The notes beneath the pieces are model-generated. The model was not told the origin of the DNA. It was given only the letters and a program-made list of their open reading frames with translations, and did not search any database. Shown piece by piece: positions 1 to 64,000 of a stretch of DNA of 64,000 nucleotides. Made by a program: the position numbers and the translations under genes. Positions within the stretch are counted from its first letter, which is position 1, and every line of letters begins with the position of its first letter. Source of the stretch: a virus (Duplodnaviria; Heunggongvirae; Uroviricota; Caudoviricetes); the IMG/VR virus record IMGVR_UViG_3300027628_000007. One strand, written 5' to 3'.

Positions 1-286
1 GACACCAATCTTCAATATATCTGTCGATATTACCTAATTCAAATACCTCTTCTGAAAGGAATAAATGTGTCATACGCATACCATGTATTGGTGTTCCCAC
101 TGGCATAATCACAATTCTATCCCAATTTTCAAATGCAAACTCATGAATATTGCGTGTCTGCTTTTCATATTTCAAACTCGTTCCTTTTTCTAAGATAGTT
201 GTTTTCAATGCGTTAATCATCTTTTCTTTTGCAGTGAAGCTTGCAAGGTCATTCACAGAATATAAAACTAAAATACTTTCTCTCAT
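1..286 (-). CDS. hypothetical protein, 3-prime end truncated by window edge (ATG at 286..284, frame continues to position 1)
   Basis: Manual translation of the minus strand gives MRESILVLYSVNDLASFTAKEKMINALKTT...IVIMPVGTPIHGMRMTHLFLSEEVFELGNIDRYIEDWC with no stop before the edge. The start overlaps the stop of the upstream gene (TAATATG). Confidence 0.5.
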   Translation of the reverse strand, partial: MRESILVLYSVNDLASFTAKEKMINALKTTILEKGTSLKYEKQTRNIHEFAFENWDRIVIMPVGTPIHGMRMTHLFLSEEVFELGNIDRYIEDWC

Positions 287-287
287 A

Positions 288-581
288 TTATTTCTCCATT
301 TCTACAATCTCAATTTGAGTGTTATTGATAATCCATTCTCTAGATTCATCACTAACTGTATCATGCAGTACAGCTTTCTCAACTGTAGACCCTTTAACTT
401 CAAATGTAAAGTTCTGGTTGATACGCAAAACTGTAATCCTTTGGTCAATACCTCTCATCTTGTTATAAGGTATCTGACTGCCAACGATAATGGCAACGTT
501 ATGCTTAATAGCATAACGCACCATTTCTAAATCTCCATCGACTTTTTCCTTTTTACCAAATAGTCGTTTGAAGAAGTTCAT
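288..581 (-). CDS. hypothetical protein (97 aa)
   Basis: ORF track; compact minus-strand gene array; start overlaps the stop of the upstream gene. Confidence 0.6.
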   Translation of the reverse strand: MNFFKRLFGKKEKVDGDLEMVRYAIKHNVAIIVGSQIPYNKMRGIDQRITVLRINQNFTFEVKGSTVEKAVLHDTVSDESREWIINNTQIEIVEMEK

Positions 582-838
582 TATTCCACAACCTCAATAG
601 ATGGTACTAATAGATATTCAGTATTCTTTGTAACTAATTTAACTACATTTCTATGAATGAAAACATCCTCTATAGTGGATGTTTCGACAACCATTAGTGC
701 ATCTTCTACATTCACTAATTTTGCAGTGCTACCAATCAGCATTGATTCAATGAAATATCTACGTGCTTGTCGTCTTTCATTTCTAATCTCATTACCTAAT
801 CTATCATACATACCTTCAATACGATATACTAACTTCAT
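581..838 (-). CDS. hypothetical protein; start moved to the internal ATG (MKLVYR...) 5 nt after the ligase stop, preceded by GGAGAG
   Basis: The ORF-track start at 934 would overlap the ligase gene by 92 nt. The internal ATG at 838 has a good RBS. Confidence 0.5.
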   Translation of the reverse strand: MKLVYRIEGMYDRLGNEIRNERRQARRYFIESMLIGSTAKLVNVEDALMVVETSTIEDVFIHRNVVKLVTKNTEYLLVPSIEVVE

Positions 839-842
839 ACTA

Positions 843-2150
843 TCACTCTCCATAGTTAATGTCTTCAATGCCTTTATCATGTCGAATACCTTTGAATACA
901 GGGAAACGAAGTGACAGTTGACCAGTTTTCTCATCTGTTGATTCTTCGAAGAATTGTACTTCGATGATTTTTCCTACAATCTCATCTGGATTGTTGATGA
1001 ATTTTTGACGTTCATCAATTGTAAATCCACTACCACAACCTACTAAATTACCTTTATACTCAACATTAATACGACCTAGCAATCCTTCAAATTGACCGTC
1101 AATAGATTTCTCTACACTCATACATAGAAGGTCTGCTGTCTTAAATTTCTTGACTTTTAATAGACCGTCAGTACGTTTGTTGAGATATAAACCATCAGCA
1201 GTGTTGACCATTAATCCTTCATGACCGTTCTCTTCTACCCACTTCATGAAGTGTGCAATCATTTCTTTATTTGTTCCTTCATACAATACTGGTAGAATAT
1301 GGATATTAGCTTGACCTGCTACATGTTGTTCTAGCACGCCCAATTGATTTCTACGCTTCTCATATGTAAGTTTAGATTTTCCATCGTAAAACTCTGCTAC
1401 TGGTAACATATCAAAGATATGAAACTCTAAATCTTTCTTTTCACCATCTTTACGCACAACCTTTTGTGTAGCTCTGAATAGCTTATCAGATGGTAAGTTC
1501 TCTGTATTGATAAGTAAAAGCTCTCCATCATATACATATCCTTCTGGTAGATTCATAAACTGTGCTTCTAAATCAACCATGTCAAAGATTGGTTGCCCTT
1601 GACGTGTGAAGAATTTAATTGTATTGCCTTCACGAATCGCAACACATCGGTTTCCATCCAGTTTAAGAGTGATAAAGAATTTACCTGTTACTTTCGCTTC
1701 TTTCTTAGCAAATGATTCTGCTAACATTACAGCGAATGCAGGAATCGTACCTTTGCCGTAAATCTTATTTACAGTCTTTTCAGAGATTCCAAGTTTTAAA
1801 TCCTTTGTTACAAACTTCTTGATAAACTCTGCAATATGTTCTTCATGCTTATTAGCAAACTCTTGAATCATATGTATAGTAAAATCACGACCACTATTGT
1901 TTTCTTCTACATATGTAAGTAAGTGGTTAAAGTCTTGGATTGGTTGATAGTTCGCATCGCCTTTCAACACAATTTCTTTACTCATCTTCTTAGTTGAGAT
2001 ACCTGTTGTGATGAATGAATTAAGAAGGAAGTTTAGGGCTTTGAGAATATCCTCATCACCCTTATGTCGTTTTAAGATAGCTTCCTTACCTGTCTTTGCA
2101 GACGTTTCTTGTAGCTGTGAAAATACACCATAGATTTTATTGATATCCAA
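843..2150 (-). CDS. ATP-dependent DNA ligase (T4 gp30-like)
   Basis: Motif I KLDGNR (adenylation lysine), motif V EGLMVN...LLKVKK. The N-terminus INKIYGVFSQL...KEAILKRH resembles the T4 ligase N-terminus. Apparent TTG start. Confidence 0.85.
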   Translation of the reverse strand: MDINKIYGVFSQLQETSAKTGKEAILKRHKGDEDILKALNFLLNSFITTGISTKKMSKEIVLKGDANYQPIQDFNHLLTYVEENNSGRDFTIHMIQEFANKHEEHIAEFIKKFVTKDLKLGISEKTVNKIYGKGTIPAFAVMLAESFAKKEAKVTGKFFITLKLDGNRCVAIREGNTIKFFTRQGQPIFDMVDLEAQFMNLPEGYVYDGELLLINTENLPSDKLFRATQKVVRKDGEKKDLEFHIFDMLPVAEFYDGKSKLTYEKRRNQLGVLEQHVAGQANIHILPVLYEGTNKEMIAHFMKWVEENGHEGLMVNTADGLYLNKRTDGLLKVKKFKTADLLCMSVEKSIDGQFEGLLGRINVEYKGNLVGCGSGFTIDERQKFINNPDEIVGKIIEVQFFEESTDEKTGQLSLRFPVFKGIRHDKGIEDINYGE

Positions 2151-2168
2151 AATTCAATTACCCCTTTA

Positions 2169-2774
2169 TTATTTATTTCGTTTTGTTGTGATTAGTTCAT
2201 CCACTAATCCATAGTTGAATGCATCTGTTCCAGAGAAGTACCAATCAGAATGATATTTGTTTTTCTCATCCATGATATGTTTTGGAAGATTGGACACAGA
2301 TAGCAAGTACCCATCATATGTATCTTGAAGATTTTGAATCTCAACTAAATCATCTTTTAATTGAGTTAGTTTTCCATGAAGACCTGTTGCAACCTCATGG
2401 TACATGAATCGTGCCATTGGGTGAGCAAAGCGTTTGTGACCTGCTGAAAAGATTACTAATCCTGCACTCATTGCTTTGCTGTAGCAGTATGTGTAAACTG
2501 GTGTTTCAGATGAGTCAATCACTGCTGTTAATCCAAATCCGTCATATGCACTTCCACCATATGAGCTAACAGTTAAATGGATTGGCTCACGCACATAGCT
2601 AGGGTCTTCTTTCTGTTTCTTATCATCGTGGCGATTAACTGCTAGAATACCAGTGACGATATCTTTAACAGAGGATTCAGTAACATTTTCATTCAAGATG
2701 AAATCACGTTTAATCGTAGATGTTGATGCCTTTGTCTCTTGGTTTTTAGTCTCGTTATTTGTATTGTTTGTCAT
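2169..2774 (-). CDS. ClpP-family (S14) serine peptidase homolog
   Basis: GxAxSAG-type nucleophile context (KAMSAGLVIFSAG) and an MYHEV segment corresponding to the ClpP MIHQP histidine region. Confidence 0.65.
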   Translation of the reverse strand: MTNNTNNETKNQETKASTSTIKRDFILNENVTESSVKDIVTGILAVNRHDDKKQKEDPSYVREPIHLTVSSYGGSAYDGFGLTAVIDSSETPVYTYCYSKAMSAGLVIFSAGHKRFAHPMARFMYHEVATGLHGKLTQLKDDLVEIQNLQDTYDGYLLSVSNLPKHIMDEKNKYHSDWYFSGTDAFNYGLVDELITTKRNK

Positions 2775-2810
2775 ATTACATTCCCCTTTATCATATAGTT
2801 TAGTATGGTA

Positions 2811-3104
2811 TTAGTTTTGATGTTCTCTGAATGGTTCTGGTTTTACAGTGGCTCTATCAATATTGCTTGACCTAAGGATTAACTCTTCACCAGTTGGAGA
2901 TTCAGTACCAAACCATTCACGCTGTTCAAGCAGGGTGATAATTCTATCAGATGCTTCATCTGCATTCTCCCAATTAACTGCAAGACCCTCTACATAACTA
3001 CCGTCTTTCATTGCAAAGATAACTATGTAGTCAAAGGTCGGCTTAACCTCTTCAATTTTCTCTTCTTCCTTTTTACCAAACCACTTTTTAAATGTTTCAA
3101 TCAT
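2811..3104 (-). CDS. hypothetical protein (97 aa)
   Basis: ORF track; RBS present. Confidence 0.6.
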   Translation of the reverse strand: MIETFKKWFGKKEEEKIEEVKPTFDYIVIFAMKDGSYVEGLAVNWENADEASDRIITLLEQREWFGTESPTGEELILRSSNIDRATVKPEPFREHQN

Positions 3105-3116
3105 TCCAATTCCTCC

Positions 3117-4115
3117 TTAGTGTGCTAGAGTATCTGCTTCACGCAGTAACTCTAGTTTGTCAAACATATCTTTTCCTACTTGTTTCATAAGCTTGTCACG
3201 ATTAGCTCTTTCATCAAGTAAGTACATATGAAACTGAATCAGAGTTGTTGCTTGATGTATAAATGCGGTATTAAATCCTAGTCGTTTAAGGACATGCACT
3301 GCTAGTTGAGCAGAGACATGTTCATGACCAATGAAGTTTGCATATCTAGATGGCTCACCTTTACGATTCTTAAAGTTCTTACAGAAATGCTTACCTGTAT
3401 CATGGAGCATCGCAACCCACAACATAAGCTCTTTATCTTGACCATGATAGTTATTGAATACATAGTCGTAAACGTGATATGTATGACGGCTTACAGAGAA
3501 TGCGTGATACTTTGAATCTTGTGCCATATCTAAGATGTATATGAATATTTCTGGAATAACTCTTGCAAGTTCCTCCATGATTCTGTATCCCATGTTATTT
3601 AACATGACTTGCTTAGTTATGTATTCTCTTTGAGCTTCTGGGAAGTTCTTATCTACAAAGCTGTAATCAAACTCAATCTCATCCCAACCTTCACTAAAGA
3701 TAGGTACTTGAAGATTTTTGTACATCTTTTTAATCACATCATATGGTACAGTTCTTTCTCTCACATGATTGAATGTTACTGCTGTTTTGAATGGAGTTGT
3801 CATGTAAACAACTTTCTTATGTACGCCTTTAGGTAATTGTTGCAGTAATCCTTTTCGCTTCTTACGACTGATATTAGTAGCATCATAGATTACGCTTTGC
3901 CCATCTTTCAACGCTTTCTTTGTACGTTTCGCCATTTCTTGGAAAATCATTGCAGGGTCGGCTTGGTCATTAACATCTCCATGAATCTCTTGTCGAAGAT
4001 TGTCAGATGATAACCAAAGTGCATCATCCCCATTTTCATTTGCATATGTGGACTTCCCAGATGCAGGAAGACCCACTAGCATTGTAAATGTTGGTTTAAA
4101 GATTTCGATTTCCAT
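3117..4115 (-). CDS. bifunctional polynucleotide 5-prime kinase (P-loop) / HD-domain phosphoesterase (RNA/DNA end-healing enzyme)
   Basis: N-terminal Walker A GLPASGKST followed by an SSD catalytic Asp context, as in T4 Pnk-type kinases. C-terminal HD signature (H...HDTGKH...GHEH...D). Confidence 0.7.
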   Translation of the reverse strand: MEIEIFKPTFTMLVGLPASGKSTYANENGDDALWLSSDNLRQEIHGDVNDQADPAMIFQEMAKRTKKALKDGQSVIYDATNISRKKRKGLLQQLPKGVHKKVVYMTTPFKTAVTFNHVRERTVPYDVIKKMYKNLQVPIFSEGWDEIEFDYSFVDKNFPEAQREYITKQVMLNNMGYRIMEELARVIPEIFIYILDMAQDSKYHAFSVSRHTYHVYDYVFNNYHGQDKELMLWVAMLHDTGKHFCKNFKNRKGEPSRYANFIGHEHVSAQLAVHVLKRLGFNTAFIHQATTLIQFHMYLLDERANRDKLMKQVGKDMFDKLELLREADTLAH

Positions 4116-4171
4116 TTAATCACTCCTATGTATGTATTATATCATTATTTTTTGTTTTTGTGCAAGCATTT

Positions 4172-5449
4172 TTATTCTGTTGCTGATTCTTCTTCTTCAA
4201 TGTCAAGGACATCATCTGCTTTAATGATACCTTCTAAGACTTTGAAGTTAAATGACTTCTGTTTGAATGCAGAGAATTTCTCTCTGTTCTCAATACGTAC
4301 AATTACACCTTCACGTAAATGTGTTTTACCGATTGGGTCTGCACCATCTACATGAGCGTTTACACGTTTCATCAAGTCATCAGCAGTTGTAAACTTAAAT
4401 GAATCTAACTCTGGGCAAATCTTAACTCCCATTTGTTCACAACGAAGTTTAACTAAGTGCCAAGGGTACTCAACAACCTGTCCATCTTCGTTCGTCATTG
4501 TCATGCGGTATACATAAATATCGCTTTGACCTACTCCACAACCGTATGTAAATCGTGTCTTATCGCCATATGTCTTGATAAACTCTTTATCTTTCGTTTT
4601 CTTATTATCGCATTCTGGCATAATAAGTGTATCTTGGTTTACATATCCTACAACTTCATAGAATACTTCTTCACCTTTATGTAATTTACCGTCAAAGAAA
4701 TCATGCCATTGCTTTCTAAACTCGTTGCTACCGTAGTAACCGCCACCAAATTGCGTAGTGTTTAAAGTCACACGTCTAGTACCTGTTACATAATCCCAAA
4801 CTTTTGTTGGCTTAGTCTTGATGCCAATCTTATTTAAGAATTTAGCAAACTTTGATTTATGCTCTTTGACTGTGTGAGCAGTACGTTGAGATGTTCCATG
4901 AAGTTTTAAAGAGATTACACAGTCATCGCCTTCTTTGAAGCTACGAGTATTGTAAGCTAGTTGAGCTGTATCAATATGCTGTTCAAAGAATGGGTAATTA
5001 ACCACATCTTCTTTCTTTTGCTTCTCTTTGTTCTTGCCTTGTGGCATATCTTTTCGTGGTTTAGACTTTGGTACATACTTCTCACAGATTACCACACCTT
5101 TTAAGATATCAATTGTGTCACCCTCTTTAAGAGTATCAATTTTGACAAACTTTGCAAGAGATGTGATTGGCATGAATAAACCATCTGATTTCTCTCCACG
5201 TAAACGGATTGTAGTTACATGACGCTTTTCGTCATCTAAGTAACCGCCTTGTGTACGAAGTAATTTGTTTTCTTCCGCATATTCTAGACCTAATTTACCG
5301 TCTGTAGGGAAGTAAACACCTAAGTCTCCTTCTTTTACATCTAAGCTAACAATTACATCGTTACCGAATAGTTCTGCAACTTGTAATCTATCTGCATTAG
5401 AATGCTTTCGTAGTTTTTTAACAGTTGTAATATAAGCTTGGTAAGCCAT
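4172..5449 (-). CDS. RNA ligase, Rnl2-like nucleotidyltransferase domain with N-terminal OB-like domain
   Basis: Motif I KLHG (the KxHG form is typical of Rnl2/RNA-editing ligases), motif III FYEVVG, motif IV EGVIVR, motif V KQKSFNFK. The window already has a separate DNA ligase. Adjacent to the Pnk-HD gene. Confidence 0.7.
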   Translation of the reverse strand: MAYQAYITTVKKLRKHSNADRLQVAELFGNDVIVSLDVKEGDLGVYFPTDGKLGLEYAEENKLLRTQGGYLDDEKRHVTTIRLRGEKSDGLFMPITSLAKFVKIDTLKEGDTIDILKGVVICEKYVPKSKPRKDMPQGKNKEKQKKEDVVNYPFFEQHIDTAQLAYNTRSFKEGDDCVISLKLHGTSQRTAHTVKEHKSKFAKFLNKIGIKTKPTKVWDYVTGTRRVTLNTTQFGGGYYGSNEFRKQWHDFFDGKLHKGEEVFYEVVGYVNQDTLIMPECDNKKTKDKEFIKTYGDKTRFTYGCGVGQSDIYVYRMTMTNEDGQVVEYPWHLVKLRCEQMGVKICPELDSFKFTTADDLMKRVNAHVDGADPIGKTHLREGVIVRIENREKFSAFKQKSFNFKVLEGIIKADDVLDIEEEESATE

Positions 5450-5502
5450 TTAACAACACTCCTTAATGTTTTTTTATTTGTTTGTTTCAACCTTATGAAT
5501 TT

Positions 5503-5531
5503 ATTATATCATTATCTTTTGCTCTTGTCTA
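5503..5531 (-). promoter_or_regulatory. sigmaA-type promoter, family copy (TAGACA-17-TGaTATAAT), upstream of RNA ligase gene
   Basis: Plus-strand text attata-tcattatcttttgctcttg-tctaca; minus strand reads -35/-10 with conserved spacer. Confidence 0.6.
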
Positions 5532-5750
5532 CAAAAAAAGAAAAGTTTTTTATTTTTCTTTTTTATTTTCTCTATCTTACGAAAATTAACCAACATAGAC
5601 CGATGGAAAATAGAGCTATTAGTGCACCGTATCCTAAGAAACATATTATAAAAAACATTACTTTAAGATACTCTTGCCACAACTCACGCATGACAATCAC
5701 CTCCCATATTTTTCTTTATTGTAGCAAAAATTGGATTAGAAGTCAATACT

Positions 5751-6620
5751 CTAATCCAATAATTTTGATAAATCTACGACACCATATCCTAAGTTATAGC
5801 TGTGGTCATGATTACCCATATTCATAATTTTCTCTTTTACTTGTGCAGGTGTTAACTCAATACCTTGATTACGGTTGTGAGAAATAAGCAATGCGATTGC
5901 TCCTGCTACTAATGGTGAAGCCATAGATGTTCCAGACATCCTAGCATACTTGCCATCTTTAAATGTGCTTAATACATCAATTGCAGGTGCAGAGATATCT
6001 ACTTGTGGTGCTCTATTAGAGAATGGACAATGATTTAAATCTTTGTCAACTCCACCTACTGCAAATACTTCATCCATAAATGCAGGATAATCCACTTCTG
6101 GCAATCCCATATTTCCTACTGCACATACAATCTTAATTCCTTGTGCATGAGCTTCTTCTAATCGTTCTTGAAGTCGTACTGGAAGACCTCCACGAACGCC
6201 TAGACTCATACATAATACATCTACTTTGAAGTTGATAGCTAATGTAATTCCATCCATAACACTCGCCATACTGCCTTCGCCTTTTTCGTCTAATACTTTT
6301 GCAATATATAAATCAACATTAGGTGCAACGCCTGTCTTCGCACCTGCAATTAATCCTGCAACATGAGTTCCATGACCATACTCATCTGTGATATCATTTG
6401 TTTTTTCAAACATATTTATACCGTACTTGACTTTTCCTTTTAGGTCTGGATGGTTCTCATCCATTCCAGTATCAATCACCATAACTTTAACGCCTTCGCC
6501 TTTTGTTTTCTTCCAAGCTTCTTTGACGTTAATAGCTTTTAAACTCCAATCAAGCCCTTTGGGTAATTTATCCAATACTTCAATATTCTTAGTTTCATTT
6601 TGTGTCATCATATGTTGCAC
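5751..6620 (-). CDS. subtilisin-like serine protease (peptidase S8)
   Basis: Catalytic triad contexts VIDTGMD (Asp), HGTHVAG (His), GTSMASP (Ser). Confidence 0.9.
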   Translation of the reverse strand: MQHMMTQNETKNIEVLDKLPKGLDWSLKAINVKEAWKKTKGEGVKVMVIDTGMDENHPDLKGKVKYGINMFEKTNDITDEYGHGTHVAGLIAGAKTGVAPNVDLYIAKVLDEKGEGSMASVMDGITLAINFKVDVLCMSLGVRGGLPVRLQERLEEAHAQGIKIVCAVGNMGLPEVDYPAFMDEVFAVGGVDKDLNHCPFSNRAPQVDISAPAIDVLSTFKDGKYARMSGTSMASPLVAGAIALLISHNRNQGIELTPAQVKEKIMNMGNHDHSYNLGYGVVDLSKLLD

Positions 6621-6624
6621 ACTC

Positions 6625-6900
6625 CTATTTGCTTTCTTTGATTGTTACAGTTCCTTCCATAACTCCATATGTACTATCTTCTTTAAACTTATAAGTCTCT
6701 GCTTTATCTTGTTCTGTCATTGGACGTGTAAGATACCAAAGAGCAGATTCTTTCCATGTGATATTAACTAGCTTTTCACCTTTAGGGAGATTGACTGTGT
6801 AACTTCCACCAAAACTCTTCGCTCCTATTTGACATCCAGAAAGACCTACTAAACCTGCAATTGCTGTTAATCCGATTAAAAACTTTTTCATCATAATCAC
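6625..6900 (-). CDS. lipoprotein (signal peptide with lipobox LSGC)
   Basis: MIMMKKFLIGLTAIAGLVGLSGC: hydrophobic h-region followed by Cys. Confidence 0.7.
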   Translation of the reverse strand: MIMMKKFLIGLTAIAGLVGLSGCQIGAKSFGGSYTVNLPKGEKLVNITWKESALWYLTRPMTEQDKAETYKFKEDSTYGVMEGTVTIKESK

Positions 6901-7523
6901 TCCTTATCAGTATCTAGCGGTGCTAGTAATTTAAATTCACTCTTTAAACTATTGTAAATTGGTTGGAAGAATTTCTTAATTGTATCCCAATCCTTCATAG
7001 CCATAACACTTCCTAAGAAACGGTTTGCACATTCGTAATCTACGATTCTACCATGCTTTGCAATTTGAATCCCAAACATCAAGATTCTGATTGAATGAAA
7101 CATGCTCTTTTTGCCGATATAATCTTCACCAATCGCTAATTTCTTTTTACATTTAACAAAACTGTTAGAAGAAATCCCAGAGATATTTCTACGTAATGCT
7201 TCTAGATTTGGTTCAAAATGCTCACGATATTTACTATCTTCTTTTTGGAAGATACATTCTAGGTAGCTAATATGTTGCTCTTTAATCTTCTTAATAAACA
7301 GTGCTTCGCTTACTACGTGAATAGAGACATCATCACGCTCAAACGTATAATCAAGTTCTAGGTCATGACTGTCTGCAACAGCCATGAAATCATAATCTGA
7401 ATCCGCATTGTCAGTTCCGTAGACCCTAGAGCCATACGGATAGATTGCCAATAGTTTTTCATTAATGTTTCTTTTTGTTTCCCACATGTTATCACTCCTA
7501 TAGTTGACCCATTGCGTAGTCAT
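6897..7523 (-). CDS. minimal nucleotidyltransferase (Pol-beta superfamily, MNT-like)
   Basis: hGS...G...SDYDF motif (IYPYGSRVYGTDNADSDYDFMAV). Confidence 0.65.
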   Translation of the reverse strand: MTTQWVNYRSDNMWETKRNINEKLLAIYPYGSRVYGTDNADSDYDFMAVADSHDLELDYTFERDDVSIHVVSEALFIKKIKEQHISYLECIFQKEDSKYREHFEPNLEALRRNISGISSNSFVKCKKKLAIGEDYIGKKSMFHSIRILMFGIQIAKHGRIVDYECANRFLGSVMAMKDWDTIKKFFQPIYNSLKSEFKLLAPLDTDKE

Positions 7524-8217
7524 AATGTTCTTTTAATTTAATGAAGTCTTTCTCATTTCCTCCCATATCTGGGTGATGCTTTTTAGCTAATTTTCTGTAA
7601 GCTTTTTTGACATCATCTTTCGTTGCCCCTCTAGACAATCCTAAGAATTTCAATGCAGAATCAAGTCGAGATGTGTAAGATTGCTGTTGAGTTTGACTGT
7701 TGAATCCACGACTATATTGTTGCTTTTGTCGTCCAAAGAAGTCTCTATAAATTCTTTCCCATTCTTCATTCGTTCTTCTATCCTGTTCCTCATACATCTT
7801 TCTTCTTCTCTCTTCCTGTCGTCTTCTTTCTTCTGCTTTCATTCTTTCCCATTCTCTTTGTATTCTCTCACGCTCTGCACGCTGTTTTCTCATGTATTCC
7901 TCATGCTCACGCTGTTTAGCTTCACGTTCTGCCTGCCTACGCTTTTCTTCCTGTTCCCATTGTATCTCTCGACCCTCTCTGCCTACGTTATGTATAATTG
8001 TTAGGTTGCCTAGAATAATAGGTATCCAGATAAACATAGAAAGCGTAAAGATAGCGGATGATACAAAGAATATAGAGAAGATATGTAAGATAAAGAATAT
8101 CATAGGTGTAAACGTTGCAATGAAACTCTCATTAGCATCCATTGCAATATCGTATTTCTTAGCACTTCCATTATACAGATGGTAATAAAACCTAAACATC
8201 GAAAAATATTTCTTCAT
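7498..8217 (-). CDS. membrane protein with Arg/Glu-rich linker and C-terminal J domain (DnaJ-like, HPD motif)
   Basis: C-terminus KKAYRKLAKKHHPDMGGNEKDFIKLKEHYDYA; two TM helices near the N-terminus. The track start at 8247 is TTG; the ATG at 8217 with AAAGGAGTG is preferred. Confidence 0.75.
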   Translation of the reverse strand: MKKYFSMFRFYYHLYNGSAKKYDIAMDANESFIATFTPMIFFILHIFSIFFVSSAIFTLSMFIWIPIILGNLTIIHNVGREGREIQWEQEEKRRQAEREAKQREHEEYMRKQRAERERIQREWERMKAEERRRQEERRRKMYEEQDRRTNEEWERIYRDFFGRQKQQYSRGFNSQTQQQSYTSRLDSALKFLGLSRGATKDDVKKAYRKLAKKHHPDMGGNEKDFIKLKEHYDYAMGQL

Positions 8218-8246
8218 GTTATTCACTCCTTTATGTTTGTAAACCA

Positions 8247-8275
8247 ATTATATCATTATCATTTATGTTTGTCCA
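8247..8275 (-). promoter_or_regulatory. sigmaA-type promoter (TGGACA-17-TATAAT), upstream of J-domain gene
   Basis: Conserved spacer ...AAATGATAATGA TATAAT. Confidence 0.6.
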
Positions 8276-8287
8276 TATCATTTCTCC

Positions 8288-8437
8288 TTATTTATTAAAT
8301 TTTTTCAAAGCCCTAAACTTATTCCATTTACTTTTTACAGTCAATGATATAACAGGGATTGCATAATATAAAGACAAGAATCCCCAAGGGTCGGCAAACA
8401 ATATTGTTAAAAACAAACCCACTATTAACCAAGTCAT
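8288..8437 (-). CDS. small membrane peptide (about 49 aa), not in ORF track
   Basis: Strong RBS AAGGAGGAAcgtaaATG; single TM (MTWLIVGLFLTILFADPWGF...). Coordinates approximate. Confidence 0.4.
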   Translation of the reverse strand: MTWLIVGLFLTILFADPWGFLSLYYAIPVISLTVKSKWNKFRALKKFNK

Positions 8438-8575
8438 TTACGTTCCTCCTTTATAATTGGGTGACCTAACAGCGTACTACACTTACAATTGTTCGTGCTT
8501 GGGTTTTACCATATGTATGATGCAGGGTTTCTGGTTTGCCACCTAGCCTACTCCAAACCCTTTTTCGGCAGGATA

Positions 8576-8827
8576 TTATTGCTCTGTTGTTGGTGGTTTT
8601 GGTATTAATGCATCAATTCGTGCGATGACTTCTTGCCACTCTCTGATATCTCCAAATGCAACTTCCATTTCCCATTCTAGACGATTGATTTCTTTTTGTT
8701 TTTCTGCAATCTCATTTTGATAATGAGTTACAAGTTCTTCGTTATCTTTCATTTTCATTACTGCATAATCACGAAGACCTCCATCAATTTCTTCTTTTAA
8801 CTTCTCATCTGTCCAATCTTTAAACAT
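8576..8827 (-). CDS. hypothetical protein (coiled-coil)
   Basis: ORF track. Confidence 0.6.
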   Translation of the reverse strand: MFKDWTDEKLKEEIDGGLRDYAVMKMKDNEELVTHYQNEIAEKQKEINRLEWEMEVAFGDIREWQEVIARIDALIPKPPTTEQ

Positions 8828-8839
8828 ATTAACACTCCT

Positions 8840-9193
8840 TTAATATTCTACGACTCTTAGACTTAATCCTTCTTTTTTAGCTAAATCTATCATGTGTTTA
8901 GTTCCTTTACTTTTACCATCCCAAAACGCCACACATGCATCAGCATATTTTGCCATGTCCCAATTGCGTATGAAGCCTGCTTGCTTACCAAGACCATCCC
9001 AATCTGGAATGAATCTTTTAATCTTGCAACCATGTTCTCTTGCAAATCTTTCTCCCAGAGAATCAGCACCTCTAGCTCCACCAGAGACAATTTCAACTTC
9101 TGTCAAATCATATTTAGATAAAAGGTGGAGCAGTTTGAATTTCAATAATCTATAGCTGTCAAAGTCTCTGCTCCCTGCAATAATTAATCTCAA
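8840..9193 (-). CDS. SLOG/DprA-like Rossmann-fold protein (DUF2493-like)
   Basis: N-terminal IIAGSRDF...VSGGARGAD pattern typical of Smf/DprA-LOG superfamily phage proteins. Confidence 0.5.
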   Translation of the reverse strand: MRLIIAGSRDFDSYRLLKFKLLHLLSKYDLTEVEIVSGGARGADSLGERFAREHGCKIKRFIPDWDGLGKQAGFIRNWDMAKYADACVAFWDGKSKGTKHMIDLAKKEGLSLRVVEY

Positions 9194-9609
9194 TCAATCA
9201 CCTCAACATCATAAACCTTTAAGTTCTCGAATAACACATCTTTGTCGGCAGACTTAAATTTGATTGTTGCAGTTTCATATTGTTTTAATTTTGCAACTTC
9301 TTGTTGTATATTCCAAAGGTAATGAGCATCGTATTTATCTTCATCTAAAAATTCATAGATGTGATAGAATAATTTCTCTCCATCATCGCCTTGTGGTACA
9401 TGAGACTCTAAGTATTTATCTGAAACGTAATCGACTTCAATAGTTGCCATTGTTTCAGAGTGCTTGCCATCAAGCTCATATATGTATGTAGTAAAATCAA
9501 AACCATCTTTAATTTCTTCCCAAACATCTACAGGTAAAAACACCTCTTCATAATATGTAGCTTCACTGTAATATGCTTCAACATCAATTGATAATTGTAC
9601 GTAACTCAT
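9190..9609 (-). CDS. hypothetical protein
   Basis: ORF track; overlapping start/stop with neighbours. Confidence 0.6.
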   Translation of the reverse strand: MSYVQLSIDVEAYYSEATYYEEVFLPVDVWEEIKDGFDFTTYIYELDGKHSETMATIEVDYVSDKYLESHVPQGDDGEKLFYHIYEFLDEDKYDAHYLWNIQQEVAKLKQYETATIKFKSADKDVLFENLKVYDVEVID

Positions 9610-9818
9610 TTTATCTTCTCCTTTTCATCATCTATCCATTTAACATCTTCCCAAAACAACTTATAACCGCTTGATGTATAAGCTTGGTATGCAACTTGAC
9701 GAATCTTTACAGTCTCTAGCCATCGCCATTCGTGATTTAATTTTTTAGGAAACCATAGAAATTCAGTTGCAATTCTAGTATCGCCAACATGTTTAGGCGT
9801 ACTTGATATCCATCTCAT
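9606..9818 (-). CDS. hypothetical protein
   Basis: ORF track. Confidence 0.55.
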   Translation of the reverse strand: MRWISSTPKHVGDTRIATEFLWFPKKLNHEWRWLETVKIRQVAYQAYTSSGYKLFWEDVKWIDDEKEKIK

Positions 9819-9869
9819 GTTCTCACTCCTTCATAAAACGACACTTTTATCTAGTTTAAAACACTATAT

Positions 9870-10367
9870 CTAGTTGCCGTCACGATACCATCTTACCTTA
9901 TTTAGTAGGTCAACTGTTAATTCCGTTTCATTCGTAAGATATGTTCTCTCACCATCAAGCACATAGAAGATTTTCTCTCTCTTGAAACGAAACGCCTTAA
10001 TTGCATCATCGAATTTCATTGGATGAATATTTTTAAAGAAGTTGTCCAATCTTTCTTGATATGTATCAGATGCAGAGAAGAAGTCTGCAAGAATCTCTCT
10101 TGACTTTCTATAAGGAGTCTCCCAATCATCACTCTCATGGTCTTCATACACAACTGAATATTCTTCATCTCCTAAAACAAAGCTTGTGCTAGGGATACTA
10201 TCATTCTCATACGCTCTGAATTGCTCTGCTGTGATATATCCTTTTCCTAAAGCCCAAAACATGAAATTATACTCATTGATGTAAGAGCTAAAGTAATCTA
10301 CAAAATCCTCTCCTGCTTCTTGTTCCCATTCAATAATCGCTTCGCAAATCTCTTCTTTTGTACGCAT
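9870..10367 (-). CDS. hypothetical protein
   Basis: ORF track. Confidence 0.6.
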   Translation of the reverse strand: MRTKEEICEAIIEWEQEAGEDFVDYFSSYINEYNFMFWALGKGYITAEQFRAYENDSIPSTSFVLGDEEYSVVYEDHESDDWETPYRKSREILADFFSASDTYQERLDNFFKNIHPMKFDDAIKAFRFKREKIFYVLDGERTYLTNETELTVDLLNKVRWYRDGN

Positions 10368-10368
10368 A

Positions 10369-10722
10369 TTATTCTTCCTCCATCATTTCGTAAGCATCTC
10401 CATAACCTTCCCAATTATCTACACCACAAGCTTCTAAGCAGTTTAAAAACTCTTCACGCTCTTCTAGATAATCAAGACGTTCCTGTGTGATTTTGACAAA
10501 CTTCTCTTCTTCTTTATCCGCTTCAAACATCACAGACCATACATCCTCATCGAAGCTAAGTATTGGGACAAGATGAGTTGCTCCATCTACATTCCATCGC
10601 AAAGCACCAGTATCATCAATGATTGCGTATCCAATTTCTCCATCTGGAAACTCAACTTTAAACTTAGTTCCATATCCAAATTTATCTTCTTGAATACCTT
10701 TAGCTACTTCCCAACGTTTCAT
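10369..10722 (-). CDS. hypothetical protein (acidic)
   Basis: ORF track; promoter copy immediately upstream. Confidence 0.6.
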   Translation of the reverse strand: MKRWEVAKGIQEDKFGYGTKFKVEFPDGEIGYAIIDDTGALRWNVDGATHLVPILSFDEDVWSVMFEADKEEEKFVKITQERLDYLEEREEFLNCLEACGVDNWEGYGDAYEMMEEE

Positions 10723-10742
10723 TTAATTTCCCCCTTGGTTAT

Positions 10743-10771
10743 AATATATCATTATCTTTTGTTTTTGTAAA
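10743..10771 (-). promoter_or_regulatory. sigmaA-type promoter (TTTACA-17-TATATT)
   Basis: Family spacer CAAAAGATAATGA. Confidence 0.5.
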
Positions 10772-10773
10772 CC

Positions 10774-11049
10774 CTAAATTTCTTCATAAATTGTTTCTGC
10801 AATTATTCTAGCTAGTTCTGCATGTTTCTTCTCTGGTGTGAAGCATTTTATAGCATCGAATAGCTTTCTTGGAAGTTCTAACAACCTATGCATGTTAGCA
10901 TTCTCCATTTCGTCTTCAACAATCTCCAAAATTATATCTGGGTCTGTAATATCATTAAATGGGATTGTTACAAATCCGTCAAGGTCGTCATATCTTGAAT
11001 CAGCAAAATAGTAGCCATCTTCGTATATTACTTGTACAATGTGCTCCAT
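10774..11049 (-). CDS. hypothetical protein
   Basis: ORF track. Confidence 0.6.
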   Translation of the reverse strand: MEHIVQVIYEDGYYFADSRYDDLDGFVTIPFNDITDPDIILEIVEDEMENANMHRLLELPRKLFDAIKCFTPEKKHAELARIIAETIYEEI

Positions 11050-11321
11050 TATTTAAGACCTTCCACAACATAGAAATTAGTATGCTTTGCAAAATCGTAA
11101 TCAATAAATTCATTGTATAGATAGCTAATAAAATCACCATCAACTTCATCTTTAAACTCACGAATACGTACTTCAATGTAATAATCGCTACTGTCAAACA
11201 CCATTAAAGTCAAGTTGTGTTTAACCATGTCTTCATATACTTCTTGTGCATTGAAATACTTCTCGAAATCTTGTGCAGAATAATCTCCACCAGATACATG
11301 TAATAGAATTGTTTTATTCAC
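11049..11321 (-). CDS. hypothetical protein
   Basis: ORF track. Confidence 0.6.
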   Translation of the reverse strand: MNKTILLHVSGGDYSAQDFEKYFNAQEVYEDMVKHNLTLMVFDSSDYYIEVRIREFKDEVDGDFISYLYNEFIDYDFAKHTNFYVVEGLK

Positions 11322-11688
11322 TCTTAAATTCCTCCTTGACTACTTTAAACATAATTACTTTCGACCCTTCACTTACATCACGTAAAGCATCGCTATAATC
11401 CTTTTCAGCCTTCTCTAATGTGTCATGGTAAATCTCATCTTCTGACTCATCATCGTAAACCATCCATTTACCTTCTTCTTTTTTTGGGGCTAAAGGCGGT
11501 GCTAAATTACCCCATCGCTCTTCATAAAATTTTACAAATCCTTCCATAATTTCTTTTGCCTGTGTTAAGCCTTCAAAAAACCCATCGCCTTTAGGAGTCT
11601 CAAAACCTCTATTCTTCATCTCTATCATTAAATCTATTGTCTCTAAAGACATTCCTAGTGCAAGAGCTTTGATGCTACTTTCATTCAT
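11314..11688 (-). CDS. hypothetical protein
   Basis: ORF track. Confidence 0.6.
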   Translation of the reverse strand: MNESSIKALALGMSLETIDLMIEMKNRGFETPKGDGFFEGLTQAKEIMEGFVKFYEERWGNLAPPLAPKKEEGKWMVYDDESEDEIYHDTLEKAEKDYSDALRDVSEGSKVIMFKVVKEEFKSE

Positions 11689-11690
11689 AG

Positions 11691-12251
11691 TTATTTCACC
11701 TCGTTTTGGTATAGAATCCCTGCAATAATGTTTCTTGTAAACATCTGCTTATCTCTGACATTCTTAATTACATAATCGTAGTCAACTCTGTTTTTCATTT
11801 CATCATCATATAATTCAATTCTTGCTACAGCATTCTCAATTGAGTCTCCACGAAGTAACATGTTCGCCATGCAATCTTCTTTACTCATATGTAGGAAGAT
11901 TCCTACTGCATCTGGAAACTTTTCTTTCACCTGTTTGTAGCCATCGTAATTAACAATTATGTATACGTTTTCTGCTTCACTCATACGTCTTTTAATTTCT
12001 TCTACTGAAATCCCATACAAGTGACCGTCATATTCAATGTATTCTGCAAATTCGCCACCGTCAATCCCTACTTGGAAATAATCTTTGTCAATGTAATAAT
12101 ATGTTTGACCATCAACCTCTCCATCTCTCATAGGACGTGTTGTATGAGAAACACATTCTAGTAATGCATGTTTACCAAGATAGTTTTGTACCATTTCCAT
12201 AATACTAGTTTTCCCTGTTCCGCTAGGTGCGGTAACTAAAATTAATGCCAT
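11691..12251 (-). CDS. guanylate kinase-family nucleoside monophosphate kinase
   Basis: P-loop APSGTGKTS plus the guanylate-kinase signature SHTTRPMRDGEVDGQTYYYI. Confidence 0.8.
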   Translation of the reverse strand: MALILVTAPSGTGKTSIMEMVQNYLGKHALLECVSHTTRPMRDGEVDGQTYYYIDKDYFQVGIDGGEFAEYIEYDGHLYGISVEEIKRRMSEAENVYIIVNYDGYKQVKEKFPDAVGIFLHMSKEDCMANMLLRGDSIENAVARIELYDDEMKNRVDYDYVIKNVRDKQMFTRNIIAGILYQNEVK

Positions 12252-12430
12252 TAGATTCTACCTCCAATTAAAATATATGAATCTGCTAAAGCCCAAGATA
12301 AGAAGTAAATAATAAGTATCGACCATAATGTTGTAATCCATCTGCCTTTGTCTTTGTCGATATATAGCATGTAAGATGCTAGTGCACAAAATATAACTTC
12401 TAGAATTATTTTTGTAATCATATCAATCAT
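12251..12430 (-). CDS. small membrane protein (about 59 aa), not in ORF track, translationally coupled to neighbours
   Basis: Manual translation MIDMITKIILEVIFCALASYMLYIDKDKGRWITTLWSILIIYFLSWALADSYILIGGRI; its stop overlaps the gmk-like start (TAATG). Confidence 0.4.
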   Translation of the reverse strand: MIDMITKIILEVIFCALASYMLYIDKDKGRWITTLWSILIIYFLSWALADSYILIGGRI

Positions 12431-12689
12431 CCTTTTTACGTTGTAGTTTGCTTAGTAGTGGTTCAAGTAATATTGCCCACGTCTGTGTTCCAATGTCTAG
12501 CAACCAGTAGACCTTCCCAGAAAACTTAGCGTTCCAGAATGGCATCATTATGGTCTCTATTTTCATCCTTTCGTCATCTGTTATCTCTTTACGTAAATCT
12601 GATTCAAACATTTGGGAAACCATGAATCCTGTGAGCAGGAATATCATAAACGTCCATGATAAGAATCCCATAATATACATGTATGCCAT
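12423..12689 (-). CDS. membrane protein; start moved to the ATG at 12689 (AGGAGGTGAcagaATG)
   Basis: The track start at 12788 overlaps the upstream gene by 88 nt. The internal start has a perfect RBS directly after the upstream stop. Confidence 0.5.
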   Translation of the reverse strand: MAYMYIMGFLSWTFMIFLLTGFMVSQMFESDLRKEITDDERMKIETIMMPFWNAKFSGKVYWLLDIGTQTWAILLEPLLSKLQRKKDD

Positions 12690-12700
12690 TCTGTCACCTC

Positions 12701-12949
12701 CTAGTGATGATGATGGTCGATTCCCAATGCCCAACCAGTTAGGATTGAGAAGATACCAAAGATAAAGTTTTCTACTACAGGAGTCCAAGCACGAATATCG
12801 TAGGCACTGATATCAATCAATCCCCATGCTCCAATTCCTGCAACAATCAAGTGAATGACTCCTTCTAAAGTGTTTAACCATGATAAGCTCTTCATTATGT
12901 ATTTCCCTGTCTTAGTTTCAAGGAAAAAGTGTTTTAAATATTTTTTCAT
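12701..12949 (-). CDS. membrane protein ending in a natural His4 tail (..GIDHHHH)
   Basis: Two to three TM helices; C-terminal HHHH. Confidence 0.6.
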   Translation of the reverse strand: MKKYLKHFFLETKTGKYIMKSLSWLNTLEGVIHLIVAGIGAWGLIDISAYDIRAWTPVVENFIFGIFSILTGWALGIDHHHH

Positions 12950-12966
12950 TTTATCACCTCATGTTT

Positions 12967-12995
12967 ATTATACGATTATCTTTTGCTATTGTCAA
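12967..12995 (-). promoter_or_regulatory. sigmaA-type promoter, perfect TTGACA-17-TATAAT
   Basis: attata cgattatcttttgctat tgtcaa on plus strand. Confidence 0.7.
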
Positions 12996-13485
12996 TAACA
13001 TTTCCCTCAAATTTATACCATTTAAATAAATATTGTCTAAGAGTATAACAACGCTTATAACCCCATGTCTTAAACGGCTTACTAACTCTTGTCTCTTTGA
13101 TTTCTTGTAGCTTACTAGGTTTGAGCACTGTAAACTCTGGACTATCAGTTAGCCATCCATTAACCCATAATACACAAGCATCTTGTGCAAGATAGCTTAG
13201 TAACTGGTCTTTCTTAAATCTAAACTCATAGTCCATGCTGTTGTTATATTTGACTTCTATTGGCTTGCCATTGATTTTGAAATCAGCATTTGTATTAGCA
13301 CTATCAACGACTGCACCACTATTATCTGTACCATTATCCTCGATAACAACTTCCAAACCATGTTTGATGCGTAGATGTTCTGCATACGCATCAATTATGA
13401 TTCTCTCAATCTTATGTGATTCCTTTATATCTTTGGCAAACTCATCATCATTTCGCCAATCCTTCCGATAATCATTATGTAGCAT
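12976..13485 (-). CDS. hypothetical protein, possible PD-(D/E)xK-like fold
   Basis: IEDNG...D...EVK arrangement; weak. Confidence 0.5.
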   Translation of the reverse strand: MLHNDYRKDWRNDDEFAKDIKESHKIERIIIDAYAEHLRIKHGLEVVIEDNGTDNSGAVVDSANTNADFKINGKPIEVKYNNSMDYEFRFKKDQLLSYLAQDACVLWVNGWLTDSPEFTVLKPSKLQEIKETRVSKPFKTWGYKRCYTLRQYLFKWYKFEGNVIDNSKR

Positions 13486-13495
13486 TTAAAACACC

Positions 13496-13828
13496 TCAAC
13501 GATTACGTTTACGAGATTTCTTTGCTTGTTTACGCTTTGACTTGTCTTTTGCTTTCTGTTTGTTATTCTTGAATTTAGGGACTCCATAACCACTATTCAT
13601 CATCTTGCTCACAGCTTGAAGATGCTTCATAACTTCCTCTTCCGTCATTCCTTCTTCTTGTGCAACTTCTTTAACAATGTCTTGCAAATTCTTTTGTTTA
13701 ATCTCTTTTTCTTCACCACTTTCCATTATCGTTTCAATATCTTGATGACATCCTTCTTTATACTGTGCTGTTCTACCTAAACCTGCAACTGCATCTGCAA
13801 CTAATTTATCTAAGTTTTGCTTTTCCAT
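13496..13828 (-). CDS. small protein with polybasic C-terminal tail (paralog of next gene)
   Basis: C-terminus KFKNNKQKAKDKSKRKQAKKSRKRNR. Confidence 0.6.
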   Translation of the reverse strand: MEKQNLDKLVADAVAGLGRTAQYKEGCHQDIETIMESGEEKEIKQKNLQDIVKEVAQEEGMTEEEVMKHLQAVSKMMNSGYGVPKFKNNKQKAKDKSKRKQAKKSRKRNR

Positions 13829-13839
13829 AATAACACTCC

Positions 13840-14055
13840 TTAACGATTTTTTCTTTGAGATTTTTTAATCATCTTGCGTTTAGCTTTATCATTTGATTTT
13901 TGCTTATTGGTCTTAGGTGTTTCGAAAGACATATTTTTAAGCATATCAACATATGACATAAGCCCTCTCAACGCATTGTTATCCTTTGCATGTTTTACAA
14001 TCATCTTAGGCGACTCTTCTTTTATTCCTGCTCCCCAGATTCTCATAGATAACAC
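13840..14055 (-). CDS. small protein with polybasic C-terminal tail (paralog of previous gene)
   Basis: C-terminus KTNKQKSNDKAKRKMIKKSQRKNR; same architecture as 13496..13828. Confidence 0.55.
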   Translation of the reverse strand: MLSMRIWGAGIKEESPKMIVKHAKDNNALRGLMSYVDMLKNMSFETPKTNKQKSNDKAKRKMIKKSQRKNR

Positions 14056-14079
14056 TCCTTTATGTTTTACTATACTACG

Positions 14080-14108
14080 ATTCTATCATTATCTTTTACG
14101 CTTGTCAA
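14080..14108 (-). promoter_or_regulatory. sigmaA-type promoter (TTGACA-17-TAGAAT)
   Basis: Family spacer. Confidence 0.55.
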
Positions 14109-14148
14109 TGGGCAAAAAAGAAAGAAGAGAAAAAATTCTCTTCTTAAA

Positions 14149-14964
14149 TTATTTACCGCTTTGACCTAGTTTAGTAGTTCCACGCTCTGATTCAATTTTT
14201 TGTAAATCGTTAAATGAAATTTCTTTAACGATTGGTTCAACTACTAGGTCGATAGTTCCTTGTGCAACTGCTTTTGAGTATGGGTAAAGAATTACATTCT
14301 CTTGATACTCAATCTTATCTACTTCACTAGTGATTAATACGTCTTTATGTAAAGGGGTAAGAGCTAGGAAAATCTCATCACGATATCCAGAGTCAATTAC
14401 ACCTGCTAAGACTGATACAGATGGTTTTGCTGTTGACCCACGCTCATGCTTAGTGTTTAAGTAATGAGTTGTAGGTAATGCAGATGCTACACCTGTAGGT
14501 ACTAAAGTTGTTTTAAATGCAGGTAAGTAGATTTCAAATACATCTTCTCCATCAACTTCTCTAGGCTCTACGCAAGCGTAGAAGTCCCAACCTGCATCTT
14601 CTTTACGCTTAGAAGGGATAATTCCTTCTGGACGTACTTTTGCAAAGAATACTTCTGGATGCATAATAGTATTATACAGCTCTTGTACTTTACGATGTAA
14701 CTCTGCTACATCCATAACTTCTAAACTACCAGATACTAACTTGCCTTTCTTAGCTTTCTCTGGATGTTCTTTGAAGAATTTATCCTTTGCTTTGTACTTC
14801 AACTTGTCAATATCCCACATTTTGACAGTCAACTCTTTATCTTCTACTTTCACTACTGCTTCTAATTTTGCCTTGTCAATAGACAGGATTTTGCCTTCTT
14901 TCTTCTCTGCAATAACCCATACTACTTCATCAACTTTGTAAAAACGCTTTGCTTTCTTTTCCAT
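14149..14964 (-). CDS. dut: dUTP pyrophosphatase (dUTPase) with about 95-aa N-terminal extension
   Basis: dUTPase motifs DAGWDFYA, TGVASALP region, GVIDSGYRDEIF. Confidence 0.8.
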   Translation of the reverse strand: MEKKAKRFYKVDEVVWVIAEKKEGKILSIDKAKLEAVVKVEDKELTVKMWDIDKLKYKAKDKFFKEHPEKAKKGKLVSGSLEVMDVAELHRKVQELYNTIMHPEVFFAKVRPEGIIPSKRKEDAGWDFYACVEPREVDGEDVFEIYLPAFKTTLVPTGVASALPTTHYLNTKHERGSTAKPSVSVLAGVIDSGYRDEIFLALTPLHKDVLITSEVDKIEYQENVILYPYSKAVAQGTIDLVVEPIVKEISFNDLQKIESERGTTKLGQSGK

Positions 14965-15001
14965 GTTTATAACCCCTTTGGTTTATGTATTTTGTAATAT
15001 T

Positions 15002-15030
15002 ATTATACTATTATTTTTTGTTTCTGTCAA
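15002..15030 (-). promoter_or_regulatory. sigmaA-type promoter, perfect TTGACA-17-TATAAT, upstream of dUTPase
   Basis: attata ctattattttttgtttc tgtcaa. Confidence 0.7.
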
Positions 15031-15039
15031 ACGTATGTA

Positions 15040-15351
15040 TTACGAAATCTTGCCTGCTTGTTCAAGGATTTCTTTCAGCTTAGACATGCCAACACCACTA
15101 TAAACTGTGATTGTCATTTCGTCAATTTCTTCTTTCGTCATTTTCTTTAAATCCTCTGCATCAACATCTTCACTTAATAGTAAGAATGTTGGAGCACTCA
15201 TAATGCCTAGCTTCTGGGCAATTTGAGGATTCATATTCATATTGATTTTTTCATCCTTTTCAAGCACAACACCGAATGCATTCTTCAATGTTTCATCTGC
15301 CATCTTACAAGGTGTACAGTTAGATTTTTCTAATTTAAATAATTTTGCCAT
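15040..15351 (-). CDS. thioredoxin/NrdH-like redoxin (CxxC)
   Basis: N-terminal SNCTPCK motif, about 100 aa, immediately downstream of nrdIEF. Confidence 0.7.
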   Translation of the reverse strand: MAKLFKLEKSNCTPCKMADETLKNAFGVVLEKDEKINMNMNPQIAQKLGIMSAPTFLLLSEDVDAEDLKKMTKEEIDEMTITVYSGVGMSKLKEILEQAGKIS

Positions 15352-15399
15352 ATAGTATCTCTCCTAATTTTTATTAGGCAGGAATTACCCTGCCTAATT

Positions 15400-15428
15400 A
15401 TTATATCATTATAGTTTGCTTTTGTCAA
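15400..15428 (-). promoter_or_regulatory. sigmaA-type promoter, perfect TTGACA-17-TATAAT, upstream of thioredoxin gene; 10-bp-stem hairpin (15373..15398) directly downstream
   Basis: attata tcattatagtttgcttt tgtcaa. Confidence 0.7.
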
Positions 15429-15431
15429 ACA

Positions 15432-16496
15432 TTAATTTAATCTGTCGAAAATAAAATCATCATCAGTAATTGGTTTGACATTTACAGTCTTAATGTAACC
15501 ATTTCCCTTTGTAGAGAAGAAATCGTGTGTCTTAGTAGACGTGTTAAGACCGTTTAAAACGATAGGATTAATACGTTTCTCTGGGAATGTATTCTCTAAT
15601 CCTAAGTTCTGTAAAGCTTTGTTTGCATTGTAGTACAAGAAGTCTTTTACTTCATGGTCAAGGTTAATGTCTGCATATACATCTTCTGTATATTTAAACT
15701 CATTACCCATTAACAGATACATCAAGTTGTAAACTTCATTTCTAGCCTTTTCTTTTTCTTCTTCTGTGAATCGCTCAAAGATTTCTTGTGCTAGTTTTCC
15801 AACATAGACACCATGAATGCTCTCATCACGCAAGATAAGATTGATAATCTCACCAGATGCAACCATACGACCTTTACCGTCTTGTGCACCACCACCACCT
15901 GCTAGATACAGTGGGAAGAAGAAACCAGAATAGAATAAGAATGATTCAAGGAATACAGATGCAACCATTGCCATATACAGACTGTAATCATCTGTAATGT
16001 TATCGTAATAGCTTGTGATGATATTGGCTTTGAATTGCAAGTATGGATTCTCTTGCACCCACTCAAACACTTCATCAATCTCTAAACCATTTAACAGAGT
16101 TGTGAAGATTGTAGAATAAGATTTTGCATGAATCTCTTCCATAGTACCCATGAATGAAAGTACCGCTTTACGCTGATTACCTTTGATAAATTCAGCGATA
16201 CGTGGCATACCGATATTACCTTGCTTAGTATCTAATAGAGTCAGACCGCCAAGCACTTTACGATATACTTCTTTCCATTCTGGTGAAAGAGACTTCCACA
16301 CTTTTGCATCCTTTGTAGGTGTAAATTCTGTATCAATCCAAAACTGACTAATGTTTTGTTCCCAGAATTTCTGTGTGAAATCATCTTCTTCTTCATTCCA
16401 GTTCACCGCATCGTGCAAGACTTTTCTCGCACCATGCAGTTTTTCAATTTCTTTTATAAGTTTCTCGTTGCTATATTTCAATGTGTTAAAATCCAT
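15432..16496 (-). CDS. nrdF: ribonucleotide reductase class Ib beta subunit
   Basis: R2 ferritin-like iron ligand pattern, tyrosyl radical region IHAKSYSTIF; follows nrdE. Confidence 0.9.
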   Translation of the reverse strand: MDFNTLKYSNEKLIKEIEKLHGARKVLHDAVNWNEEEDDFTQKFWEQNISQFWIDTEFTPTKDAKVWKSLSPEWKEVYRKVLGGLTLLDTKQGNIGMPRIAEFIKGNQRKAVLSFMGTMEEIHAKSYSTIFTTLLNGLEIDEVFEWVQENPYLQFKANIITSYYDNITDDYSLYMAMVASVFLESFLFYSGFFFPLYLAGGGGAQDGKGRMVASGEIINLILRDESIHGVYVGKLAQEIFERFTEEEKEKARNEVYNLMYLLMGNEFKYTEDVYADINLDHEVKDFLYYNANKALQNLGLENTFPEKRINPIVLNGLNTSTKTHDFFSTKGNGYIKTVNVKPITDDDFIFDRLN

Positions 16497-16511
16497 TATA
16501 TCATATCCTCC

Positions 16512-18599
16512 TTAAATTGTACAGCTAATGCAGTCATCAGCGTTCAAGTTTCTAGTTCTTGTATAGTACAGGCTCTTTAAACCTTTCTTGTGAGCGTAGA
16601 TATACAATCTAGCTAACTCATTTGTTGCAATGTCGCTGTTAACGAATAGCGTACAACTAATGCCTTGGTCGATATGACGTTGCCATGTAGCAATTACATC
16701 AACCATATCATACATATCCATATCGTAAGCTGTAGTGTAGTACCAGAATGTATCACGATTCAGATAAGGCATTGGATAGTGCGTAGTAGAATCTCCATAT
16801 ACACGTGTTTCTACATGCTCTGTGATTGGCATTAATCCACTTGTAGATGAATGTACATAACTGATATTTCCTGTAGGAGCAATCGCATTCAGATACGCAT
16901 GGTATAATCCGTACTCTTGGATATCTTCGATTAATTGTTTCCAATCTTCGATAGAAGGAATCTCAATTCCTCTTAATACCTCTTTAACCTTTTCTGTCAC
17001 AGGCTCATGGCTATTGTGGATGTATTGCTCTAATCCTTTACCTTTTGCATATGTACTCTTATCAAAGTGTTTAAATGTCGTCTTACGTTCTTTAGCAATC
17101 TGCATAGAGCGTTCTAAAGAATAGAATCGAATTAACGCACCTAAAACATTTGATAAGTCTATGGACTCTTCACTGCCATAAACTATTTCATTCTTAGCAA
17201 ATAATCCATGTAGGTTCATTGCTCCTAGACCAATAGAATGCATGTCATCGTTTGCTTTCTTAACCGATGGCACTTCATCAATTGATGTATCATCTGCAAC
17301 TGCTGTTAAAGCATCAATCGCTAGATGGATAGCTTCTTTAGCCATTCCGTTCTCAACTAGTTTCACAAGATTCAATGACCCTAGATTACAAGAGATATCA
17401 TATCCAAATGTGTCTTCACCTTGATATCCTTGGATGTCAGAAGGCGTTTGAGCTTGGAAGATTTCTGTACAAAGATTTGACATCTTGATACTAGATAAAT
17501 CTCCTAAGTGATGTAAGCGGTTTGCATTATCACGATACATGAAGTATGGGTAACCAGATGCCAATTGAGTTTTAGCAATTGTAGTTAGCATATCACGTGC
17601 ATCTAGCTTACGCTTTTTAACATCTCTATCATTTACTAGCTTATCGTACCACTCATTCATGTCTAATTCATCTAAATGCACTCCATATTTTTTGAATACT
17701 GAATATGGTTTAAAGACGAAGAATGGCTCATTTTTCTCTGCCAATTCGAAGAATTTGTCTGGGGCAATTACACCGATAGACAACGTTTTTAAACGCTTCT
17801 TCTCATCAACGTTGATTTGTTTTGTATCTAAGAAGTCTTCGATATCGTCATGGAAGATGTTTAAATACGCAACACCACTACCATTACGCTGTCCTAATTG
17901 GTTGAAGTGAGAGAAAGTATCTTCTAATAGTTTCGCAACACCAACAACACCAGAGGAAGCATTTTCCACACCTTTAATTGCTTCGCCACTTGCACGTAGT
18001 TTAGATAGGTTAAGACCAACTCCACCACCAAATCGTGATAGCTGTGCAGATGATTGTACAATGTACATGATACCTTCTGTAGTATCTGGGCAATCTAGTA
18101 AGAAACATGAAACCATTCGTCCACTACGTTTACGTCCTGCATTTAGGAAAGTAGGTGTAGCAGGTTGATAGTTTTGATTGATTAAGTTTCTTACATGTGC
18201 TTTCGCTTTTTCATAATCGCCTTGTGCAAGATATAGAGCATTAACTGCTACTCGGTCTTCGTATCGCTCTAAATACTTCTTACCATCATTTGTCTTTAAC
18301 GCATAGTTATTGTAAAACTTGAATGCAGACATAAACGATGGGAATCTAAATTTCTTGCCATAGGCTATGTTAAATACTGTCTTCACTTGCTGATATGTAT
18401 ATTGATTGATAACTTTCTCATCGTAATATTCGTTCTCAATCAAGTAGTCTAGCTTCTCACGTAGATTGTGGAAGAAGACTGTTTCTTCGTTTACGTGACT
18501 AATAAAGTAATCACGCACCGCTTCTTTATCTTTTTCAATTTGATAGAATCCGTCTACCAGATTCTTTACCTCATTATTTAGCTCAATGTACTTCGCCAA
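16512..18599 (-). CDS. nrdE: ribonucleotide reductase class Ib alpha subunit
   Basis: 695 aa; catalytic NLCTEI region; C-terminal Cys pair ...DDCISCTI; nrdI-nrdE-nrdF order. Confidence 0.9.
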   Translation of the reverse strand: MAKYIELNNEVKNLVDGFYQIEKDKEAVRDYFISHVNEETVFFHNLREKLDYLIENEYYDEKVINQYTYQQVKTVFNIAYGKKFRFPSFMSAFKFYNNYALKTNDGKKYLERYEDRVAVNALYLAQGDYEKAKAHVRNLINQNYQPATPTFLNAGRKRSGRMVSCFLLDCPDTTEGIMYIVQSSAQLSRFGGGVGLNLSKLRASGEAIKGVENASSGVVGVAKLLEDTFSHFNQLGQRNGSGVAYLNIFHDDIEDFLDTKQINVDEKKRLKTLSIGVIAPDKFFELAEKNEPFFVFKPYSVFKKYGVHLDELDMNEWYDKLVNDRDVKKRKLDARDMLTTIAKTQLASGYPYFMYRDNANRLHHLGDLSSIKMSNLCTEIFQAQTPSDIQGYQGEDTFGYDISCNLGSLNLVKLVENGMAKEAIHLAIDALTAVADDTSIDEVPSVKKANDDMHSIGLGAMNLHGLFAKNEIVYGSEESIDLSNVLGALIRFYSLERSMQIAKERKTTFKHFDKSTYAKGKGLEQYIHNSHEPVTEKVKEVLRGIEIPSIEDWKQLIEDIQEYGLYHAYLNAIAPTGNISYVHSSTSGLMPITEHVETRVYGDSTTHYPMPYLNRDTFWYYTTAYDMDMYDMVDVIATWQRHIDQGISCTLFVNSDIATNELARLYIYAHKKGLKSLYYTRTRNLNADDCISCTI

Positions 18600-18616
18600 A
18601 AAAAATCACCTTACCC

Positions 18617-18862
18617 TTAATTTAATGTATCTTCTTGCTGTACAATCCAGTCACCTTCGGCAACGTTTCGTAAAACTGCTTCCTCTAAGTAATATGTGAA
18701 AGTTTCATCAACATCTATGCCGAAATCCTCTTCACTATTCCACTTCTCATCCCACTCAACCTTGTACATCCCATCTTCAACTTTCGTTGCAGTGAAAATC
18801 ACCTTATCGTCATTATCAAAACAATAGTTTCTTGGGTGTAACTTAAATTCAAATTTTTCCAT
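18617..18862 (-). CDS. hypothetical protein between nrdI and nrdE
   Basis: ORF track. Confidence 0.6.
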   Translation of the reverse strand: MEKFEFKLHPRNYCFDNDDKVIFTATKVEDGMYKVEWDEKWNSEEDFGIDVDETFTYYLEEAVLRNVAEGDWIVQQEDTLN

Positions 18863-19320
18863 TATCCTTCAATCTCCTTCACTCGTTTAATAAATTCTTC
18901 AACATCACTCTTAGTACCATCATTCTCAAATTTGAGTAAAAGAGGTACGTTAAACTGTTTAGAAATCTTAACTCCTGCTTCTGCAAACATTGGTATCCAG
19001 TTGCGATTACCGCTAGATGCGACAGCTTTCATATTGAGGAAGTTACCTCTTCTAAGGAATTTAGCTGTAGAGTCTGGGATATTACCCATGCCTGTTGTAT
19101 ATGTAACAAGTACAAAAGGCTCTTTTACTATTAATCCTTCTTCGATTTTGACAGCTTCTAAACCCACTTTATTGATGAATCTCTCAACGTTGCCTGTGAA
19201 GCTGTCATAGACTAGAATCATTGAATCACCCCTTTCAAGAATTAATTCGAGAGACACAACATCTTGTATCTCTCGGAATGACATACTACTAATTATATCA
19301 TTATAATTAGCTCTTGTCAA
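18862..19320 (-). CDS. nrdI: NrdI flavodoxin-like protein
   Basis: N-terminal MILVYDSFTGNVERF matches the NrdI FMN-binding signature (Y.S.TGNT.RF); located upstream of nrdE. Confidence 0.8.
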   Translation of the reverse strand: MTRANYNDIISSMSFREIQDVVSLELILERGDSMILVYDSFTGNVERFINKVGLEAVKIEEGLIVKEPFVLVTYTTGMGNIPDSTAKFLRRGNFLNMKAVASSGNRNWIPMFAEAGVKISKQFNVPLLLKFENDGTKSDVEEFIKRVKEIEG

Positions 19321-19759
19321 GTAACGTGCTATGTTTCATTTTAGTTTCAAGGAGGTCTGCTACTGCATCAAGCTCTTTATCAATTAGTTCAGAGATTGCA
19401 TTAAACAGCTCTTCACCAGTCATCTTTTCGAATCGTGGCACTCGCTTGCAGAATCCCTTCCAATCGTTGCCGTTCACTGGTACTACAACATGTTCGAAAA
19501 ACATCTCCTTTGGTCGTAACCAGTAATTACCTTCAATATCTTTGTAGAAGCAAAGGATGCCTTCATATTTCCCATCATCGAATGCATAATGAGAGCCACC
19601 AGTTGCCTTATCATGGACTAATAGGACAGTTATCATTTCTTCTGTTTCGGTATGTTTTGCGACTTCAAATACTTCAACTTTGACATTTTTATCTGGTGTG
19701 AATTTGGTTGCATACCCGACCATAAGGTATAGACCACCTTTATAATGTCTGTAAATCAT
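19307..19759 (-). CDS. DUF1653-like protein
   Basis: N-terminal YRHYKGGLY motif. Confidence 0.55.
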   Translation of the reverse strand: MIYRHYKGGLYLMVGYATKFTPDKNVKVEVFEVAKHTETEEMITVLLVHDKATGGSHYAFDDGKYEGILCFYKDIEGNYWLRPKEMFFEHVVVPVNGNDWKGFCKRVPRFEKMTGEELFNAISELIDKELDAVADLLETKMKHSTLLDKS

Positions 19760-19782
19760 CTTTACCCCTCCTAATTTAGTAA

Positions 19783-19814
19783 TATACAGGGACTATCAAG
19801 CGACAATCCCTGTA
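19783..19814 (-). other. stem-loop (9-bp stem ATACAGGGA/TCCCTGTAT, 14-nt loop) without U tract, between HNH and DUF1653 genes
   Basis: Read from sequence. Confidence 0.35.
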
Positions 19815-19830
19815 TAAAAGCTGTCTTTTA

Positions 19831-20322
19831 TTAATCGAATGACCAGTCATATCCTTTACATTGCCAACCATTCTTGCAAGCTCTTGATATGGTAGAGAAG
19901 TGTACACCGATTTCTCTTGATGCATGAGCGATACTTTCATATTCTCTCACTAATTTACCATCCTTCATTTGCTTTACAGTTTTCTTTTGAGCATCATGAT
20001 TTCCTACGCCCCAAGACTTACTTGCATTGTTTTCATTTGCCATCCATTGCAGATTGTCTGCATGATTATTTCTAGGGTCATTATCCTTATGGTCAACTGT
20101 ATCATGGTTATTAGGATTATCTAAGAATGCTAGTGCAACTACTTGATGCACCGAAACATTCTTCCTTGTACCATTGTGATATAGTGTTACAACTTGGTAG
20201 CCCTTTTTACCTCTGTCACAAGACTTCAAAGCCTTGCCTTCTTTATTTAGGATATTCCCATCATATGTGACACTATATGATGGGAATCCTAGAAAGTCTA
20301 AGCTCTTACTTCTTGTCTGCAT
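19831..20322 (-). CDS. HNH homing endonuclease with C-terminal HTH
   Basis: VDHKDNDPRNNHADNLQW (HNH); C-terminal IENR/HTH-like ...IAHASREIGVHFSTISRACKNG. Confidence 0.85.
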   Translation of the reverse strand: MQTRSKSLDFLGFPSYSVTYDGNILNKEGKALKSCDRGKKGYQVVTLYHNGTRKNVSVHQVVALAFLDNPNNHDTVDHKDNDPRNNHADNLQWMANENNASKSWGVGNHDAQKKTVKQMKDGKLVREYESIAHASREIGVHFSTISRACKNGWQCKGYDWSFD

Positions 20323-21136
20323 CTACAATCGCCTGTCCTGTTTGTACAGTAACCCAACCATGTTGTAAGCGTGCTTCCGCTTCGATTTTTTGGATTAACT
20401 GTGGTGTAATTGATTCTTGAATCTTTTTGTTCGCATCTGCTTCGGCTTGTGCATCAATCATTTTCTTCTGTGCATTACCTTGTGCTTCAATTTTTTGTTT
20501 TTCAGCAGTGATTTCAGCTTTTTGTTTCTCAACTTCTAAAGCTTTAACCTCTTGCTGTTTGTTTACTACTTGTTGGATAGCTTCTTTAGTCTGTGCATCG
20601 TATTCTGGTGTTCCTAATACTACAGATGTAACAGTGAATCCTTTCTTACCAACTTTCTTAGTGAAGGCTTCCATAATCTTAGTTTGAATCTCTGCACGAT
20701 TAGAGTTAAGTTCTAAGATTGTGTATTTAGATGCCACTTCCGATGCTACACCCACCATACTGTTACGTAAGTACCCTTTCTCTAAAGCTTCTGGTTTCTG
20801 TCCACGCCACTCACGATAAATGTCATCAACCTTCTGTGGGTCGTTGTGGTAGTCAAACACGATTGGAATTGTGATAGTCTTCGTATCTGCTGTTGGTAAT
20901 GATAGATTGTATTTTACTGTCTCTACTGAAATTGGGTACTCTGTAATCTTTGCAAATGGCGATACGAAGTTTAATCCTTCTGTTAATACTTCACTTTGTA
21001 CTCCACCTTGCGTGCGGTCAAATACTACCCCTGCATGTCCTTGACTTACAACCTCTGTAAAGTTTAACCATGCTGTCAATCCAACTACTCCAACTACTCC
21101 TGCAATAATTCCTCTTTTAGCTACTCGATTCAACAT
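20306..21136 (-). CDS. SPFH/band-7 (stomatin/prohibitin-like) membrane protein
   Basis: N-terminal TM helix, SPFH core (HAGVVFDRTQGGV...), C-terminal Ala/Glu/Lys-rich coiled coil. Confidence 0.75.
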   Translation of the reverse strand: MLNRVAKRGIIAGVVGVVGLTAWLNFTEVVSQGHAGVVFDRTQGGVQSEVLTEGLNFVSPFAKITEYPISVETVKYNLSLPTADTKTITIPIVFDYHNDPQKVDDIYREWRGQKPEALEKGYLRNSMVGVASEVASKYTILELNSNRAEIQTKIMEAFTKKVGKKGFTVTSVVLGTPEYDAQTKEAIQQVVNKQQEVKALEVEKQKAEITAEKQKIEAQGNAQKKMIDAQAEADANKKIQESITPQLIQKIEAEARLQHGWVTVQTGQAIVDADKK

Positions 21137-21314
21137 AATATCATTCTCCCTTTTTTATAATTTTTTGTTTTTTATGTAAGAGTGTCATAGACACGTGTTA
21201 CCTATTTCTTGATAAACTTACCAGAAACCCACCAACCAACTGCTGAAAGTAATATTAACATTGTAACGTAGTACATTTGAGAATCACATCCTTTAAGTTT
21301 CTCTCTCTCAACCT

Positions 21315-21343
21315 TATGCACTTATTATATCATTATTTTTTGT
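21315..21343 (-). promoter_or_regulatory. sigmaA-type promoter (TAGACA-17-TATAAT)
   Basis: attata tcattattttttgtgct tgtcta. Confidence 0.6.
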
Positions 21344-21371
21344 GCTTGTCTACATCTTTTTTAAATCTTTT

Positions 21372-23513
21372 TTAAAAATCTCCTGCTCTTAGATATTTTC
21401 CGACACCTGCACTTGCTGTGCGGTAATAATCGACAACATCTAAATGCTCTTCCTTGACATCAAGATACTTATGTACAAAGCTGTCATTCTTAGATTTCAT
21501 AGCCTGTATACCAATTGTTGTTTTACTTGTCTTAGAGTTAATCATAGACGTATTGAAAACAAGAATCTTGTCGATACTAGACCACGCTACTAAATCAATA
21601 TCTTCATGGATATGATTGAAGTATAGAGCCTTCTTATTTGCATAGGCATTCTTTATCATTTTACGATTCGTTTTGGTTTCGTAGGCAGATAATTCAATCT
21701 TCGCTACCTTACCATCTTTAAATCCAATCAATAGATTGCCTGTGTAATCATTTGTTACTGTTGCAAATAATACTTGCTCATTCTCTAATCCTAATAAGGA
21801 TGGCAGATACTCACCTAGTACAGATGGCTTATGGTCTTTGATATCATAAGTCTTATATTTGTAGCAGTTGTGCTTATCAGTGAATACTAGAATGTCTGAA
21901 TTATTAGTAGTTTCAATCTCACTGATAATTTCATCGCCTTCCTTAATACTAATATTATAGTTTCCACGAAGAGATGTCAATGGTATTTTCTTTAAATATC
22001 CATCTTTTGTGATAAAAACTTTTACATTGTAATCATCAATAGTAACAGCTTCTTTCTCTGCTTTCGCAACTGCTGTTGCTTCAATGATTCCAGACTTACG
22101 CTCTTTACCATGATTCTTTTTAACCTCTTCCAATTGACTTACAATCAATTCTGCAAGGCGTTTACGATTAGTAATTAAATCTTGAAGGTCGGCTATCTCT
22201 TCTTCAAGGACTTCAATTTCGCTTGTACGTTCGAGTAAATATTCTTCATTTAAATTCTGTAATTTATATTCTCCAACGTACTCTGCTTGCTTCTCATCAA
22301 TGTCAAAGCCTTCCATAAGATTTCCTACAACATCTTTCTTTTTCTTTGTTCCACGAATGATTCTAATAGCTTTATCAATGTCTAGCAACACTTGTCTTAA
22401 AGCGAGTAATAGATGTCTCTTATCAGTCTTTTTACCAATATCAAACATCATTCCACGTTTAATAGATTCCGCTCTGAATTTCAACCATTCATGCACAATA
22501 CCTTTAATCCCTAGCACTCTAGGTCTTCCATCAATAACAACGTTGAAGTTACAAGCATATGTAGATTGTAAAGGAGTCATACGGAAAAGTTTCTCAACTA
22601 ACGCTTCTTTATCCGTATTCTTCTTCACTGAAACTCTAATGCCTTTAGATTTGATACCATAAATATCATTCACATCAACGATATCTTTAATTTTTCCTTC
22701 TTTTACTAGCTCTGCAATCTTATCAATGATTACCTCAAATGTTGATGTATAAGGCAACTCTTCGAATACAATTGCATCTTTCTCAAACTTATACGTAGCA
22801 CGAATCGTAAACGTTCCTCTACCAGTGTCAAAGATTTTCTCAAATGTGTTCTTATCATAGATTATATTTCCACCTGTTGGAAAATCTGGGGCTTTAATAT
22901 AATCAGATACATTTGCAGTCTTTGGACTTCTGATATAAGCCATCGTATAATCTAGCACCTCATTCAGATTGAATGGAGCAATGCTACTTGCCATACCAAC
23001 TGCTGTACCGCTTTGAGGATTCACAAGAATCATAGGAATTGTTACAGGTAATAACTTCGGCTCTTTCAGAGTCCCATCATAGTTATCTACCATGTCAACT
23101 ACATCCTTATTGATATCTCTGAATAACTCTTTCGCAAAAGCTTCTAGCTTTACTTCTGTGTAACGTGCAGAAGCGTATTGCATGTTCTTAGAATACTGCT
23201 TACCAAAGTTCCCTTTGGAATCAATGAATGGATGTAAGAGTGCATCTGCATCTCTTGCCATACGTACTAGAGTTTCATAGATTGCACCATCACCATGAGG
23301 ATGTAGGAACATTGTCTGCCCTACAATCCCTTGTGACTTCTTACGTCCACTCGTTATTAAACCCATCTTCATCATTGTGTATAGAATACGTCTTTGAGAA
23401 GGCTTAAACCCATCAATCTCTGGCAAAGCCCTTTCTTGAATAACATATGCTGTATATGGCATATAGTTACATCTTAACGCTTCTATAATACTTTGTTCAA
23501 TTACTGTTACCAT
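21372..23513 (-). CDS. type IIA topoisomerase subunit A (GyrA/ParC-like)
   Basis: N-terminal YAMSVI-like region, active-site tyrosine motif ASARYTEVKL (compare GyrA AAMRYTE). Confidence 0.9.
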   Translation of the reverse strand: MVTVIEQSIIEALRCNYMPYTAYVIQERALPEIDGFKPSQRRILYTMMKMGLITSGRKKSQGIVGQTMFLHPHGDGAIYETLVRMARDADALLHPFIDSKGNFGKQYSKNMQYASARYTEVKLEAFAKELFRDINKDVVDMVDNYDGTLKEPKLLPVTIPMILVNPQSGTAVGMASSIAPFNLNEVLDYTMAYIRSPKTANVSDYIKAPDFPTGGNIIYDKNTFEKIFDTGRGTFTIRATYKFEKDAIVFEELPYTSTFEVIIDKIAELVKEGKIKDIVDVNDIYGIKSKGIRVSVKKNTDKEALVEKLFRMTPLQSTYACNFNVVIDGRPRVLGIKGIVHEWLKFRAESIKRGMMFDIGKKTDKRHLLLALRQVLLDIDKAIRIIRGTKKKKDVVGNLMEGFDIDEKQAEYVGEYKLQNLNEEYLLERTSEIEVLEEEIADLQDLITNRKRLAELIVSQLEEVKKNHGKERKSGIIEATAVAKAEKEAVTIDDYNVKVFITKDGYLKKIPLTSLRGNYNISIKEGDEIISEIETTNNSDILVFTDKHNCYKYKTYDIKDHKPSVLGEYLPSLLGLENEQVLFATVTNDYTGNLLIGFKDGKVAKIELSAYETKTNRKMIKNAYANKKALYFNHIHEDIDLVAWSSIDKILVFNTSMINSKTSKTTIGIQAMKSKNDSFVHKYLDVKEEHLDVVDYYRTASAGVGKYLRAGDF

Positions 23514-23537
23514 TGTACCAATCCTTTCTATGTTTAC

Positions 23538-23567
23538 ATTATATCATTATCTTTAGCGTTTAGTCAA
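23538..23567 (-). promoter_or_regulatory. sigmaA-type promoter (TTGACT-18-TATAAT) upstream of topo II A subunit gene
   Basis: Family spacer ...AAAGATAATGA. Confidence 0.5.
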
Positions 23568-25524
23568 GCACATTTTCAATATATTTATGTAAATTATTTT
23601 CGATGTACTCTTTACGACCTTCTAAATTATCGCCCAAGAATAATTCAAATGTCTTCATAGTCTCTTCAAAATTATCTGGTTTGATTTGAATAAGCCTACG
23701 TGTCTCTGGATTCATCGTAGTATCCCACATCATTTCAGCCGTATTCTCACCAAGACCTTTTGAGCGTTGGATTGTATAGCTTCCACTCATTTTAGAAACA
23801 ATCTCATCCTTCTCTGCATCACTGTATGCGAATACGGATACATCATTCTGTGTAATCTCATATAATGGAGATTCAGCAATATGTATAATCCCTTCTTCAA
23901 TAAGTGTAGGCATCAAACGATAAATCATTGTAAGAATAAGCGTTCTAATATGGAAGCCATCAACGTCTGCATCTGTTGCAATGATTACTTTTGACCAACG
24001 TAAGTTTTCAAGGTCAAACGTATTTAAATCTTTTGCGTGCTTAGACTTGACTTCTACACCGCATCCAAGAATCTTAATTAAATCCACGATAATATCATTC
24101 TTGAAAATCTTATCATAGTCTGCTTTAAGACAGTTAAGAATCTTACCACGCAATGCATAAATAGCTTGAAATAATGGGTCACGACCCTGCTGTGTTGACC
24201 CTAAGGCAGATTTACCTTCCACGATGTAAAACTCTGTGATAGCCTTATCTTTAGACGTACAGTTAACGAATCCATCTACACGTGCAGTTAAGTTATTAAC
24301 TGTACCAGACAGCTTCTTCTTGAAGTCTAAACGTGTCTTCTCTGCTTTCTCACGACTACGCTTATTAACAAGTACCTGTGTAAAGATAAGTTTTGCTTCA
24401 TTTGGATTCTCAACAAAGTAGACTTCTAATTGCTCACGCAACCATTTTGTCACTTCTTGTTTCATAAAGTCAGAGCCAATCTTTTTCTTCGTTTGGTCTG
24501 TGAATAATGAAATCGTTGAGTACGTACTTGTTACAACGATTAAACTATCAGCAATATCATCAAATGATATTTTCTTTTCGCTCTTATTATACAAGTTCTG
24601 GTCTTTCAAGAATTTGTCAATTACATATGTAAATGAGTTCTTAATGAAATCCTCTGGTGTACCGCCATTCTCCAACCATGAAGCATTGTGATAGTAGCGA
24701 TTGAATGATGTCTCACGATTGAAACTAAAATAGATATCAGCTTTAATCTTGTAGTCTTTATCAGCTTCATTATCTCGACCTTTCTGCTCTGTAGACAGAT
24801 ATTTCACCTCTGTTAACATATGCTCTTCGTTCGATAATGATTTGATATAATCTACTACACCATTCTCATAGTAAAATTCTTTTGTCTCTCCTGTGTTTTC
24901 ATTGATGAAAGTAAATTTCATTCCACCATTTACAATGGCTTGGTCTTCAAGTGCAGTGATGATAAATTCATCATCAATCTCACCTTTACCACGAAAACAT
25001 TCAGCAGATGGTCGCCAAGTAATAGATGTACCAATAGGTTCATCTGGATTGGAAACTATTGATAGACCAGTTGGCGATTCAATCCCTTTATCATATTCTA
25101 CAGTGTATATCTTATTTTTAGAATATGATGCAACCCACATAAAATCAGATGTGTAGTTCGTACCAGTTGCACCAACACCGTTAGTACCTAATGAATATTC
25201 GTAGTTACCACCATCGTCATCATTATTGTTGTACTTACCACCTGCCCACAATTCGTCAAAGACTTTCTTGTAAGCATATTCACCCTTTTCATTCTTATCC
25301 ATTGGCACGCCACGCCCAAAGTCTCGTACAGTAACGGATTTATCAATGTTCTTTTTTACAATGATTTCGTCACCGAATCCTGCACGCCCTTCGTCAATTG
25401 AGTTCCCTAGAATCTCTAGGAAGGTGTGATTGTGGCTTTCTAAACCGATTGAAGCAGGTTTAGCTCTCACACCTCCTAGAATCCCTAAAGATTCAATGGC
25501 ATTCTCGTTGTATTGTTTTGTCAT
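23560..25524 (-). CDS. type IIA topoisomerase subunit B (GyrB/ParE-like ATPase + Toprim)
   Basis: GHKL ATPase N-terminus (LEILGNSIDE), Toprim YIVEGKSALGS, ALRGKILN motif. Confidence 0.9.
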   Translation of the reverse strand: MTKQYNENAIESLGILGGVRAKPASIGLESHNHTFLEILGNSIDEGRAGFGDEIIVKKNIDKSVTVRDFGRGVPMDKNEKGEYAYKKVFDELWAGGKYNNNDDDGGNYEYSLGTNGVGATGTNYTSDFMWVASYSKNKIYTVEYDKGIESPTGLSIVSNPDEPIGTSITWRPSAECFRGKGEIDDEFIITALEDQAIVNGGMKFTFINENTGETKEFYYENGVVDYIKSLSNEEHMLTEVKYLSTEQKGRDNEADKDYKIKADIYFSFNRETSFNRYYHNASWLENGGTPEDFIKNSFTYVIDKFLKDQNLYNKSEKKISFDDIADSLIVVTSTYSTISLFTDQTKKKIGSDFMKQEVTKWLREQLEVYFVENPNEAKLIFTQVLVNKRSREKAEKTRLDFKKKLSGTVNNLTARVDGFVNCTSKDKAITEFYIVEGKSALGSTQQGRDPLFQAIYALRGKILNCLKADYDKIFKNDIIVDLIKILGCGVEVKSKHAKDLNTFDLENLRWSKVIIATDADVDGFHIRTLILTMIYRLMPTLIEEGIIHIAESPLYEITQNDVSVFAYSDAEKDEIVSKMSGSYTIQRSKGLGENTAEMMWDTTMNPETRRLIQIKPDNFEETMKTFELFLGDNLEGRKEYIENNLHKYIENVLD

Positions 25525-25553
25525 GTAACCATCCTTCCAAACTTGATGTACCT

Positions 25554-25582
25554 AGTATATCATTATAATTTGCTTCTGTCAA
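25554..25582 (-). promoter_or_regulatory. sigmaA-type promoter (TTGACA-17-TATACT) upstream of topo II B subunit gene
   Basis: agtata tcattataatttgcttc tgtcaa. Confidence 0.6.
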
Positions 25583-25583
25583 C

Positions 25584-26354
25584 CTATGCTACTAATTTAT
25601 TTTTAACTAATTGCATGATTAGGTTGTCGATATGTAATTTAAGCTCTTCATTTGGTTTCTGTGAGCGGTACTTATCTTTCAGATGTACGAATTGTGCATC
25701 GTGGATATGATTAACTAGACGTTCAAAGCTTTCTTGATTCCAGAAACCATATTTGATTTCATGCATAAAGAATACTTCTTCGCCTTCATATCGCAATGCT
25801 TTCTCTGGATTCTTAAATCCTAATGCTTCATACTTGATTGCAAAGTCTAACAAGCGATAAGCGTGCTGTGCTTGCTTTGTATCGAATCCAAATAGGTCTA
25901 CTAATACTTGTGTACCTTCTGTACCTTTAGGCAACAGCTTCATCTTTTGTTTAAATGTACCGCCAAGAGCATCAAATAGCTTTGGAAGGTTCATGTTAAA
26001 GATGTCATAACGTAAATCATAAAGCTCTTTTAATTCCTTGCTATCTTCAAGATACAGCTCTTTAGAGATTAAAGGCTCTAAGTAATTCAAGTTAGCCTTC
26101 CAGAACAAGTCTGGGAGCTTACGGATGTCGTGCACATCATAATCTGCATCTGCACCGATGATGCTTTCTGCAAACATCTTCTGCTTGTACAGCTCTTCAA
26201 ATGTAGGAGTTACAAATGCTTTGTAATCCTTGTCAGATGCAAGGATAATCTTGCCACTGATTTTCTTTTCACCTGTTGCTAGATTGTAATTGTTTGACCC
26301 TACTAATGCTTGTACTAATACTTCTCTTCCTAAGATTGTTTTCATGTTTTTCAT
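25584..26354 (-). CDS. hypothetical protein (256 aa)
   Basis: ORF track; own promoter copy upstream. Confidence 0.6.
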   Translation of the reverse strand: MKNMKTILGREVLVQALVGSNNYNLATGEKKISGKIILASDKDYKAFVTPTFEELYKQKMFAESIIGADADYDVHDIRKLPDLFWKANLNYLEPLISKELYLEDSKELKELYDLRYDIFNMNLPKLFDALGGTFKQKMKLLPKGTEGTQVLVDLFGFDTKQAQHAYRLLDFAIKYEALGFKNPEKALRYEGEEVFFMHEIKYGFWNQESFERLVNHIHDAQFVHLKDKYRSQKPNEELKLHIDNLIMQLVKNKLVA

Positions 26355-26374
26355 CCTTTCGTTATTACTCTCTG

Positions 26375-26403
26375 ATTATATCATTATCATTATCTATTGT
26401 CAA
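26375..26403 (-). promoter_or_regulatory. sigmaA-type promoter, perfect TTGACA-17-TATAAT
   Basis: attata tcattatcattatctat tgtcaa; immediately downstream of terminator 26413..26447. Confidence 0.7.
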
Positions 26404-26412
26404 CAGCCTGTT

Positions 26413-26447
26413 TCAAAAAAGTTAAGGAATGAATTAAATCATTCCTT
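26413..26447 (-). terminator. Rho-independent terminator (9-bp stem AAGGAATGA/TCATTCCTT, 6-nt loop, T6 tract on minus strand); bidirectional in form
   Basis: Read directly from sequence; stop codon of the upstream gene lies in the stem. Confidence 0.7.
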
Positions 26448-26921
26448 TTTAAATTCAATAACATAGCTATACACATTATCATCACCCACAAATGGAACGC
26501 CTGCGTAGACACCTATATCTGTAATCTTGTCAGATTTAAATGTTCCTTCTATATATGTGGAGAAATAAATTGGATTAATTCTTACTATTACAGGATTACC
26601 AAAACGTGCTTGTGCCTGTAAACATTCTTCAATAAGTTTATTCTCATTTTTTGCAAATCCAAATGCGAATCGTTCATGTATCTTATTAGTTCCAAGACCC
26701 GCATCCGCAACTCTTTCTCTTATTATTTCTGTCTTCTCAACTACTGCCTGCATCACATATAAATTATTTGTTTCAAAAGATGCAAGATTTACAAATTCTT
26801 TCGCAAGTTCTTGCAATTTCACTTCTTCTAATCTATTTTCTTCTATCGTAGCTTTCGTTAAATCATTGCGATATTGCTCTACTAAGTAATTAATTGATTC
26901 TAATTGGTCTTTTCTAATCAT
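26439..26921 (-). CDS. hypothetical protein
   Basis: ORF track; followed by intrinsic terminator. Confidence 0.6.
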   Translation of the reverse strand: MIRKDQLESINYLVEQYRNDLTKATIEENRLEEVKLQELAKEFVNLASFETNNLYVMQAVVEKTEIIRERVADAGLGTNKIHERFAFGFAKNENKLIEECLQAQARFGNPVIVRINPIYFSTYIEGTFKSDKITDIGVYAGVPFVGDDNVYSYVIEFKKE

Positions 26922-26923
26922 AA

Positions 26924-27421
26924 TTACACCTCATACTTTCTTAATAGTTTTACAATTTTGTCAAGATGTGCTTTCTTATGTACACTGTCTGCTTTCCATG
27001 CCATACCAGACTCCATAATCCAGTTTGCATCAATAGGATGCCAACGTACCCATTTGCTAAATGTTACATATGTATTTTCAGAATCCAAACCTGTGTGCTC
27101 TGCTAGTTTCATAATCTGTTCATCTGTCACAGACTCATGAAACATTACGCTGAATGATTCACCATCTTTATGACCGTAACAGCAGAATTTTGTTTTCAAT
27201 CCAATTTCGAAATTGATTACGTCTAGCATCTCAATCATTTCTGGGTCAATCTCATCATATGGAATACCATGAGCGTTGAAGCGATGACGTAACGCTTTCT
27301 CAATCGTACTCTCTTTCATATCGTGGAAGCAACCATGACAAAGATTAGCCTTATGTGCATTACTTCCTTTTGTTACCTTTTCATAAGTTTGACAATTACC
27401 GCAACCGATTTCTACTTTCAT
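26924..27421 (-). CDS. hypothetical zinc-finger protein (CGNC...CHGC)
   Basis: Two CxxC pairs near the N-terminus. Confidence 0.55.
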   Translation of the reverse strand: MKVEIGCGNCQTYEKVTKGSNAHKANLCHGCFHDMKESTIEKALRHRFNAHGIPYDEIDPEMIEMLDVINFEIGLKTKFCCYGHKDGESFSVMFHESVTDEQIMKLAEHTGLDSENTYVTFSKWVRWHPIDANWIMESGMAWKADSVHKKAHLDKIVKLLRKYEV

Positions 27422-28026
27422 TATGCTGTTTCCTCCTGTTTACGTAGTTCATCTCGTACTTCCATTAACACTTGACCTAATAGGTTCATGCCTTTCCACT
27501 TCTTAGGGTCTTCTACGTCTGGATGGTCTTTATGCATACCGATTCCCCAGATTCTATCAGAAGGGCTTGCTTCCACAAGCATCTTATTACCTGTTGCAAG
27601 AATACATTTTTTCAAGAATGGTACAGAGAATTTATCCATTAACACTTCTTTGTAGATTCTCTTACGATTCTTCTGCCAAACATCTTCCTTGAATGGAATG
27701 TCATTGCTACGACCTAATAGCTTACAGTAACTTGGTGTATCGGCTTCTAAAATATCTTTTGCAACGTCTGTCGCACCAAATAACATAGCTTTACGATACA
27801 TTACCGCCTGCTCTGACCATAAGAATCGTATGCCTTGATGCCTGAATGGTGAGAAGTTAAAGTTTGAGTACACGCTGTCACCCATCCAGAAGAAGATAAA
27901 CTTATCAGTTTCTCTTGCATTCTGTCCAAGACCTCTTTTAACTCTACCGATTTTCGCATCAGTTTCACGCTTTTGCTTCAAGAATCGTTCTTGGTCTGCT
28001 TTTGTTAATTTAGGTTTCTCTCTCAT
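27421..28026 (-). CDS. NADAR (YbiA/DUF1768) domain protein - ADP-ribose processing N-glycosidase
   Basis: Collinear match to E. coli YbiA: FFW..G..SNF...PF......F...E...M.KA.LF......IL....P...K.LGR.......W......EV...KF.....LL.TG...LVE.SP.D..WG.G. Confidence 0.8.
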   Translation of the reverse strand: MREKPKLTKADQERFLKQKRETDAKIGRVKRGLGQNARETDKFIFFWMGDSVYSNFNFSPFRHQGIRFLWSEQAVMYRKAMLFGATDVAKDILEADTPSYCKLLGRSNDIPFKEDVWQKNRKRIYKEVLMDKFSVPFLKKCILATGNKMLVEASPSDRIWGIGMHKDHPDVEDPKKWKGMNLLGQVLMEVRDELRKQEETA

Positions 28027-28027
28027 G

Positions 28028-28495
28028 TTAACCTCCTAGTAATGATAATAGTCTAGTAATGTCTTTTGGTTGATGCCCATCATATTCTGGTGCAAATTCT
28101 AATTCTTTCACTTTAAATAAATCATAATCTTCTTCTCTGTAATGATATGAATACTGACCTTCTGGTGTATCGACTCCAACAATAAATGACCCATCAAACA
28201 TTGTGCCATCTGAATGTTGCCAAGACTTCCATGCTTTGTCTTTGTATGTATGACAGATTACTAAGAATAACATCATGCGATGATAATACAGTTCATCAAA
28301 AGTGTGATAGCCATCGCTAAACTCTCCAACTCTCATAACTAAATCAGCAGGAATATGATTATGTGTTCCGTCTAAAGTAACGGTTGAAACATCTTTTCTA
28401 GACCCAAAATTTTCAACATCTGTCTTAGTTATCTTATATATTGTTGGTAAATCTGATTTGAAAATAACCTTGTTGCCTGCTTTAAATTTACTCAT
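28028..28495 (-). CDS. hypothetical protein
   Basis: ORF track. Confidence 0.6.
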   Translation of the reverse strand: MSKFKAGNKVIFKSDLPTIYKITKTDVENFGSRKDVSTVTLDGTHNHIPADLVMRVGEFSDGYHTFDELYYHRMMLFLVICHTYKDKAWKSWQHSDGTMFDGSFIVGVDTPEGQYSYHYREEDYDLFKVKELEFAPEYDGHQPKDITRLLSLLGG

Positions 28496-29102
28496 CGTCT
28501 TCCTCCACTTCGAATCCGTCTACTTTAAACTCAACCATAACCATTTCATGGCACTCTACTTTATCTTCTGTCATCTCTGGAAACTCGCCTTCAACTAGAC
28601 TAATAATCTCTTGGAAGCAACCTCTTGTATCGTCTACAACCTCGTGAGCTTCAACTGTTACATAGATAACCCAATCCTCATCGCAATACCCAACGCTAGG
28701 CGTATAATCAAGGTCTTGGCTATCTAGAAACTCTTCTACTCTATCTGCTAATGCATCAAATTCTTCTAATTTATTTTTAACTGTTTCGTCAAAGATTTCA
28801 ACATCAAACACTTTACCATTTTCATCTATGTACTCAATTGTTAATTCTGTTAATGTGTGACAATTCCCATCCCAACCATTGTAAGGGATATCTAAGTCCA
28901 TAGGATTAGGATAGTTTTCTAATTCATGACTACCACCATAGTTCACTTGAAGATTTACTAATTCTCGAATACGTTCTTCAAATTCAAACTTACCAAAACG
29001 CATTGTGCTATACATGTAGTCTGCATCATTTGAATCTGCCTTAATTCTTACAATAAATGTATCTCTCATGTTTGAAACCTTTTCTGATAGTGTGTATCCC
29101 AT
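28488..29102 (-). CDS. hypothetical acidic protein
   Basis: ORF track. Confidence 0.6.
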   Translation of the reverse strand: MGYTLSEKVSNMRDTFIVRIKADSNDADYMYSTMRFGKFEFEERIRELVNLQVNYGGSHELENYPNPMDLDIPYNGWDGNCHTLTELTIEYIDENGKVFDVEIFDETVKNKLEEFDALADRVEEFLDSQDLDYTPSVGYCDEDWVIYVTVEAHEVVDDTRGCFQEIISLVEGEFPEMTEDKVECHEMVMVEFKVDGFEVEEDDE

Positions 29103-29150
29103 TAAAAATCTCTCCCTTTTTGTTAGTTTTTGTTTGATAAAAACATCATT

Positions 29151-29330
29151 TTATTCAACAAATTCTGCATGTAATCCATCTGAATTTAAGAAGTCACACA
29201 AGATTTCGAAATCATCACTTGAAACTACCATATCCCATGCAAGCCCCTCATAACCATAATCATCCTGCAACACTCGTACAGCATCATCAAATCTAGTAAA
29301 TTCATACTCTCCAAAGTTTACTACTAACAT
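29151..29330 (-). CDS. small hypothetical protein (59 aa, just below ORF-track threshold)
   Basis: RBS AAAGGAGTGtagaaagATG; translation MLVVNFGEYEFTRFDDAVRVLQDDYGYEGLAWDMVVSSDDFEILCDFLNSDGLHAEFVE. Confidence 0.45.
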   Translation of the reverse strand: MLVVNFGEYEFTRFDDAVRVLQDDYGYEGLAWDMVVSSDDFEILCDFLNSDGLHAEFVE

Positions 29331-29334
29331 CTTT

Positions 29335-29706
29335 CTACACTCCTTTATATGTATCTAAGATATCTTGAATGTTATGTAAGACACACTCAACATCTGTGAT
29401 AGAGCCATAGATTGAGCCACCGCTTGATGTAACATCAAACTTGAAATCTTTCACATCAGTGATAGGTACAACTGGCGTTGTATTTAAGATTAGTGTACCC
29501 TTTTTAAGCACTTCACCATCTCTACCTGTGTAATCTTCTTTCAGCTCTCTCAAACCAGTGCAACCTCTGACAATCTTTGTTTTCGAGTTAGGAATAGTGT
29601 AGTAGAATCCACCAGTACGCTTGTACTTATATACGTTGACAAGCACCCCTTCCTTTACTCTCCAAACATCTGCAATTGCATGTGATTTAATTTTTTCCAT
29701 CTGCAA
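29335..29706 (-). CDS. hypothetical protein
   Basis: ORF track. Confidence 0.6.
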   Translation of the reverse strand: MQMEKIKSHAIADVWRVKEGVLVNVYKYKRTGGFYYTIPNSKTKIVRGCTGLRELKEDYTGRDGEVLKKGTLILNTTPVVPITDVKDFKFDVTSSGGSIYGSITDVECVLHNIQDILDTYKGV

Positions 29707-29923
29707 ATCTCCATTCGTTAGATTTTAGATTTTCTGTTCGGATAAACATTGGCGTACCGTTGTTCATAAACTCAATAATCATCAGTTTACCTTTTAGATA
29801 ATCTGGGCATTCACCAATGAATGTTGACTCTGCACTTACAACTTCATATTGACCACCGTAAGCGAATGAATCACCTGTATACTCAATGAAATCTCCTTCT
29901 TGCACTTTTGAGAAATCAATCAT
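29687..29923 (-). CDS. hypothetical protein
   Basis: ORF track; perfect promoter upstream. Confidence 0.6.
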   Translation of the reverse strand: MIDFSKVQEGDFIEYTGDSFAYGGQYEVVSAESTFIGECPDYLKGKLMIIEFMNNGTPMFIRTENLKSNEWRFADGKN

Positions 29924-29943
29924 ATTATTTCCTCCACATTCAT

Positions 29944-29972
29944 ATTATATAATTATCATTTGTTTTTGTCAA
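29944..29972 (-). promoter_or_regulatory. sigmaA-type promoter, perfect TTGACA-17-TATAAT
   Basis: attata taattatcatttgtttt tgtcaa. Confidence 0.7.
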
Positions 29973-30146
29973 CACCTTATTCACTAAATTCTTTCACGAA
30001 TGCATCGAAAAACTCTTTGCTAACTTCCTGCTTACTTGTGCTACCCCAATCATCTAATGCTAAATAATACTTACCATCACTTTCATATACGTGCACAGTT
30101 CCATAATAATTGCTTACAGTTGTATATACTTCCATCATATCACTCC

Positions 30147-30494
30147 TTAGTCTATTTCTACGAAACTTACTGACTCTGAATAATAACCGTTAGAAGAGCC
30201 ATACCATCTGATTGTTACATACCCACGCACTGTTGCAAGTTTATAGAAAGTCCATGTGCCACTCTCATATGCATCTGGGTCATCCTCTGAAACCTCTTCT
30301 GCCATTGTTACAGGGTTTCCAATTAAATCATCTAAGTCACCAATGATATCTTCTATGTATACACTTTCACAACAATCTTGCCAATGATACATTCTATATC
30401 TACAATCATCAGATGTGTGGAAGATTAATTCGTCACCCAGATTATCAATCTTAGTAATCGTTTTACCTATTAACATTTCAAATTCAGTATACAT
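30147..30494 (-). CDS. hypothetical protein
   Basis: ORF track. Confidence 0.6.
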   Translation of the reverse strand: MYTEFEMLIGKTITKIDNLGDELIFHTSDDCRYRMYHWQDCCESVYIEDIIGDLDDLIGNPVTMAEEVSEDDPDAYESGTWTFYKLATVRGYVTIRWYGSSNGYYSESVSFVEID

Positions 30495-30515
30495 ATAATT
30501 CCTCCTAGTTTTAGA

Positions 30516-30719
30516 TTAGCCTGCACAGAAGCTATCGTGAATAATTCCTTCTTTATCTTGTTTAACCTCTTCAACCGTTACACGTTCTTCCGAAAAGTAG
30601 GATTGAAATTTAATAGCATGTTCCAATGCGTTCTCTTTATTTTTAGCTAAAACCACTACTGAATCATACTCATCCCAATCAACATCTTGACCATCTCTTC
30701 TAACTAAATATATATTCAT
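30516..30719 (-). CDS. hypothetical protein
   Basis: ORF track. Confidence 0.55.
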   Translation of the reverse strand: MNIYLVRRDGQDVDWDEYDSVVVLAKNKENALEHAIKFQSYFSEERVTVEEVKQDKEGIIHDSFCAG

Positions 30720-30723
30720 ACTA

Positions 30724-31029
30724 TCATCCTCTCTTTTTTGTTCCGTCTAAGTAATGCACAATCCAATTTGTTTCTTCTTCAATTGGGCTACCATATAATT
30801 CTGGGCGGTCTGTTGCTTCATCTTCGTCCCAATGGTCGCTCCATCTATCACCGCAACAATCACAATCAAATCCTTTTTCACAACCGTCAAAGTAGATTCC
30901 AATATTTTGTGCAGTGAAATTTGCTTCTGCGAAGCTTTCCGCTTCAATAACTACAACCACATCAACATTATCATCTTGGTCAAAGAATCCACCAGAGTTA
31001 TTTTGTCTGTAAGTGTAAAATTTTGCCAT
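30724..31029 (-). CDS. hypothetical Cys-rich protein (CDCCGDRW)
   Basis: ORF track. Confidence 0.55.
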   Translation of the reverse strand: MAKFYTYRQNNSGGFFDQDDNVDVVVVIEAESFAEANFTAQNIGIYFDGCEKGFDCDCCGDRWSDHWDEDEATDRPELYGSPIEEETNWIVHYLDGTKKRG

Positions 31030-31056
31030 ACTATCATCTCCTTATAAAATTATCCT

Positions 31057-31212
31057 TTTATTCATTGTGCTTCTCCCATAGTTCCCATAAGCAACGTGCA
31101 TGACAAGCATATAAATCAAAATGTTTAAGTTTAACATATGTTTTTTTATTACAGATACTACATTTATGCTTTTCTTTTAATTCAACTAACTCTACAAACT
31201 TAGTAAAATCCA
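31057..31212 (-). CDS. small zinc-ribbon protein (about 51 aa), not in ORF track
   Basis: RBS GAGGTGtgggATG; CSIC...CHARC. Coordinates approximate. Confidence 0.45.
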
Positions 31213-31231
31213 TCCCACACCTCATAAAAGT

Positions 31232-31396
31232 ATCATTTTAATAAAAGTCTCTCCAACTCATACCAAATGTTGTATGCCCACAACTTACACCGCAAAATCC
31301 ATATCGCATAGCATATCTATCTCTTGCATCCATTTGTTTACCACAGCCTGTACAAACTTCGTACACCTTAGTAAATCTCCAACGTTGTTTCTTCAA
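31232..31396 (-). CDS. small zinc-ribbon protein (about 54 aa, TTG start), not in ORF track
   Basis: RBS AGAGGTGGtataTTG; CTGC...CGVSC. Coordinates approximate. Confidence 0.4.
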
Positions 31397-31406
31397 TATA
31401 CCACCT

Positions 31407-31790
31407 CTAGATTATTATATTTAAAGACTTCAATACATCTATCTCTGAATCTGTTACACCTTCTTTGACTAACGACCATCCAACATGTGTTACACCATAA
31501 TAAGCATCGTCAACATCAGCATCTTCATCATTCACTTCTCCACACAATCTAATCATCTTATCCTTGAATGTTTCTGTTCCTACAACATTGTAATCACTGT
31601 CATAAACATCATATTCATATTCTTCTCTGTCTGCCCATGAGTTATAAAGTGTTCCACCTTGTGGGAGTATTGGCTCTGATTTAATCCACTCATAAACGCC
31701 CTCATCATCATTAGCTACTATGTATCCAAAAATACCATCTTCACTGCCCCTTTGAGCATAGTGAGTAAAATCAACGCTATATAAATTCAT
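31407..31790 (-). CDS. hypothetical acidic protein
   Basis: ORF track. Confidence 0.6.
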   Translation of the reverse strand: MNLYSVDFTHYAQRGSEDGIFGYIVANDDEGVYEWIKSEPILPQGGTLYNSWADREEYEYDVYDSDYNVVGTETFKDKMIRLCGEVNDEDADVDDAYYGVTHVGWSLVKEGVTDSEIDVLKSLNIII

Positions 31791-31801
31791 CTAATCAGCT
31801 C

Positions 31802-31984
31802 CTACTCTTCGTCTTCGTCATCCCAATTAAACTCTGTTTCCTCATTAGAAACTTCTACTAAGCTCCATTGCATTACGCCTTCAACATTGAATAATTCGTG
31901 GTCAATTTGTGCAACCATATTCTTTCCATGTTGTAGCTCATTCTCATCAAATATTACCCAACCCTTTAATTCTACTTTTCTCAT
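31802..31984 (-). CDS. hypothetical protein
   Basis: ORF track. Confidence 0.55.
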   Translation of the reverse strand: MRKVELKGWVIFDENELQHGKNMVAQIDHELFNVEGVMQWSLVEVSNEETEFNWDDEDEE

Positions 31985-31994
31985 TTTATCTCTC

Positions 31995-32204
31995 CTATTC
32001 TTCTATTAACTTAAATTCAAATGATTCTAAATACTGCTTTACTCTATGACCTCTGACTTCACCGATGAAAACATAATCGTAATACCCTTCTTCTTCGTCA
32101 ATGATTCCATCTTCTACAAATTCAATCTCTGCACCAGTTTTAAAATAATTATCGTCAGATTCAAGTGCTATTGCTTTTGCTCCAATTTTAATATCCAGTT
32201 TCAT
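31995..32204 (-). CDS. hypothetical protein
   Basis: ORF track. Confidence 0.55.
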   Translation of the reverse strand: MKLDIKIGAKAIALESDDNYFKTGAEIEFVEDGIIDEEEGYYDYVFIGEVRGHRVKQYLESFEFKLIEE

Positions 32205-32784
32205 ATGTATCTTCCTCCTTTGGAAATTTAATATTTCTTAACGTATGTGGTATAACCAACTTCTTACCAATCTGTTCAAGTCTTATGTAGCCCTTCCTAG
32301 CAAGCGACTCTAGCATTCTCATTACTGTATCTCTATTCTTTATCTTGATACCATCTGCTAGAGCATCAATGTCAGTAGTAGTTTTCCAATAACCAACATC
32401 TGAATGCATTACTATGAAAGCGTATAGCTTGTATTCCTTCTTAGTCATTGTATCATTATCTTTTACTTTTGTCCACAACTCTTCTAAAATAAAATTGAAA
32501 TTATCACTTCTTTTTTCCATCACGTTATACCTCGGACTATATTTATTTATGAGATAGAGTTCATAGACTTTCATTTCGCTCTCACTTTGCAACTCCATGT
32601 ATTCTACGACTGCACACTCATCATAGCACTCTCTAGGAAGGTGACCTTCCTTAGAGAAGTGCTCTTGCTCTAGTCTTCGTTTCAGATTGTTAGTTCTGCC
32701 TATGTATATAATATCATTATGTTTATCTAGAAATCTGTAGACATAGAAACTATTCTTCGTCAATCTCTTCCAACAACTTCTCAA
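32188..32784 (-). CDS. GIY-YIG homing endonuclease-like protein with C-terminal winged-helix
   Basis: FYVYRFLDKHNDIIYIGRTNNLKRRLEQH (GIY...YIG...R...E/QH) and YELYLINKYSPRYN. Start approximate. Confidence 0.8.
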   Translation of the reverse strand: MRSCWKRLTKNSFYVYRFLDKHNDIIYIGRTNNLKRRLEQEHFSKEGHLPRECYDECAVVEYMELQSESEMKVYELYLINKYSPRYNVMEKRSDNFNFILEELWTKVKDNDTMTKKEYKLYAFIVMHSDVGYWKTTTDIDALADGIKIKNRDTVMRMLESLARKGYIRLEQIGKKLVIPHTLRNIKFPKEEDTYETGY

Positions 32785-33121
32785 TAGCTTTTGGGTCTAA
32801 CTTTAACAGATACATAACTTCTGCCAAAGAATACCAATCTTTATCTAGTGTTAAATTATCAAATGTCACCTCTTTAAATGTGTCCCATAAAATCTCTGTA
32901 TCACAAACATTATCAGAAGTATGACTCTTATATTCATAAGAATATCTCTTACCTTTGTATGCAAACGTTACTTCATGATAGTTATACCATCCACTATTGT
33001 AGCTGATACTATCATCATAATCCGTTACGCCTTCGTAATCCTCAATCTCCCACATATTAATTTCGCCATATTCCTCAAACTCATCTGCAAAAACCTCAAC
33101 TATTAAATCATCTCCACGCAT
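32750..33121 (-). CDS. hypothetical acidic protein
   Basis: ORF track. Confidence 0.6.
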   Translation of the reverse strand: MRGDDLIVEVFADEFEEYGEINMWEIEDYEGVTDYDDSISYNSGWYNYHEVTFAYKGKRYSYEYKSHTSDNVCDTEILWDTFKEVTFDNLTLDKDWYSLAEVMYLLKLDPKAIEKLLEEIDEE

Positions 33122-33123
33122 AT

Positions 33124-33426
33124 CTACTCCTCCTTGTATGGTGCTCCACCGATTTTATGCTCACTAATCTCAAACTGCTTAAACCACTCTACAGCATGAT
33201 ATTGAAAAGCAAGACTATGCTCAAATCTGTCATTAACAGTGAATGATGTCCACTTGACTTCCATTCTATCAATCTTATCAAAATCAGAATATCTCATCTT
33301 GACTTCACTTGGGTGCAACCATGCACTATTCTTAATCTTCCAATTGTAAATTTTCCCATCTAACAACAGCACACTGGCGAATACTTTGTGTGGATACTCA
33401 TTAAAGTTACTCCAAGTTTCCTCCAT
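33124..33426 (-). CDS. hypothetical protein
   Basis: ORF track. Confidence 0.6.
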   Translation of the reverse strand: MEETWSNFNEYPHKVFASVLLLDGKIYNWKIKNSAWLHPSEVKMRYSDFDKIDRMEVKWTSFTVNDRFEHSLAFQYHAVEWFKQFEISEHKIGGAPYKEE

Positions 33427-33433
33427 GCTACCC

Positions 33434-33790
33434 CTACTTTCTGTTTGATGTTAATGTAACGCTAACAACGTCTTTACCATCTGTCACAACGTCAAATCTT
33501 AAATCCTTTTCTTTGTTTACCATTCTAGCAGTGTTTAGGATTCTTTCTACATCTTCATACAAAGCAGTAGATACTCTAAATTTTGTAGCACTGCCCTCTT
33601 TCTCAAAATAGATTACATATGAAGAATACCGACCTGCATTTTCAGAATCAAGTTTGGATACTCTTGCATCTGTAATTGTTACATTTTCATTGATGTTTTT
33701 ATATTCACTCTCAACTCCACAACCTGCCAATATGTTTATTGTTAAAACAGTAGACATAGTTAGTAAAAAGAATTTCTTCATCCAATTCAT
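33434..33790 (-). CDS. lipoprotein (lipobox LAGC), paralog A
   Basis: Signal peptide + LAGC; C-terminus ...VVTDGKDVVSVTLTSNRK. Confidence 0.7.
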   Translation of the reverse strand: MNWMKKFFLLTMSTVLTINILAGCGVESEYKNINENVTITDARVSKLDSENAGRYSSYVIYFEKEGSATKFRVSTALYEDVERILNTARMVNKEKDLRFDVVTDGKDVVSVTLTSNRK

Positions 33791-33798
33791 TTACCTAC

Positions 33799-34149
33799 CT
33801 ACTTTCTATTAGATGATAATGTTACGTTGTAAATCCTATTTCCATCAGTGACAATATCGAAATATGCTTCTTCTGGTTTATTGATGAATTTTGCAGTCTT
33901 TAATACATTCTGAATATCTATGTATATCTCTTTTTTAACATATGATTCAAACAATGTATCACTACCTTCTTTCTTAAACCAGACTTGATACCATAGGTAC
34001 TTACTACCACCGCTATCTGTCTTTACCACCTGTACGTCTGTGATAATATATGTTTTATTAATATCGAAATGTGGAGGTTTATTAACCTCACATCCTGCCA
34101 ACAAAGATGTTGCTACTAAGAGGATAATGGCAATTAGTGTTTTATTCAT
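33799..34149 (-). CDS. lipoprotein (lipobox LAGC), paralog B
   Basis: Signal peptide + LAGC; C-terminus ...IVTDGNRIYNVTLSSNRK, clearly homologous to 33434..33790. Confidence 0.7.
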   Translation of the reverse strand: MNKTLIAIILLVATSLLAGCEVNKPPHFDINKTYIITDVQVVKTDSGGSKYLWYQVWFKKEGSDTLFESYVKKEIYIDIQNVLKTAKFINKPEEAYFDIVTDGNRIYNVTLSSNRK

Positions 34150-34167
34150 TTCCTCTCACCTCATGTT

Positions 34168-34398
34168 TTACTTCTTACTACACTCCCTGTTTTCAGTTTC
34201 ATAGATGAAAGGCACATCTCCTGCCATCATTACTTGTTGCGTATACTTACCTGTGCCCTCCATCTTACCACCGTTATCTTCACACATCTTCTCTTCTGTC
34301 CAAGCACCGATGACTGCAATTCCAAGAAGAAGGATAAGACTCAAACCAATAGCCATCATCCACTTATCTTCGAAAAACAAATCCATCAAATCTTTCAC
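34168..34398 (-). CDS. small membrane protein
   Basis: One TM helix (AIGLSLILLLGIAVIGAW). Confidence 0.55.
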   Translation of the reverse strand: MKDLMDLFFEDKWMMAIGLSLILLLGIAVIGAWTEEKMCEDNGGKMEGTGKYTQQVMMAGDVPFIYETENRECSKK

Positions 34399-34409
34399 GT
34401 TATCACTCC

Positions 34410-34868
34410 TTAGAGTTTGTATAATGTTACTTCATAACCGTCAAAAGCTTTGTCTATTAACTTATAAACCTCTGTCCAATCCGCTCCACCTCTATCACTA
34501 CCAATTAGGTATGGAAGTGCAACAGATAAGGCATATGATTCTGCAAAATCTCTTAAATCCTTCATAGCTTTATAGAGAGCCATTGTCTTTGTGTATTGAT
34601 TCCCATCTCCACCATATGTAAGCTGACCAAAAAGATTTGCAACCACCTTGCCATCCATCAGTACAAGATGACATTTCCCTAACAATTCTGTCCTAGAGTT
34701 CTCTTTCACAAAGTTTGTCACATATTCAACATAAGTTGTATAGGCTTCTGGGAAGGATTGGCGTATGCATTTCGCAACGCCACTTCCCATAACACCCATC
34801 GCATTCACTTGATGACCAATGACATCCTCACTGGCTTCCATTAAATCTCCATTAACAATCTTAATCAC
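34410..34868 (-). CDS. macrodomain protein, DarG/TARG1-like (ADP-ribosyl hydrolase)
   Basis: N-terminal IVNGDLMEASEDVIGHQVNAMGVMGSGVAKCIRQSFP follows the GD...aH.vN..G..G.GvA pattern of DarG/TARG1-type macrodomains. Confidence 0.7.
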   Translation of the reverse strand: MIKIVNGDLMEASEDVIGHQVNAMGVMGSGVAKCIRQSFPEAYTTYVEYVTNFVKENSRTELLGKCHLVLMDGKVVANLFGQLTYGGDGNQYTKTMALYKAMKDLRDFAESYALSVALPYLIGSDRGGADWTEVYKLIDKAFDGYEVTLYKL

Positions 34869-34887
34869 TTAATCATCTCCTTGAATA

Positions 34888-34916
34888 CAATATACCATTA
34901 TTTTTTGCTTTCGTCA
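34888..34916 (-). promoter_or_regulatory. sigmaA-type promoter (TTGACG-17-TATATT) upstream of macrodomain gene
   Basis: Family spacer. Confidence 0.5.
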
Positions 34917-35095
34917 ACAACTTCTGCATATTCTTCTGCAATTTTTATCAAAATTTCTTCTGCTTCGTTTCTAGTAATTAAACCGTCTATGTAATCTGAA
35001 AACACACCTTTTATCTTGCGTGACAAAATAACCTTTTTCATTCTAGCAGGCGATATTTCATTCATGATGTCATCAATTCTTCCCATATAAATCAC
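34898..35095 (-). CDS. hypothetical protein
   Basis: ORF track. Confidence 0.55.
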   Translation of the reverse strand: MIYMGRIDDIMNEISPARMKKVILSRKIKGVFSDYIDGLITRNEAEEILIKIAEEYAEVVDESKK

Positions 35096-35105
35096 TCCTA
35101 AGAGT

Positions 35106-35582
35106 TTATTGTTCGCCTAATACACTTTGGTCAATGATTTTGACAAGATATTTATCTACAGATTCTTGACCGCCCATATGATGTTCATTATCTACATCAC
35201 TATAGAATGTAAAATCCCAATCCTCATTCAATCTGTAAACCTTTCCTTTCTTAAACGCAACACTATCATCGTGTCGCATACGCATAGTCTTCTTGCACAT
35301 GTAATGCTCACCTGCAAGCAATGATATACTCTCACCTCTCAACATACGCAATACATGTTTATCTTTTACTTTAACCATAATTTTCTTCTTAAACTCTTTT
35401 GATAGATTGTGTTTCTTACCTCTATCATCTATAAACTGCAACACCATTCCTCCATCACGTTCAAACTTCTGGACAAGTTTATAGAATAATCCTTGTGTGA
35501 ATGCAACCTCTTTATTGTCTGCATCTCGCATACGAAAAGTCTCTTTACAAAGATAATAAACTGCTTTTTCCATAATTATCAT
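35106..35582 (-). CDS. hypothetical protein with internal tandem duplication
   Basis: Repeat 1 YYLCKETFRMRDADNKEVAFTQGLFYKL; repeat 2 HYMCKKTMRMRHDDSVAFKKGKVYRL. Confidence 0.6.
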   Translation of the reverse strand: MIIMEKAVYYLCKETFRMRDADNKEVAFTQGLFYKLVQKFERDGGMVLQFIDDRGKKHNLSKEFKKKIMVKVKDKHVLRMLRGESISLLAGEHYMCKKTMRMRHDDSVAFKKGKVYRLNEDWDFTFYSDVDNEHHMGGQESVDKYLVKIIDQSVLGEQ

Positions 35583-35617
35583 TCTCCTTTATAAAATCCC
35601 GATTTTATTAAGATATA

Positions 35618-35902
35618 CTAGATATCGAAAACCTTGTCTGTAGAGCTTTCTTTTTGCTTTGGCACTAATTTGAAATCATACTCATTCTTACTATAGTGAG
35701 TCCAATTAAGTCTATTAAACGACTTTACTAAACCTACAAGCGATGAATACGTGCCTGTTGCACGCACAGAGCCATCACTGATTTTTTTAGTTGTATATTT
35801 ACCCTCAAAGCACGCAATAAGAAAAGCAACACCGTTAATAACTACAACATCACCACATTCAATATCAAAAGCATTATCTTCAACTTCGAAAATTACGTTC
35901 AT
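35618..35902 (-). CDS. hypothetical protein
   Basis: ORF track. Confidence 0.6.
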   Translation of the reverse strand: MNVIFEVEDNAFDIECGDVVVINGVAFLIACFEGKYTTKKISDGSVRATGTYSSLVGLVKSFNRLNWTHYSKNEYDFKLVPKQKESSTDKVFDI

Positions 35903-36111
35903 TTAACATCATCCTTTTCTTTCTCTTTTTTCTCTCTTCTACGATTCTTCCAACCTTCAAACTTATGGAAGCTCTTAGGATGGATTGTCTCCCAGAATAA
36001 CCCAACTAATCCAAGGGCTACTCGTAATAATGCTAGAATAATAATAACTGCAATCATCCATCCTACTAGTTTTGCAAGCATCCACAATGTTGTTAAGACT
36101 GCTGTTGTCAT
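35899..36111 (-). CDS. small membrane protein with basic C-terminus
   Basis: TM helices then KNRRREKKEKEKDDVK. Confidence 0.55.
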   Translation of the reverse strand: MTTAVLTTLWMLAKLVGWMIAVIIILALLRVALGLVGLFWETIHPKSFHKFEGWKNRRREKKEKEKDDVK

Positions 36112-36872
36112 TTAAGTGTTCCTCCTTTTGTGATTATCTTAATGTTTTCCATCACTTCTTCCATATCAATTTGATAATCAAACATACCAATTACTTCTTG
36201 GGCTGTTCGAATACCATGTAAGTATTCCTTAATCTCTGCAATCTGTCTCTTATGCTCTGCAACAAATTCATGATGCTGTTTAATCTTAATCAAGTGTGGC
36301 ATAATAGTTGTCTTGGCAGAATGAAAGAATCGTGCATGTTCTGGATATCTTTTACGACATGCTTTGAAGAATGGCAGGAAGAATTTCTCTGTTTCCAATG
36401 CCTGTCTCAATTCTTTCTCTGGCGTTGCATCTTTTAATGTGCCAAAATTATTCTTTCTATCTACTGTTTTAATTTTAGCCATTCGGACATTTTGCAGTAT
36501 GATGTCTAAGTACGCCTGCATATTCTCTTCTTTCTTGTAGTCGATGTTTGGCAACTTTGTTACTCCCATTACTGTATCAGCAACCTCTTGACCAAACAGA
36601 CTTTTAACAGCTTCATAGTTGATGTCTGGGACATCTTCGATTGCATCATGCAGTATACATGCGGTCAAAGTTACTTCATCGGTTTCACCATGATTAATTA
36701 AATCCTGTGTTGCATCTACCAAGTGATAGTAATAGTGACGACCATCATGTCGTTTATATCCGTTATCAGCGTTCATAACTGATATCATCCAATTAAGAGC
36801 TTTTAACGCTTCTTTACAACCCATCTCTGCTAAATCCATTTGCAACTGTACTACACGACTTTCTTTCGCCAT
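36108..36872 (-). CDS. RelA/SpoT-family HD hydrolase (small alarmone hydrolase, Mesh1-like)
   Basis: HD-domain motifs RHDGRHYYYHL..., ILHDAIEDV, and FGQEVADTVMGVTKL, as in the SpoT (p)ppGpp hydrolase domain. No synthetase domain. Confidence 0.8.
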   Translation of the reverse strand: MAKESRVVQLQMDLAEMGCKEALKALNWMISVMNADNGYKRHDGRHYYYHLVDATQDLINHGETDEVTLTACILHDAIEDVPDINYEAVKSLFGQEVADTVMGVTKLPNIDYKKEENMQAYLDIILQNVRMAKIKTVDRKNNFGTLKDATPEKELRQALETEKFFLPFFKACRKRYPEHARFFHSAKTTIMPHLIKIKQHHEFVAEHKRQIAEIKEYLHGIRTAQEVIGMFDYQIDMEEVMENIKIITKGGTLK

Positions 36873-36873
36873 C

Positions 36874-37260
36874 CTATCGCTCTCCTACAATCTTAATCTT
36901 ATAGCCTAATTCTTTTTCGATTTCTTGCACCGTCATCTCTTTTAATACTAAGTCTCGGATTATAAGATGGTCTTTATGATATGTAAGAATCTCTTGTGTA
37001 AGCATAGTGTATGGTAACACCTTTCTTATTCCTACTTCTCTAGGGTCTTTTCCGTAAATACCACATATGCCATATCCTAGCTTACTATTCTTATAAGCTG
37101 TAACTACCCCAATGTTGCCATTTCCAAGTGTAGAAAATTCTGGATTAAATAAAACGATATCTCCAACATGATAATCACCATTCGCATTAAACGCAAACTC
37201 TCCAATTACACCTGCACTCTCAAATACCGATTTATTATAAATCTCTTTAACTTCTGTCAT
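36874..37260 (-). CDS. hypothetical protein
   Basis: ORF track. Confidence 0.6.
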   Translation of the reverse strand: MTEVKEIYNKSVFESAGVIGEFAFNANGDYHVGDIVLFNPEFSTLGNGNIGVVTAYKNSKLGYGICGIYGKDPREVGIRKVLPYTMLTQEILTYHKDHLIIRDLVLKEMTVQEIEKELGYKIKIVGER

Positions 37261-37292
37261 TTTATTTCCTCCTTGTTATTTGGTATATACAT

Positions 37293-37321
37293 AATATATC
37301 ATTATCTTTATCGCCTGTCAA
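37293..37321 (-). promoter_or_regulatory. sigmaA-type promoter (TTGACA-17-TATATT); -35 embedded in CTGTCAACAG
   Basis: aatata tcattatctttatcgcc tgtcaa; follows terminator 37327..37370. Confidence 0.6.
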
Positions 37322-37326
37322 CAGCT

Positions 37327-37370
37327 TTCGATAAAAAATTAAGACAGGCAAAACTTTTTACCTGTCTTAA
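37327..37370 (-). terminator. Rho-independent terminator (10-bp perfect stem TTAAGACAGG/CCTGTCTTAA, 12-nt loop, T6 tract)
   Basis: Downstream of the DHH gene; followed by a promoter. Confidence 0.7.
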
Positions 37371-37381
37371 TTTGTCAACTA

Positions 37382-39064
37382 CTATGACTTCATATAATCC
37401 TCAATCATCACCTGCGGAGTGCAGATTTTCTGCTTTAATCCAAAGTTATAAAACTCATTCATAGACAACACGCCTACTACGTCAATCGTGTCAAAATGCC
37501 CTAATTCAGATGCATAATGCTCATCGACACGAAACTTGATTAACTCCATTTCGTCATAGGTTTTGATTTTAACTGTTTCCATTGTTTTACCAATACATTG
37601 TGGCTCTTCCACTGTAACGCCTGTTACTTTTACAATAATCTTATAGAATCCATTACCAGTTAATAGATTGAATCGTTCAATTGGTTTGATATAATCCCCA
37701 ATTTCATCAACAGGGATTTCTAAATCATAGATTACTGTTTGACCTTTTTCGTCAAGTTCTGGCAGGCATCTTTCAATGTATGTATTTAGATTGTCTAGAT
37801 ACTCTTCATTGATTATAAATCCTCCTGCACCTTCATGACCAAGTGCTTCAATTTCGCCATCGAAATCTTGCAGGAATGATTTGAATTTAAGACCGTTGTA
37901 GCTACGGAAGCTACCGCTTGCCACACCTTTATGTAGACGACCAACAAGTACAGGACGTTTAAATTTCTCTGATAACTGTTGGGCTATGATACCGTTGAAG
38001 CCTTTAGATGATTTGTCATCTAAGACAACTAAAACTTTTTGGTCTAAATTCACTCGTTTTGAATAAGCTTCTACTAATCCCTTTTGAATTTCTTTACGCT
38101 TATCATTAAGCTTGCTCATTTGAAGTCGTAGCTTCTTACACACTGTATCATCATCAGATAATAATATGTCTATAGCAAGCTTAATGTTGTTCATTCTCGC
38201 TGTACCATTTAGGATTGGTGCAATAGTGAATCCAATAGAGTTACAGTCAAGCTTGAATAAATCAGCCTTGCCACCCTTTAAGATACGTACTAGACCAGTA
38301 TTTTTCATATTTCGTAGACCATGCATAATTAGATATCTATTTTCTAAAACATCTACACGCATGATATCCGCATACATTCCTACAGCTACTAAATCAATGT
38401 AATCAAATGGGTCTACCTGTCCTAATGTATCTTCCATTACTTGCATCACTTTAAATACTACGCCTGCACCACTTAAAAACTTATTTGGATATAGGCAACC
38501 TTCTTGTTGAGGGTTGACCATAAGTACGTATGGGTTTTCTCTTTCGATGCCATGATGGTCTAAAATGATAATCTCTTTACCTAACTCTTCTGAAATGTAT
38601 CGACATGCATCTGTATCGTTAGAAGATGAGTCAATAAGGATTAAAAGGTCACAAGCTTTAATCTTTTCAAGATTGTCTTTATTTCTCTCTAAACGTGTTT
38701 CCTCATCTACGCCTTCAACCTTAATCATTTCAGCGATACCATGACCGTCATTACGCTCACCATAGATGAAGTCTACTTTATCAGTATAATTTTTAAGATA
38801 TCGAATCTTAGTGGAAGTTGCAGTCAAACCATCTGCATCTGGGTCATATGATACAAGGATATTTTCACCAGAAGCAATTGCACGAATGATTCTATTACTA
38901 GCATCTTCAATATTTTTCATAAGATATGGGTCATGCAGTTCATCAGCAGTAGGACTTAAAAAACTGTCAACGTCTTTAATTCCTCTGATTTTTGCAATCA
39001 TATCAATGATGTCATCAGTCTTTCTTGGTGCTACCTTCGGCTTTCGTTGAATCCATTTCTTCAT
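37382..39064 (-). CDS. DHH-DHHA1 phosphoesterase (RecJ-like exonuclease / nanoRNase family)
   Basis: Motif I YDPDADGLTA, motif III ILDHHGIE, DHHA1 GHEGAGGF. Confidence 0.75.
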   Translation of the reverse strand: MKKWIQRKPKVAPRKTDDIIDMIAKIRGIKDVDSFLSPTADELHDPYLMKNIEDASNRIIRAIASGENILVSYDPDADGLTATSTKIRYLKNYTDKVDFIYGERNDGHGIAEMIKVEGVDEETRLERNKDNLEKIKACDLLILIDSSSNDTDACRYISEELGKEIIILDHHGIERENPYVLMVNPQQEGCLYPNKFLSGAGVVFKVMQVMEDTLGQVDPFDYIDLVAVGMYADIMRVDVLENRYLIMHGLRNMKNTGLVRILKGGKADLFKLDCNSIGFTIAPILNGTARMNNIKLAIDILLSDDDTVCKKLRLQMSKLNDKRKEIQKGLVEAYSKRVNLDQKVLVVLDDKSSKGFNGIIAQQLSEKFKRPVLVGRLHKGVASGSFRSYNGLKFKSFLQDFDGEIEALGHEGAGGFIINEEYLDNLNTYIERCLPELDEKGQTVIYDLEIPVDEIGDYIKPIERFNLLTGNGFYKIIVKVTGVTVEEPQCIGKTMETVKIKTYDEMELIKFRVDEHYASELGHFDTIDVVGVLSMNEFYNFGLKQKICTPQVMIEDYMKS

Positions 39065-39416
39065 TAATTACTTTCTCCCCTTCATCTTCCAGATGCTTTG
39101 ATTCCTCTGCGATTTGAAGGTTGATTGCTCCCATTTCTTCGTATCCGTCTGCAATCTGCTTTAACTTCACAACCTCACGAAATGCATCTAAATAATTCAA
39201 TTTTGCTTGCTGTACTGTCAAGATGTCTAAATCCTCTGGACTCCACATCTTATTAACGAATGCTGTTACTTCATCCATTTCTGGCTCTGAAATACCTACG
39301 CTGTCTAAAACGAATGCCAACTCTGGAATCTTTCCGTTGATTCCAAGAATCATCATAGATGAAACCATTGTGTAAACGTTGTCTAATAATTTTTTATTGA
39401 ATGTACCTTTTTCCAT
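39015..39416 (-). CDS. hypothetical protein
   Basis: ORF track. Confidence 0.6.
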   Translation of the reverse strand: MEKGTFNKKLLDNVYTMVSSMMILGINGKIPELAFVLDSVGISEPEMDEVTAFVNKMWSPEDLDILTVQQAKLNYLDAFREVVKLKQIADGYEEMGAINLQIAEESKHLEDEGEKVINEEMDSTKAEGSTKKD

Positions 39417-39451
39417 GTTTATATTCCCCTTTTATATAATTATTTTTATGT

Positions 39452-39482
39452 TGATAAGAAAAGGCTAAGAAACTCTTAGCCT
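39452..39482 (-). terminator. probable intrinsic terminator (9-bp stem AGGCTAAGA/TCTTAGCCT, 3-nt loop, U-rich TTTCTTAT)
   Basis: Immediately after the stop of 39484..39726. Confidence 0.5.
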
Positions 39483-39483
39483 A

Positions 39484-39726
39484 CTATTTTTTGAATCCAC
39501 CGAAATGTTTAACTTTACCGCCAAGCTCTTTAGCTTTTACAGTTAATTCCTTTTCAGCAAGGATGCGTGTTGTCGGATTTTCAGTAGTTACTAAAACATC
39601 CTTAGTTGTTGATTTTCCATCTTTACCCTTTACAGTTAGCTCTACTACTACGTAGAAGTCAAACTTTGTTACCGCCTTTGGTTCATGGAAACGATTGCCT
39701 TTAATGATGTTCTTGTTTTCTTTCAT
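39484..39726 (-). CDS. small Lys-rich protein (possible nucleic-acid binding)
   Basis: 80 aa, 20% Lys; flanked by terminator. Confidence 0.55.
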   Translation of the reverse strand: MKENKNIIKGNRFHEPKAVTKFDFYVVVELTVKGKDGKSTTKDVLVTTENPTTRILAEKELTVKAKELGGKVKHFGGFKK

Positions 39727-39825
39727 AATGAAATTCCTCCAATTAAATGATTATTTTTTGCTTTTGTTATAATATATAATAATTATCACAAAGAGTGATG
39801 AATTATATCGAATTTAGTCAAATGC

Positions 39826-40320
39826 CTAACTAGCCATTTGTAGTTCTTTCTTTTTCTTTTTAATGATATCATTGAATCCTTCAAGCTCTTTTAGCTCTCT
39901 GATTCTGTAAGAGCGTCTGTCTTGCATTCTATCAAACTTCTCTTTGTCTTTAATTGTAGATTCAAGGATTTCTTTGAAATCTGATTCGTACTTCTTTACT
40001 AACTCTTTAACTACTTCTCTCTCTTCAATGCGGTCTTTGATTTTGCGTCTTGCACGACCAATAATTTGTAGCATCTTTGCAAAATTATATCCTTCGGATG
40101 CGTTGAAGTTTAACAGCTCAATAATATGTAGTACATCTTGTTGCATACGCTGTGTTCTAAGTAATTCGTTATGTAATTCTTTGTCAGTTTCACTCTTTAA
40201 ATCCAACTGCATTTGTCTAAACATCTTAAATATTTGAGACATACTATCCATGTAATTTACTTCAAAAAACTTCTCGTTTACATTTACATCAATACTTACA
40301 GTCATTTCAAACCTCTCCAA
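39826..40320 (-). CDS. hypothetical coiled-coil protein
   Basis: ORF track; perfect promoter upstream. Confidence 0.6.
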   Translation of the reverse strand: MERFEMTVSIDVNVNEKFFEVNYMDSMSQIFKMFRQMQLDLKSETDKELHNELLRTQRMQQDVLHIIELLNFNASEGYNFAKMLQIIGRARRKIKDRIEEREVVKELVKKYESDFKEILESTIKDKEKFDRMQDRRSYRIRELKELEGFNDIIKKKKKELQMAS

Positions 40321-40360
40321 TCAATTTGTGTTTTTAGGTTTCTCTCAACCTTGTAATCTT

Positions 40361-40389
40361 ATTATATCATTACTTTTTGCGTTTGTCAA
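40361..40389 (-). promoter_or_regulatory. sigmaA-type promoter, perfect TTGACA-17-TATAAT
   Basis: attata tcattactttttgcgtt tgtcaa. Confidence 0.7.
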
Positions 40390-40393
40390 AGCT

Positions 40394-41497
40394 TTATACC
40401 ATGTTTTTTTCGTTTTTTTCTAACATTTTTTTCAGCTCATCTTTGGTGTATGTATAATCATTGATTAATTGAGTCCAAGTATCGAATCCTTCATCAATTG
40501 GAGAGTTTTTGTCATCTAGCAAATCGTCTTTGTCATATATTGCAGTGACCGTTCTTCCCTCAAATAACTCCATATTCTTTACTATTTCGTCAATTGGTAT
40601 ACCCTTATCATAACATAGGACAATCTCAATATCAAGCCCTAATTGTTTCACAGCTCTAACTTGTTCATCAGAAATATCAGATGCACCAATCGCTAGTGTG
40701 TTGAATAATCCATTACTAAATGCTTTCATGCAGGACTTTTCAGCTTCATATATATAAACCTTCTTATCCATTAGGATGTAAGGGTGGGCGTAATGAAAAT
40801 TAAACCACTCTAGACGATTCTGATAGCGATATAGATATAGATACTTCTTATCATCATCCTCATCTTTCATGATTCGACCTTTAACTCCTACGAGTTGACC
40901 AAATCTATTTCTCATAGGAACTGTTACACGCTTTGATTCTAAGTCAAATCCAATACCATACATAATCTGGGTGTGATACGAAATCCCTTCGTCAATCCAA
41001 GGTTTATATGGTAATGCTTTGCCATAGTAATAAAAATCATCAAGGATAGATTCATCCAGAATCGGATTAGGCTTTACCTCTTTCCTACGTCTATGACCTT
41101 TAATTAACTCCTTTAACGGTGCTAAGTAATCGGTCTTTGGAAGATATCCTTTTTTATTTTTAAGATACTCATTCCAACCCAGAGTCTCACATATGAATTG
41201 TTTTGCATTGCTCAAATCACTCTTCAACTCTTCTTCTCCACGTTTATTGTGAAGGATGTATGACACAAGATAATAGATATCTCCACTAAACTTCTTGTTT
41301 CGGATACTGGAAGACAAGGACTCTTGCAACTTCACTTGAACGCTTCGCCTATTGTTACTATAGAATCGTTCTGGAAGTTGGGCAGTGACACGTGCACCAC
41401 CCTCAATCCTTATATGTTCGCATTCCAGAGCTTCCAAGATATCACACACTTTATCCTCTTCTAAAATTCTAATTTTGATATCTTGCAATTCAGACAT
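40394..41497 (-). CDS. Toprim-domain protein, putative DNA primase
   Basis: Toprim-like YIYEAEKSCMKAF...CYDKG; immediately downstream of the DnaB-like helicase. Confidence 0.5.
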   Translation of the reverse strand: MSELQDIKIRILEEDKVCDILEALECEHIRIEGGARVTAQLPERFYSNNRRSVQVKLQESLSSSIRNKKFSGDIYYLVSYILHNKRGEEELKSDLSNAKQFICETLGWNEYLKNKKGYLPKTDYLAPLKELIKGHRRRKEVKPNPILDESILDDFYYYGKALPYKPWIDEGISYHTQIMYGIGFDLESKRVTVPMRNRFGQLVGVKGRIMKDEDDDKKYLYLYRYQNRLEWFNFHYAHPYILMDKKVYIYEAEKSCMKAFSNGLFNTLAIGASDISDEQVRAVKQLGLDIEIVLCYDKGIPIDEIVKNMELFEGRTVTAIYDKDDLLDDKNSPIDEGFDTWTQLINDYTYTKDELKKMLEKNEKNMV

Positions 41498-41507
41498 ATG
41501 TATTCAC

Positions 41508-43040
41508 CTATCTCTTCGAGTTATCATTCGCTACAAATGTCCAACCAATTTCCTTAAATGTATTACTTTGGAAATATGGTTCTATGATTAAAACTGGCAG
41601 TCCTGTATCGTTTGATTGACCGAAACGGTTTTTAGGTGTAAACAGCAAGTAATACTGTTTATCTGGGTCTAACTGAAACCAATCTTTATCATATGAGCCA
41701 TCTGGCAACTTCTTCAATCTGTAGCATTGTAATGCTTTGTTTCCACCTTTATACTCATCGCTCCAAGCTTTTCTAAACATCATAACAACAGATGCTTCGT
41801 TCTTAGATGCTTTACCTTCACCGATTGCTTCATAGTCTAAGAAACGGTTTCTTACTGCACTATCAGCTAACTGGAATGTAACCCATGTTCTAAGGTTTAA
41901 GCCACCTGCATTCTTACGAGTAAGGCGGTAGATTACCTTCATATCCTCTACGAATGTCTGCCAACGTTGTTCGAATTTAGATTCATCAGATACCTTATGT
42001 GTATCAATCACTAAGTTTATGTATCCACGATTTGCCCAGAAACGTACAATCTTTTCAAGGTCTTTGATTACATATTTTTCCATAAAGATGACTTTGATTA
42101 ATCCGTCATTCTCATCCATAAGCTCATTCATACGTTTCATAGCTTTACGGATTTTCTCTTTATCCTCTTCACGAAGTTTACCATTGACCATTCGTTTACG
42201 GTCAAGGTGTTCATTGTACTCATGCCATAAAAGTGTTAAGATGATTTTTTGTCGGAATGTCTGTGCATCTTCCTCATTCAGCACTACGATTGCTTTCTCT
42301 TTATTCTCAATACAGCTCATAACAATCTTCTCTGCTGTGATAGATGACTTACCAGTACCACCAAAACCACCAAACATATTTACGTGACCACGTGCCACAC
42401 CTTGCGTAATGCTATTAAGAAGCTTACTCTTATAGAATGGTAGCATCTCTGCTGACTCTTCTTCTAGCTTTCTGATAAACTCTTCTGGGTCTATGTATAA
42501 GTTCTCGGCTTCATATCGGTTAACGTTATTAAGACGGATTACATTCATCTTGTCATCCCAATACGCTCCAAGCTGTTCACTTGTCATTTTCTCAAAATCA
42601 TATTTACCCTTCTTGATTAAAACTTTGTTACCAAAGAGTAAATATAACTGTCTAATGACATAGTTTTTCTTGACAGTCTCATAGTAGTATTCAACGTTGT
42701 CTGGGTTGTCTTTTACGATATCTACCGCATCCTCAATCGTATCCATTCCACCAAACTCATCAAACTCATCTATCAAGTTGTATTCTTTTATTTTTGTAGC
42801 AACTGTGATTCTATCGAATGTTCGAATAGATTCTTTATACATCTTTCGACCTAATTCAAAATAGAATCCCCATACGCTATGTACAAACTCATCTTGTGAA
42901 ACTGTATCACTATATTCTGCGAAGTTATTAAATGGGTCTGCCCATAGAAGCCCAACAAAGTAGGCTTCATTAATTTGAGCGTTCTTATTAATCTTCTTCA
43001 TTTCTTGCATAACCAATTCTTTAGTATTATCTTGTGCCAT
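41508..43040 (-). CDS. DnaB-family replicative DNA helicase
   Basis: Walker A GGFGGTGKSS; RecA-like core with DnaB-type N-terminal domain; 510 aa. Confidence 0.85.
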   Translation of the reverse strand: MAQDNTKELVMQEMKKINKNAQINEAYFVGLLWADPFNNFAEYSDTVSQDEFVHSVWGFYFELGRKMYKESIRTFDRITVATKIKEYNLIDEFDEFGGMDTIEDAVDIVKDNPDNVEYYYETVKKNYVIRQLYLLFGNKVLIKKGKYDFEKMTSEQLGAYWDDKMNVIRLNNVNRYEAENLYIDPEEFIRKLEEESAEMLPFYKSKLLNSITQGVARGHVNMFGGFGGTGKSSITAEKIVMSCIENKEKAIVVLNEEDAQTFRQKIILTLLWHEYNEHLDRKRMVNGKLREEDKEKIRKAMKRMNELMDENDGLIKVIFMEKYVIKDLEKIVRFWANRGYINLVIDTHKVSDESKFEQRWQTFVEDMKVIYRLTRKNAGGLNLRTWVTFQLADSAVRNRFLDYEAIGEGKASKNEASVVMMFRKAWSDEYKGGNKALQCYRLKKLPDGSYDKDWFQLDPDKQYYLLFTPKNRFGQSNDTGLPVLIIEPYFQSNTFKEIGWTFVANDNSKR

Positions 43041-43055
43041 TCACATCAACCTTTC

Positions 43056-43673
43056 TTAATCGTCTAGGAAGTCCGTAATATCTGCTTTTGACTTAGAAGG
43101 CTTTTTATAATTCGTATCTTCGAATATTTGCTCTTCTACTTCAACTCTCTTCAAGTGTTGTGCCATTTTTCTTTCCTCTGCTTCACGTGTTCTAGCACGC
43201 TGTTCAACTACATAGATTTTGTCAATGATAATCGTCATTGCATATCTAAACGCTGACATAAACCCATTAAACGGTTTAACACTGTTCCAATACTCAATTG
43301 TTTCGCTACAGTAATCAAATGTCTCTGCAATCAATAAGTAATCGTATCCCTCTTTATATCGTTTAGAGAGGTTCTTTTGATTGCCGTACACTGGCTCACC
43401 ATTACGAAGTTTTTGTAGCATCGGAAATGCTTGTTTCGAAACTTCCTTGACACCATAAATCTCTTTAATCTTTTCCGTAAGTACATCTAGCTTTTCAGCT
43501 TCGATTCTTTTAAACTCTTTTTCTTTCAAATGTTCCACAAAGCATTCTTTGTGATAGAATTTTTTAACTGGCTTCTTTTCTCCTACCAGTTCAAATTCCA
43601 TATCCTCCATCAAAGTATCATCTAGTTTACATCGTTGGCACTTTCGTGTTTTTTTACCTGCCATATGTATCAC
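43056..43673 (-). CDS. hypothetical protein
   Basis: ORF track. Confidence 0.6.
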   Translation of the reverse strand: MIHMAGKKTRKCQRCKLDDTLMEDMEFELVGEKKPVKKFYHKECFVEHLKEKEFKRIEAEKLDVLTEKIKEIYGVKEVSKQAFPMLQKLRNGEPVYGNQKNLSKRYKEGYDYLLIAETFDYCSETIEYWNSVKPFNGFMSAFRYAMTIIIDKIYVVEQRARTREAEERKMAQHLKRVEVEEQIFEDTNYKKPSKSKADITDFLDD

Positions 43674-43688
43674 CCTCCTACGAAAAAC

Positions 43689-43717
43689 ATTATATCATTA
43701 TTATTGATGCCTGTCAA
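43689..43717 (-). promoter_or_regulatory. sigmaA-type promoter, perfect TTGACA-17-TATAAT
   Basis: attata tcattattattgatgcc tgtcaa. Confidence 0.7.
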
Positions 43718-43744
43718 ATAAAAATTATAGAATTAAAGACCACT

Positions 43745-44335
43745 CTATTGAGCAGTCTTTATAATGTTCATTACTTCTTCTTCTACATCGTCTGCTCTGC
43801 GACCTGTAGTATCAATTCTATAGATATTGATATTTTTATTGTCGGAAGCATATTTGTAGTAGAATGAATCCATAACCTTTCTGTATTCTTCTTGTTGTTT
43901 CAGAGACTCTTCTACGCTTTCTTTGACACTTGCGAATGGTACTTTGTCTCTTTGCAGACGTGATTCCAAGTCTGATTCATCCACAGTCAAGTGAACGATA
44001 TCAACCTGTACTCCCATATCTGCTAAGTCAAATAACTTTTCACATAACACATCGTAGCTTCCTGTGAAGTTATACTCTTTATACAGCTTAGAATAGACCT
44101 TTTCTGAAAAGAAAAATCTATCAAATACGTATGTAGAATCGTGCTTTAACAATCTAAAGAATGCACTAATCCATGCAGTATAATAATCTTCAACTTTCGA
44201 CAATCCTTCTTGACCGTCTTTATGGAATCCAGTAAAGTTAATCAACGTTGTCTCTGGAAGCTTTTGTCTTAATTCTCTAGCCAACGTTGACTTCCCTGTA
44301 CCACGTGTGCCTTCTAAAATAATAATTCTTGGCAT
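43745..44335 (-). CDS. P-loop nucleotide (dNMP/thymidylate-like) kinase
   Basis: Walker A ILEGTRGTGKSTLAREL; about 196 aa. Confidence 0.65.
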   Translation of the reverse strand: MPRIIILEGTRGTGKSTLARELRQKLPETTLINFTGFHKDGQEGLSKVEDYYTAWISAFFRLLKHDSTYVFDRFFFSEKVYSKLYKEYNFTGSYDVLCEKLFDLADMGVQVDIVHLTVDESDLESRLQRDKVPFASVKESVEESLKQQEEYRKVMDSFYYKYASDNKNINIYRIDTTGRRADDVEEEVMNIIKTAQ

Positions 44336-44346
44336 AAAATCTCTCC

Positions 44347-45108
44347 CTAGTTAACTATAGTTACGCTAACATTTCTTCTGCCCCAATTGTTTGTTTGAGT
44401 GCTGTCACCCATTAGAATGTCAATTCTATTACCTTGGATTGCACTACCAGTATCTAAAGCAATGTAAGTCCCTAGACCTTCAATCTCTACGATACTATTT
44501 AAAGGAATCACGCTAGGGTCTGTTGCGATAATCCCCATGCCGTTATAAGTGATGCTATTAGAAATATCTAAACCTGTTCTTGTAACGACTTTTCCACCAT
44601 ATGTACCATTCTCACTTGGATGGTTTGTATATGCAGTAGCTTCAACTGTGATAGTTCTGCCACTAGATTTCTTTTCTTCTTTTGCTACAGCAGGTGCTTG
44701 TTGCACTTCTTGCTTCTCAACTTTTGCTTCCTTTTTCACATCACTTCCTTTCTTTTGTTTTTTAAAACTTAATTCTTTTTCCAATTCTTGGATTTTTTGC
44801 TGATAGCCTTCAACAGTTGAATGTTGTTCCTCTATCTTCTTGGACTGTTCATTGATAGTGTTCTCCTGTTCGGATTTTACTTTCTCTGATTCTTGAAATT
44901 TCTTATCTAACTCATCCAATTGAGCTTGGATATTCTTAATACGGTTGTCCTTATCAGCATTGTTATCATTCAATTTTTTGATAGTCTTATTGCTATCACT
45001 GATTTCCGCATTCTTTCTGTCAATTGTGCTGTAAGAATAAGCACCTACGCCTATTGTCAGCATTAAATTGACTGTCATCACTCCACCTATAATATAATTT
45101 TTATTCAT
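44347..45108 (-). CDS. 3D-domain protein (MltA/Rpf-like cell-wall binding) with N-terminal TM and coiled coil
   Basis: C-terminal 3D domain: ATAYT...GIIATDPSVIPLNSIVEIEGLGTYIALDTGSAIQGNRIDI. Confidence 0.8.
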   Translation of the reverse strand: MNKNYIIGGVMTVNLMLTIGVGAYSYSTIDRKNAEISDSNKTIKKLNDNNADKDNRIKNIQAQLDELDKKFQESEKVKSEQENTINEQSKKIEEQHSTVEGYQQKIQELEKELSFKKQKKGSDVKKEAKVEKQEVQQAPAVAKEEKKSSGRTITVEATAYTNHPSENGTYGGKVVTRTGLDISNSITYNGMGIIATDPSVIPLNSIVEIEGLGTYIALDTGSAIQGNRIDILMGDSTQTNNWGRRNVSVTIVN

Positions 45109-45139
45109 ATTTCCTCCTAGTTTAGCCTTATTACGAGAT

Positions 45140-45167
45140 TTGGTAGGTTAAACTCTTAACCTACCAA
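45140..45167 (-). other. very stable hairpin (12-bp stem TTGGTAGGTTAA/TTAACCTACCAA, 4-nt loop) without U tract, between RecA-like and 3D-domain genes
   Basis: Read from sequence. Confidence 0.4.
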
Positions 45168-45180
45168 ACTCCTTTATGTA

Positions 45181-46278
45181 TTAAGCTAGAGATTTAACAA
45201 ACTCTAATGCTTTTTGTAAAGCATCTAAGTCGTTTGATTTGCGGTAATCCGCTTGACCTAAAACCTCTTTAAATTCAGTTGCACATTCACGCTTAGTTGC
45301 TACTTCCATTCCTGCTACAAGTGAAGCGATTTCTGCTTTAACAGAGTCAACAGTTACTTCGACTTCTTCTGCATGTTGTACTTCTGGGTCTTTTTCAACC
45401 ACTTCTTGTACTGGCTCTTCTTTTGCAACCTCTTTCGCAACTTCTTTGACCTTTTCGACTTTAGAGATAGAAGAGCCTTCCACAGCCTTCTTAAATTCTG
45501 CTAAAAATTCTTTTGGGTCATTGCTGATTTCAGCAGGGAAGTTACGGAAACGAGTACCACATAAGATATTACCATCACTACGGAATCGTAACACACGTGT
45601 TGTTTCTGGCTTACCATCTTTTCCTTCTTTAACCATGATGTCACCGTACATAATCATATCAGCTTCACGCTCAATGATATCCGATGTTTTACCTAAAACG
45701 TTTAATCCAGTGTAGTCATACTCGTAACCATCACGATTTTTGATTTTCTTAGTTTTAGAGTGACCGATTACTAATACACCGAATCCTGCTTTTTTCAGAC
45801 GGTCAATTTGTTGGTAGATGTGCTCTGCAACCAACGTATAACCTTTACCCCAAGGGATGTCTGAAATGTCTGTGTAACGTTTCTGTGGTTGGTCATCACG
45901 ATTTGCTTTTCGGATTGCATACGCTACAGCGTAACGCTCTAATGCAGTGATTGTATCAATGATAATGAATCGGAATGGAATTTCGTCTTTATTATCAATT
46001 AACTCATCTACTACTTCGATGAATCCTTTTTGTTCGCCATCTTCTTCTTCTGCGAAGTCAAAACCTGTTACTGGAATAGCGAATACGCCATCCATAGTTT
46101 TATAACCAATCTCTGTCGCTAATAGCAATGCTTTATCCATATCACCGTTGTAGTGCTCACGTACAGTGTCTACAGACCAAGTTGTTTTACCGAATTTACT
46201 TGGTGCTAACATTGCCATAAAGTACCCTTCAAGAGATGCTACAGGTTTATTTGCTTTTAAAGTTTTTAAGAATGACAT
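45181..46278 (-). CDS. RecA-like recombination ATPase (AAA_24/Sak4-like core)
   Basis: Walker A PSKFGKTT, Walker B FIIIDTITAL. Confidence 0.65.
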   Translation of the reverse strand: MSFLKTLKANKPVASLEGYFMAMLAPSKFGKTTWSVDTVREHYNGDMDKALLLATEIGYKTMDGVFAIPVTGFDFAEEEDGEQKGFIEVVDELIDNKDEIPFRFIIIDTITALERYAVAYAIRKANRDDQPQKRYTDISDIPWGKGYTLVAEHIYQQIDRLKKAGFGVLVIGHSKTKKIKNRDGYEYDYTGLNVLGKTSDIIEREADMIMYGDIMVKEGKDGKPETTRVLRFRSDGNILCGTRFRNFPAEISNDPKEFLAEFKKAVEGSSISKVEKVKEVAKEVAKEEPVQEVVEKDPEVQHAEEVEVTVDSVKAEIASLVAGMEVATKRECATEFKEVLGQADYRKSNDLDALQKALEFVKSLA

Positions 46279-46386
46279 TAATATTTTCCCCTTTTCTCAC
46301 ACATAAATGTGAGTAAGGGGGCGTTCTTACTATTTTAGTATTTTTTCGCCCCTACGTTCTCATGTTGTAAGGTTTGACATGATACT

Positions 46387-46415
46387 ATTATATCATTATC
46401 TTTGATGTTTATCAA
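46387..46415 (-). promoter_or_regulatory. sigmaA-type promoter (TTGATA-17-TATAAT) upstream of RecA-like gene
   Basis: Family spacer. Confidence 0.55.
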
Positions 46416-46429
46416 GTTGCTAGTTTATA

Positions 46430-47578
46430 TTAGAATGGTAAATCGTCATCTTCGATGTCGTCTAAGTTTACTTCATCGTCACCTGCGAATGGGTTGTTTT
46501 CTTTCTTCGCTTTGCCACCTAATTCAGAAAGCTCATCATCTTTCTTCTTAGTTAATAGCTCACTTGCTTTTTTAGCTTCTTCGAAATCTTCTTCTGTGTA
46601 GACTTTCTTATCCCAAGCATCTACACCTTCGATTTGCATTGCACTAATGTATGTACGAGAAACGAATGCTTGTGCGTGTTTAGGCTTAGATTTACCGCCT
46701 AAAAGATTTAGCATATCTACTTCTTCGCCCTCATCTTCTTCTCCTGCAACCTCTTCAACAATAACACGATTCAATGCGTTACCACGTACAGTTAAAAGGT
46801 CACCGAATTTGATTTTCTTAGCGAATGCATCAGCTAATTTTTTCATGCCTGCATCTACATTGCCTTCTTCGTCTTTAAATACAATTTCCATCTGTGTATC
46901 ATGGAATGACTTATTGTAGTTAATGTGACGTGCTGTAACGAATGCTTTACCTTCTTTAGCTTCAACCATTGCATCAACATATACCATTTCTTGCTCAAAG
47001 TATGTAACTTCTTCAAATTTTTCATCTTCGAAATCAATGTCTTTTAAGCGGAAAACTTTCTTAATAGTATAAGTCTTTTTCTCTTTTGTCTTACCTTCTC
47101 GGTCTTCGTAATGACCGTAGCGGATTTCTCCTTCGACAACTACGCTGTCGCCATTATCAAGCTTCTCAAAGATTTCTTTTGAAGCTACGAAACTTGGTAA
47201 ACCTTTGCTTACTAATTTTCCATCTTCACCATAATTTAAGCCAATTCTTGTTTGTAATACTGCATAACCTTGCTCACGAAGTTCTTCTTGCTCATCTTCC
47301 CATTGAGCGAATGGAATACGGTCACCTTTGTAACCCTTGTCCTTTTTCTTCTTGTCGCTATTCCACATGAAAACTTCTTCTGGTTCGAAGTCAAACATTT
47401 CAACATTCATTGTATTTGTTTCAGATGTTTTTACACCGAATCGTAATGCACGATAAGTTTGCCCAATCATTTTACCTTTTGTCGCCTTATCTTCTTTGAA
47501 AGCGTGCTCTTTGTCGATTCCTGTCACCTTTCCAATAAATTTGAAGCTGTTTTTCGTTTGTTTTAACTCGTTTGTCAT
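46430..47578 (-). CDS. ssb: single-stranded DNA-binding protein with acidic C-terminal tail
   Basis: C-terminus ...DDEVNLDDIEDDDLPF (compare bacterial SSB DDDIPF). Confidence 0.6.
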   Translation of the reverse strand: MTNELKQTKNSFKFIGKVTGIDKEHAFKEDKATKGKMIGQTYRALRFGVKTSETNTMNVEMFDFEPEEVFMWNSDKKKKDKGYKGDRIPFAQWEDEQEELREQGYAVLQTRIGLNYGEDGKLVSKGLPSFVASKEIFEKLDNGDSVVVEGEIRYGHYEDREGKTKEKKTYTIKKVFRLKDIDFEDEKFEEVTYFEQEMVYVDAMVEAKEGKAFVTARHINYNKSFHDTQMEIVFKDEEGNVDAGMKKLADAFAKKIKFGDLLTVRGNALNRVIVEEVAGEEDEGEEVDMLNLLGGKSKPKHAQAFVSRTYISAMQIEGVDAWDKKVYTEEDFEEAKKASELLTKKKDDELSELGGKAKKENNPFAGDDEVNLDDIEDDDLPF

Positions 47579-47665
47579 AAACTTATTTCCCCCAATTATG
47601 TAATTATTTTTTGCTTTTATGGTGAAGGAAAAGAATTTTTAACTCTTTCCCCATCAACAATACTT

Positions 47666-47694
47666 ATTATATCATTAACTTTATCGTTTGTCAA
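47666..47694 (-). promoter_or_regulatory. sigmaA-type promoter, perfect TTGACA-17-TATAAT, upstream of ssb
   Basis: attata tcattaactttatcgtt tgtcaa. Confidence 0.7.
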
Positions 47695-47698
47695 CTAA

Positions 47699-48076
47699 CT
47701 ATAGTACATAACTTAAAATATTTTTATTTGGATTCATTTTAAATTGACTATAGATGCTTTCTAATGTGGTTTTACCGCTTGACAACGATTCATAAATGAA
47801 TGCTACATCCTCTCCATCAAAAAACTGTAAGAATGTTTCTTGAAATGCAGTCTTTATCCCCTTAGTTGAGCACATACTAACAAACATTTCAAGGGTTATG
47901 TTGGATGATTCCAATTTGCTTTCTCTGTAATCCAGAATATCATCCGCTACGCAAGTATTTCTACCGTAATTCGTTATGTAAAACGAATGGCAGTCGCCAA
48001 TCGTTCGAAACAAAATTGTTGACTCTTGCGGTAAATCAAGTGACTTTATAAATCCTTCGACTGAATTAGCCACCAT
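47699..48076 (-). CDS. hypothetical protein
   Basis: ORF track; RBS GGGAGAG. Confidence 0.6.
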   Translation of the reverse strand: MVANSVEGFIKSLDLPQESTILFRTIGDCHSFYITNYGRNTCVADDILDYRESKLESSNITLEMFVSMCSTKGIKTAFQETFLQFFDGEDVAFIYESLSSGKTTLESIYSQFKMNPNKNILSYVL

Positions 48077-48142
48077 GCATCCACTCTCCCTTATTTTGTT
48101 ATCAAGTGTCGTTTGCTTTCCGCTCCCTTACCTTGTAACGTT

Positions 48143-48171
48143 ATTGTAACATGTAATCGCTTTGCATACAA
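48143..48171 (-). promoter_or_regulatory. sigmaA-type promoter of a different kind (TTGTAT-17-TACAAT), not a family member
   Basis: Lies in the GC-richer intergenic region containing TTGTAAC direct repeats. Confidence 0.4.
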
Positions 48172-48195
48172 GCCTTTTCGCATCACCTCCTTCAA

Positions 48196-48465
48196 TTATT
48201 TTTTAACATCTACAATTTCGAATATATCAGTATAGTTGATATTTAATACATCTGCAATTGCATGTGCATACAATAATTTCCAACTTGACTTATTCGACAT
48301 CAAGCTCATAAATCCTTTATATTGCAGGTCTAATCCAAACTTGGTGGAAACCTTGTTATGAAGCTCAATATACTCCATTTTTTGGCTCTCTAAAATCTTA
48401 TGCAACTTCTCTCTATTCAACTTAATATCCTTTTGATGTTCTACCACTCTTGACATTTTCCTCAT
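48196..48465 (-). CDS. putative HTH (XRE-like) DNA-binding protein
   Basis: Weak HTH pattern in ...YKGFMSLMSNKSSWKLLYAHAIADVLNIN. Confidence 0.4.
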   Translation of the reverse strand: MRKMSRVVEHQKDIKLNREKLHKILESQKMEYIELHNKVSTKFGLDLQYKGFMSLMSNKSSWKLLYAHAIADVLNINYTDIFEIVDVKK

Positions 48466-48471
48466 CCTCTC

Positions 48472-49467
48472 TTATTGCGGATATGTTTGTCGAATGTGCT
48501 GTAAATCAAGGAATCCTTTCAGATTGTGATAAGACTTCATATTGTATCGGTCTGCTACAATCTTGATGTCGTCTAAAGACAACTCGTTATTACCTTTGAT
48601 AAGCTCATTCGCAAAGTACATCATACCGCTTCTTTGTACGTATTTAGCTGTAAGCTTATCGAATCCTAAAGCTTCTGCCATATTTTTCATTCTTCTATAT
48701 ACTACGAATTTATCTACTGGTGCATTTAGGCTTTTCTCAATTTTAGTTAAAGAAGCTCTGATTACATAATCATTATTAGCAAGGTCAGTATATTTTCTGA
48801 TTCTGTCCTGTGCAACCATTTCACCATTCTTCTTCATATAAGTTTTTTGAGCAATTGCCCCTTGGATTAATTCTAAAGTTCTGTCGTCAACATCTAAAAA
48901 TCTTTCTGTAAATTTAACTGGAAAACCATTGTCATCTTCTTTTAAAGTATTTACAAGGTGCAGGCGTTTATTTTCAAAATCAACATCTTCTATTTTTAAG
49001 TTGCGGATTTCACTCATTTGTTTACCGCCTACTCCTACAAATGAAAGTCGTAAGATTACTGAATCTTGATAGTTTGCACATCTGTCTTCATATCTTCTAA
49101 GACCTTTTTCAGTAGTATAAACTTCTTCATTTGTCAAATACTTTTCAAAGTCAGTAGGTTTAAGTACAGCTAACACATTCTCTTTAATGTGCCCATGCTT
49201 TACACACCAGTTCAAGTAACTTGAAATGATACGTGCGTAAGTTTCAATGGTATTTCTATTATTGGATTTGAAGTCATACATAACAGTTTCCAATTGACTA
49301 AAAGTAAACAACCTAACATCTTTTTCCAAAGCTTCCTCATGTTTAGCAGTGTATTTAAAGATGCGTTCGTAGCTGAAAACAGTACCTTCATTAATTTCAC
49401 TTAGAAATTGTTCCTTCAATCCATCTTTATCAAATATAGAATTATCATTTGTGTTTGTCATAGTCAT
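48472..49467 (-). CDS. tyrosine-recombinase (integrase)-fold-like protein, divergent
   Basis: SAM-like N-terminal domain; RLSFVGVGGKQMSEIRNLKIEDVDF resembles the integrase Arg-I box; C-terminal KYVQRSG...KSYHN could be the Arg-II/Tyr region. The track start at 49521 is probably too long; the ATG at about 49467 has AGGAGTGG. Confidence 0.4.
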   Translation of the reverse strand: MTMTNTNDNSIFDKDGLKEQFLSEINEGTVFSYERIFKYTAKHEEALEKDVRLFTFSQLETVMYDFKSNNRNTIETYARIISSYLNWCVKHGHIKENVLAVLKPTDFEKYLTNEEVYTTEKGLRRYEDRCANYQDSVILRLSFVGVGGKQMSEIRNLKIEDVDFENKRLHLVNTLKEDDNGFPVKFTERFLDVDDRTLELIQGAIAQKTYMKKNGEMVAQDRIRKYTDLANNDYVIRASLTKIEKSLNAPVDKFVVYRRMKNMAEALGFDKLTAKYVQRSGMMYFANELIKGNNELSLDDIKIVADRYNMKSYHNLKGFLDLQHIRQTYPQ

Positions 49468-49726
49468 CACCAAAACCACTCCTTGTTTTATAAGTCTTAT
49501 TATAGTTATACCCACTCGCAAGGGTTTTTATGCATATAATCATTCGATTAAATTCTAGCAGTTTTGTCGAATCGTGTCAAATGACGTAAAATTGTCTCAA
49601 TTGAGACACTTTTGAGTGGGGTTAAGACTCCATAAAACATGACTTTTATCAAGATTTTCATCTGTCAAAAAGCACCTCTATTGACAGGCTTTTAGAACAT
49701 GACCTCATATGGGCTTTCTGTAGCAA

Positions 49727-49755
49727 ATTATATCATTAATTTTGTTGCTTGTCAA
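49727..49755 (-). promoter_or_regulatory. sigmaA-type promoter, perfect TTGACA-17-TATAAT, followed by a 200-nt leader rich in inverted repeats
   Basis: attata tcattaattttgttgct tgtcaa. Confidence 0.65.
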
Positions 49756-50304
49756 TTATTTTGATACAGGAACGCTCATAAGCTCATCTGTAGACTTGGT
49801 AATATATTCTGTACTTTTACCAATCAAATCCAATCCTTCTTGCATCTTATCCGCATTCACTTCATTAACCGCTTCCATTATCTTTACTCGGCTCTGCATA
49901 AAGTAATCGTATCCTTGTAACAATGTGTTGTGAGTATTTTTGTATTGCTCTGGCACATCACGATATCCTTTTATAGCATCGTAATCTGCTTGGATTTTGT
50001 CATACTCTCTTGTTACGTCCGATTTCCAATCTGCATTCATTAGAAGTTGCGGATGCATAGATGCTTTCTGGAACAGTGCACCAATTTCTTTAGATGCTTT
50101 CCCAGAGTTAGTCGTTGAATTTGAAACAGCAGTAAGATAATTTACTGTTCTTTGCTTTTCTACTGCTTGTGTGTCTACTTGTTCTACTTTAGGTTCAGTC
50201 TTCGGCTTCTCTACTGGCTCTGCCTTTTGAGAGCATCCAACTATACCTCCTGCCAATAGTATTGCTAGTGCGGTCTTGCTGATTTTTGATAACATTTTAG
50301 ACAT
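49756..50304 (-). CDS. lipoprotein (signal peptide + GCSQ)
   Basis: MSKMLSKISKTALAILLAGGIVGCSQ. Confidence 0.65.
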   Translation of the reverse strand: MSKMLSKISKTALAILLAGGIVGCSQKAEPVEKPKTEPKVEQVDTQAVEKQRTVNYLTAVSNSTTNSGKASKEIGALFQKASMHPQLLMNADWKSDVTREYDKIQADYDAIKGYRDVPEQYKNTHNTLLQGYDYFMQSRVKIMEAVNEVNADKMQEGLDLIGKSTEYITKSTDELMSVPVSK

Positions 50305-50389
50305 CTCCTTTATATTTGATAGTACAATATATGCGAAATACTAAAATAAATGACTATCTTTCACACATATTGTACAAGAACATCACTCC

Positions 50390-50905
50390 TTATACATAAT
50401 TTTTATAATATTTGGGCACTATATTTCTCTTAGCATAATCTATAGCATTCTTTACATCTGCCCCTGCTTTCTCTAATGCTAACAGGGTATCAATTAGCTT
50501 GTTGTCTGGGACTATCCAACATTGAGTCTCTTTATCATACTTTCTAATTGGTTGTTTCTTTAATACCTGTATGTACTTATCGTTATAACGAAAACTAATT
50601 AACGTACCAGATTCTAGCTTTGCTATACTTATACCATTACTACGATTATGTATACTTGCTATCTTTGATAGCTGTCTTGCAGTTTCTTCCATTTTCTCTT
50701 TCTCTATTTTTAATTGCGTTTTAGAATACTTGACTAGTCTCTTTGCAAGGTCTGCAAGTTGAGAATCGCTTAAACCATTATAATATGTCCTACAAGCACC
50801 GAAATCAGCTTTGTTGTAGCCGATTCCGTCTTGTTGAACTGGTCTTCCACGACCAAGCAAAAACTCGTTAAACGTCAACAGCTCTTCTTTAGTAAACGTA
50901 TCCAT
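50390..50905 (-). CDS. hypothetical protein
   Basis: ORF track. Confidence 0.6.
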   Translation of the reverse strand: MDTFTKEELLTFNEFLLGRGRPVQQDGIGYNKADFGACRTYYNGLSDSQLADLAKRLVKYSKTQLKIEKEKMEETARQLSKIASIHNRSNGISIAKLESGTLISFRYNDKYIQVLKKQPIRKYDKETQCWIVPDNKLIDTLLALEKAGADVKNAIDYAKRNIVPKYYKNYV

Positions 50906-50908
50906 ATG

Positions 50909-51349
50909 TCACACTCCTAATACTTTCATGTTCTTGTCGTACAATCTCCAATCTAAAGTCTTGTGTCGGTCATTTACGTGGTTCATCCATACGGATATAA
51001 CGGTATTGTTTGTTAAACTGAAAACCGCATGTAAGTTGAATCTACGGTTAACAATTGCTTTTGAACGTAATACTACACGCTCTTCATATTTCCGATGTCT
51101 TTTGTTGTAGACTATGCGGTATTCTATGATGGAGGAATTACTAATTGTAGAGATGATGTCGTGGCGTGTCGCTTCAATACCCTTCTCTTCCAATCTATCC
51201 AGTGCGTGGTCGATTATCTCCCATTCCCATTCCTGTACGGCTGATAAACGTTTCCATAATCCTAGTTCCTCAAACCTTTCTAATTGCGTTCCATGCTTAC
51301 GTTTGTCGCAATATTTTTTTAAATCCCTAACCAGTATTTTTGCCATCAC
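50909..51349 (-). CDS. hypothetical protein
   Basis: ORF track; perfect promoter upstream. Confidence 0.6.
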   Translation of the reverse strand: MMAKILVRDLKKYCDKRKHGTQLERFEELGLWKRLSAVQEWEWEIIDHALDRLEEKGIEATRHDIISTISNSSIIEYRIVYNKRHRKYEERVVLRSKAIVNRRFNLHAVFSLTNNTVISVWMNHVNDRHKTLDWRLYDKNMKVLGV

Positions 51350-51378
51350 TCACTCCCCATTTCGTATTTATATGTATC

Positions 51379-51407
51379 ATTATATGATTAACTTTAGCTT
51401 TTGTCAA
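51379..51407 (-). promoter_or_regulatory. sigmaA-type promoter, perfect TTGACA-17-TATAAT
   Basis: attata tgattaactttagcttt tgtcaa. Confidence 0.7.
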
Positions 51408-51424
51408 CGGAAATCGCAAATATT

Positions 51425-51757
51425 CTAAACAATATTCGCAATTTCCTCTGTAAAGTCTATGTTCTTTACAATCTTATGCACCGCTTTCCAAAAGTCAATC
51501 CCAAGCTCTTTAGCCATCTTCTCGGCTTTCACTGTATGCTCACGATTCAACTTGCAAGATGATACATTGTATTGCACCTTTTGCTCATACAAGATTACAA
51601 TTACTCCTTTGTATTCAATCTGGTAAGAGAAAGGTTCGTTCCCATCTCCCCATTCGCCATTAGTTACAACAGCTTGAACGATTGGCTTTGACATACCACG
51701 TTTAGCCATCCGTTTCAATTGGTGCTTTGTGAAAAACAACGGCTTATTCTTTTTCAT
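51425..51757 (-). CDS. DUF4258-like small protein (putative toxin-fold)
   Basis: N-terminal FFTKHQLKRMAKRGMS pattern resembles the DUF4258 FTKHA.ERM..RGIS motif. Confidence 0.4.
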   Translation of the reverse strand: MKKNKPLFFTKHQLKRMAKRGMSKPIVQAVVTNGEWGDGNEPFSYQIEYKGVIVILYEQKVQYNVSSCKLNREHTVKAEKMAKELGIDFWKAVHKIVKNIDFTEEIANIV

Positions 51758-51804
51758 GTCATCCCTCCTTATTTTATTCTATGCAATTTATGTATCGCCT
51801 AACA

Positions 51805-52146
51805 CTATTTACGACAGATATGCTCACTACCATTTATACTATCGTTATACTTCATACGTGGTGTGATTGCAACGCCACCATCTTCTCTTTTTGTTTCTAC
51901 AACAAGATATTCACAAGTACCATATGGTGTTTTATCTTTATAGACCGATATGTCTGCACTAGGCGTATCATTATATGCTTCAACCTTCATATCGTTAATG
52001 GTTCTAAACAATGTAGGCGTTGCCATTAGCAATCCAATATCTGCAATCAATAGTCCTCCAAGTATAGCAATCATTTTCAACGTCTTTTTCTTACTCTTTA
52101 CTGGTTTCATTTTCTTTCTTGGATACATGCATGACATGTTAATCAC
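51805..52146 (-). CDS. membrane protein
   Basis: N-terminal TM (IAILGGLLIADIGLLMA). Confidence 0.55.
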   Translation of the reverse strand: MINMSCMYPRKKMKPVKSKKKTLKMIAILGGLLIADIGLLMATPTLFRTINDMKVEAYNDTPSADISVYKDKTPYGTCEYLVVETKREDGGVAITPRMKYNDSINGSEHICRK

Positions 52147-52167
52147 TCCTTTTATGTTTGTAATAAC

Positions 52168-52196
52168 AATATATCATTACTTTTGTCGCTTGTCAA
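52168..52196 (-). promoter_or_regulatory. sigmaA-type promoter (TTGACA-17-TATATT); -35 within CTTGTCAACAG
   Basis: Family spacer. Confidence 0.6.
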
Positions 52197-52413
52197 CAGA
52201 CTTTAAATATTCTTCCCCAAAAACTTCTTTGAACATTCCAAATTTAAGATGCAAGTATGCAACAATTACTGCAAGTGGAATTGGAGAGATTAACATATAC
52301 CAAGATAAGACAAATGCATCAGTTTTAACAGTTAGATGCAGGATAAGCACAGCTAAGTAAAGCAACTCCATATACCAATACGCTTCCGCTACAACTTTTA
52401 AGTAGTTTTTCAT
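52177..52413 (-). CDS. small membrane protein
   Basis: Two TM helices. Confidence 0.55.
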   Translation of the reverse strand: MKNYLKVVAEAYWYMELLYLAVLILHLTVKTDAFVLSWYMLISPIPLAVIVAYLHLKFGMFKEVFGEEYLKSVDKRQK

Positions 52414-52658
52414 TTTCCCATCTCCTTCATATATTTAGTTAGTAGTTCATTGACACCCATAAACACAGGTGCAAGAATGAGGTCTTCTCGGTCTTCTTGC
52501 ACCATATGTTTAATGATTACCATCTTGCCTACTAACTCTTCTAGATTCATCTTCTTAGGGATGCCAAGACCTACAAGACGTTTTTCTCCTTTGTGTTCTA
52601 TAATGATTGCTCTATCACTATAGCCAACTACCTTTTTGGGAATTGTTCGTGTTAACAT
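52410..52658 (-). CDS. hypothetical protein
   Basis: ORF track. Confidence 0.55.
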   Translation of the reverse strand: MLTRTIPKKVVGYSDRAIIIEHKGEKRLVGLGIPKKMNLEELVGKMVIIKHMVQEDREDLILAPVFMGVNELLTKYMKEMGK

Positions 52659-52669
52659 GTTTAGCCCTC

Positions 52670-53050
52670 CTATTTTACATCTGGATATTTTTTCTGTAAC
52701 TTTTTAAGCAGGCGTATTTCATCCTCTTGTTCTAGCTGTGCGTAATAAGCCTTGTCTTCCAACTCTTTTTGTGCTTTAAGCTCTTCTTTAATTCGGATTT
52801 CCTCTTTCAGTTCATCCATAAACGTATCATCATATAAGTATTCAATTGGAAAATTCATCTGTTCTGGCTCATCCCAACATTCAACTGTCACAATAACATC
52901 TTTCTTTGTTATTTCGTATATGCCTTCAAACCAATTCCCTCTCCATCTTCCTGCTTTTAGCAAAGTTTCGACAACGTGTTCCACTCTATCATAAAGCTTC
53001 TCATATGTACCTGCATATAACTGCACCACTTCTTTATCTAATTTCTCCAT
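52670..53050 (-). CDS. hypothetical protein
   Basis: ORF track. Confidence 0.6.
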   Translation of the reverse strand: MEKLDKEVVQLYAGTYEKLYDRVEHVVETLLKAGRWRGNWFEGIYEITKKDVIVTVECWDEPEQMNFPIEYLYDDTFMDELKEEIRIKEELKAQKELEDKAYYAQLEQEDEIRLLKKLQKKYPDVK

Positions 53051-53063
53051 AATATCTCTCCTT

Positions 53064-53288
53064 TTAGTCTCTATAGACTTTAATATCGTAAAAGAATGTC
53101 AATTGGTCAAGACCGTTTTTACACAACCATTTCGCATACTTCCTTGCTTTGAATCCCATTAATTGTAATATGAAACATGGGAAGGAAACGATGTTTGAGT
53201 AGATGATAATTATGATAAAAAATATCGCTTCCCACCATCTAGGTTTCCATCCAAACATAATATCATCTCCAATCCTCAACATATACAT
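53064..53288 (-). CDS. small membrane protein
   Basis: ORF track; hydrophobic. Confidence 0.5.
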   Translation of the reverse strand: MYMLRIGDDIMFGWKPRWWEAIFFIIIIIYSNIVSFPCFILQLMGFKARKYAKWLCKNGLDQLTFFYDIKVYRD

Positions 53289-53451
53289 CTTTGTGAGTGA
53301 CTGTTACATCGTATTTCTCTTCAATTGCCTTCTTAATCATCTTTTCAGATTCATTAAGTGGCATTGCACAATCACCAATGTCTTCCGCATCAATATTTAC
53401 TGCAAATCTAATTTCTACCGTTCCAACTACTCTCATACTATCAACCTCCAA
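53263..53451 (-). CDS. hypothetical protein
   Basis: ORF track. Confidence 0.5.
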   Translation of the reverse strand: MEVDSMRVVGTVEIRFAVNIDAEDIGDCAMPLNESEKMIKKAIEEKYDVTVTHKDVYVEDWR

Positions 53452-53809
53452 ATAGTTTTTTAAAGAATCCTTTACTTCGCTCTGCCTTTAATTCTTCAAG
53501 CTTCTTATATGCTTCATACTCTTTCATATTACCATCTGTTTTCGATAAGACTTTTGAAGTGTAGCACTTATACGAATCGTCCATAATGTCATATTCAATC
53601 CTGCTGATATAAACACTCTCACCATTGATAGCAACCGATGTGCCTGCTTGAAATTCTACATGCACATTATCTTTTCTGAAAAACTCTGTATATGTAACGT
53701 TTCCGATGTAATCACCTATGGTATTTACATCAACTCCATACCAATCACAGTAGTATGATTTTGGCTCATAGTTTATTGTTTCATTCCTGCCGTAAAATAC
53801 GTATCTCAT
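53441..53809 (-). CDS. hypothetical protein
   Basis: ORF track. Confidence 0.6.
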   Translation of the reverse strand: MRYVFYGRNETINYEPKSYYCDWYGVDVNTIGDYIGNVTYTEFFRKDNVHVEFQAGTSVAINGESVYISRIEYDIMDDSYKCYTSKVLSKTDGNMKEYEAYKKLEELKAERSKGFFKKLFGG

Positions 53810-53813
53810 ACTA

Positions 53814-54080
53814 TCACTCCTTCAATGAAATTGTTGCCGTACCATAATACATGCAACCAGAAACATCATACTTGTCAGTTGTAAGCCAATAATCTACTTG
53901 CCATCCATTTGTTTCCGCTTCCGACCAATCAAACCCTTCAATTATTATATCTAAGATACTAGGATATACACCAGTTAGGTTTACTGCCTTAACGCCATTT
54001 GAAAGTTTATTTAGTTCTGCTCTTACATATGCTTTAATTTGTTCTTCCATCATTACCAACTCCCATCGTATTTTTGCCAT
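53814..54080 (-). CDS. hypothetical protein
   Basis: ORF track. Confidence 0.6.
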   Translation of the reverse strand: MAKIRWELVMMEEQIKAYVRAELNKLSNGVKAVNLTGVYPSILDIIIEGFDWSEAETNGWQVDYWLTTDKYDVSGCMYYGTATISLKE

Positions 54081-54433
54081 CTAATAACGGTGTATTTTTC
54101 CTCAACCTTTTTATCGCTTGAAACGTTATACCACCATTTACCATCTTCATAGAATCCAACATGCTTGCCACCACCAGAAGTAGTTATCCAAACCTTTCTA
54201 TTATTGTTTGGAAGTTTCTTAACTTTTAAATACTTTTCAACAAGCGATAAATACTCCTGCTTTGCTTCATCTGATACAAATAACCAATCCCCTTTTAACC
54301 TTCTTTTATATCCACTTTTTCTTGATTCATCTTTATACCTCTTTTTTTCTCTCTCAAACTCGCTAAAGAGAATTGGAAATTCATCTTTGTATTTATGTAT
54401 CGCTCTAATAATCTGCATTGTTGCACGAATCAT
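54053..54433 (-). CDS. hypothetical protein
   Basis: ORF track. Confidence 0.6.
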   Translation of the reverse strand: MIRATMQIIRAIHKYKDEFPILFSEFEREKKRYKDESRKSGYKRRLKGDWLFVSDEAKQEYLSLVEKYLKVKKLPNNNRKVWITTSGGGKHVGFYEDGKWWYNVSSDKKVEEKYTVIRWQKYDGSW

Positions 54434-54459
54434 ATCATCACCTCCATAAAAGGGAAATT

Positions 54460-54693
54460 TTATTTAGTTACTTTCTTTGCTTTACCATTTTCAATTAGTT
54501 CTTTCAACTTTGTTAACCCTATATATTGAAATCCGCTTTTTGGTGAAACACAAGTAATTATATCCGTAATATCATTAACTCTATATATAGTGTAGATGTT
54601 TTCATTTAATTCAAACTTCATACCTATTGGAAAATCTGGGTGTTTATCATTACTATAGCTTTCACCTGTCTCTTGATAACTCATGCACAACAC
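54460..54693 (-). CDS. hypothetical protein
   Basis: ORF track. Confidence 0.55.
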   Translation of the reverse strand: MLCMSYQETGESYSNDKHPDFPIGMKFELNENIYTIYRVNDITDIITCVSPKSGFQYIGLTKLKELIENGKAKKVTK

Positions 54694-54870
54694 TCCTTCA
54701 TAAAAGTAAGATTTGATTAAATCTCTTCCACATGCTTACATTCTGGATTGCAACATTTTATTTCAGTTTTAATTACATAGCTAATGTTGTAAGATATTAT
54801 TTTCACATCATTACCATTACATTTCTTACATGTGACAATGAAGTCATTTGGTTTCATATCGTCACTCCTT

Positions 54871-55206
54871 TTATATTAACGGCTCTGTCTTTAATACTTT
54901 TGAATCTGATATATATTCATTGTTGCAGAAAGGACAGCTCTCTGGCATATCATCTAAATCAGTATAGAAAACCTTATTGCAGTCATCATCGTCACAATGC
55001 CATTGATTGATTAAATGCTCTACCTCTTTCTTAACTGGTCTTAATTGCGATTCTCCAACAAATACGAAGTCCGAAAATCCTTCGATATCAACTGCATATT
55101 TCAAGCTTGGCTCACGAAAATCATTGATGTTATAAATTACACCTTCTGCAACTTTTTTACCTTTACTATTTAAAACCTCAACTTTATCTCTCACTTTGAA
55201 TCCCAT
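54871..55206 (-). CDS. hypothetical protein with C-terminal CxxC (zinc ribbon)
   Basis: ...CDDDDCNKV...CPFCNNEY. Confidence 0.55.
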   Translation of the reverse strand: MGFKVRDKVEVLNSKGKKVAEGVIYNINDFREPSLKYAVDIEGFSDFVFVGESQLRPVKKEVEHLINQWHCDDDDCNKVFYTDLDDMPESCPFCNNEYISDSKVLKTEPLI

Positions 55207-55207
55207 C

Positions 55208-55633
55208 TTAATTCTCCCCTTCGTTTACAAATTTTACAATCGTTCTACCTTCGTGACCATGAATATGCTGTACTGCATTGATATTAGGATAGATATTATG
55301 AGATGTCACATATGATTCAGACCACTCATGAATACATTTTCCACTTGGCATAATGACTCCCTGTGCTACGATTCCAGTACCGCTAACACCACTAAAGTCT
55401 TCATTGCGTTGCAGATAGTATTCTCGTAATCTCTCTTTGCATTTAGGCTTTAATGGAATTAATTTAGTATCCTTACTTTCGTTGCAGACAAATTCTTTTA
55501 CCTGTTCGATGTTATCATAGAATGATAGTGTTTTGATTGCACTAGACCACTCTAACAGCGTTACATTTGATTTAAGTGTGATACCTCTTGCTAGAACCTT
55601 ATCGTGTTTGTCAATGATTTTAAATTGCTCCAT
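55208..55633 (-). CDS. hypothetical protein
   Basis: ORF track. Confidence 0.6.
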   Translation of the reverse strand: MEQFKIIDKHDKVLARGITLKSNVTLLEWSSAIKTLSFYDNIEQVKEFVCNESKDTKLIPLKPKCKERLREYYLQRNEDFSGVSGTGIVAQGVIMPSGKCIHEWSESYVTSHNIYPNINAVQHIHGHEGRTIVKFVNEGEN

Positions 55634-55803
55634 GTTTATCGCTCCTTTTTGTATTCAGCTTTTGAAACTGCATATTGCACTGAATTGTATTGAGTGTAAA
55701 TAACTACCTCTTTACTCACCATATTTGGATAATGATTTTCTACATACTCATGTAATGCTTTGAAAATATCTTTTTCTGTTAATTTGATTTCAACTTGTGC
55801 CAT

Positions 55804-56253
55804 TTATTTCATCCCCTTTAAAATTGTCTTTGTTTCCATAAGTTCAAAGTATTCGTTCACTGTCAATATATCTCTCAAATCCTCATCGCTTACATTTTCA
55901 TTAATTACAACGCCAACATATCCTACTCCACTTACACTTGACCGTTCTTTTTCAAATTGTCCACTTGTAAAGTGCTCTAGTTCTTTACCATAACCACGTA
56001 CTATGTATCTCTCTTCGTCCTCCCAATCATCACCTCTAACATCTACGTATATAATATGTACTGGCAGTTTGAGCTTATATCTTAGGCAACACATTTCATC
56101 TGGCATTGCGTGGTCGCTCTGACCTTCGTGATACTCTTGATAATGTGGCGACCAATGATATTCATGACCATTTTCACATTTTCTATCTCCACGAAGACAC
56201 TTACAAGTCTGTACGATTCTACCTCCACAAACGATACAACTCATTACATCCAC
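55804..56253 (-). CDS. hypothetical Cys/His-rich protein
   Basis: CIVCGG...CKC...CENGHEYH. Confidence 0.55.
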   Translation of the reverse strand: MDVMSCIVCGGRIVQTCKCLRGDRKCENGHEYHWSPHYQEYHEGQSDHAMPDEMCCLRYKLKLPVHIIYVDVRGDDWEDEERYIVRGYGKELEHFTSGQFEKERSSVSGVGYVGVVINENVSDEDLRDILTVNEYFELMETKTILKGMK

Positions 56254-56279
56254 TCCTTAAATGATTATTATTTGCTTTT

Positions 56280-56308
56280 ATTATAATCTGCTGTCAAAGG
56301 ATTGTCAA
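56280..56308 (-). promoter_or_regulatory. sigmaA-type promoter TTGACA-17-TATAAT with second TGTCAA and ATCTGCTGTCAAAGGAT element in spacer
   Basis: attata atctgctgtcaaaggat tgtcaa. Confidence 0.55.
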
Positions 56309-56363
56309 GTAAATTTAGGAGGGATTTTTCAATCCCTCTATATATTAACCATCCCTTGGCTAT

Positions 56364-56392
56364 AATATACCATTATCTTTTCTCTATGTCAA
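56364..56392 (-). promoter_or_regulatory. sigmaA-type promoter (TTGACA-17-TATATT) at end of nadR
   Basis: Family spacer. Confidence 0.55.
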
Positions 56393-57412
56393 CAAGTTAT
56401 CGACATAATTTATTGCTTTTGTAATTCTTTCGTTGTAATTGCCTTTAATCGTTATGTATTGGACACCCATGTATCTTAACATATACTTTAAATCATCATT
56501 GTTCTGCTCACGCACATGTTGCTCACCGAATGTCCTAGTGCCATCGTCAACCCATTTTACATCTGGCTCTAGGAAAATCCATAGGTCATACTTTTGATTG
56601 TTTGCAATACGTGTTAGAAGTGCATCTCGCTCATTTAAATATGCTTTTAAATAGTATTGCGTAACAATCGCTTCTGTGTCAACAAAGAGCACTTTGTTAG
56701 CATTCTTTAAAGCATTAAATTCATCTACCTTATGTTGGTATGCAATGAGCTGATAATCTTCTGCCATTGTAATGTCTTTACATCCACCTAATTCCTCATA
56801 GAATGTGCGACCATATTCTTCTACGTAATTAGTATTATACAATGTTGCTAGATTTTTGACAAGTGTTGATTTGCCACAAGATTCTGTTCCTACAATAACT
56901 ACTTTTTTAACATAATATCGTCTTACTACTTCTGGTAGAAGCTCCCAATTTTTATAGACACCTTCTGTACGAAGCTTTGTAGCGGATATTGTATACTTTT
57001 CACGATTCGCATCGACTACGACATGTTCTGCATCTGGGTATAACACATTGAAAAACTCTGTGTAAGCATGTTCGGAAGAGAATACGTGAGTGATAGGTTC
57101 ACCCACAGCTTTCTTAATCCCTTCCGCACCTTGCTTCCAACTCTCAATCTTGCCTGTATTCTCTTCGTATACAGCGTGTACATGTACATGGGGCATATCC
57201 TTTGTAATTTCCGTCCACCATCTTACACGTTGTTTATGGTCAACATGTGGAAGGAAACTATCTTTACTAAGCACGTTCTTCTCATAATTCTCATCATATG
57301 AAACTATTACATGTAGCTCATCAACCATTGTTGATGCCATTGTCATTGCAAACACATGACCCATATGTATTGGATAAAACTTTCCACCTAAAAATCCTAC
57401 TGTTTTTGACAT
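56384..57412 (-). CDS. nadR: NadR-like bifunctional NMN adenylyltransferase / ribosylnicotinamide kinase
   Basis: N-terminal GGKFYPIHMGHV (HxGH nucleotidyltransferase, near-identical to the NadR NMNAT motif GKFYPLHTGH); C-terminal Walker A GTESCGKSTL (RNK domain). Confidence 0.85.
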   Translation of the reverse strand: MSKTVGFLGGKFYPIHMGHVFAMTMASTMVDELHVIVSYDENYEKNVLSKDSFLPHVDHKQRVRWWTEITKDMPHVHVHAVYEENTGKIESWKQGAEGIKKAVGEPITHVFSSEHAYTEFFNVLYPDAEHVVVDANREKYTISATKLRTEGVYKNWELLPEVVRRYYVKKVVIVGTESCGKSTLVKNLATLYNTNYVEEYGRTFYEELGGCKDITMAEDYQLIAYQHKVDEFNALKNANKVLFVDTEAIVTQYYLKAYLNERDALLTRIANNQKYDLWIFLEPDVKWVDDGTRTFGEQHVREQNNDDLKYMLRYMGVQYITIKGNYNERITKAINYVDNLLT

Positions 57413-57912
57413 TTCTCTTCCCTCTTTCTTTTATCTTCATGCATTTTTCTAGTATTATCTGCTAAAGTTAACCATTGACAATTGCTAGGCTCATAATCTC
57501 CATCTGCATCAATTCTGTCAATAGACAATCCTTCCTCATATCCATTTTCTATAGCCCATTTGTAAAATGGTTCAAATTTCTGCCATTCATCGCAAACCTT
57601 AATTCCCCTGCCACCATATCGTTCATATCCTGTTATGGTAGGAGTGCTACATCGACCTTTCATTGTAGCCCATAGCTTATAGATTTTAGTCCCATCCATA
57701 CCATGTTTCTTATTTTGTTTACCTATCTTGCTTAGATTTTCTTTTCTTAGGCAACCGCAAGATTGTTGTTTCCCTGTCCTTACATTTCTATATGCAACAT
57801 CCTTTTCGTTACCGCAATCGCACTTGACTCGTACATATCGTTCTTTCTTTCTAACATCTAAAATCTCTATGACAGTTAATCTATTGAATCTGTCACCAAT
57901 TTTTGCTCCCAA
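57397..57912 (-). CDS. homing-endonuclease-like (HNH/AP2-associated) phage protein
   Basis: N-terminal GDRFNRLTVIE...CDCGN...SCGC and C-terminal GLSIDRIDADGDYEPSNCQWLT motifs common in phage HNH/AP2-type HEG proteins. Confidence 0.45.
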   Translation of the reverse strand: MGAKIGDRFNRLTVIEILDVRKKERYVRVKCDCGNEKDVAYRNVRTGKQQSCGCLRKENLSKIGKQNKKHGMDGTKIYKLWATMKGRCSTPTITGYERYGGRGIKVCDEWQKFEPFYKWAIENGYEEGLSIDRIDADGDYEPSNCQWLTLADNTRKMHEDKRKREEKCQKQ

Positions 57913-58653
57913 TTACGCCACCTCATTTTGTTCTTTCGCATTTTTCGACCATTTGATGTAACCATAGATACTGTTGCATAAGTACGCACACCACATAACT
58001 AATACTGTAACATTTCCTCCATCATGCATGAAAGCGTTAAACCATAGAATGATAGTTAAAGTGTTTACTGCAATCCATAACAACCATTGTTCTGCATATC
58101 GTTTAAGCATTAAAAGTTGAGCTGTAATTGATAATGTTACTGCGAATCCATCAATACCTGCTTGCTTACTGCCAATCATATGTAAGAATACACCGTACAA
58201 GATTCCAACCGTTAAAACTGTTAATGCTACGTATAACCAACCTTTTTTTGTTAACTTCTTAGCTTTTACTACTGTATCATTTTCTGTTACTGACTTATTC
58301 TTGCTCCAAACATAGAATCCAATAAATTGCATTGGGAAGTATAAGAAAGCATTTAGCATAAACTCACCATATAGCTGTGCACTGTAAGCTATGTAAGCGT
58401 ATAACGCTGTGTTGATTGCCCCAAAGAAGTAGTTTCCTATTTTTCCTTTGGCTACGAGAACTACGCACAACATACCAGTTAGAGAAGATGCTAGTCCGAT
58501 TAATGTATCATCGAATGCAAAGTACATATAGATAATAAGTGCTGTGAATGATGTTAACCATGTTAATTCGAATGCTGACCAACCTTTTAATAGTGTTTTC
58601 ATAATAATTTCCACCTTTACGTTATTTTTTAAAAAACATGAATATAATTTCAA
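57913..58653 (-). CDS. pnuC: PnuC nicotinamide riboside transporter
   Basis: About 245 aa with 7-8 TM helices and Trp-rich motifs (YFPMQFIGFYVWSKN) typical of PnuC; same operon as nadR. Confidence 0.75.
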   Translation of the reverse strand: MKLYSCFLKNNVKVEIIMKTLLKGWSAFELTWLTSFTALIIYMYFAFDDTLIGLASSLTGMLCVVLVAKGKIGNYFFGAINTALYAYIAYSAQLYGEFMLNAFLYFPMQFIGFYVWSKNKSVTENDTVVKAKKLTKKGWLYVALTVLTVGILYGVFLHMIGSKQAGIDGFAVTLSITAQLLMLKRYAEQWLLWIAVNTLTIILWFNAFMHDGGNVTVLVMWCAYLCNSIYGYIKWSKNAKEQNEVA

Positions 58654-58857
58654 GCATTATACAGAAGATGTCGGCAATTCCTGCAAATATTTCTCCCCAA
58701 CCAGAGGAATCTTTCTTCTTCTTAGTAATCGTAATCACCCTTTCGAAGCTTCTCTTTCACTTTCTTGCGGTCATTCTTCTTCTTTTTCTTTTCATCTGCC
58801 ACAGTTGGTGGTGGCATGACCCCTCTTGATTGAGTCATGACACCAATTGTTTTCTTC

Positions 58858-59106
58858 TTATTTCGCTTCTTTTTCTTTGCCATTGATAGATTCAACTGCC
58901 TTTCTAATTTTCTCTTTACGGAATTTCAACTGCTCTGCAACGAATTGCTCAAATGTGTAAGGCACTGCATCTACTCTCTCTGAAAAGTCAACATGGTTTT
59001 TATACTGTATTGCAAAGTGTTCAACCAATTCGTTTGTAACTACCTCTTTAATGTGCTCACCATTTGCTAATTTGATTTCCATTGTAGTTTTTCCCATTTG
59101 TACCAA
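58858..59106 (-). CDS. hypothetical protein
   Basis: ORF track; perfect promoter upstream. Confidence 0.6.
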   Translation of the reverse strand: MVQMGKTTMEIKLANGEHIKEVVTNELVEHFAIQYKNHVDFSERVDAVPYTFEQFVAEQLKFRKEKIRKAVESINGKEKEAK

Positions 59107-59118
59107 CCTCCGATTTTT

Positions 59119-59147
59119 ATTATATGGTTATCTTTTGTTTTTGTCAA
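59119..59147 (-). promoter_or_regulatory. sigmaA-type promoter, perfect TTGACA-17-TATAAT
   Basis: attata tggttatcttttgtttt tgtcaa. Confidence 0.7.
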
Positions 59148-59157
59148 TATCTTTTTT

Positions 59158-59268
59158 AGCAGGTAGCTTATGTCGATTAATACAATATATATTATATCTT
59201 CTTGTATATCTTTATGTTGTATATATCTTTATATATATTGTTAATTAGTCGATTTAGACTACCTGCTA
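59158..59268. repeat. 11-bp perfect inverted repeat (TTAGCAGGTAG ... CTACCTGCTAA) flanking an AT-rich tract with tandem TGTATAT(A)TCTTTAT units
   Basis: Read from sequence; non-coding. Confidence 0.5.
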
Positions 59269-59274
59269 AATTTA

Positions 59275-59451
59275 CTATTCGTGAATCTCTTCGAAATCTG
59301 TACCGCCACAATCTGGACACTTCTCAATTTTTGCTCTCTGCATGTGGTCACAGTAGTAACCGCAATCCGTACAAGCATGGATTTCAATTGGATTTAATAA
59401 GCTCCCATTTTCGTTTACATCATTTTCATTTGCAAATTCATAGTTTTTCAT
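59275..59451 (-). CDS. small zinc-ribbon protein (58 aa), not in ORF track
   Basis: RBS AAGGGAGAttataacATG; CTDCG...CPDCGG. Confidence 0.45.
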   Translation of the reverse strand: MKNYEFANENDVNENGSLLNPIEIHACTDCGYYCDHMQRAKIEKCPDCGGTDFEEIHE

Positions 59452-59492
59452 GTTATAATCTCCCTTTGTGTTTGTTTTTTGTTTACAAGCTT

Positions 59493-59521
59493 ATTGTAGC
59501 ATGCTACTATTCTGCTGTCAA
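59493..59521 (-). promoter_or_regulatory. palindromic-class promoter: TTGACA(-35 inside ATCTGTTGACAGCAGAAT)-17-TACAAT
   Basis: attgta gcatgctactattctgc tgtcaa; drives small Zn-ribbon gene. Confidence 0.55.
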
Positions 59522-59538
59522 CAGATTATTTATTATTT

Positions 59539-59970
59539 TTATGCTACCATTTTTAATGTGATGATTTCATTATTATACTCATCTTCGCTGTGAATAATAT
59601 CAAAGTCTACTAAATACCGTTTATAGTCAACATATTCATCTGGTATCATAATATTTGTATCATTAACCAAATGACGATACCAAATCCAATCTAATAGCTT
59701 ATTCTGCTCATGAAACTCCTTTCTCGGCTCTGAAATAATTAGAAGACCATCCTGCTTCAATAGACGTTTGAACTCGTTGAATAGTGTAGGCAGGTCTTGT
59801 TCTGGTATGTGATGAATAACGTTGCGACAATGAATCGCTTCGAATGAATGGTCTTTAGCTCCTAAGACCTTGTAGTCCTTTATGTAGTAGTCATAGTTAG
59901 GCGTACCGACAAAATCACTTGTTAAAAATCCTTGTTTTGGCTGTCTTCCAGAGCCGTAATCTAACTTCAT
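59539..59970 (-). CDS. class I SAM-dependent methyltransferase (small)
   Basis: LDYGSGRQ (motif I-like), ...FNEFKRLLKQDGLLIISEP (post-I/II). Confidence 0.55.
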   Translation of the reverse strand: MKLDYGSGRQPKQGFLTSDFVGTPNYDYYIKDYKVLGAKDHSFEAIHCRNVIHHIPEQDLPTLFNEFKRLLKQDGLLIISEPRKEFHEQNKLLDWIWYRHLVNDTNIMIPDEYVDYKRYLVDFDIIHSEDEYNNEIITLKMVA

Positions 59971-59985
59971 TTCAATCTCTCTCCT

Positions 59986-60249
59986 TTAATTCATTTTATA
60001 AGCCTTGCAAACCCAAGGGTAATCTTCATCGCCTTCTTCATCTGAAAAGAAAAGCTCTAACTCTACTATAAATCCATTTTCCATAGTTACAGTTGCTTCA
60101 TAGTAGTTTTGTAGCCAATCACAATCACCTTCATTAACATTTTCTATGCCACCCCATTCACTAGGCAAAGTGTCAAATGAATGCTCAATCGCACCTTCAT
60201 ACATTAAGTGGTTGCCAAAAGTATTCTCATGTACTAGTTCTCTAGCCAT
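59986..60249 (-). CDS. hypothetical protein
   Basis: ORF track. Confidence 0.6.
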   Translation of the reverse strand: MARELVHENTFGNHLMYEGAIEHSFDTLPSEWGGIENVNEGDCDWLQNYYEATVTMENGFIVELELFFSDEEGDEDYPWVCKAYKMN

Positions 60250-60505
60250 TCAAATCATTCCTTCCTCTTGTTACTAATCTTGCACTAGTATCCATATTCC
60301 TTAAATACTCTTTAGCCTTCTCAAATTGCCCATCAGACATCATCAGAGCCTTTCGGCAATCTAATCTACTAAATTCACCATTCAACTCTTCATAAAGTCG
60401 TTGAGCACTTCTCTTTTGGAATTTGCAAGCATAACACAATCCGTCATTCAGCGTGTGTATGATGTAATTCATCGGTGTTTCACAAAACTTACAATTTTCG
60501 CTCAT
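60242..60505 (-). CDS. hypothetical Cys-containing protein
   Basis: ORF track; CKFCE...CYAC. Confidence 0.6.
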   Translation of the reverse strand: MSENCKFCETPMNYIIHTLNDGLCYACKFQKRSAQRLYEELNGEFSRLDCRKALMMSDGQFEKAKEYLRNMDTSARLVTRGRNDLNG

Positions 60506-60527
60506 GTCATCACCTCCTTATGTACTC

Positions 60528-60556
60528 ATATTACCATCATTAAAATCTGCTGTCAA
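60528..60556 (-). promoter_or_regulatory. palindromic-class promoter: -35 inside AATCTGTTGACAGCAGATT, 17 bp, TAATAT
   Basis: atatta ccatcattaaaatctgc tgtcaa cagattt. Confidence 0.55.
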
Positions 60557-60809
60557 CAGATTTATATTTAAATTTTGGTTCTTCTGCAAAATCTCTTAAT
60601 TCTGAATCATAATTAATTACATATGTAAGGGCATCAATCTGTATGCTTAGTGCATTAATCATGCTCATTAAACGAGAATACTCCCTTTTATCTGGGTCTG
60701 ACATTTCAGACCATTTTGAAATAGGATATTTGAATTTATTCGACTCTAAATTGTTTAATTTACTTCTCAATTCTTCACGTTTCTTTAGTATTACATCTAA
60801 TGTTTTCAT
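60540..60809 (-). CDS. hypothetical protein
   Basis: ORF track. Confidence 0.6.
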   Translation of the reverse strand: MKTLDVILKKREELRSKLNNLESNKFKYPISKWSEMSDPDKREYSRLMSMINALSIQIDALTYVINYDSELRDFAEEPKFKYKSVDSRF

Positions 60810-60810
60810 A

Positions 60811-61005
60811 TTACAACCCCTCTTTACCTTTCTTGTACACGTCTAGCTTCTTCACGACCTGCTCACCATGCGTGCCTGTTTGAATTACAGATACAGACAA
60901 CCCAACTGGATAACCTTTCTGTCTAAGAAACTCAAAGATTTCATTTGCTAGTTCTGGATTATGACAATATACAATATCTTCCATATTCGAGAATGGCACT
61001 GCCAT
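60811..61005 (-). CDS. hypothetical protein
   Basis: ORF track. Confidence 0.55.
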   Translation of the reverse strand: MAVPFSNMEDIVYCHNPELANEIFEFLRQKGYPVGLSVSVIQTGTHGEQVVKKLDVYKKGKEGL

Positions 61006-61019
61006 ATGTATTCCTCCCT

Positions 61020-61316
61020 TTATACACCGTATTTTACTGTACTACGTAGTTCCTCTAACGCTTCTTGATTAACCTCTTCACAGTCTTCCAAGTCTCTTAA
61101 TGCTTCCTTTGGAGAATACCCTAATGCAAGACCTTCTTGAAAGGCATCTATAGTCTCTCTATAGGTCATCTTACCCCTTACATCAATAGTATTACTTTTA
61201 CAGCAAACACTACAGCTTTCATGCCAAGTATAATATCTTTTACCGCAATTCTTACATTCCATTTTTCTTCTGAACACTCTCTTTAAAAATTCCAACATAG
61301 CAACCACTCCCACCAT
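61020..61316 (-). CDS. hypothetical zinc-finger protein (CKNCG...CSVCC)
   Basis: ORF track. Confidence 0.6.
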   Translation of the reverse strand: MVGVVAMLEFLKRVFRRKMECKNCGKRYYTWHESCSVCCKSNTIDVRGKMTYRETIDAFQEGLALGYSPKEALRDLEDCEEVNQEALEELRSTVKYGV

Positions 61317-61681
61317 CTTTTTTTCTTCTCTTCTTCTGGCTCAATAATTGGCTCAAATGCATATTTTATATCTGTTCCAAAGTAACATGGCACTATCGCA
61401 ACCACTTTAACCAATCTCCATTTCCAATCCCAACCTAAAGCAATAGTGTCTCCAACTTGTGGATAATCATTAAATTGAGGATACGAGAAGAAAACTGTAT
61501 TCTCGTTGCGGTCAACCCATCCATCGTCTGGATGCGAAGCTTTTACGCCTTGTGAGCGTAAATCTGCTATCCATTGTCTTTTATTTTGCTCCATTTCATC
61601 ACCAATTTTATTCCAATGATGAATCCATTCTGCGTTATTACTTTCGCAATAACCGTCTTTGCTCTTATAATCATACGCCAT
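61283..61681 (-). CDS. hypothetical protein
   Basis: ORF track; conserved leader GGGGTGATAGTATG. Confidence 0.6.
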   Translation of the reverse strand: MAYDYKSKDGYCESNNAEWIHHWNKIGDEMEQNKRQWIADLRSQGVKASHPDDGWVDRNENTVFFSYPQFNDYPQVGDTIALGWDWKWRLVKVVAIVPCYFGTDIKYAFEPIIEPEEEKKKRWWEWLLCWNF

Positions 61682-61708
61682 ACTATCACCCCTTATAAAA
61701 TTGAGTTT

Positions 61709-61858
61709 TTATCTATTGACTTTATGATAATCTTCTGCTATTTCATACAGCTTAATCATATCACCAACTGTACTTGCAGTCCTGTCATACCATACAACTT
61801 CATTATACTTATTACACCAATCTGCATCGCACATCATACCAATTTTAGTTTCGTACAT
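61709..61858 (-). CDS. small hypothetical protein (about 49 aa), not in ORF track
   Basis: RBS GAGAGAGGttctATG. Coordinates approximate. Confidence 0.35.
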   Translation of the reverse strand: MYETKIGMMCDADWCNKYNEVVWYDRTASTVGDMIKLYEIAEDYHKVNR

Positions 61859-62042
61859 AGAAACCTCTCTCATGCTATCACCCTTTCATAAAAGTAAACT
61901 TTTATCTTGTAATTTTATCTCCAATTAAACTAATTGTATATAAAATTACTAAAACACCAACTAGAATATATATTGGTAAATCATGCTCTAAATACTTAAA
62001 ATAATCCACTATTTAATCACCTCATAAAAGTAAAATTTTATC

Positions 62043-62216
62043 CTACTCTACAAATTCCCTTTTATTTATGCTTAAAATTACGCTATCATCTGTATCTGCA
62101 CCAATTTCTATTTCATGGTCTTCTGTCAATATAGTTACGCCATATGGCTGAATATCAACACTCTCAATCTTTTCTCTGTTAAGGATATTTTTTAGCTCTT
62201 TCTCTTCATAATTCAT
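62043..62216 (-). CDS. small hypothetical protein (57 aa), not in ORF track
   Basis: Leader GAAAGGGTGATAGTATG shared with neighbouring genes. Confidence 0.4.
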   Translation of the reverse strand: MNYEEKELKNILNREKIESVDIQPYGVTILTEDHEIEIGADTDDSVILSINKREFVE

Positions 62217-62228
62217 ACTATCACCCTT

Positions 62229-62426
62229 TCATCTCTTCTTTAATCCGTCTGGCTTGAATTTCAATTTCTCATCATCATTCAAATAATGCTTAAATCCTCC
62301 CTTGTAATAAAGGCAAATGTTGCCTGCCTTTGTTACACTATAAGCAACAGGAATTAACCTTTCTTTCTGCATATGATATTCCTCACCCTGTAATCTCTTC
62401 ATATTATCATTTCCTAATCCATCCAA
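62229..62426 (-). CDS. hypothetical protein
   Basis: ORF track. Confidence 0.55.
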   Translation of the reverse strand: MDGLGNDNMKRLQGEEYHMQKERLIPVAYSVTKAGNICLYYKGGFKHYLNDDEKLKFKPDGLKKR

Positions 62427-62647
62427 TGTATCACTGCAAACTTTCCATTATGCTTTGTAGTAGGATTATACAATTCTTCCTGTACCTTTTCATAATTGTT
62501 GAAGTTATCCGTTTCATCAATGACTACATCTATACCTCCCCATTCTTTCTTTACCTGCTCAATATTATTATCTGTAATGGTTTCTATGTAGTATCTCATA
62601 TGGTTGTTTGTAAACAGTATAACCACCTTTTTATCCATACCTCTCAT
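62414..62647 (-). CDS. hypothetical protein
   Basis: ORF track. Confidence 0.55.
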   Translation of the reverse strand: MRGMDKKVVILFTNNHMRYYIETITDNNIEQVKKEWGGIDVVIDETDNFNNYEKVQEELYNPTTKHNGKFAVIHWMD

Positions 62648-62814
62648 ACTATCTCCCCCTTGCGTACCATTCTCTAAATGGATTTTGACTTAAAACTACT
62701 AACCCACCATCTTTAAATCTAACAATCAATTCGCCTGCATGACTTATTTTAACCTCCTTTACTTCTCTATTCTCCATTAACTCTTTAATTCCCTCTATTT
62801 TAGACTTATCCATA

Positions 62815-63246
62815 TCAACCCTCCTTAATCTCTCTTAAATCCTCTTCTAGCGTTTCTACAGCGTATTCAAGTCTATCATTATGTACTTTATGTAAGGCAT
62901 CGTCAACATAGCCTTCAAATCGTTCATAAGCATTGATAATTCTTTTAAATTTATTTGCATTAGTTTCTGTAAATTTAGCCATTGCCAACAATCCTCTTCG
63001 ACTAAATGTTTCAGCACTGAATAGCACGCACTTTCCTAATATTCCTTTGATATCTTCGCTTGTATAGAAGTGGTGGTAAGACTTGTTAAATTCGTAAAGC
63101 TCATGCGGTTGAGGATGAATTTCTGGTCGATTCTTTAATACTACCATTTCCCCATTAACCATAACAGCTCCAAAGCTTACAACATCTATCAACATTTTAT
63201 TTGGTAAAGACCATCTAAGTTCTTGTACTAACTCTTCTCTATTCAT
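62815..63246 (-). CDS. hypothetical protein
   Basis: ORF track. Confidence 0.6.
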   Translation of the reverse strand: MNREELVQELRWSLPNKMLIDVVSFGAVMVNGEMVVLKNRPEIHPQPHELYEFNKSYHHFYTSEDIKGILGKCVLFSAETFSRRGLLAMAKFTETNANKFKRIINAYERFEGYVDDALHKVHNDRLEYAVETLEEDLREIKEG

Positions 63247-63476
63247 TTTAACCCCTCCACTAATCCTTTTATTTTTAAGATTTGCTCCTTTGTGTAACCC
63301 CTTGAATCCCTTAGGTTTAATGAGCCACCCATACTTTTGTAAACAGGAAGCCCAACCTTCTTTAGCTTATTGTATACTTCTTCGCTCAATCCATATGTGT
63401 CAGAGATTCTATACTTTCCGCTCATCGCCTTATAAACTACGAGTTTCATATTAACTCCCCCTTTAAAGCATACCAT
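63243..63476 (-). CDS. hypothetical protein
   Basis: ORF track. Confidence 0.55.
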   Translation of the reverse strand: MVCFKGGVNMKLVVYKAMSGKYRISDTYGLSEEVYNKLKKVGLPVYKSMGGSLNLRDSRGYTKEQILKIKGLVEGLK

Positions 63477-63624
63477 ATTTTACAAGATTTTGCCCCTTCA
63501 TCATAGCAATTCTTGCAGTTTTGTAGAATACTTCCAATTCATTTTCTGTAAGCTTGCGACCTAGTTCTGCTTCTACTTTTTCAAGTGTCTTATTCTTTAT
63601 TGTAGTGTATTCGTAGATATCCAT
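63463..63624 (-). CDS. small hypothetical protein (53 aa), not in ORF track
   Basis: RBS AAGGAGttgagcgaATG. Confidence 0.4.
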   Translation of the reverse strand: MDIYEYTTIKNKTLEKVEAELGRKLTENELEVFYKTARIAMMKGQNLVKYGML

Positions 63625-63670
63625 TCGCTCAACTCCTTGTTAAAATTAAGATTTTATTAACTATAATCCT

Positions 63671-63699
63671 ATTATAAACCCTTAATTATCTGCTGTCAA
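63671..63699 (-). promoter_or_regulatory. palindromic-class promoter: -35 inside ATCTGTTGACAGCAGAT, 17 bp, TATAAT
   Basis: attata aacccttaattatctgc tgtcaa cagatttt. Confidence 0.6.
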
Positions 63700-63705
63700 C
63701 AGATT

Positions 63706-63870
63706 TTATACTATTTTTACATGCCATTTACTTACTTCCCAAACTTCGTAATCATCATCTCTTACGTATAAAATTTGACCTCCTACTAAAATATCAACAA
63801 CCAAACCTTCTTTACGCCCCTCATCCGTAGGGAACTCAACTCTTGTTTCAAATACTTCAAACTCCATATC
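63706..63870 (-). CDS. small hypothetical protein; start moved to the ATG with perfect RBS (AGGAGGAAtagatATG)
   Basis: The track start at 63918 lacks an RBS; the internal M (MEFEVFETRV...) has AGGAGG. Confidence 0.5.
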   Translation of the reverse strand, partial: DMEFEVFETRVEFPTDEGRKEGLVVDILVGGQILYVRDDDYEVWEVSKWHVKIV

Positions 63871-63878
63871 TATTCCTC

Positions 63879-64000
63879 CTATAAGCTCATTTGGTCTACA
63901 TGACCGCATTGTGTGCATTTAATACTGATTTCGTCTGGATGTGTCTGCTTGGCTTCAAAATAACCCATATGATGGCGATTAATAGTGTCTGCAAACAACA
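63879..64000 (-). CDS. hypothetical zinc-ribbon protein, 5-prime end truncated by window edge
   Basis: Open frame from the edge to the TAG at 63879: ...EISIKCTQCGHVDQMSL. Confidence 0.4.
   Translation of the reverse strand, partial: LFADTINRHHMGYFEAKQTHPDEISIKCTQCGHVDQMSL

What the first reader, a model, noticed from the sequence alone, without database searches (positions are those of the whole stretch)
27421..28026. Phage-encoded NADAR domain protein: candidate reversal of guanine ADP-ribosylation (anti-DarT1)
The protein aligns collinearly with E. coli YbiA (NADAR/DUF1768) across the conserved core (FFW..G..SNF...PF, E...M.KA.LF, K.LGR, LL.TG...LVE.SP.D..WG.G). NADAR enzymes are established hydrolases of ADP-ribose linked to guanine bases, the modification installed by DarT1 toxins of DarTG defence systems. 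A free NADAR gene in a phage early region is therefore a strong candidate anti-DarTG counter-defence. It could alternatively recycle phage-made ADP-ribosylation.
Basis: partly seen in the sequence, partly recalled or inferred. Interest (0 to 1): 0.7.

Follow-up and report, generated by a model that had tools for sequence, protein, structure and literature searches.

The report
Stand-alone NADAR hydrolase in Bacillus phage
A Bacillus cereus-group phage carries a well-conserved NADAR enzyme that most likely strips ADP-ribose off guanine bases to undo a host DarT1-type attack; this counter-defence was already shown for other phage NADARs in 2024, so the gene is a new member of a known kind.

Summary
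Window 27421-28026 (minus strand) is a 201-aa ORF with a strong NADAR domain: Pfam PF08719 E=3e-39, AlphaFold pLDDT 94, best fold match the ADP-ribose-bound Phytophthora NADAR 8BAU. All eight ADP-ribose-contacting residues are kept.

The window is a Kirov/Tsamsa-like Bacillus siphovirus, and relatives already annotate this gene as "NADAR family protein".

The anti-DarTG1 idea is plausible but not new. Johannesman et al. (2024) showed that T4 AdfN and two other phage NADARs neutralise DarTG1. This protein is 33% identical over its full length to one of them (Bas60-type). It is not of the DarG1 or AdfN type.

DarT1-NADAR pairs occur in B. cereus-group bacteria. The phage also carries a DarG-like macrodomain gene.

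Counter-evidence: about half of the chromosomal homologues sampled sit in PnuC-NadR-NrtR-NADAR-PARG clusters, and the phage carries NAD+ salvage genes. A role in ADP-ribose/NAD+ metabolism therefore remains a real rival.

No ADP-ribosyltransferase was detected nearby.

Verdict: a new member of a known kind, function inferred and not tested. Interest 0.3.

The parts
27421..28026 (-). NADAR gene, 201 aa, stop TAA at 27423-27421
   Evidence: ORF. PF08719 E=3.2e-39. AF2 pLDDT 93.9. Foldseek best hit 8BAU at 3.6e-11. dN/dS 0.069 against Kirov.
27442..27900 (-). NADAR catalytic domain (residues ~43-195). Predicted ADPr-contact/catalytic residues: E72, K79, R106, W117, R121, E152, D157, W160.
   Evidence: The phmmer alignment to 8BAU was mapped onto the residue list in PMC11543638 with a constant offset of 2. 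E72, K79, W117, E152, D157 and W160 are invariant, and R106 nearly so, in 53 homologues.
27901..28026 (-). N-terminal 42-aa basic extension (14 K/R, 7 D/E), predicted as a single helix over residues 9-30. Absent from most homologues.
   Evidence: Secondary structure and pLDDT of 73-85. phrog_31626 match over residues 2-31. Full-length only in the Kirov orthologue, with partial matches reaching residue 26 in PBC2 and residue 19 in a Metabacillus MAG contig. dN/dS 0.071.
28032..28036 (-). Shine-Dalgarno GGAGG, 5 nt upstream of the ATG, inside the 3' end of the upstream gene
   Evidence: Read from the sequence.
29944..29972 (-). Consensus sigma-A/sigma-70 promoter (TTGACA-17-TATAAT, 12/12) heading the transcription unit that contains the NADAR gene
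   Evidence: It lies in the 53-nt gap before the ORF 29687-29923. Consensus match only; function is inferred.
26424..26447 (-). Terminator-like hairpin with a T-rich tail closing the unit. It is followed by a second 12/12 promoter at 26403..26375.
28028..28495 (-). Upstream operon gene: WDGH-domain protein (155 aa), 1 nt from the NADAR start
26924..27421 (-). Downstream operon gene (165 aa, N-terminal CxxC...CxxC, phrog_25201). Its ATG overlaps the NADAR stop (TAATG), which suggests translational coupling.
   Evidence: No Pfam or PDB match. Conserved in Kirov and PBC2 but not in Tsamsa or MrDarsey.

Best explanation
The gene encodes an active stand-alone NADAR ADP-ribosyl-glycohydrolase. It is apparently transcribed from a host-type consensus promoter, within a long leftward block of replication and nucleotide-metabolism genes.

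Proposed mechanism:
- The conserved pocket (R106, W117, R121, D157, W160) binds the ADP-ribose moiety.
- E72, K79 and E152 cleave the N-glycosidic bond between ribose C1'' and the exocyclic N2 of guanine. This restores an unmodified base and releases free ADP-ribose.

Proposed role: during infection it removes ADP-ribose that a host DarT1-type toxin (DarTG1) puts on guanines of phage ssDNA, and possibly RNA. Replication can then proceed. The protein would act as an orphan-antitoxin-like counter-defence, as shown for T4 AdfN and the Bas32/Bas60 phage NADARs. The basic N-terminal helix may add nucleic-acid affinity.

Shown here: fold, residues, family placement, purifying selection, operon layout, and presence of DarTG1 in the host clade. 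Inferred: enzymatic activity, substrate, timing, and the biological role.
For: 1. NADAR domain and fold, with all eight ADPr-contacting residues of 8BAU conserved (residue list from PMC11543638).
2. Every NADAR assayed so far removes guanine-ADPr from DNA and RNA in vitro (PMC11125620; PMC11833690).
3. The closest experimentally tested relative is the Bas60-type phage NADAR, represented here by the Bas62 copy. It is 33% identical over the full length at E=3e-23 and shares the insertion before the last helix. That protein neutralises DarT1 toxicity and rescues phages from DarTG1 but not DarTG2 (PMC11257639).
4. The host clade has the target. A B. mycoides plasmid carries a DarT 38.5% identical to E. 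coli C7 DarT1, next to a protein 56% identical to C7 DarG1. DarT1-associated NADAR antitoxins are also recorded in B. wiedmannii and many Bacillaceae. DarTG is found in 11.2% of B. cereus-group assemblies (PMC11811056).
5. The same phage encodes a DarG-like macrodomain. This fits a two-enzyme kit against guanine- and thymine-directed DarTs.
6. The gene is orphan, with no DarT homologue in the window or in the Kirov regions fetched. It sits behind a 12/12 consensus promoter and is under strong purifying selection.
Against: - No activity or phenotype data exist for this protein or any close relative. Identity to the tested Bas60-type enzyme is only 33%.
- In vitro activity does not predict in vivo rescue. 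YbiA and T4 NADAR failed to rescue DarT1 toxicity in uninfected E. coli.
- The protein is not of the DarG1 or AdfN type. It has Glu152 where DarG1 has Asp and AdfN has His, and it shows no significant similarity to either.
- In 45 of the 80 chromosomal loci sampled (mostly 40-45% identical) an NrtR-like gene lies next to the NADAR gene, usually directly upstream, within PnuC-NadR-NrtR-NADAR-PARG clusters rather than TA loci.
- DarT1 was found on only one Bacillus plasmid in PLSDB. The 11.2% DarTG figure does not separate type 1 from type 2.
Confidence: 0.5

Rival explanations
1. The enzyme is an ADP-ribose/NAD+ metabolic helper rather than a DNA repair-type antitoxin. It would cleave N-glycosidic ADP-ribose conjugates of small molecules, such as ADPr-nucleotides or ADPr-derived immune signals or toxins. 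Alternatively it would recycle ADPr from any conjugate. Free ADPr would then feed the phage's own NAD+ reconstitution genes and counter NAD+-depleting or ADPr-signalling defences.
For: - In 45 of 80 bacterial loci an NrtR-like gene flanks the NADAR gene (upstream in 45, also downstream in 3). NadR, PnuC and microbial PARG genes flank it in 27, 25 and 22 loci, mostly co-directional.
- The window encodes an HTH-less NadR and a PnuC, a NARP3-type pair (PMC13464706).
- Contigs carrying an identical ClpP encode a NAMPT-type enzyme just left of the window. Kirov annotates a PRPP-synthetase-like gene there.
Against: - In the phage the NADAR gene is about 28 kb from NadR/PnuC and in a different operon.
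- In the papers read here, the only small-molecule NADAR substrates reported are riboflavin intermediates.
- NADARs do not cleave phosphate-linked ADPr such as KptA/Tpt1 products.
- The closest tested homologue works against DarT1.
- The two roles are not mutually exclusive.
Confidence: 0.25
2. The enzyme is a YbiA-type N-glycosidase that destroys reactive riboflavin-biosynthesis intermediates (metabolite damage pre-emption).
For: TIGR02464 'riboflavin biosynthesis intermediates N-glycosidase' scores 141 bits against a cut-off of 73.7. The protein has Glu at the position that defines the YbiA family.
Against: - The Bas60-type NADAR, shown to be anti-DarT1, also passes TIGR02464 at 109.7 bits, so the label does not discriminate.
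- No riboflavin genes appear in the Kirov annotation that covers the window and both flanks.
- In the NJ tree YbiA falls across the midpoint root from the query.
- There is no obvious benefit to a lytic phage.
Confidence: 0.05
3. The enzyme reverses or limits ADP-ribosylation made by the phage's own ADP-ribosyltransferase, either as self-immunity or to recycle the modification.
For: ART-NADAR pairs exist in bacteria (DarT1-NADAR, YarT-YbiA). T4-like phages express NADAR with their ARTs.
Against: - No ART is annotated in Kirov across 76-146 kb.
- tblastn with DarT1 from E. coli and B. mycoides, and with part of T4 Alt, finds nothing at E<=1 in the window or the Kirov regions.
- The adjacent WDGH protein models confidently but matches no ART fold.
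- Not every small ORF was profile-scanned, so a divergent ART cannot be fully excluded.
Confidence: 0.05
4. The enzyme is a component of a phage-borne defence or superinfection-exclusion system.
For: Matches to PADLOC candidate PDC-M42C (4.6e-33) and weakly to NCBIfam 'NADAR family anti-phage protein' (49.8 bits against a cut-off of 240).
Against: - YbiA and the Bas NADARs hit the same PADLOC model, so it only reports the fold.
- The NCBIfam score is far below its cut-off.
- None of the five neighbouring gene products scanned matched any PADLOC model.
Confidence: 0.03

Closest known systems
NADAR of Bas60/61/62 coliphages (NADAR-Bas60; Johannesman, Carlson & LeRoux 2024, PMC11257639)
   Same: Both are orphan, phage-encoded, single-domain NADARs of PF08719 type. 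They are 33% identical over the full domain at E=3e-23. They share an MRxTDKF/YxFF N-terminus, the insertion before the C-terminal helix, and a Glu at the YbiA-type position. Both pass TIGR02464 and PDC-M42C. Bas60-type neutralises DarT1 and rescues phages from DarTG1.
   Different: - The host is Gram-positive and the virus a siphovirus, rather than a coliphage myovirus.
- This protein has an extra 42-aa basic N-terminal helix.
- It lacks the Bas62 insertion after the first strands.
- It is untested.
AdfN (T4 gp30.3) anti-DarT factor NADAR
   Same: Phage orphan NADAR with the same proposed role. The catalytic Glu/Lys pair is seven residues apart in both.
   Different: There is no significant sequence similarity (E=0.17). 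AdfN has His where this protein has Glu152. AdfN works best in the context of T-even phage infection and clusters with DarG1.
DarG1 / DarT1-associated NADAR antitoxin (E. coli C7; PF22397, 'BC4488 family')
   Same: Same superfamily fold and same chemistry (guanine-ADPr hydrolysis). Both have a basic N-terminal extension proposed to bind ssDNA.
   Different: - It belongs to a different Pfam/NCBIfam family.
- It has a catalytic Asp instead of Glu.
- Its beta-beta-alpha extension is unrelated to the single helix here.
- It is always next to DarT1, whereas this gene has no toxin partner.
Phytophthora nicotianae NADAR (PDB 8BAU) and E. coli YbiA (PDB 2B3W)
   Same: These are the best structural matches: TM 0.69/0.73 with 34% identity, and TM 0.67/0.79 with 24% identity. 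All ADPr-contact residues are shared with 8BAU.
   Different: Both are cellular stand-alone enzymes of unknown or housekeeping role. YbiA does not rescue DarT1 toxicity in cells.
Bacterial NrtR-linked NADARs (PnuC-NadR-NrtR-NADAR-PARG clusters of Paenibacillus, Lysinibacillus and others)
   Same: 40-45% identical. They fall on the same side of the midpoint-rooted NJ tree, though that split is poorly supported.
   Different: They are chromosomal, with an NrtR-like gene directly upstream (possible co-regulation is inferred). The phage copy is unlinked to NrtR and sits in a phage operon.

Membership tests
NADAR superfamily (Pfam PF08719 / YbiA-like fold) | Profile match above the curated threshold | tested here: met
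   135.2 bits against 35.1, E=3.2e-39, profile positions 10-163 of 163.
NADAR superfamily (Pfam PF08719 / YbiA-like fold) | Alpha-helical core flanked by small beta-sheets, superposable on solved NADARs | tested here: met
   AF2 pLDDT 93.9. Foldseek 8BAU E=3.6e-11 and 2B3W 1.8e-8; the next hit has E>3.
NADAR superfamily (Pfam PF08719 / YbiA-like fold) | Conserved ADPr-binding/catalytic residues (PnNADAR E43, K50, R79, W89, R93, E125, D130, W133) | tested here: met
   Query E72, K79, R106, W117, R121, E152, D157, W160 by alignment. Most are invariant in 53 homologues.
NADAR superfamily (Pfam PF08719 / YbiA-like fold) | Hydrolysis of guanine-linked ADP-ribose | not testable with these tools
   Needs an enzyme assay.
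DarG1 / DarT1-associated NADAR antitoxin (PF22397) | Encoded next to a DarT1 ADP-ribosyltransferase | tested here: not met
   No DarT homologue in the window or the Kirov regions at E<=1. The neighbours are WDGH and unknown proteins.
DarG1 / DarT1-associated NADAR antitoxin (PF22397) | Sequence membership, and catalytic Asp replacing the YbiA-type Glu | tested here: not met
   Only PF08719 is hit. No NCBIfam DarT1-associated model is hit. BLASTP against C7 DarG1 is not significant. Glu152 is retained.
AdfN (T4 gp30.3-like phage NADARs) | His replacing the conserved Glu, and clustering with gp30.3 | tested here: not met
   Glu152. BLASTP against gp30.3 gives E=0.17.
AdfN (T4 gp30.3-like phage NADARs) | Phage-encoded orphan NADAR that counters DarTG1 | tested here: inconclusive
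   Orphan and phage-encoded: yes. Countering DarTG1 was not testable.
Bas60-type stand-alone phage/bacterial NADARs (non-YbiA, non-DarG1 group of PMC11257639) | Closer to NADAR-Bas60 than to YbiA, Bas32, AdfN or DarG1 | tested here: met
   Bit scores are 80.5 (Bas62), 52.8 (YbiA) and 51.2 (Bas33), with T4 and DarG1 not significant. The NJ tree puts YbiA and Bas33 across the midpoint root, but deep nodes are unresolved.
YbiA/COG3236 riboflavin-intermediate N-glycosidase (TIGR02464) | HMM score above the cut-off | tested here: met
   141.2 against 73.7. The anti-DarT1 Bas60-type NADAR also passes at 109.7, so the test does not discriminate.
YbiA/COG3236 riboflavin-intermediate N-glycosidase (TIGR02464) | Fusion to, or linkage with, riboflavin biosynthesis genes (RibA/RibD) | tested here: not met
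   Single domain. No rib genes in the Kirov annotation covering the window and both flanks.
NrtR-linked NADAR (PnuC-NadR-NrtR-NADAR-PARG cluster) | NrtR immediately upstream in a co-directional cluster | tested here: not met
   True for 45 of 80 bacterial loci. In the phage the gene is in a different operon. NadR and PnuC are present about 28 kb away.

The most novel reading that the evidence does not exclude
The NADAR is not simply an anti-DarT1 orphan antitoxin. Instead it is one arm of an ADP-ribose-centred counter-defence network captured from a Firmicute gene cluster (PnuC-NadR-NrtR-NADAR-PARG).

In this reading it strips N-glycosidic ADP-ribose from guanines of nucleic acids or nucleotides, or from ADPr-derived immune molecules. 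The released ADPr is then rebuilt into NAD+ by the phage's own NAMPT/Prs-like and NadR/PnuC genes. The acquired basic N-terminal helix retargets a housekeeping enzyme to DNA.

This would also imply an unrecognised 'ADP-ribosylation damage response' gene cluster in bacteria.
Probability: 0.15. Interest if true: 0.55.

Novelty: new member of a known kind. Interest (0 to 1): 0.3.

Why it matters
If confirmed, this would extend NADAR-based anti-DarTG1 counter-defence from coliphages to large temperate-type siphoviruses of the Bacillus cereus/anthracis group. DarTG is over-represented in those hosts.

The phage would then combine three things in one genome:
- a guanine-ADPr eraser (the NADAR);
- a thymine-ADPr eraser (the DarG-like macrodomain);
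- NAD+ reconstitution genes.

That combination is relevant to phage host range and to phage use against B. cereus and B. anthracis. It does not change the concept, which was published in 2024.

Tried and rejected
- **WDGH-NADAR adjacency as a functional link.** It is seen only in Tsamsa-like siphoviruses. It is absent in Hobo and Staphylococcus kayviruses, and no WDGH match was found in the pW2 locus fetched. I treat it as lineage synteny.
- **C-terminal ~85-aa extension of Tsamsavirus NADARs.** No Pfam hit and no homologue in the window. Uninformative.
- **TIGR02464 and PADLOC PDC-M42C labels.** Both are non-discriminating, because tested anti-DarT1 NADARs and YbiA hit them too.
- **Literature search for 'WDGH'.** It returned only irrelevant papers.
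- **tblastn of the phage macrodomain against plasmids, to gauge DarTG2 in Bacillus.** The 25 rows shown were stand-alone macro and SLOG fusions with no DarG annotation; 78 more were not listed. Uninformative.
- **NJ phylogeny.** It resolves the Bacillales phage/chromosomal subclade (99% bootstrap) but not the deep branching between the Bas60-type, NrtR-linked and Staphylococcus-phage groups.
- **BC4486/BC4488 in B. cereus ATCC 14579.** A B. mycoides plasmid and database names served instead.
Full report
**1. The observation**

Window 27421..28026 holds a 201-aa ORF on the minus strand. A GGAGG ribosome-binding site lies 5 nt before the ATG.

The ORF matches several profiles and solved structures:
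- Pfam NADAR (PF08719) at E=3.2e-39 across almost the whole profile.
- PHROG 1017 at 2e-53.
- TIGR02464 at 141 bits.
- The solved NADARs 8BAU (E=1e-14) and E. coli YbiA 2B3W (E=2e-7).

BLASTP against K-12 YbiA gives 28% identity over 158 residues, collinear, E=4e-13. Only the strand was missing, and the quoted motifs have a few spacing slips.

**2. Where it sits**

The window is a Kirov/Tsamsa-like Bacillus cereus-group siphovirus. The nearest deposited genome is Bacillus phage Kirov (87% nucleotide identity). Its orthologue Kirov_134 is 91% identical and already annotated "NADAR family protein".

The exact protein occurs only on unnamed metagenome or assembly contigs, the longest 172 kb.

All genes in the window run leftward. 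A 12/12 consensus sigma-A promoter at 29972..29944 and a hairpin terminator at 26447..26424 bracket an eight-ORF unit. The unit contains three small ORFs, a 204-aa protein, a WDGH-domain protein, the NADAR, a 165-aa Zn-ribbon-like protein and a 160-aa protein. The 165-aa protein's ATG overlaps the NADAR stop (TAATG).

DNA gyrase, ribonucleotide reductase, primase/helicase and similar genes flank the unit. "Early or middle, host-polymerase transcribed" is therefore a reasonable inference, but it is untested.

dN/dS against Kirov is 0.069 overall. It is 0.071 for the N-terminal extension and 0.054 for the domain. The whole ORF, extension included, is a constrained coding sequence.

**3. Anatomy**

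An AlphaFold2 model built on 53 homologues has mean pLDDT 93.9. Foldseek against the PDB returns only two significant hits:
- P. nicotianae NADAR bound to ADP-ribose (8BAU): E=3.6e-11, TM 0.69/0.73.
- YbiA (2B3W): E=1.8e-8.

Schuller et al. list the ADPr contacts of the Phytophthora enzyme as E43, K50, R79, W89, R93, E125, D130 and W133 (PMC11543638). With a constant offset of 2 in the PDB chain, the phmmer alignment maps these to E72, K79, R106, W117, R121, E152, D157 and W160. All are conserved, and most are invariant across the 53 homologues.

The residue at the E125 position defines the subfamily. It is Glu in the YbiA family, Asp in DarT1-associated NADARs and His in T4-like phage NADARs. 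Here it is Glu.

Residues 1-42 form an extra basic segment (14 K/R, 7 D/E) modelled as one helix. The full extension is shared only with Kirov. Partial matches reach residue 26 in PBC2 and residue 19 in a Metabacillus MAG contig. Tsamsavirus orthologues lack it and instead carry an unrelated ~85-aa C-terminal extension.

**4. Family placement**

tblastn finds homologues in 863 phage records, including Staphylococcus kayviruses, Listeria, Enterococcus, Vequintavirinae-like and T5-like phages.

I fetched the experimentally studied proteins for comparison:
- T4 gp30.3 (AdfN).
- The Bas33 copy of NADAR-Bas32.
- The Bas62 copy of NADAR-Bas60.
- E. coli C7 DarG1 and DarT1, located with a primer from the paper.
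- K-12 YbiA.

The query is closest to the Bas60-type enzyme: 33% identity, E=3e-23, full length, with a shared insertion before the last helix. YbiA follows at 52.8 bits and the Bas32-type at 51.2 bits. It has no significant similarity to AdfN or DarG1.

An NJ tree puts the query in a 99%-supported subclade with Bacillus phages and stand-alone chromosomal genes of Bacillus haynesii, Hazenella and Lysinibacillus. This subclade lies on the same side of the midpoint root as the Bas60-type, Staphylococcus-phage and many bacterial NADARs, and opposite YbiA and the Bas32-type. Deep nodes are unresolved.

The TIGR02464 "riboflavin N-glycosidase" label is also passed by the Bas60-type enzyme (109.7 bits). 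The PADLOC PDC-M42C model is hit by all of these proteins. Neither label discriminates function.

**5. What is already known**

- NADARs hydrolyse guanine-linked ADP-ribose and act as antitoxins of DarT1 (PMC11543638).
- All subtypes tested, including YbiA and T4 gp30.3, are active in vitro, but YbiA and T4 NADAR did not rescue DarT1 toxicity in cells (PMC11125620).
[quoted passage not shown] They also showed that the unrelated phage NADARs of Bas32 and Bas60 neutralise DarT1 and rescue DarTG1-sensitive phages, but not DarTG2-sensitive ones (PMC11257639).
- NADARs also remove guanine-ADPr from RNA but not phosphate-end ADPr (PMC11833690). Some remove cytidine-ADPr (PMC12945103).

**6. Host side**

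tblastn with E. coli C7 DarT1 against PLSDB finds one Bacillus record, a 9-kb B. mycoides plasmid. The gene next to its DarT is listed there as "hypothetical protein". It is 56% identical to C7 DarG1 at E=4e-83.

The protein database names it, and many relatives, "DarT1-associated NADAR antitoxin" (PF22397). The relatives come from B. wiedmannii, B. hominis, Priestia, Peribacillus, Paenibacillus and others.

DarTG, with types not separated, is in 11.2% of B. cereus-group assemblies and is over-represented relative to Bacillota (PMC11811056). The proposed target therefore exists in the host clade, although type 1 looks uncommon on sequenced plasmids.

**7. Companion genes**

- **Macrodomain protein.** The window encodes a 152-aa macrodomain protein at 34410..34868. 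Its best matches are DarG: PADLOC DarG at 1.6e-15 over the macro part, NCBIfam antitoxin_DarG at 1e-14, and the PDB DarG macrodomains 5M31, 5M3E and 5M3I. This makes it a candidate thymine-ADPr eraser.
- **NAD+ salvage.** The window encodes an HTH-less NadR and a PnuC at 56384..58653. This gene pair was recently described as NARP3 in enterobacterial phages (PMC13464706). Contigs with an identical ClpP carry a NAMPT-type gene just left of the window. Kirov annotates a PRPP-synthetase-like gene there.
- **No ART.** None is annotated in Kirov. DarT and Alt queries find nothing. The adjacent WDGH protein does not have an ART fold.

**8. Counter-signal**

In the 80 bacterial loci fetched for homologues (mostly 40-45% identical), I clustered the neighbouring ORFs. 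This shows a recurrent co-directional cluster, PnuC-NadR-NrtR-NADAR-(microbial PARG). NrtR flanks the NADAR in 45 loci, NadR in 27, PnuC in 25 and PARG in 22. Pfam confirmed the identities.

About half of the chromosomal homologues sampled therefore sit next to NAD+-salvage and ADP-ribose-related genes, not in toxin-antitoxin loci. The closest chromosomal homologues (58-65% identical) are stand-alone among housekeeping genes.

This keeps open a role in ADPr/NAD+ metabolism, or a broader "remove ADPr and rebuild NAD+" function. It does not exclude the anti-DarT1 role.

**9. Verdict**

- The biochemical assignment, an N-glycosidic ADP-ribosyl hydrolase, is very likely (about 0.8).
- The specific biological role as an anti-DarTG1 factor is the best single explanation (about 0.5).
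- The ADPr/NAD+ metabolic role is the main rival (about 0.25).
- The riboflavin, own-ART and defence-component readings are unlikely.

The gene is a new, untested member of a known kind. Interest is modest at 0.3. What adds value is the combination in one Bacillus phage of a NADAR, a DarG-like macrodomain and NAD+ reconstitution genes, together with the lineage-specific basic N-terminal helix.

Noticed in passing
window 34410-34868 (-): A 152-aa stand-alone macrodomain protein whose best matches are DarG antitoxin macrodomains: PADLOC DarG 1.6e-15, NCBIfam antitoxin_DarG 1e-14, PDB 5M31/5M3E/5M3I. It is a candidate orphan anti-DarT2 (thymine-ADPr) factor, analogous to the chimallivirus DarG2-like protein.
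   Followed up: partly
window 56384-57412 (-) and 57913-58653 (-): An HTH-less NadR-like gene (NMN adenylyltransferase plus ribosylnicotinamide kinase) lies near a PnuC transporter gene, with one 171-aa ORF of no Pfam match between them. This is the NARP3-type NAD+ reconstitution pair, described in 2026 mainly for Salmonella and Escherichia phages. Here it is in a Bacillus siphovirus.
   Followed up: partly
L096 11208-12944 and L097 7855-9591 (contigs carrying an identical ClpP, just left of the window start); Kirov_87/Kirov_90: A 578-aa NAMPT_N+NAPRTase enzyme and a ~293-aa protein that Kirov annotates as PRPP synthetase. This is a possible NARP1 (Namat+Adps) or NARP2 component. It lies outside the window and was not verified.
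   Followed up: no
L020, L025, L032, L040, L062, L066, L075, L083 and others (around position 6000): A recurrent bacterial cluster, PnuC-NadR-NrtR-NADAR-(microbial PARG), in Paenibacillus, Lysinibacillus and relatives. NrtR flanks the NADAR in 45 of 80 loci. This suggests, but does not show, co-regulation of de-ADP-ribosylation with NAD+ salvage.
   Followed up: partly
window 28028-28495 (-): The WDGH-domain protein has an SH3/Tudor-like N-terminal barrel plus a ~95-aa domain that is about 70% identical across more than 1500 phage and bacterial proteins. Invariant His/Asp/Cys residues are D61, H64, E68, H72, C81, H94, D96, H118, D139 and H141. There is no informative PDB fold match. It is probably a metal-binding module of unknown function.
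   Followed up: partly
L002 3268-4014 and L004 2689-3432 (MrDarsey gp109, Tsamsa gp137); proteins P0003-P0007: Tsamsavirus NADARs are fused to a conserved ~85-aa C-terminal domain with no Pfam match and no counterpart in this window. Kirov and this phage instead have the N-terminal basic helix. These look like alternative accessory modules on the same enzyme.
   Followed up: partly
window 3117-4115, 4172-5449, 6897-7523, 25584-26354 (all -): An RNA-repair-type gene set: polynucleotide kinase with an HD phosphatase domain, an RNA ligase, and two RlaP/Pol-beta-like nucleotidyltransferases. One of the nucleotidyltransferases is in the transcription unit immediately downstream of the NADAR operon.
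   Followed up: no
window 36108-36872 (-): An HD_4 (RelA/SpoT hydrolase-type) protein. Kirov annotates it as a SpoT-like (p)ppGpp synthase/hydrolase. It is a possible alarmone-degrading counter-defence.
   Followed up: no
L090 5130-5867 (B. mycoides plasmid NZ_CP136377.1): The DarG1-type NADAR antitoxin next to DarT is listed as 'hypothetical protein' in the plasmid table. The DarT is generically named 'thymidine ADP-ribosyltransferase' although it is DarT1-like (guanine type).
   Followed up: yes
window 29972..29944, 26403..26375, 25582..25554, 23567..23538 (-): A series of perfect or near-perfect sigma-A consensus promoters (two at 12/12, two at 11/12; three with an extended -10 TG), positioned at or just ahead of gene starts. 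This suggests the gene block is read by unmodified host RNA polymerase.
   Followed up: no

Follow-up and report, generated by a model that had tools for sequence, protein, structure and literature searches.

The macrodomain gene and its genomic setting

Analysis of a 64,000-nt stretch of phage DNA (IMG/VR record IMGVR_UViG_3300027628_000007; hereafter the window) led to one macrodomain gene, which has a GTG start preceded by a ribosome-binding site (Table 1). The existence of this gene, proposed by the first-pass annotation, was confirmed by a match with PHROG 335 ("phosphatase", E-value = 1e-39), by profile matches with PDB structures and by an AlphaFold2 model (pLDDT 96.1, pTM 0.91); the N-terminal block on which the proposal was built corresponds to residues 6-40. 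The protein has the macrodomain fold, a three-layer alpha/beta/alpha structure with Gly-rich ADP-ribose-binding loops, and it is indeed free-standing, as it lacks the C-terminal DarT-binding domain of DarG. Its match with Pfam Macro (PF01661) is marginal, at 22.1 bits for a cut-off of 22. At least 416 homologues were found in a large protein collection, and relatives of the protein are already annotated as macro domain or Poa1p-like proteins.

Table 1. Features of the window and of the adjoining contig region (L017) discussed in the text.
Feature	Position	Strand	Details
Kirov_92-like ORF cut by the left edge of the window	1-286	-	
ATP-dependent DNA ligase	846-2150	-	
Polynucleotide kinase	3120-4109	-	
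RNA ligase	4175-5449	-	
Pol-beta/RlaP-like nucleotidyltransferase	6897-7523		
Pol-beta/RlaP-like nucleotidyltransferase	25584-26354		
NADAR gene	27421-28026	-	201 aa; Pfam NADAR 3e-39
WDGH-domain gene	28028-28495	-	PF25311, 3e-45
ORF following the WDGH gene	28488-29102		204 aa; no Pfam match
Small lipoprotein gene	33434-33790	-	118 aa
Small lipoprotein gene	33799-34149	-	116 aa
Macrodomain gene	34410-34868	-	free-standing, 152 aa; Gln-type, ALC1-like class, Adpp/PHROG 335 family
Phosphate-binding loop P119-YLIGSDRGGAD-W131	34476-34514	-	profile and MAFFT alignments
Codon CAG, Gln82	34623-34625	-	site of the catalytic Lys (K80 in DarG, K84 in TARG1); in SCO6735, the essential Gln85
Codons of His19-Gln-Val-Asn22 (H-x-x-N motif)	34803-34814	-	invariant in homologue alignments
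Ribosome-binding site AAGGAGA	34876-34882	-	8 nt upstream of the GTG start; direct sequence reading
SpoT-like HD_4 domain protein	36108-36872	-	
NadR-like NMN adenylyltransferase/ribosylnicotinamide kinase	56387-57412	-	Pfam AAA_28 and CTP_transf_like; 91.5% identity to Kirov_201 NadR
ORF between the NadR-like and PnuC-like genes	57397-57912		171 aa
PnuC-like nicotinamide riboside/NMN transporter	57916-58602	-	Pfam NMN_transporter 2e-46; 96.5% identity to Kirov_202
Adps-like (Prs-like) gene	L017 3909-4805	same as macrodomain gene	298 aa; starts 152 nt beyond window position 1; 52% identity to SPbetaL1 Adps
Namat-like gene	L017 5432-7168	same as macrodomain gene	578 aa; 1.7-3.4 kb beyond window position 1; Pfam NAMPT_N/NAPRTase

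The region of the gene presents about 79% DNA identity with Bacillus phage Kirov (Andregratiavirinae; 165.7 kb, host B. cereus), in which the orthologue Kirov_158 is annotated as "macro domain containing protein" and Kirov_134 as "NADAR family protein". Around the macrodomain and NADAR genes every gene lies on the minus strand, and the neighbors of the macrodomain gene are small ORFs, lipoproteins and an HD-domain protein, with no darT gene and no match with ADP-ribosyltransferases (ARTs) among them. The two lipoprotein genes directly downstream are paralogous, each product having a signal peptide plus Cys and the C-terminus SNRK, and the pair is present in Kirov too. The HD_4 gene, 1.2 kb upstream, is labeled (p)ppGpp synthase/hydrolase in relatives, and its position is kept across Tsamsa-, Kirov- and Nate-like phages.

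The NADAR gene, reported by the first-pass annotation at about 6.5 kb, is located 6,383 bp away. NADARs of the window and of Kirov are longer by about 37 residues at the N-terminus, and most other Bacillus phage NADARs match residues 38-195 only. The WDGH-domain gene lies 1 nt upstream of NADAR and is followed by the 204-aa ORF; the three may form one operon. Near the left end of the window, DNA ligase, polynucleotide kinase (PNK) and RNA ligase genes stand in a row as a T4-type RNA repair set, and two nucleotidyltransferase genes were also annotated.

A glutamine-type active site in the ALC1-like class

A profile of 47 homologues was compared with PDB and matched BT1257 of B. thetaiotaomicron (PDB 2FG1/2AFC; E-value = 1e-15), DarG of M. 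tuberculosis (5M3I; 4e-15) and SCO6735 of S. coelicolor (5E3B; 1.5e-12), as well as DarG of T. aquaticus (5M31/5M3E), Poa1p and TARG1. The nearest structures and profiles belong to the ALC1-like class (TARG1, DarG, SCO6735, Poa1p) and not to MacroD, PARG or the viral macrodomains, which answers the comparison with DarG and MacroD proposed earlier. The likeness to DarG at the N-terminus holds up as well: PDB matches of the single sequence span residues 1-48, and the DarG models of NCBIfam and PADLOC match with E-values of 1e-14 and 1.6e-15. The NCBIfam model (NF048014) gives 54.6 bits for a cut-off of 250, with the best stretch at its positions 1-48 of 338. The suggested likeness to Macro_2 was not borne out, Pfam PF14519 giving no match at E ≤ 1. 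In a neighbor-joining tree of 27 family members, the deep nodes of which have bootstrap values of 2-37%, DarG is separate and SCO6735 and BT1257 fall among Gln-type phage proteins.

The proposed DarG/TARG1 type is thus right for the clade and wrong for the catalytic residue. A profile alignment to 5m3i, 5m31, 5e3b and 2fg1 and two MAFFT alignments placed Gln82 where DarG and TARG1 have their catalytic lysine; at this position DarG has the motif NFPTK, whereas the window protein has ANLFGQ. Gln82 is invariant among the 47 close homologues, and Gln occupies the site in every phage homologue fetched (FelixO1-like FO1a gp13, Pseudomonas phages VCM and PAK_P2, ESCO5, Rheinheimera phage Barba, jumbo phage Sharanji and Vibrio phage K470), as well as in SCO6735 and BT1257. 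The Lys84/Asp125 dyad of human TARG1/OARD1 (18% identity) is absent altogether, since the counterpart of Asp125 is Gly127. Phage AdfM (PhiKZ gp104, active site N23/K78; PMC13309987) differs likewise, its Asn being kept and its Lys78 replaced by Gln82, and yeast Poa1p, an ADPR-1''-phosphatase with 25% identity, has Ser at the Gln82 site and a long insertion. As the whole phage family lacks the catalytic lysine, a "DarG-like" match by PADLOC, NCBIfam or N-terminal motif is no proof of DarG chemistry.

The active site has its counterpart in SCO6735 and BT1257, with which the protein shares the essential Gln, the positioning Asn and the nearby His. Asn22 aligns with Asn27 of SCO6735 and Asn22 of DarG, and His19 with His24 of SCO6735, where DarG has Asn instead. 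In SCO6735, the Q85A and Q85E replacements abolished removal of thymine-linked ADP-ribose (ADPr) from ssDNA, and N27S nearly did so (PMC9411070). Of the catalytic Lys/acid equivalents mentioned by the first-pass annotation both are absent, and the Gln-type site found in their place is proven catalytic in SCO6735. SCO6735 and BT1257 form a subclass with an extended mobile loop, five residues longer than in DarG/TARG1; that of the window protein is four residues longer than DarG's and one to two shorter than theirs.

Other residues set the protein apart from SCO6735. There, K34 and K89 serve to position DNA, and the G128E variant is less active (PMC9411070), whereas the aligned residues of the window protein are Ser29, Gly86 and Asp125. 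Its phosphate-binding loop carries Asp125-Arg126 where SCO6735, DarG and TARG1 carry Gly-Leu/Asn. Furthermore, it is phage-encoded and acidic (pI 5.15, net charge -4), unlike the basic DNA-active macrodomains (pI 8.6-9.8, SCO6735 at 9.8), although net charge is weak evidence as a proxy for DNA binding, given that pI spans 4.8 to 9.1 inside the Bacillus phage clade.

Phage relatives and NAD+ genes

Relatives of the protein were detected by tblastn in 908 of 50,697 phage records. The macrodomain protein of Vibrio phage K470 retrieved the same family when used as the query (779 records, 39 of them of Bacillus phages). Judged by its sequence, the gene is a member of the phage-wide Adpp/PHROG 335 family within the ALC1-like class; it is a new and fairly ordinary addition to a known family that is widespread in phages. 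RES-domain defense proteins (aRES) cleave NAD+ to nicotinamide and ADP-ribose-1''-phosphate (ADPR-1''P), which NARP1 (Adps and Namat) is unable to use; the Macro-domain protein Adpp is found in 15% of NARP1 operons, and the Adpp from Gary, a Vibrio phage, turns ADPR-1''P into ADPR and is needed for NARP1-AP to defeat aRES (Osterman et al., January 2026 preprint, bioRxiv 10.64898/2026.01.28.702374). Table S1 of the same preprint includes PAK_P2, VCM and relatives of K470 as NARP1-associated Macro proteins, all of which are Gln-type, and contains no Bacillus phage (bioRxiv 10.64898/2026.01.28.702374).

The window protein resembles Adpp in its Gln at the DarG lysine position, its H-x-x-N motif and its free-standing form of about 150 aa. 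Gary Adpp (KNV71_gp137), also Gln-type (VYGQ), aligns with it from end to end (26% identity, E-value = 3e-11), but has the loop GCGLAGG instead of GSDRGG. Identity is 32-39% with NARP1-adjacent macrodomains (39% for PAK_P2 and VCM, 32% for K470), 27-29% with DarG and only 25-26% with SCO6735 and BT1257. Among the phage homologues fetched with 300-bp flanks, three of six lie beside phosphoribosyltransferase-like genes (VCM, ESCO5 and K470). The homologues of PAK_P2, VCM and ESCO5 adjoin Prs-like and NAMPT-like genes; the order in PAK_P2 is Prs-like, one gene, NAMPT-like, one gene, macro, and in K470 it is Prs-like, macro, NAMPT-like, that is, with the macrodomain gene between Adps and Namat. 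Homologues from Paenibacillus bacteria are orphans with neither conserved neighbors nor DarT; one of them adjoins an RNA ligase gene.

We also studied the 80 best-scoring IMG/VR loci, whose relatives share 34-53% identity with the window protein. Adps-like and Namat-like genes are present within 10 kb in 50 of them, mostly 1.4-3 kb upstream and including one locus with a relative at 48% identity (L032), and NADAR is within 10 kb in nine. Two NARP1-adjacent relatives (L087 and L096) have Glu at the Gln82 position, in the signature HNAET, and may be divergent or of another mechanism, the Q85E variant of SCO6735 being inactive. The Arg126 loop type (xRGG) is strongly associated with NARP1 adjacency across the 80 loci (41/47 with it versus 9/33 without, Fisher p = 7e-8), and the association is weaker after clustering at 60% identity (10/15 versus 3/15). 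We considered this signature as a discriminator between Adpp and SCO6735 and dropped it, also as a functional determinant, because the loop of the validated Gary Adpp has Gly-Leu, like that of SCO6735.

NAD+ genes are also present in the genome to which the window belongs. Using the DNA ligase protein of the window, we located ENA contig ERZ27241723 k141_1889 (169,314 bp), of which L017 positions 1-3757 are 100% identical to window positions 3757-1; this identity over 3,757 bp makes it the genome of the window. Like the Adpp systems, it encodes Adps-like and Namat-like genes, the former similar to Adps of Bacillus phage SPbetaL1, the validated NARP1 source. Three small ORFs separate the two genes, and the Kirov orthologue of the Namat-like gene has 40% identity with the K470 gene. 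This NARP1-like pair lies about 35-38 kb from the macrodomain gene and not within two genes of it as in Adpp operons. The NadR-like and PnuC-like genes, with one ORF between them, are a predicted NARP3-like NAD+ salvage pair. NARP3 is a two-gene architecture named recently (PMC13464706), described in 2026 mainly from phages of Enterobacteriaceae; here such a pair occurs in a Bacillus phage that also carries the NARP1-like pair.

The position of the macrodomain gene outside the NARP1 operon is general in Bacillus phages, where it was never found inside that operon and sits with NADAR in a replication/accessory module. The conserved block comprises RecJ, SpoT-like HD, in some cases RNase H, macro and, after further genes, NADAR and gyrase. 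In phages PK-3, FADO, 2S-4 and PJN02 the gap between macro and NADAR is 0.33 kb, with one small ORF. Among the matches listed for 25 named macro-positive Bacillus/Geobacillus phages, NADAR is present in 19 and an Adps-like gene in at least 16; neither association counts as independent evidence, because these phages are related. Many NARP1-positive Bacillus phages (Bastille-like) are without the macrodomain gene, and no Namat-like gene was detected at E ≤ 1e-20 in 115 macro-positive Rheinheimera phage Barba records, which indicates that macro and NARP1 are not obligately coupled. In Bacillus relatives, a homologue of Gad2 (anti-Gabija) follows the macrodomain gene or one of Tad4 (anti-Thoeris) lies nearby (L015, 8468-9139; L107, 10742-11395; L108, 13884-14216), so the block can be regarded as an anti-defense gene neighborhood.

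Candidate substrates of the macrodomain

We propose that this Gln-type, lysine-less macrodomain is an ADPR-1''P phosphatase feeding NARP1, with a probability of roughly one in two, and that the role of the gene most likely lies elsewhere than in the DarG-type DNA repair assigned by the first-pass annotation. The ADP-ribose moiety would be bound in the canonical macrodomain cleft, where Gln82, held by Asn22, would position the ribose ring oxygen in the manner of Gln85/Asn27 of SCO6735; water would attack the anomeric C1'' of the distal ribose and free ADP-ribose would be released. The likeliest physiological substrate would be ADPR-1''P made by RES-domain NAD+ phosphorylases of aRES defense, homologues of which occur in B. 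cereus strains (Table S2, bioRxiv 10.64898/2026.01.28.702374). The released ADPR may then feed the phage's own Adps/Namat pair, on the same strand, so that NAD+ is rebuilt. This reading is favored by the higher identity to NARP1-adjacent macrodomains, by the dominant genomic association of the family and by the NARP1-like genes of the genome; the loss of the DNA-positioning lysines and the acidic pI, as weak evidence, also speak against a DNA substrate. Against it stand the lack of NARP1 linkage in Bacillus phages, the NARP1-positive phages without the macrodomain, the macro-positive phages without a detectable Namat gene and an identity of only 26% to the one tested enzyme, Gary Adpp. If it is true, the phage would have a layered NAD+-centered counter-defense, consisting of the NARP1-like pair, the NARP3-like pair, an unlinked Adpp-like phosphatase and NADAR, and the NARP1-AP logic would extend to Gram-positive phages; a phosphatase encoded away from the operon would be missed by operon-based surveys.

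Alternatively, the protein may be an anti-DarT2 repair enzyme that removes thymine-ADPr from phage ssDNA by the Gln-dependent mechanism of SCO6735, not by the lysine of DarG/TARG1, and is paired with NADAR, which acts on guanine-ADPr, against DarTG1 and DarTG2. We consider this possible, though doubtful. SCO6735 is also Gln-type and cleaves thymine-ADPr, phage NADARs remove ADPr from guanine and counter DarTG1 (PMC11825919), and the phage macrodomain AdfM counters DarTG2 (PMC13309987). The gene travels with NADAR in Bacillus phages and adjoins Gad2 and Tad4 in relatives. Moreover, DarTG is present in 11.2% of B. cereus-group genomes, mostly plasmid-borne, and is over-represented there compared with other Bacillota (PMC11811056). 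However, AdfM is of the DarG-like Lys type (PMC13309987), and the lysine it shares with DarG and TARG1 is absent here; the SCO6735 residues needed for activity on DNA are replaced, and the pI is acidic where all DNA-active relatives are basic. In addition, the wider family is mostly embedded in NAD+ reconstitution operons, and vertical inheritance in a single phage group confounds the joint presence with NADAR.

The two activities need not be separate. The chemistry suggested for ADPR-1''P could strip ADP-ribose from other C1''-linked groups, and a second activity on ADPr-DNA is chemically plausible because ADP-ribose undergoes substitution at its anomeric C1'' in either case. The choice between ADPR-1''P and thymine-ADPr as the substrate bears on whether a single Gln-type active site can do both jobs. 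A more speculative proposal, which we hold to be rather unlikely, is that the Gln-type macrodomain of large Bacillus siphoviruses, having left the NARP1 operon and become linked to NADAR, may act on DNA as a lysine-independent anti-DarT2 enzyme, with the two proteins erasing thymine- and guanine-ADPr in hosts that have DarTG unusually often, as the first-pass annotation had envisaged for a DarG-like enzyme, and the ADPR possibly being recycled through the phage NARP1. A single enzyme would then connect the removal of ADPr from DNA with NAD+ reconstitution. To see whether NADAR might feed NARP1, we inspected Staphylococcus phage 812, in which NADAR and NAMPT are not adjacent.

It seems improbable that the enzyme hydrolyzes some other signal or ADP-ribose conjugate, such as O-acetyl-ADPR, proteins mono-ADP-ribosylated by a host transferase, RNA carrying ADP-ribose or an RNA-repair by-product, and thereby supplies ADPR or erases a host mark. 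The class is promiscuous at C1'', with TARG1, Poa1p and SCO6735 acting on protein, DNA and small molecules (PMC9411070, PMC9503650), and the authors of a survey of NAD+/ADPr systems in viruses argued for small ADPr derivatives as the main substrates of phage Macro and NADAR domains (PMC9503650). The PNK, RNA ligase and nucleotidyltransferases of the window, together with the Paenibacillus homologue beside an RNA ligase, could fit such a role. Nevertheless, the T4-type PNK/ligase route makes no ADPR-1''P, neither the window nor the Kirov annotation yielded a sirtuin, Tpt1/KptA or ART partner, and no positive evidence points to any one of these substrates.

A non-catalytic ADP-ribose binder, acting as reader or sponge, is very improbable: the absence of the TARG1/DarG Lys/Asp residues and the marginal Pfam score would agree with it, but the homologues show no variation at His19, Asn22, Gln82 and in the Gly-rich loops, catalysis by SCO6735 depends on the same residues, and Gary Adpp, a phage protein of the Gln type, has proven enzyme activity. 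The suggestion of the first-pass annotation that the macrodomain services a phage-encoded ART, as an immunity or reversal partner, is scarcely credible: toxin-antitoxin-like pairs of ART or sirtuin with Macro do exist in phages (PMC9503650), but ART, sirtuin and RES gave no Pfam match among 30 proteins of the window with lengths from about 125 aa upward, no ART or sirtuin is annotated in the complete Kirov genome, and the immediate neighbors are the small ORFs and lipoproteins described above. The survey of viral NAD+/ADPr systems also tied DUF4326 to Macro, SLOG and NADAR genes, and Bacillus phage Thrax2 (L019, 8977-9267) encodes a DUF4326 protein (E-value = 2e-24) 3.5 kb from its macrodomain gene.

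Follow-up and report, generated by a model that had tools for sequence, protein, structure and literature searches.

Known substrates of small alarmone hydrolases (SAHs) are (pp)pGpp, (pp)pApp and 3′-pyrophosphorylated tRNA (tRNA-3′-PP) (PMC9765508; bioRxiv 10.1101/2021.04.30.441581). Jimmy et al. 2020 described 11 SAH subfamilies, found that the SAHs of the Salmonella phages PVP-SE1 and SSU5 neutralized all five of the toxic small alarmone synthetases (toxSAS) tested, and already proposed that phage SAHs act against the stringent response or against toxSAS (PMC7229694). The SSU5 enzyme PaSpo removes the modification that toxSAS place on tRNA (PMC11559606). Phage SAHs are therefore known and have been tested before, and the Bacillus-phage SAH analysed in the present study is another member of that kind.

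PaSpo of SSU5 (SSU5_099) and PbcSpo of PVP-SE1 are likewise phage-borne, HD-only hydrolases of the RelA/SpoT-homologue (RSH) type without a partner synthetase, and they have the core motifs R..G..Y..H, LHDxxED, TK/TN and KxxDxxxN in common with the Bacillus-phage SAH. Alignment of the SAH family profile with PaSpo using hhalign gave a probability of 97% (E 7e-11) over 111 columns. The Bacillus-phage protein itself showed 32% identity to PaSpo over 68 residues only, and PVP-SE1 and SSU5 were both missing from its tblastn matches at E<=1e-5; for these reasons it was filed under neither PaSpo nor PbcSpo. Its helical extension at the C-terminus is also longer (254 compared with 213 aa for the Salmonella-phage SAH), and the hosts, unlike those of the Salmonella-phage SAHs, are Gram-positive spore-formers. 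A further relative, ATfaRel of C. marina (PbcSpo), the type IV antitoxin of FaRel, belongs to the same enzyme class and presumably uses the same product-erasing chemistry. However, ATfaRel and its toxSAS are encoded together in a conserved operon, whereas the Bacillus-phage SAH has no accompanying synthetase.

A stand-alone hydrolase gene in a Tsamsa-like Bacillus phage

The gene was found in a 64,000-nucleotide stretch of viral DNA (hereafter the window), which has ~81% nucleotide identity to the Bacillus phages vB_BanS-Thrax3 and Kirov and comes from a Tsamsa-like temperate siphovirus of the Bacillus cereus group. The features of the locus are as follows.

36108..36872, minus strand: SAH gene, 254 aa (ORF; Pfam HD_4; phrog_15275, E 5.6e-57; PDB matches; AF2 model)
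36369..36773, minus strand: catalytic HD_4 core, residues 34–168, with R41, H50, H75-D76, E79-D80, T105-K106, K135, D138, R139 and N142 (Pfam and 35-sequence alignment)
36189..36344, minus strand: long C-terminal helix, residues 177–228 (DSSP of the AF2 model)
36874..37260, minus strand: 128-aa ORF upstream of the SAH gene, its stop 1 nt from the SAH start
35899..36111, minus strand: 70-aa predicted membrane protein downstream of the SAH gene, its start overlapping the SAH stop (ATGA)
37293..37321, minus strand: sigma-A-type promoter-like site, TTGACA-17-TATATT with an extended -10 TG (11/12 match), in the intergenic gap between RecJ and the 128-aa ORF

The first-pass annotation had placed an ORF at 36108–36872, and exactly this frame was recovered on the minus strand, running from an ATG start to a TGA stop; the motifs it had named were located at residues 41–51 (RHDGRHYYYHL), 73–81 (ILHDAIEDV) and 93–107 (FGQEVADTVMGVTKL). 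Pfam HD_4 (PF13328) matched residues 34–168 with a score of 49.9 bits, the cut-off being 27.2 (E 3.8e-13), a similarity far above what chance would give, and neither the RelA_SpoT synthetase domain (PF04607) nor TGS/ACT regulatory domains were matched in the protein by Pfam. The NCBIfam spoT_relA models matched over their first ~145–170 of ~690–700 positions, with 67.9 bits compared with a cut-off of 499. When the protein was compared with PDB sequences, the N-terminal hydrolase domains of Rel/SpoT ranked first (E 5e-17 to 1e-8), with the SAHs and Mesh1 (7p1y, Mesh1 3nqw, 4yf1 and 7qoc) coming next.

The active site was analysed further in an alignment of 35 homologues. R41, H50, H75, D76, E79, D80, K106, K135, D138 and N142 were invariant at identities down to 33%, and the core columns from R41 to N142, including T105 and R139, were invariant or at least 90% conserved. 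The metal-binding HD residues, the loss of which was looked for, were all retained (H50, H75, D76 and D138). In the alignment with B. subtilis Rel (8acu), R41, H50, H75-D76, E79-D80, D138 and N142 corresponded to R44, H53, H77-D78, E81-D82, D144 and N148, and the catalytic residues of long RSH Rel/SpoT enzymes were kept position by position. Hogg et al. in 2004 reportedly assigned these Rel residues their roles, namely a substrate-binding arginine, metal ligands of the pattern His...His-Asp...Asp, a Glu-Asp pair and an asparagine. The surroundings of the first metal histidine are unusual, being YYYHL in the phage protein compared with Y-I/F-x-HP in Rel.

The AF2 model (pLDDT 93.9, pTM 0.87) was all-helical, with no β-sheet. 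All 37 Foldseek matches in the PDB at E<=1e-3 were RSH hydrolase domains or SAHs, among them SpoT 7qpr, Rel 6s2u, SAH 7p1y, RelH 7qoc, Mesh1 3nqw and PaSAH 6yvc. The HD domains of long RSHs (B. subtilis Rel 6yxa/8acu, S. aureus Rel 7oiw, RelSeq 1vj7 and SpoT 7qpr) gave the best matches both by sequence (E 5e-17 to 2e-12) and in Foldseek. The single-domain helical HD fold is common to the solved SAHs and Mesh1, that is T. denticola SAH (7p1y), C. glutamicum RelH (7qoc/7qod), P. aeruginosa SAH (6yvc) and Mesh1 (3nqw, 3nr1 and 5vxa), for which the TM scores normalized to the target were 0.66–0.74 (0.74 for 7p1y) with an rmsd of about 3–5 Å; over the SAH and Mesh1 matches in Foldseek they spanned 0.57–0.74. 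Their sequence similarity was weaker than that of the long RSHs (E 3.6e-10 to 4e-3), and PaSAH gave no match in the PDB sequence search. Compared with these structures, the phage protein has ~55–75 more C-terminal residues. The long C-terminal helix is kept family-wide from its start up to approximately residue 200 (PFFK..YFHSAKTTIxPHL), whereas beyond this point, including the last helix (residues 237–248), both sequence and length vary in the alignment.

These results confirmed that the product is a stand-alone, single-domain hydrolase of the RelA/SpoT/Mesh1 type. The assignment to SpoT/Mesh1-like HD hydrolases made in the first-pass annotation is borne out by the domain match, the invariant catalytic residues, the fold and the phage origin, and the proposed lack of a synthetase domain held up on three counts: PF04607 was unmatched, the spoT_relA models matched in their N-terminal part only, and the model contained no β-sheet. 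The protein very probably strips the 3′-pyrophosphate from alarm nucleotides such as (p)ppGpp, and is predicted to be an Mn2+-dependent nucleotide 3′-pyrophosphohydrolase of the RSH superfamily; its catalytic activity, substrate range, expression timing and benefit to the phage are what we infer. Rel and SpoT carry a synthetase and a TGS/ACT-type regulatory C-terminal region, and since the phage protein lacks both, neither the ribosome nor a synthetase-domain switch can regulate it reciprocally. The identity to long RSHs of ~30% indicates that it is not a recently captured fragment of a host rel gene.

The homologue family and the setting of the gene

Homologues formed 116 clusters at 90% identity, all of them HD_4-only (PF13328) and 211–297 aa long, and many were located on phage-sized contigs of 140–172 kb; 62 representatives were obtained at E<=1e-30. 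Judged by their sequences, they constitute a genuine family under purifying selection. The gene was near-universal in Tsamsa-like phages by tblastn, with coverage of 80–100% among the relatives. No mention of it was found in the papers on Thrax, Kirov and Izhevsk (the Tsamsa-like ‘Tyrovirus’ literature). Domain fusions were considered as a clue to function and proved uninformative: relatives of 476–537 aa have the HD domain at the C-terminus behind ~300 N-terminal residues that matched nothing in Pfam, further long relatives consist of HD_4 duplicated in tandem, and a synthetase domain was found in neither group.

The GC content of the gene, 36.7%, is in line with that of the window, 35.3%. 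RecJ is encoded 0.5 kb away, and primase and DnaB helicase 3.5–6 kb away; a guanylate kinase (11691–12251) and a thymidylate-kinase-like protein are also phage-encoded. The genes around SAH are tightly coupled and have strong Shine–Dalgarno sequences. Neither neighbour matched a Pfam or PHROG family. Homologues of the upstream 128-aa ORF are confined to Tsamsa-like phages (45–48% identity in Thrax3 and PBC2, and 31% in the more divergent relative L010), and the downstream 70-aa ORF has ~40 hydrophobic N-terminal residues and a basic tail. The sigma-A-like site is followed by the Shine–Dalgarno sequence AAGGAGG and is the probable start of a 128-aa ORF/SAH/70-aa ORF transcription unit. A consensus scan across the region returned 33 promoter-like sites against 33.0 expected by chance, so that support for this site is limited to its quality and placement.

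In phage PBC2 the SAH gene is absent and an HNH endonuclease occupies its exact slot, with both flanking ORFs kept and the 70-aa ORF 92% identical. SAH is an accessory, replaceable gene. Since it is dispensable in at least this one relative, general suppression of the stringent response is not essential for this type of phage. An ORF of 130–150 aa precedes SAH in most loci; a conserved module of upstream ORF plus SAH was nevertheless rejected, because homology of the ORF extends among close Tsamsa-like phages only and PBC2 keeps it without SAH.

Proposed role and competing explanations

The explanation that accounts best for the data, and one that we regard as reasonably likely, is that SAH is an active RSH 3′-pyrophosphohydrolase removing host (p)ppGpp for the benefit of the phage. 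Host sigma-A RNA polymerase would transcribe the gene alongside the phage replication genes, and the enzyme, lacking the regulatory domains of host Rel, would act unregulated and turn the (p)ppGpp and pGpp made by host Rel, RelP and RelQ back into GTP, GDP and GMP. Guanylate kinase, HprT, DnaG primase and the GTPases of translation are direct targets of inhibition by (p)ppGpp in Firmicutes, where it also lowers GTP and in this way drives cells towards stationary phase and sporulation. Early removal of (p)ppGpp may keep the host in a relaxed state, in which GTP synthesis, replication and translation go on for the phage. By analogy with the known promiscuity of SAHs, (pp)pApp and the 3′-pyrophosphorylated tRNA made by toxSAS may be erased as well. 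Both of the proposed roles, blocking of the stringent response and countering of toxSAS, fit the accessory status of the gene, its host-type promoter, the absent synthetase and the nearby anti-defence genes, and sequence is unable to separate the two. If the enzyme is active, a temperate phage of Bacillus cereus/anthracis directly controls the central stress signal of its host, and the same activity is a ready antidote to toxSAS abortive-infection systems. GTP supply, primase activity, translation and the onset of sporulation are all under the control of this alarmone signal in Firmicutes.

A serious but less probable rival explanation is dedicated counter-defence, in which SAH was selected to reverse the products of host or prophage toxSAS of the CapRel, PhRel2, FaRel2, FaRel or MuF-Apk2 type. 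The tRNA 3′-CCA end would be de-pyrophosphorylated and/or (pp)pApp degraded, so that abortive infection fails, and the turnover of bulk (p)ppGpp would be a side activity. The neutralization of five toxSAS by the PVP-SE1 and SSU5 enzymes (PMC7229694) and the clearing of the tRNA modification by PaSpo (PMC11559606), whose catalytic core is common to the Bacillus-phage protein, are consistent with this, as is the occurrence of PhRel2 toxSAS in Firmicutes and Bacillus phages (PMC7229694). A replaceable accessory cassette is typical of anti-defence genes, and known eraser or anti-defence families were detected within 10 kb of SAH in the window and in four of the six divergent relatives sampled. Macro was found near SAH in the window, in L007 (450 nt away) and in L010; NADAR in the window and, adjoining SAH, in L002; Gad2 in L010; and Apyc1 together with PnuC/NadR-like genes in L009. 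The phage also carries a Pnkp-like kinase-HD protein and an RNA ligase, a tRNA-repair pair, which suggests that tRNA-directed defences matter for it. However, such neighbours may just reflect the position of SAH in the extensive accessory/early region of a phage of 165 kb, and no papers were found when the literature was searched for toxSAS together with Bacillus cereus. The near-universal presence of SAH in Tsamsa-like phages suits a general role in physiology no less well than the countering of one sporadic defence system.

The family phrog_15275 combines an HD core closest to the hydrolase domains of long RSHs with a long C-terminal helix. We tentatively suggest that it represents a distinct SAH lineage of Bacillaceae phages within an eraser toolkit (Macro, NADAR, Pnkp/RNA ligase and NAD salvage), the selected substrate of which may be what an anti-phage toxSAS of Firmicutes produces (3′-pyrophosphorylated tRNA or (pp)pApp) rather than bulk (p)ppGpp. 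If this holds, it would be the first natural anti-toxSAS counter-defence in a Gram-positive phage–host pair. Tsamsa-like phages, together with the naturally SAH-less PBC2, offer a tractable Gram-positive system for telling the two published phage-SAH roles apart.

We consider it improbable that SAH is an NADP(H) 2′-phosphatase that converts NADPH into NADH and, with the phage NAD-salvage genes, tops up NAD(H) against NAD-depleting defences. Metazoan Mesh1 and the Xanthomonas enzyme XccSAH do dephosphorylate NADPH, but the efficiency of XccSAH on NADPH is ~1000-fold below that on alarmones (PMC9765508), and the phage protein matched Mesh1 (E 8e-7 to 4e-3) less closely than long-RSH domains (E 5e-17). 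In L009, genes for PnuC, a metallophosphatase and a NadR-like NMNAT/kinase come directly after SAH; the window also encodes PnuC (57913–58653) and a NadR-like protein (56384–57412), but these lie ~20 kb from SAH, and adjacency was seen in only one of the seven loci.

Even lower in probability, and largely refuted, is the proposal that SAH is the type IV antitoxin of a phage-borne toxSAS module which guards the lysogen or phage, as in C. marina ATfaRel. SAH antitoxins of such a kind exist (PMC7229694), Tsamsa-like phages are temperate (PMC9703825), and the two small ORFs that flank SAH are closely linked to it. However, these 128-aa and 70-aa neighbours matched neither RelA_SpoT nor any other family, a synthetase domain would not fit into either of them, and their retention in PBC2 without SAH would be lethal were either of them a toxin neutralized by SAH. 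An adjacent toxic synthetase, by which a toxSAS–SAH type IV module is recognized, was seen neither in the window nor at the six divergent loci, in which no synthetase was found within 8–10 kb of SAH. RelA_SpoT was absent from the best 25 of the 39 Pfam families matched by 28 further large ORFs of the window (reaching E 3.8e-6). The sole nearby nucleotidyltransferase, the ORF at 25584–26354 (named ‘nucleotidyltransferase’ in Thrax3), was rejected as a hidden synthetase since it matched PF10127/phrog_388 and is RlaP-like, not RelA_SpoT.

A bifunctional (p)ppGpp synthase/hydrolase or GTP pyrophosphokinase, which is suggested by nothing but the GenBank product names of homologues (‘bifunctional synthase/hydrolase’ and ‘GTP pyrophosphokinase’ in Kirov, Izhevsk, Thrax1/3, pW2, FADO and others), was ruled out by domain content, as the synthetase domain was unmatched in both Pfam and NCBIfam and the 254 residues are all-helical without the β-sheet of the synthetase fold. 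These names are wrong because SAH has no synthetase domain, and a widespread mis-annotation is thereby corrected: the homologues are unable to synthesize (p)ppGpp, and phrog_15275, labelled ‘unknown function’ by PHROGs, gains a predicted function.

Domain content and predicted fold

The gene for the stand-alone small alarmone hydrolase (SAH) lies exactly where the first-pass annotation had placed it:

36108..36872 (-), SAH gene, ATG start, 254 aa

The three motifs quoted there were found at residues 41-51, 73-81 and 93-107. Pfam HD_4 (PF13328) matched residues 34-168 with 49.9 bits (E 3.8e-13; gathering cut-off 27.2 bits), and the protein covered just the first ~145-170 positions of the NCBIfam models for long RelA/SpoT homologues (RSHs; spoT_relA and PRK11092), scoring far under their cut-offs. 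Among solved structures, the top sequence matches were the hydrolase halves of Rel/SpoT (E 5e-17 to 1e-8), with stand-alone SAHs and Mesh1 ranking after them. The PHROGs family is phrog_15275 (E 5.6e-57), labelled 'unknown function'.

Homologues were gathered as 116 clusters, all HD_4-only and 211-297 aa long, and 35 of them (87% to 33% identity) were aligned. R41, Y47, H50, H75, D76, E79, D80, K106, K135, D138 and N142 were invariant in this alignment. HMMER alignment with B. subtilis Rel (8acu) gave the counterparts R44, H53, H77-D78, E81-D82, D144 and N148, which we take, from the work of Hogg and colleagues in 2004 and later Rel/Mesh1 structures, to be the arginine that binds the substrate, the residues coordinating Mn2+ and the Glu-Asp/Asn set responsible for catalysis. 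A confident AlphaFold2 model (pLDDT 93.9, pTM 0.87), based on the 35-sequence alignment, was all helical, with a long C-terminal helix (residues 177-228) conserved to approximately residue 200 and a variable tail beyond. Foldseek analysis against the PDB returned, at E<=1e-3, RSH hydrolase domains and SAHs and nothing else, including SpoT 7qpr, T. thermophilus Rel 6s2u, SAH 7p1y (TM 0.74, target-normalised), RelH 7qoc, Mesh1 3nqw and P. aeruginosa SAH 6yvc; the (p)ppApp hydrolase 7smg came next (E 4e-3).

The model contained no beta-sheet and the protein gave no RelA_SpoT match, thus excluding a synthetase function. Taken together, the HD_4 domain, active-site residues, fold and lack of RelA_SpoT confirm the earlier identification as a SpoT/Mesh1-type hydrolase without synthetase. 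The GenBank names of homologues, 'SpoT-like bifunctional (p)ppGpp synthase/hydrolase' and 'GTP pyrophosphokinase', conflict with this domain content, and on the same evidence we rejected the 'bifunctional synthase' annotation.

Phage carriers and family breadth

In nucleotide sequence the region shares ~81% identity with Bacillus phages vB_BanS-Thrax3 and Kirov, which are of the Tsamsa-like ('Tyrovirus') type, temperate siphoviruses of ~165 kb with B. cereus-group hosts (PMC9703825). By tblastn, the protein was found in nearly all Tsamsa-like phages, with homologues at ~55% identity in the B. subtilis-group relatives FADO and PJN02 and at 38% in phage G. Our literature search found no paper discussing the gene in Tsamsa-like phages. 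When 1.84 billion representative proteins were searched exhaustively with a profile, 62 scored at E<=1e-30, below which scores graded smoothly into other ~200-aa SAHs and the ~700-aa long RSHs (~100 bits); the family is therefore a single branch within a wide radiation. In BFVD, comparable folds occur in many further phages and in some giant viruses. Among the proteins retrieved, P0141, P0142, P0146-P0148, P0152, P0164 and P0170 (476-537 aa) carry the SAH-type HD domain C-terminally, behind ~300 N-terminal residues without a Pfam match, and P0125, P0155, P0168, P0171 and P0175 are tandem HD_4 duplications.

Locus anatomy and the PBC2 replacement

The surrounding genes, with several small ORFs between primase and RecJ and others before the macro protein, all lie on the same strand, in an order identical in Thrax3:

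41508-43040 (-), DnaB-like helicase
40394-41497 (-), DnaG-like primase
37382-39064 (-), RecJ-like exonuclease
37321-37293 (-), near-consensus sigma-A promoter-like site (TTGACA-17-TATATT, extended -10 TG) in the gap between RecJ and the 128-aa ORF
36874-37260 (-), 128-aa ORF upstream of SAH
35899-36111 (-), 70-aa membrane-type ORF downstream of SAH
34410-34868 (-), macro-domain protein (Pfam Macro E 1.5e-4; phrog_335 E 1e-39)

The promoter-like site, with an AAGGAGG Shine-Dalgarno after it, was identified by consensus matching only, and the number of such matches across the region equals chance. SAH has an AGGAG Shine-Dalgarno of its own, begins 1 nt past the stop of the 128-aa ORF and is joined to the 70-aa ORF by an ATGA overlap. 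Its GC content (36.7%) matches that of the window (35.3%), thus giving no sign of recent import. A 133-aa ORF (39015-39416 (-), phrog_35990, unknown function) overlaps the recJ start by 50 nt at its 3' end; its Thrax3 homologue is named 'antitoxin', a label for which we found no basis. Within the accessory gene block, 32188-32784 (-) encodes a GIY-YIG endonuclease that also has a helix-turn-helix domain and is probably of the homing type.

A partner synthetase was sought around the gene. The 128-aa ORF, with homologues among close relatives only, and the 70-aa ORF matched no family, and both are too short for a synthetase; the nucleotidyltransferase closest to SAH, at 25584-26354 (-), is of the RlaP-like kind. 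RelA_SpoT was not among the 25 families listed when 28 more large ORFs of the window were scanned together against Pfam, and the contigs of six divergent family members showed no synthetase within 8-10 kb of the SAH homologue. In Bacillus phage PBC2, the genes flanking the SAH slot are conserved (48% and 92% identity) and the slot itself (L004 3714-4454, equivalent to window 36108-36872) is filled by an unrelated 246-aa HNH endonuclease. This is a clean cassette replacement, probably brought about by mobile endonuclease genes, and it makes SAH an accessory cassette that can be replaced. Since the flanking ORFs persist without it, they are not toxins dependent on SAH; with no partner synthetase found in these scans, the idea of an antitoxin to the phage's own toxin was rejected. 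PBC2 has a second homing endonuclease between the 128-aa homologue and RecJ.

Predicted activity and its possible selective benefit

The best-supported mechanism is a predicted unregulated Mn2+-dependent 3'-pyrophosphohydrolase, which would be expressed from the host-type (sigma-A) promoter and, in infected cells, would clear (p)ppGpp together with related species carrying a 3'-pyrophosphate. The leading reading is that it would benefit the phage by suppressing the host stringent/GTP-control response. According to Kriel et al. (2012), Liu et al. (2015) and Wang et al. (2007), (p)ppGpp in Firmicutes works chiefly through inhibition of Gmk and HprT, which lowers GTP, and of DnaG primase; Gmk is a direct target. 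RecJ, primase and helicase accompany SAH in Tsamsa-like phages, and the window also encodes a thymidylate-kinase-like protein, ribonucleotide reductase and gyrase (the last two by position and Thrax3 homology) and a guanylate kinase:

11691-12251 (-), guanylate kinase (Pfam Guanylate_kin E 8e-27)

A hydrolase beside replication genes, together with a phage Gmk, fits a strategy of keeping GTP and replication going, and the pairing of this Gmk with a (p)ppGpp hydrolase suggests that the two act in concert to sustain GTP synthesis.

Reversal of immunity based on toxic small alarmone synthetases (toxSASs) is a strong rival. Jimmy et al. (2020) described 11 SAH subfamilies, with SAHs in many phages and prophages, proposed that incoming hydrolase-encoding phages could bypass alarmone-mediated defence, and showed that the Salmonella phage SAHs of PVP-SE1 (PbcSpo) and SSU5 (PaSpo) neutralise CapRel, PhRel2, FaRel2, PhRel and FaRel (PMC7229694). 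SAHs strip the 3'-pyrophosphate put on tRNA by toxSAS (PMC11559606; bioRxiv 10.1101/2021.04.30.441581). PaSpo (L006:35670-36311) has the same catalytic core as the present family (hhalign probability 97%, E 7e-11), but its pairwise identity with SAH is just 32% over 68 residues. Stringent-response suppression and toxSAS reversal could both be true, and sequence alone does not decide between them. SAH promiscuity can reach NADPH (PMC9765508), and a role as NADPH phosphatase is of low probability. Other phages already provide known and tested examples of this kind of system; the novelty here is limited to a Bacillaceae-phage SAH lineage that databases mis-annotate and that has a natural null among its relatives (PBC2).

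Matches to known eraser or anti-defence families lie <=10 kb from SAH in the window and in four of the six relatives sampled, a proximity that may be no more than an effect of lying where a large phage keeps many accessory genes. Removal of ADP-ribose is an activity of both Macro and NADAR, which are therefore candidate counters to DarT-type ADP-ribosylating toxins. Besides the window, Macro lies 450 nt from the SAH homologue in L007 and 3 kb from it in L010, and NADAR adjoins it in L002 (all divergent relatives). Homologues of Gad2 (anti-Gabija; L010 14973-15671) and Apyc1 (anti-Pycsar; L009 19566-20294) were also found near SAH. Further genes of the window are:

27421-28026 (-), NADAR-domain protein (E 3e-39)
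28028-28495 (-), WDGH-domain protein adjoining the NADAR gene
57913-58653 (-), PnuC nicotinamide-riboside/NMN transporter (E 2.8e-46)
56384-57412 (-), NadR-like protein (cytidylyltransferase-like + AAA_28 kinase)
3117-4115 (-), kinase (AAA_33/KTI12) fused to an HD phosphatase, Pnkp-like
4172-5449 (-), adjacent RNA ligase (PHA02142 OB + RNA_ligase)

PnuC and the NadR-like protein make up a set for NAD+ salvage that could compensate for defences depleting NAD; in L009 the same pair comes directly after the SAH homologue. The kinase-HD protein and RNA ligase look like a tRNA-repair pair of the Pnkp/Rnl type, the kind T4 employs to counter anticodon nucleases. An ATP-dependent DNA ligase and the RlaP-like 'RNA repair pathway' nucleotidyltransferase are encoded at 843-2150 (-) and 25584-26354 (-). 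L009 also has a ubiquitin-like conjugation set (Prok-E2, JAB, ThiF/E1; 283-6553) within 10 kb of SAH. Finally, a ClpP-like protease, a subtilisin-family (S8) protease and a protein with a C-terminal DnaJ domain are encoded at 2169-2774, 5751-6620 and 7498-8247 (-), proteostasis genes that are, to our knowledge, unusual siphovirus cargo.
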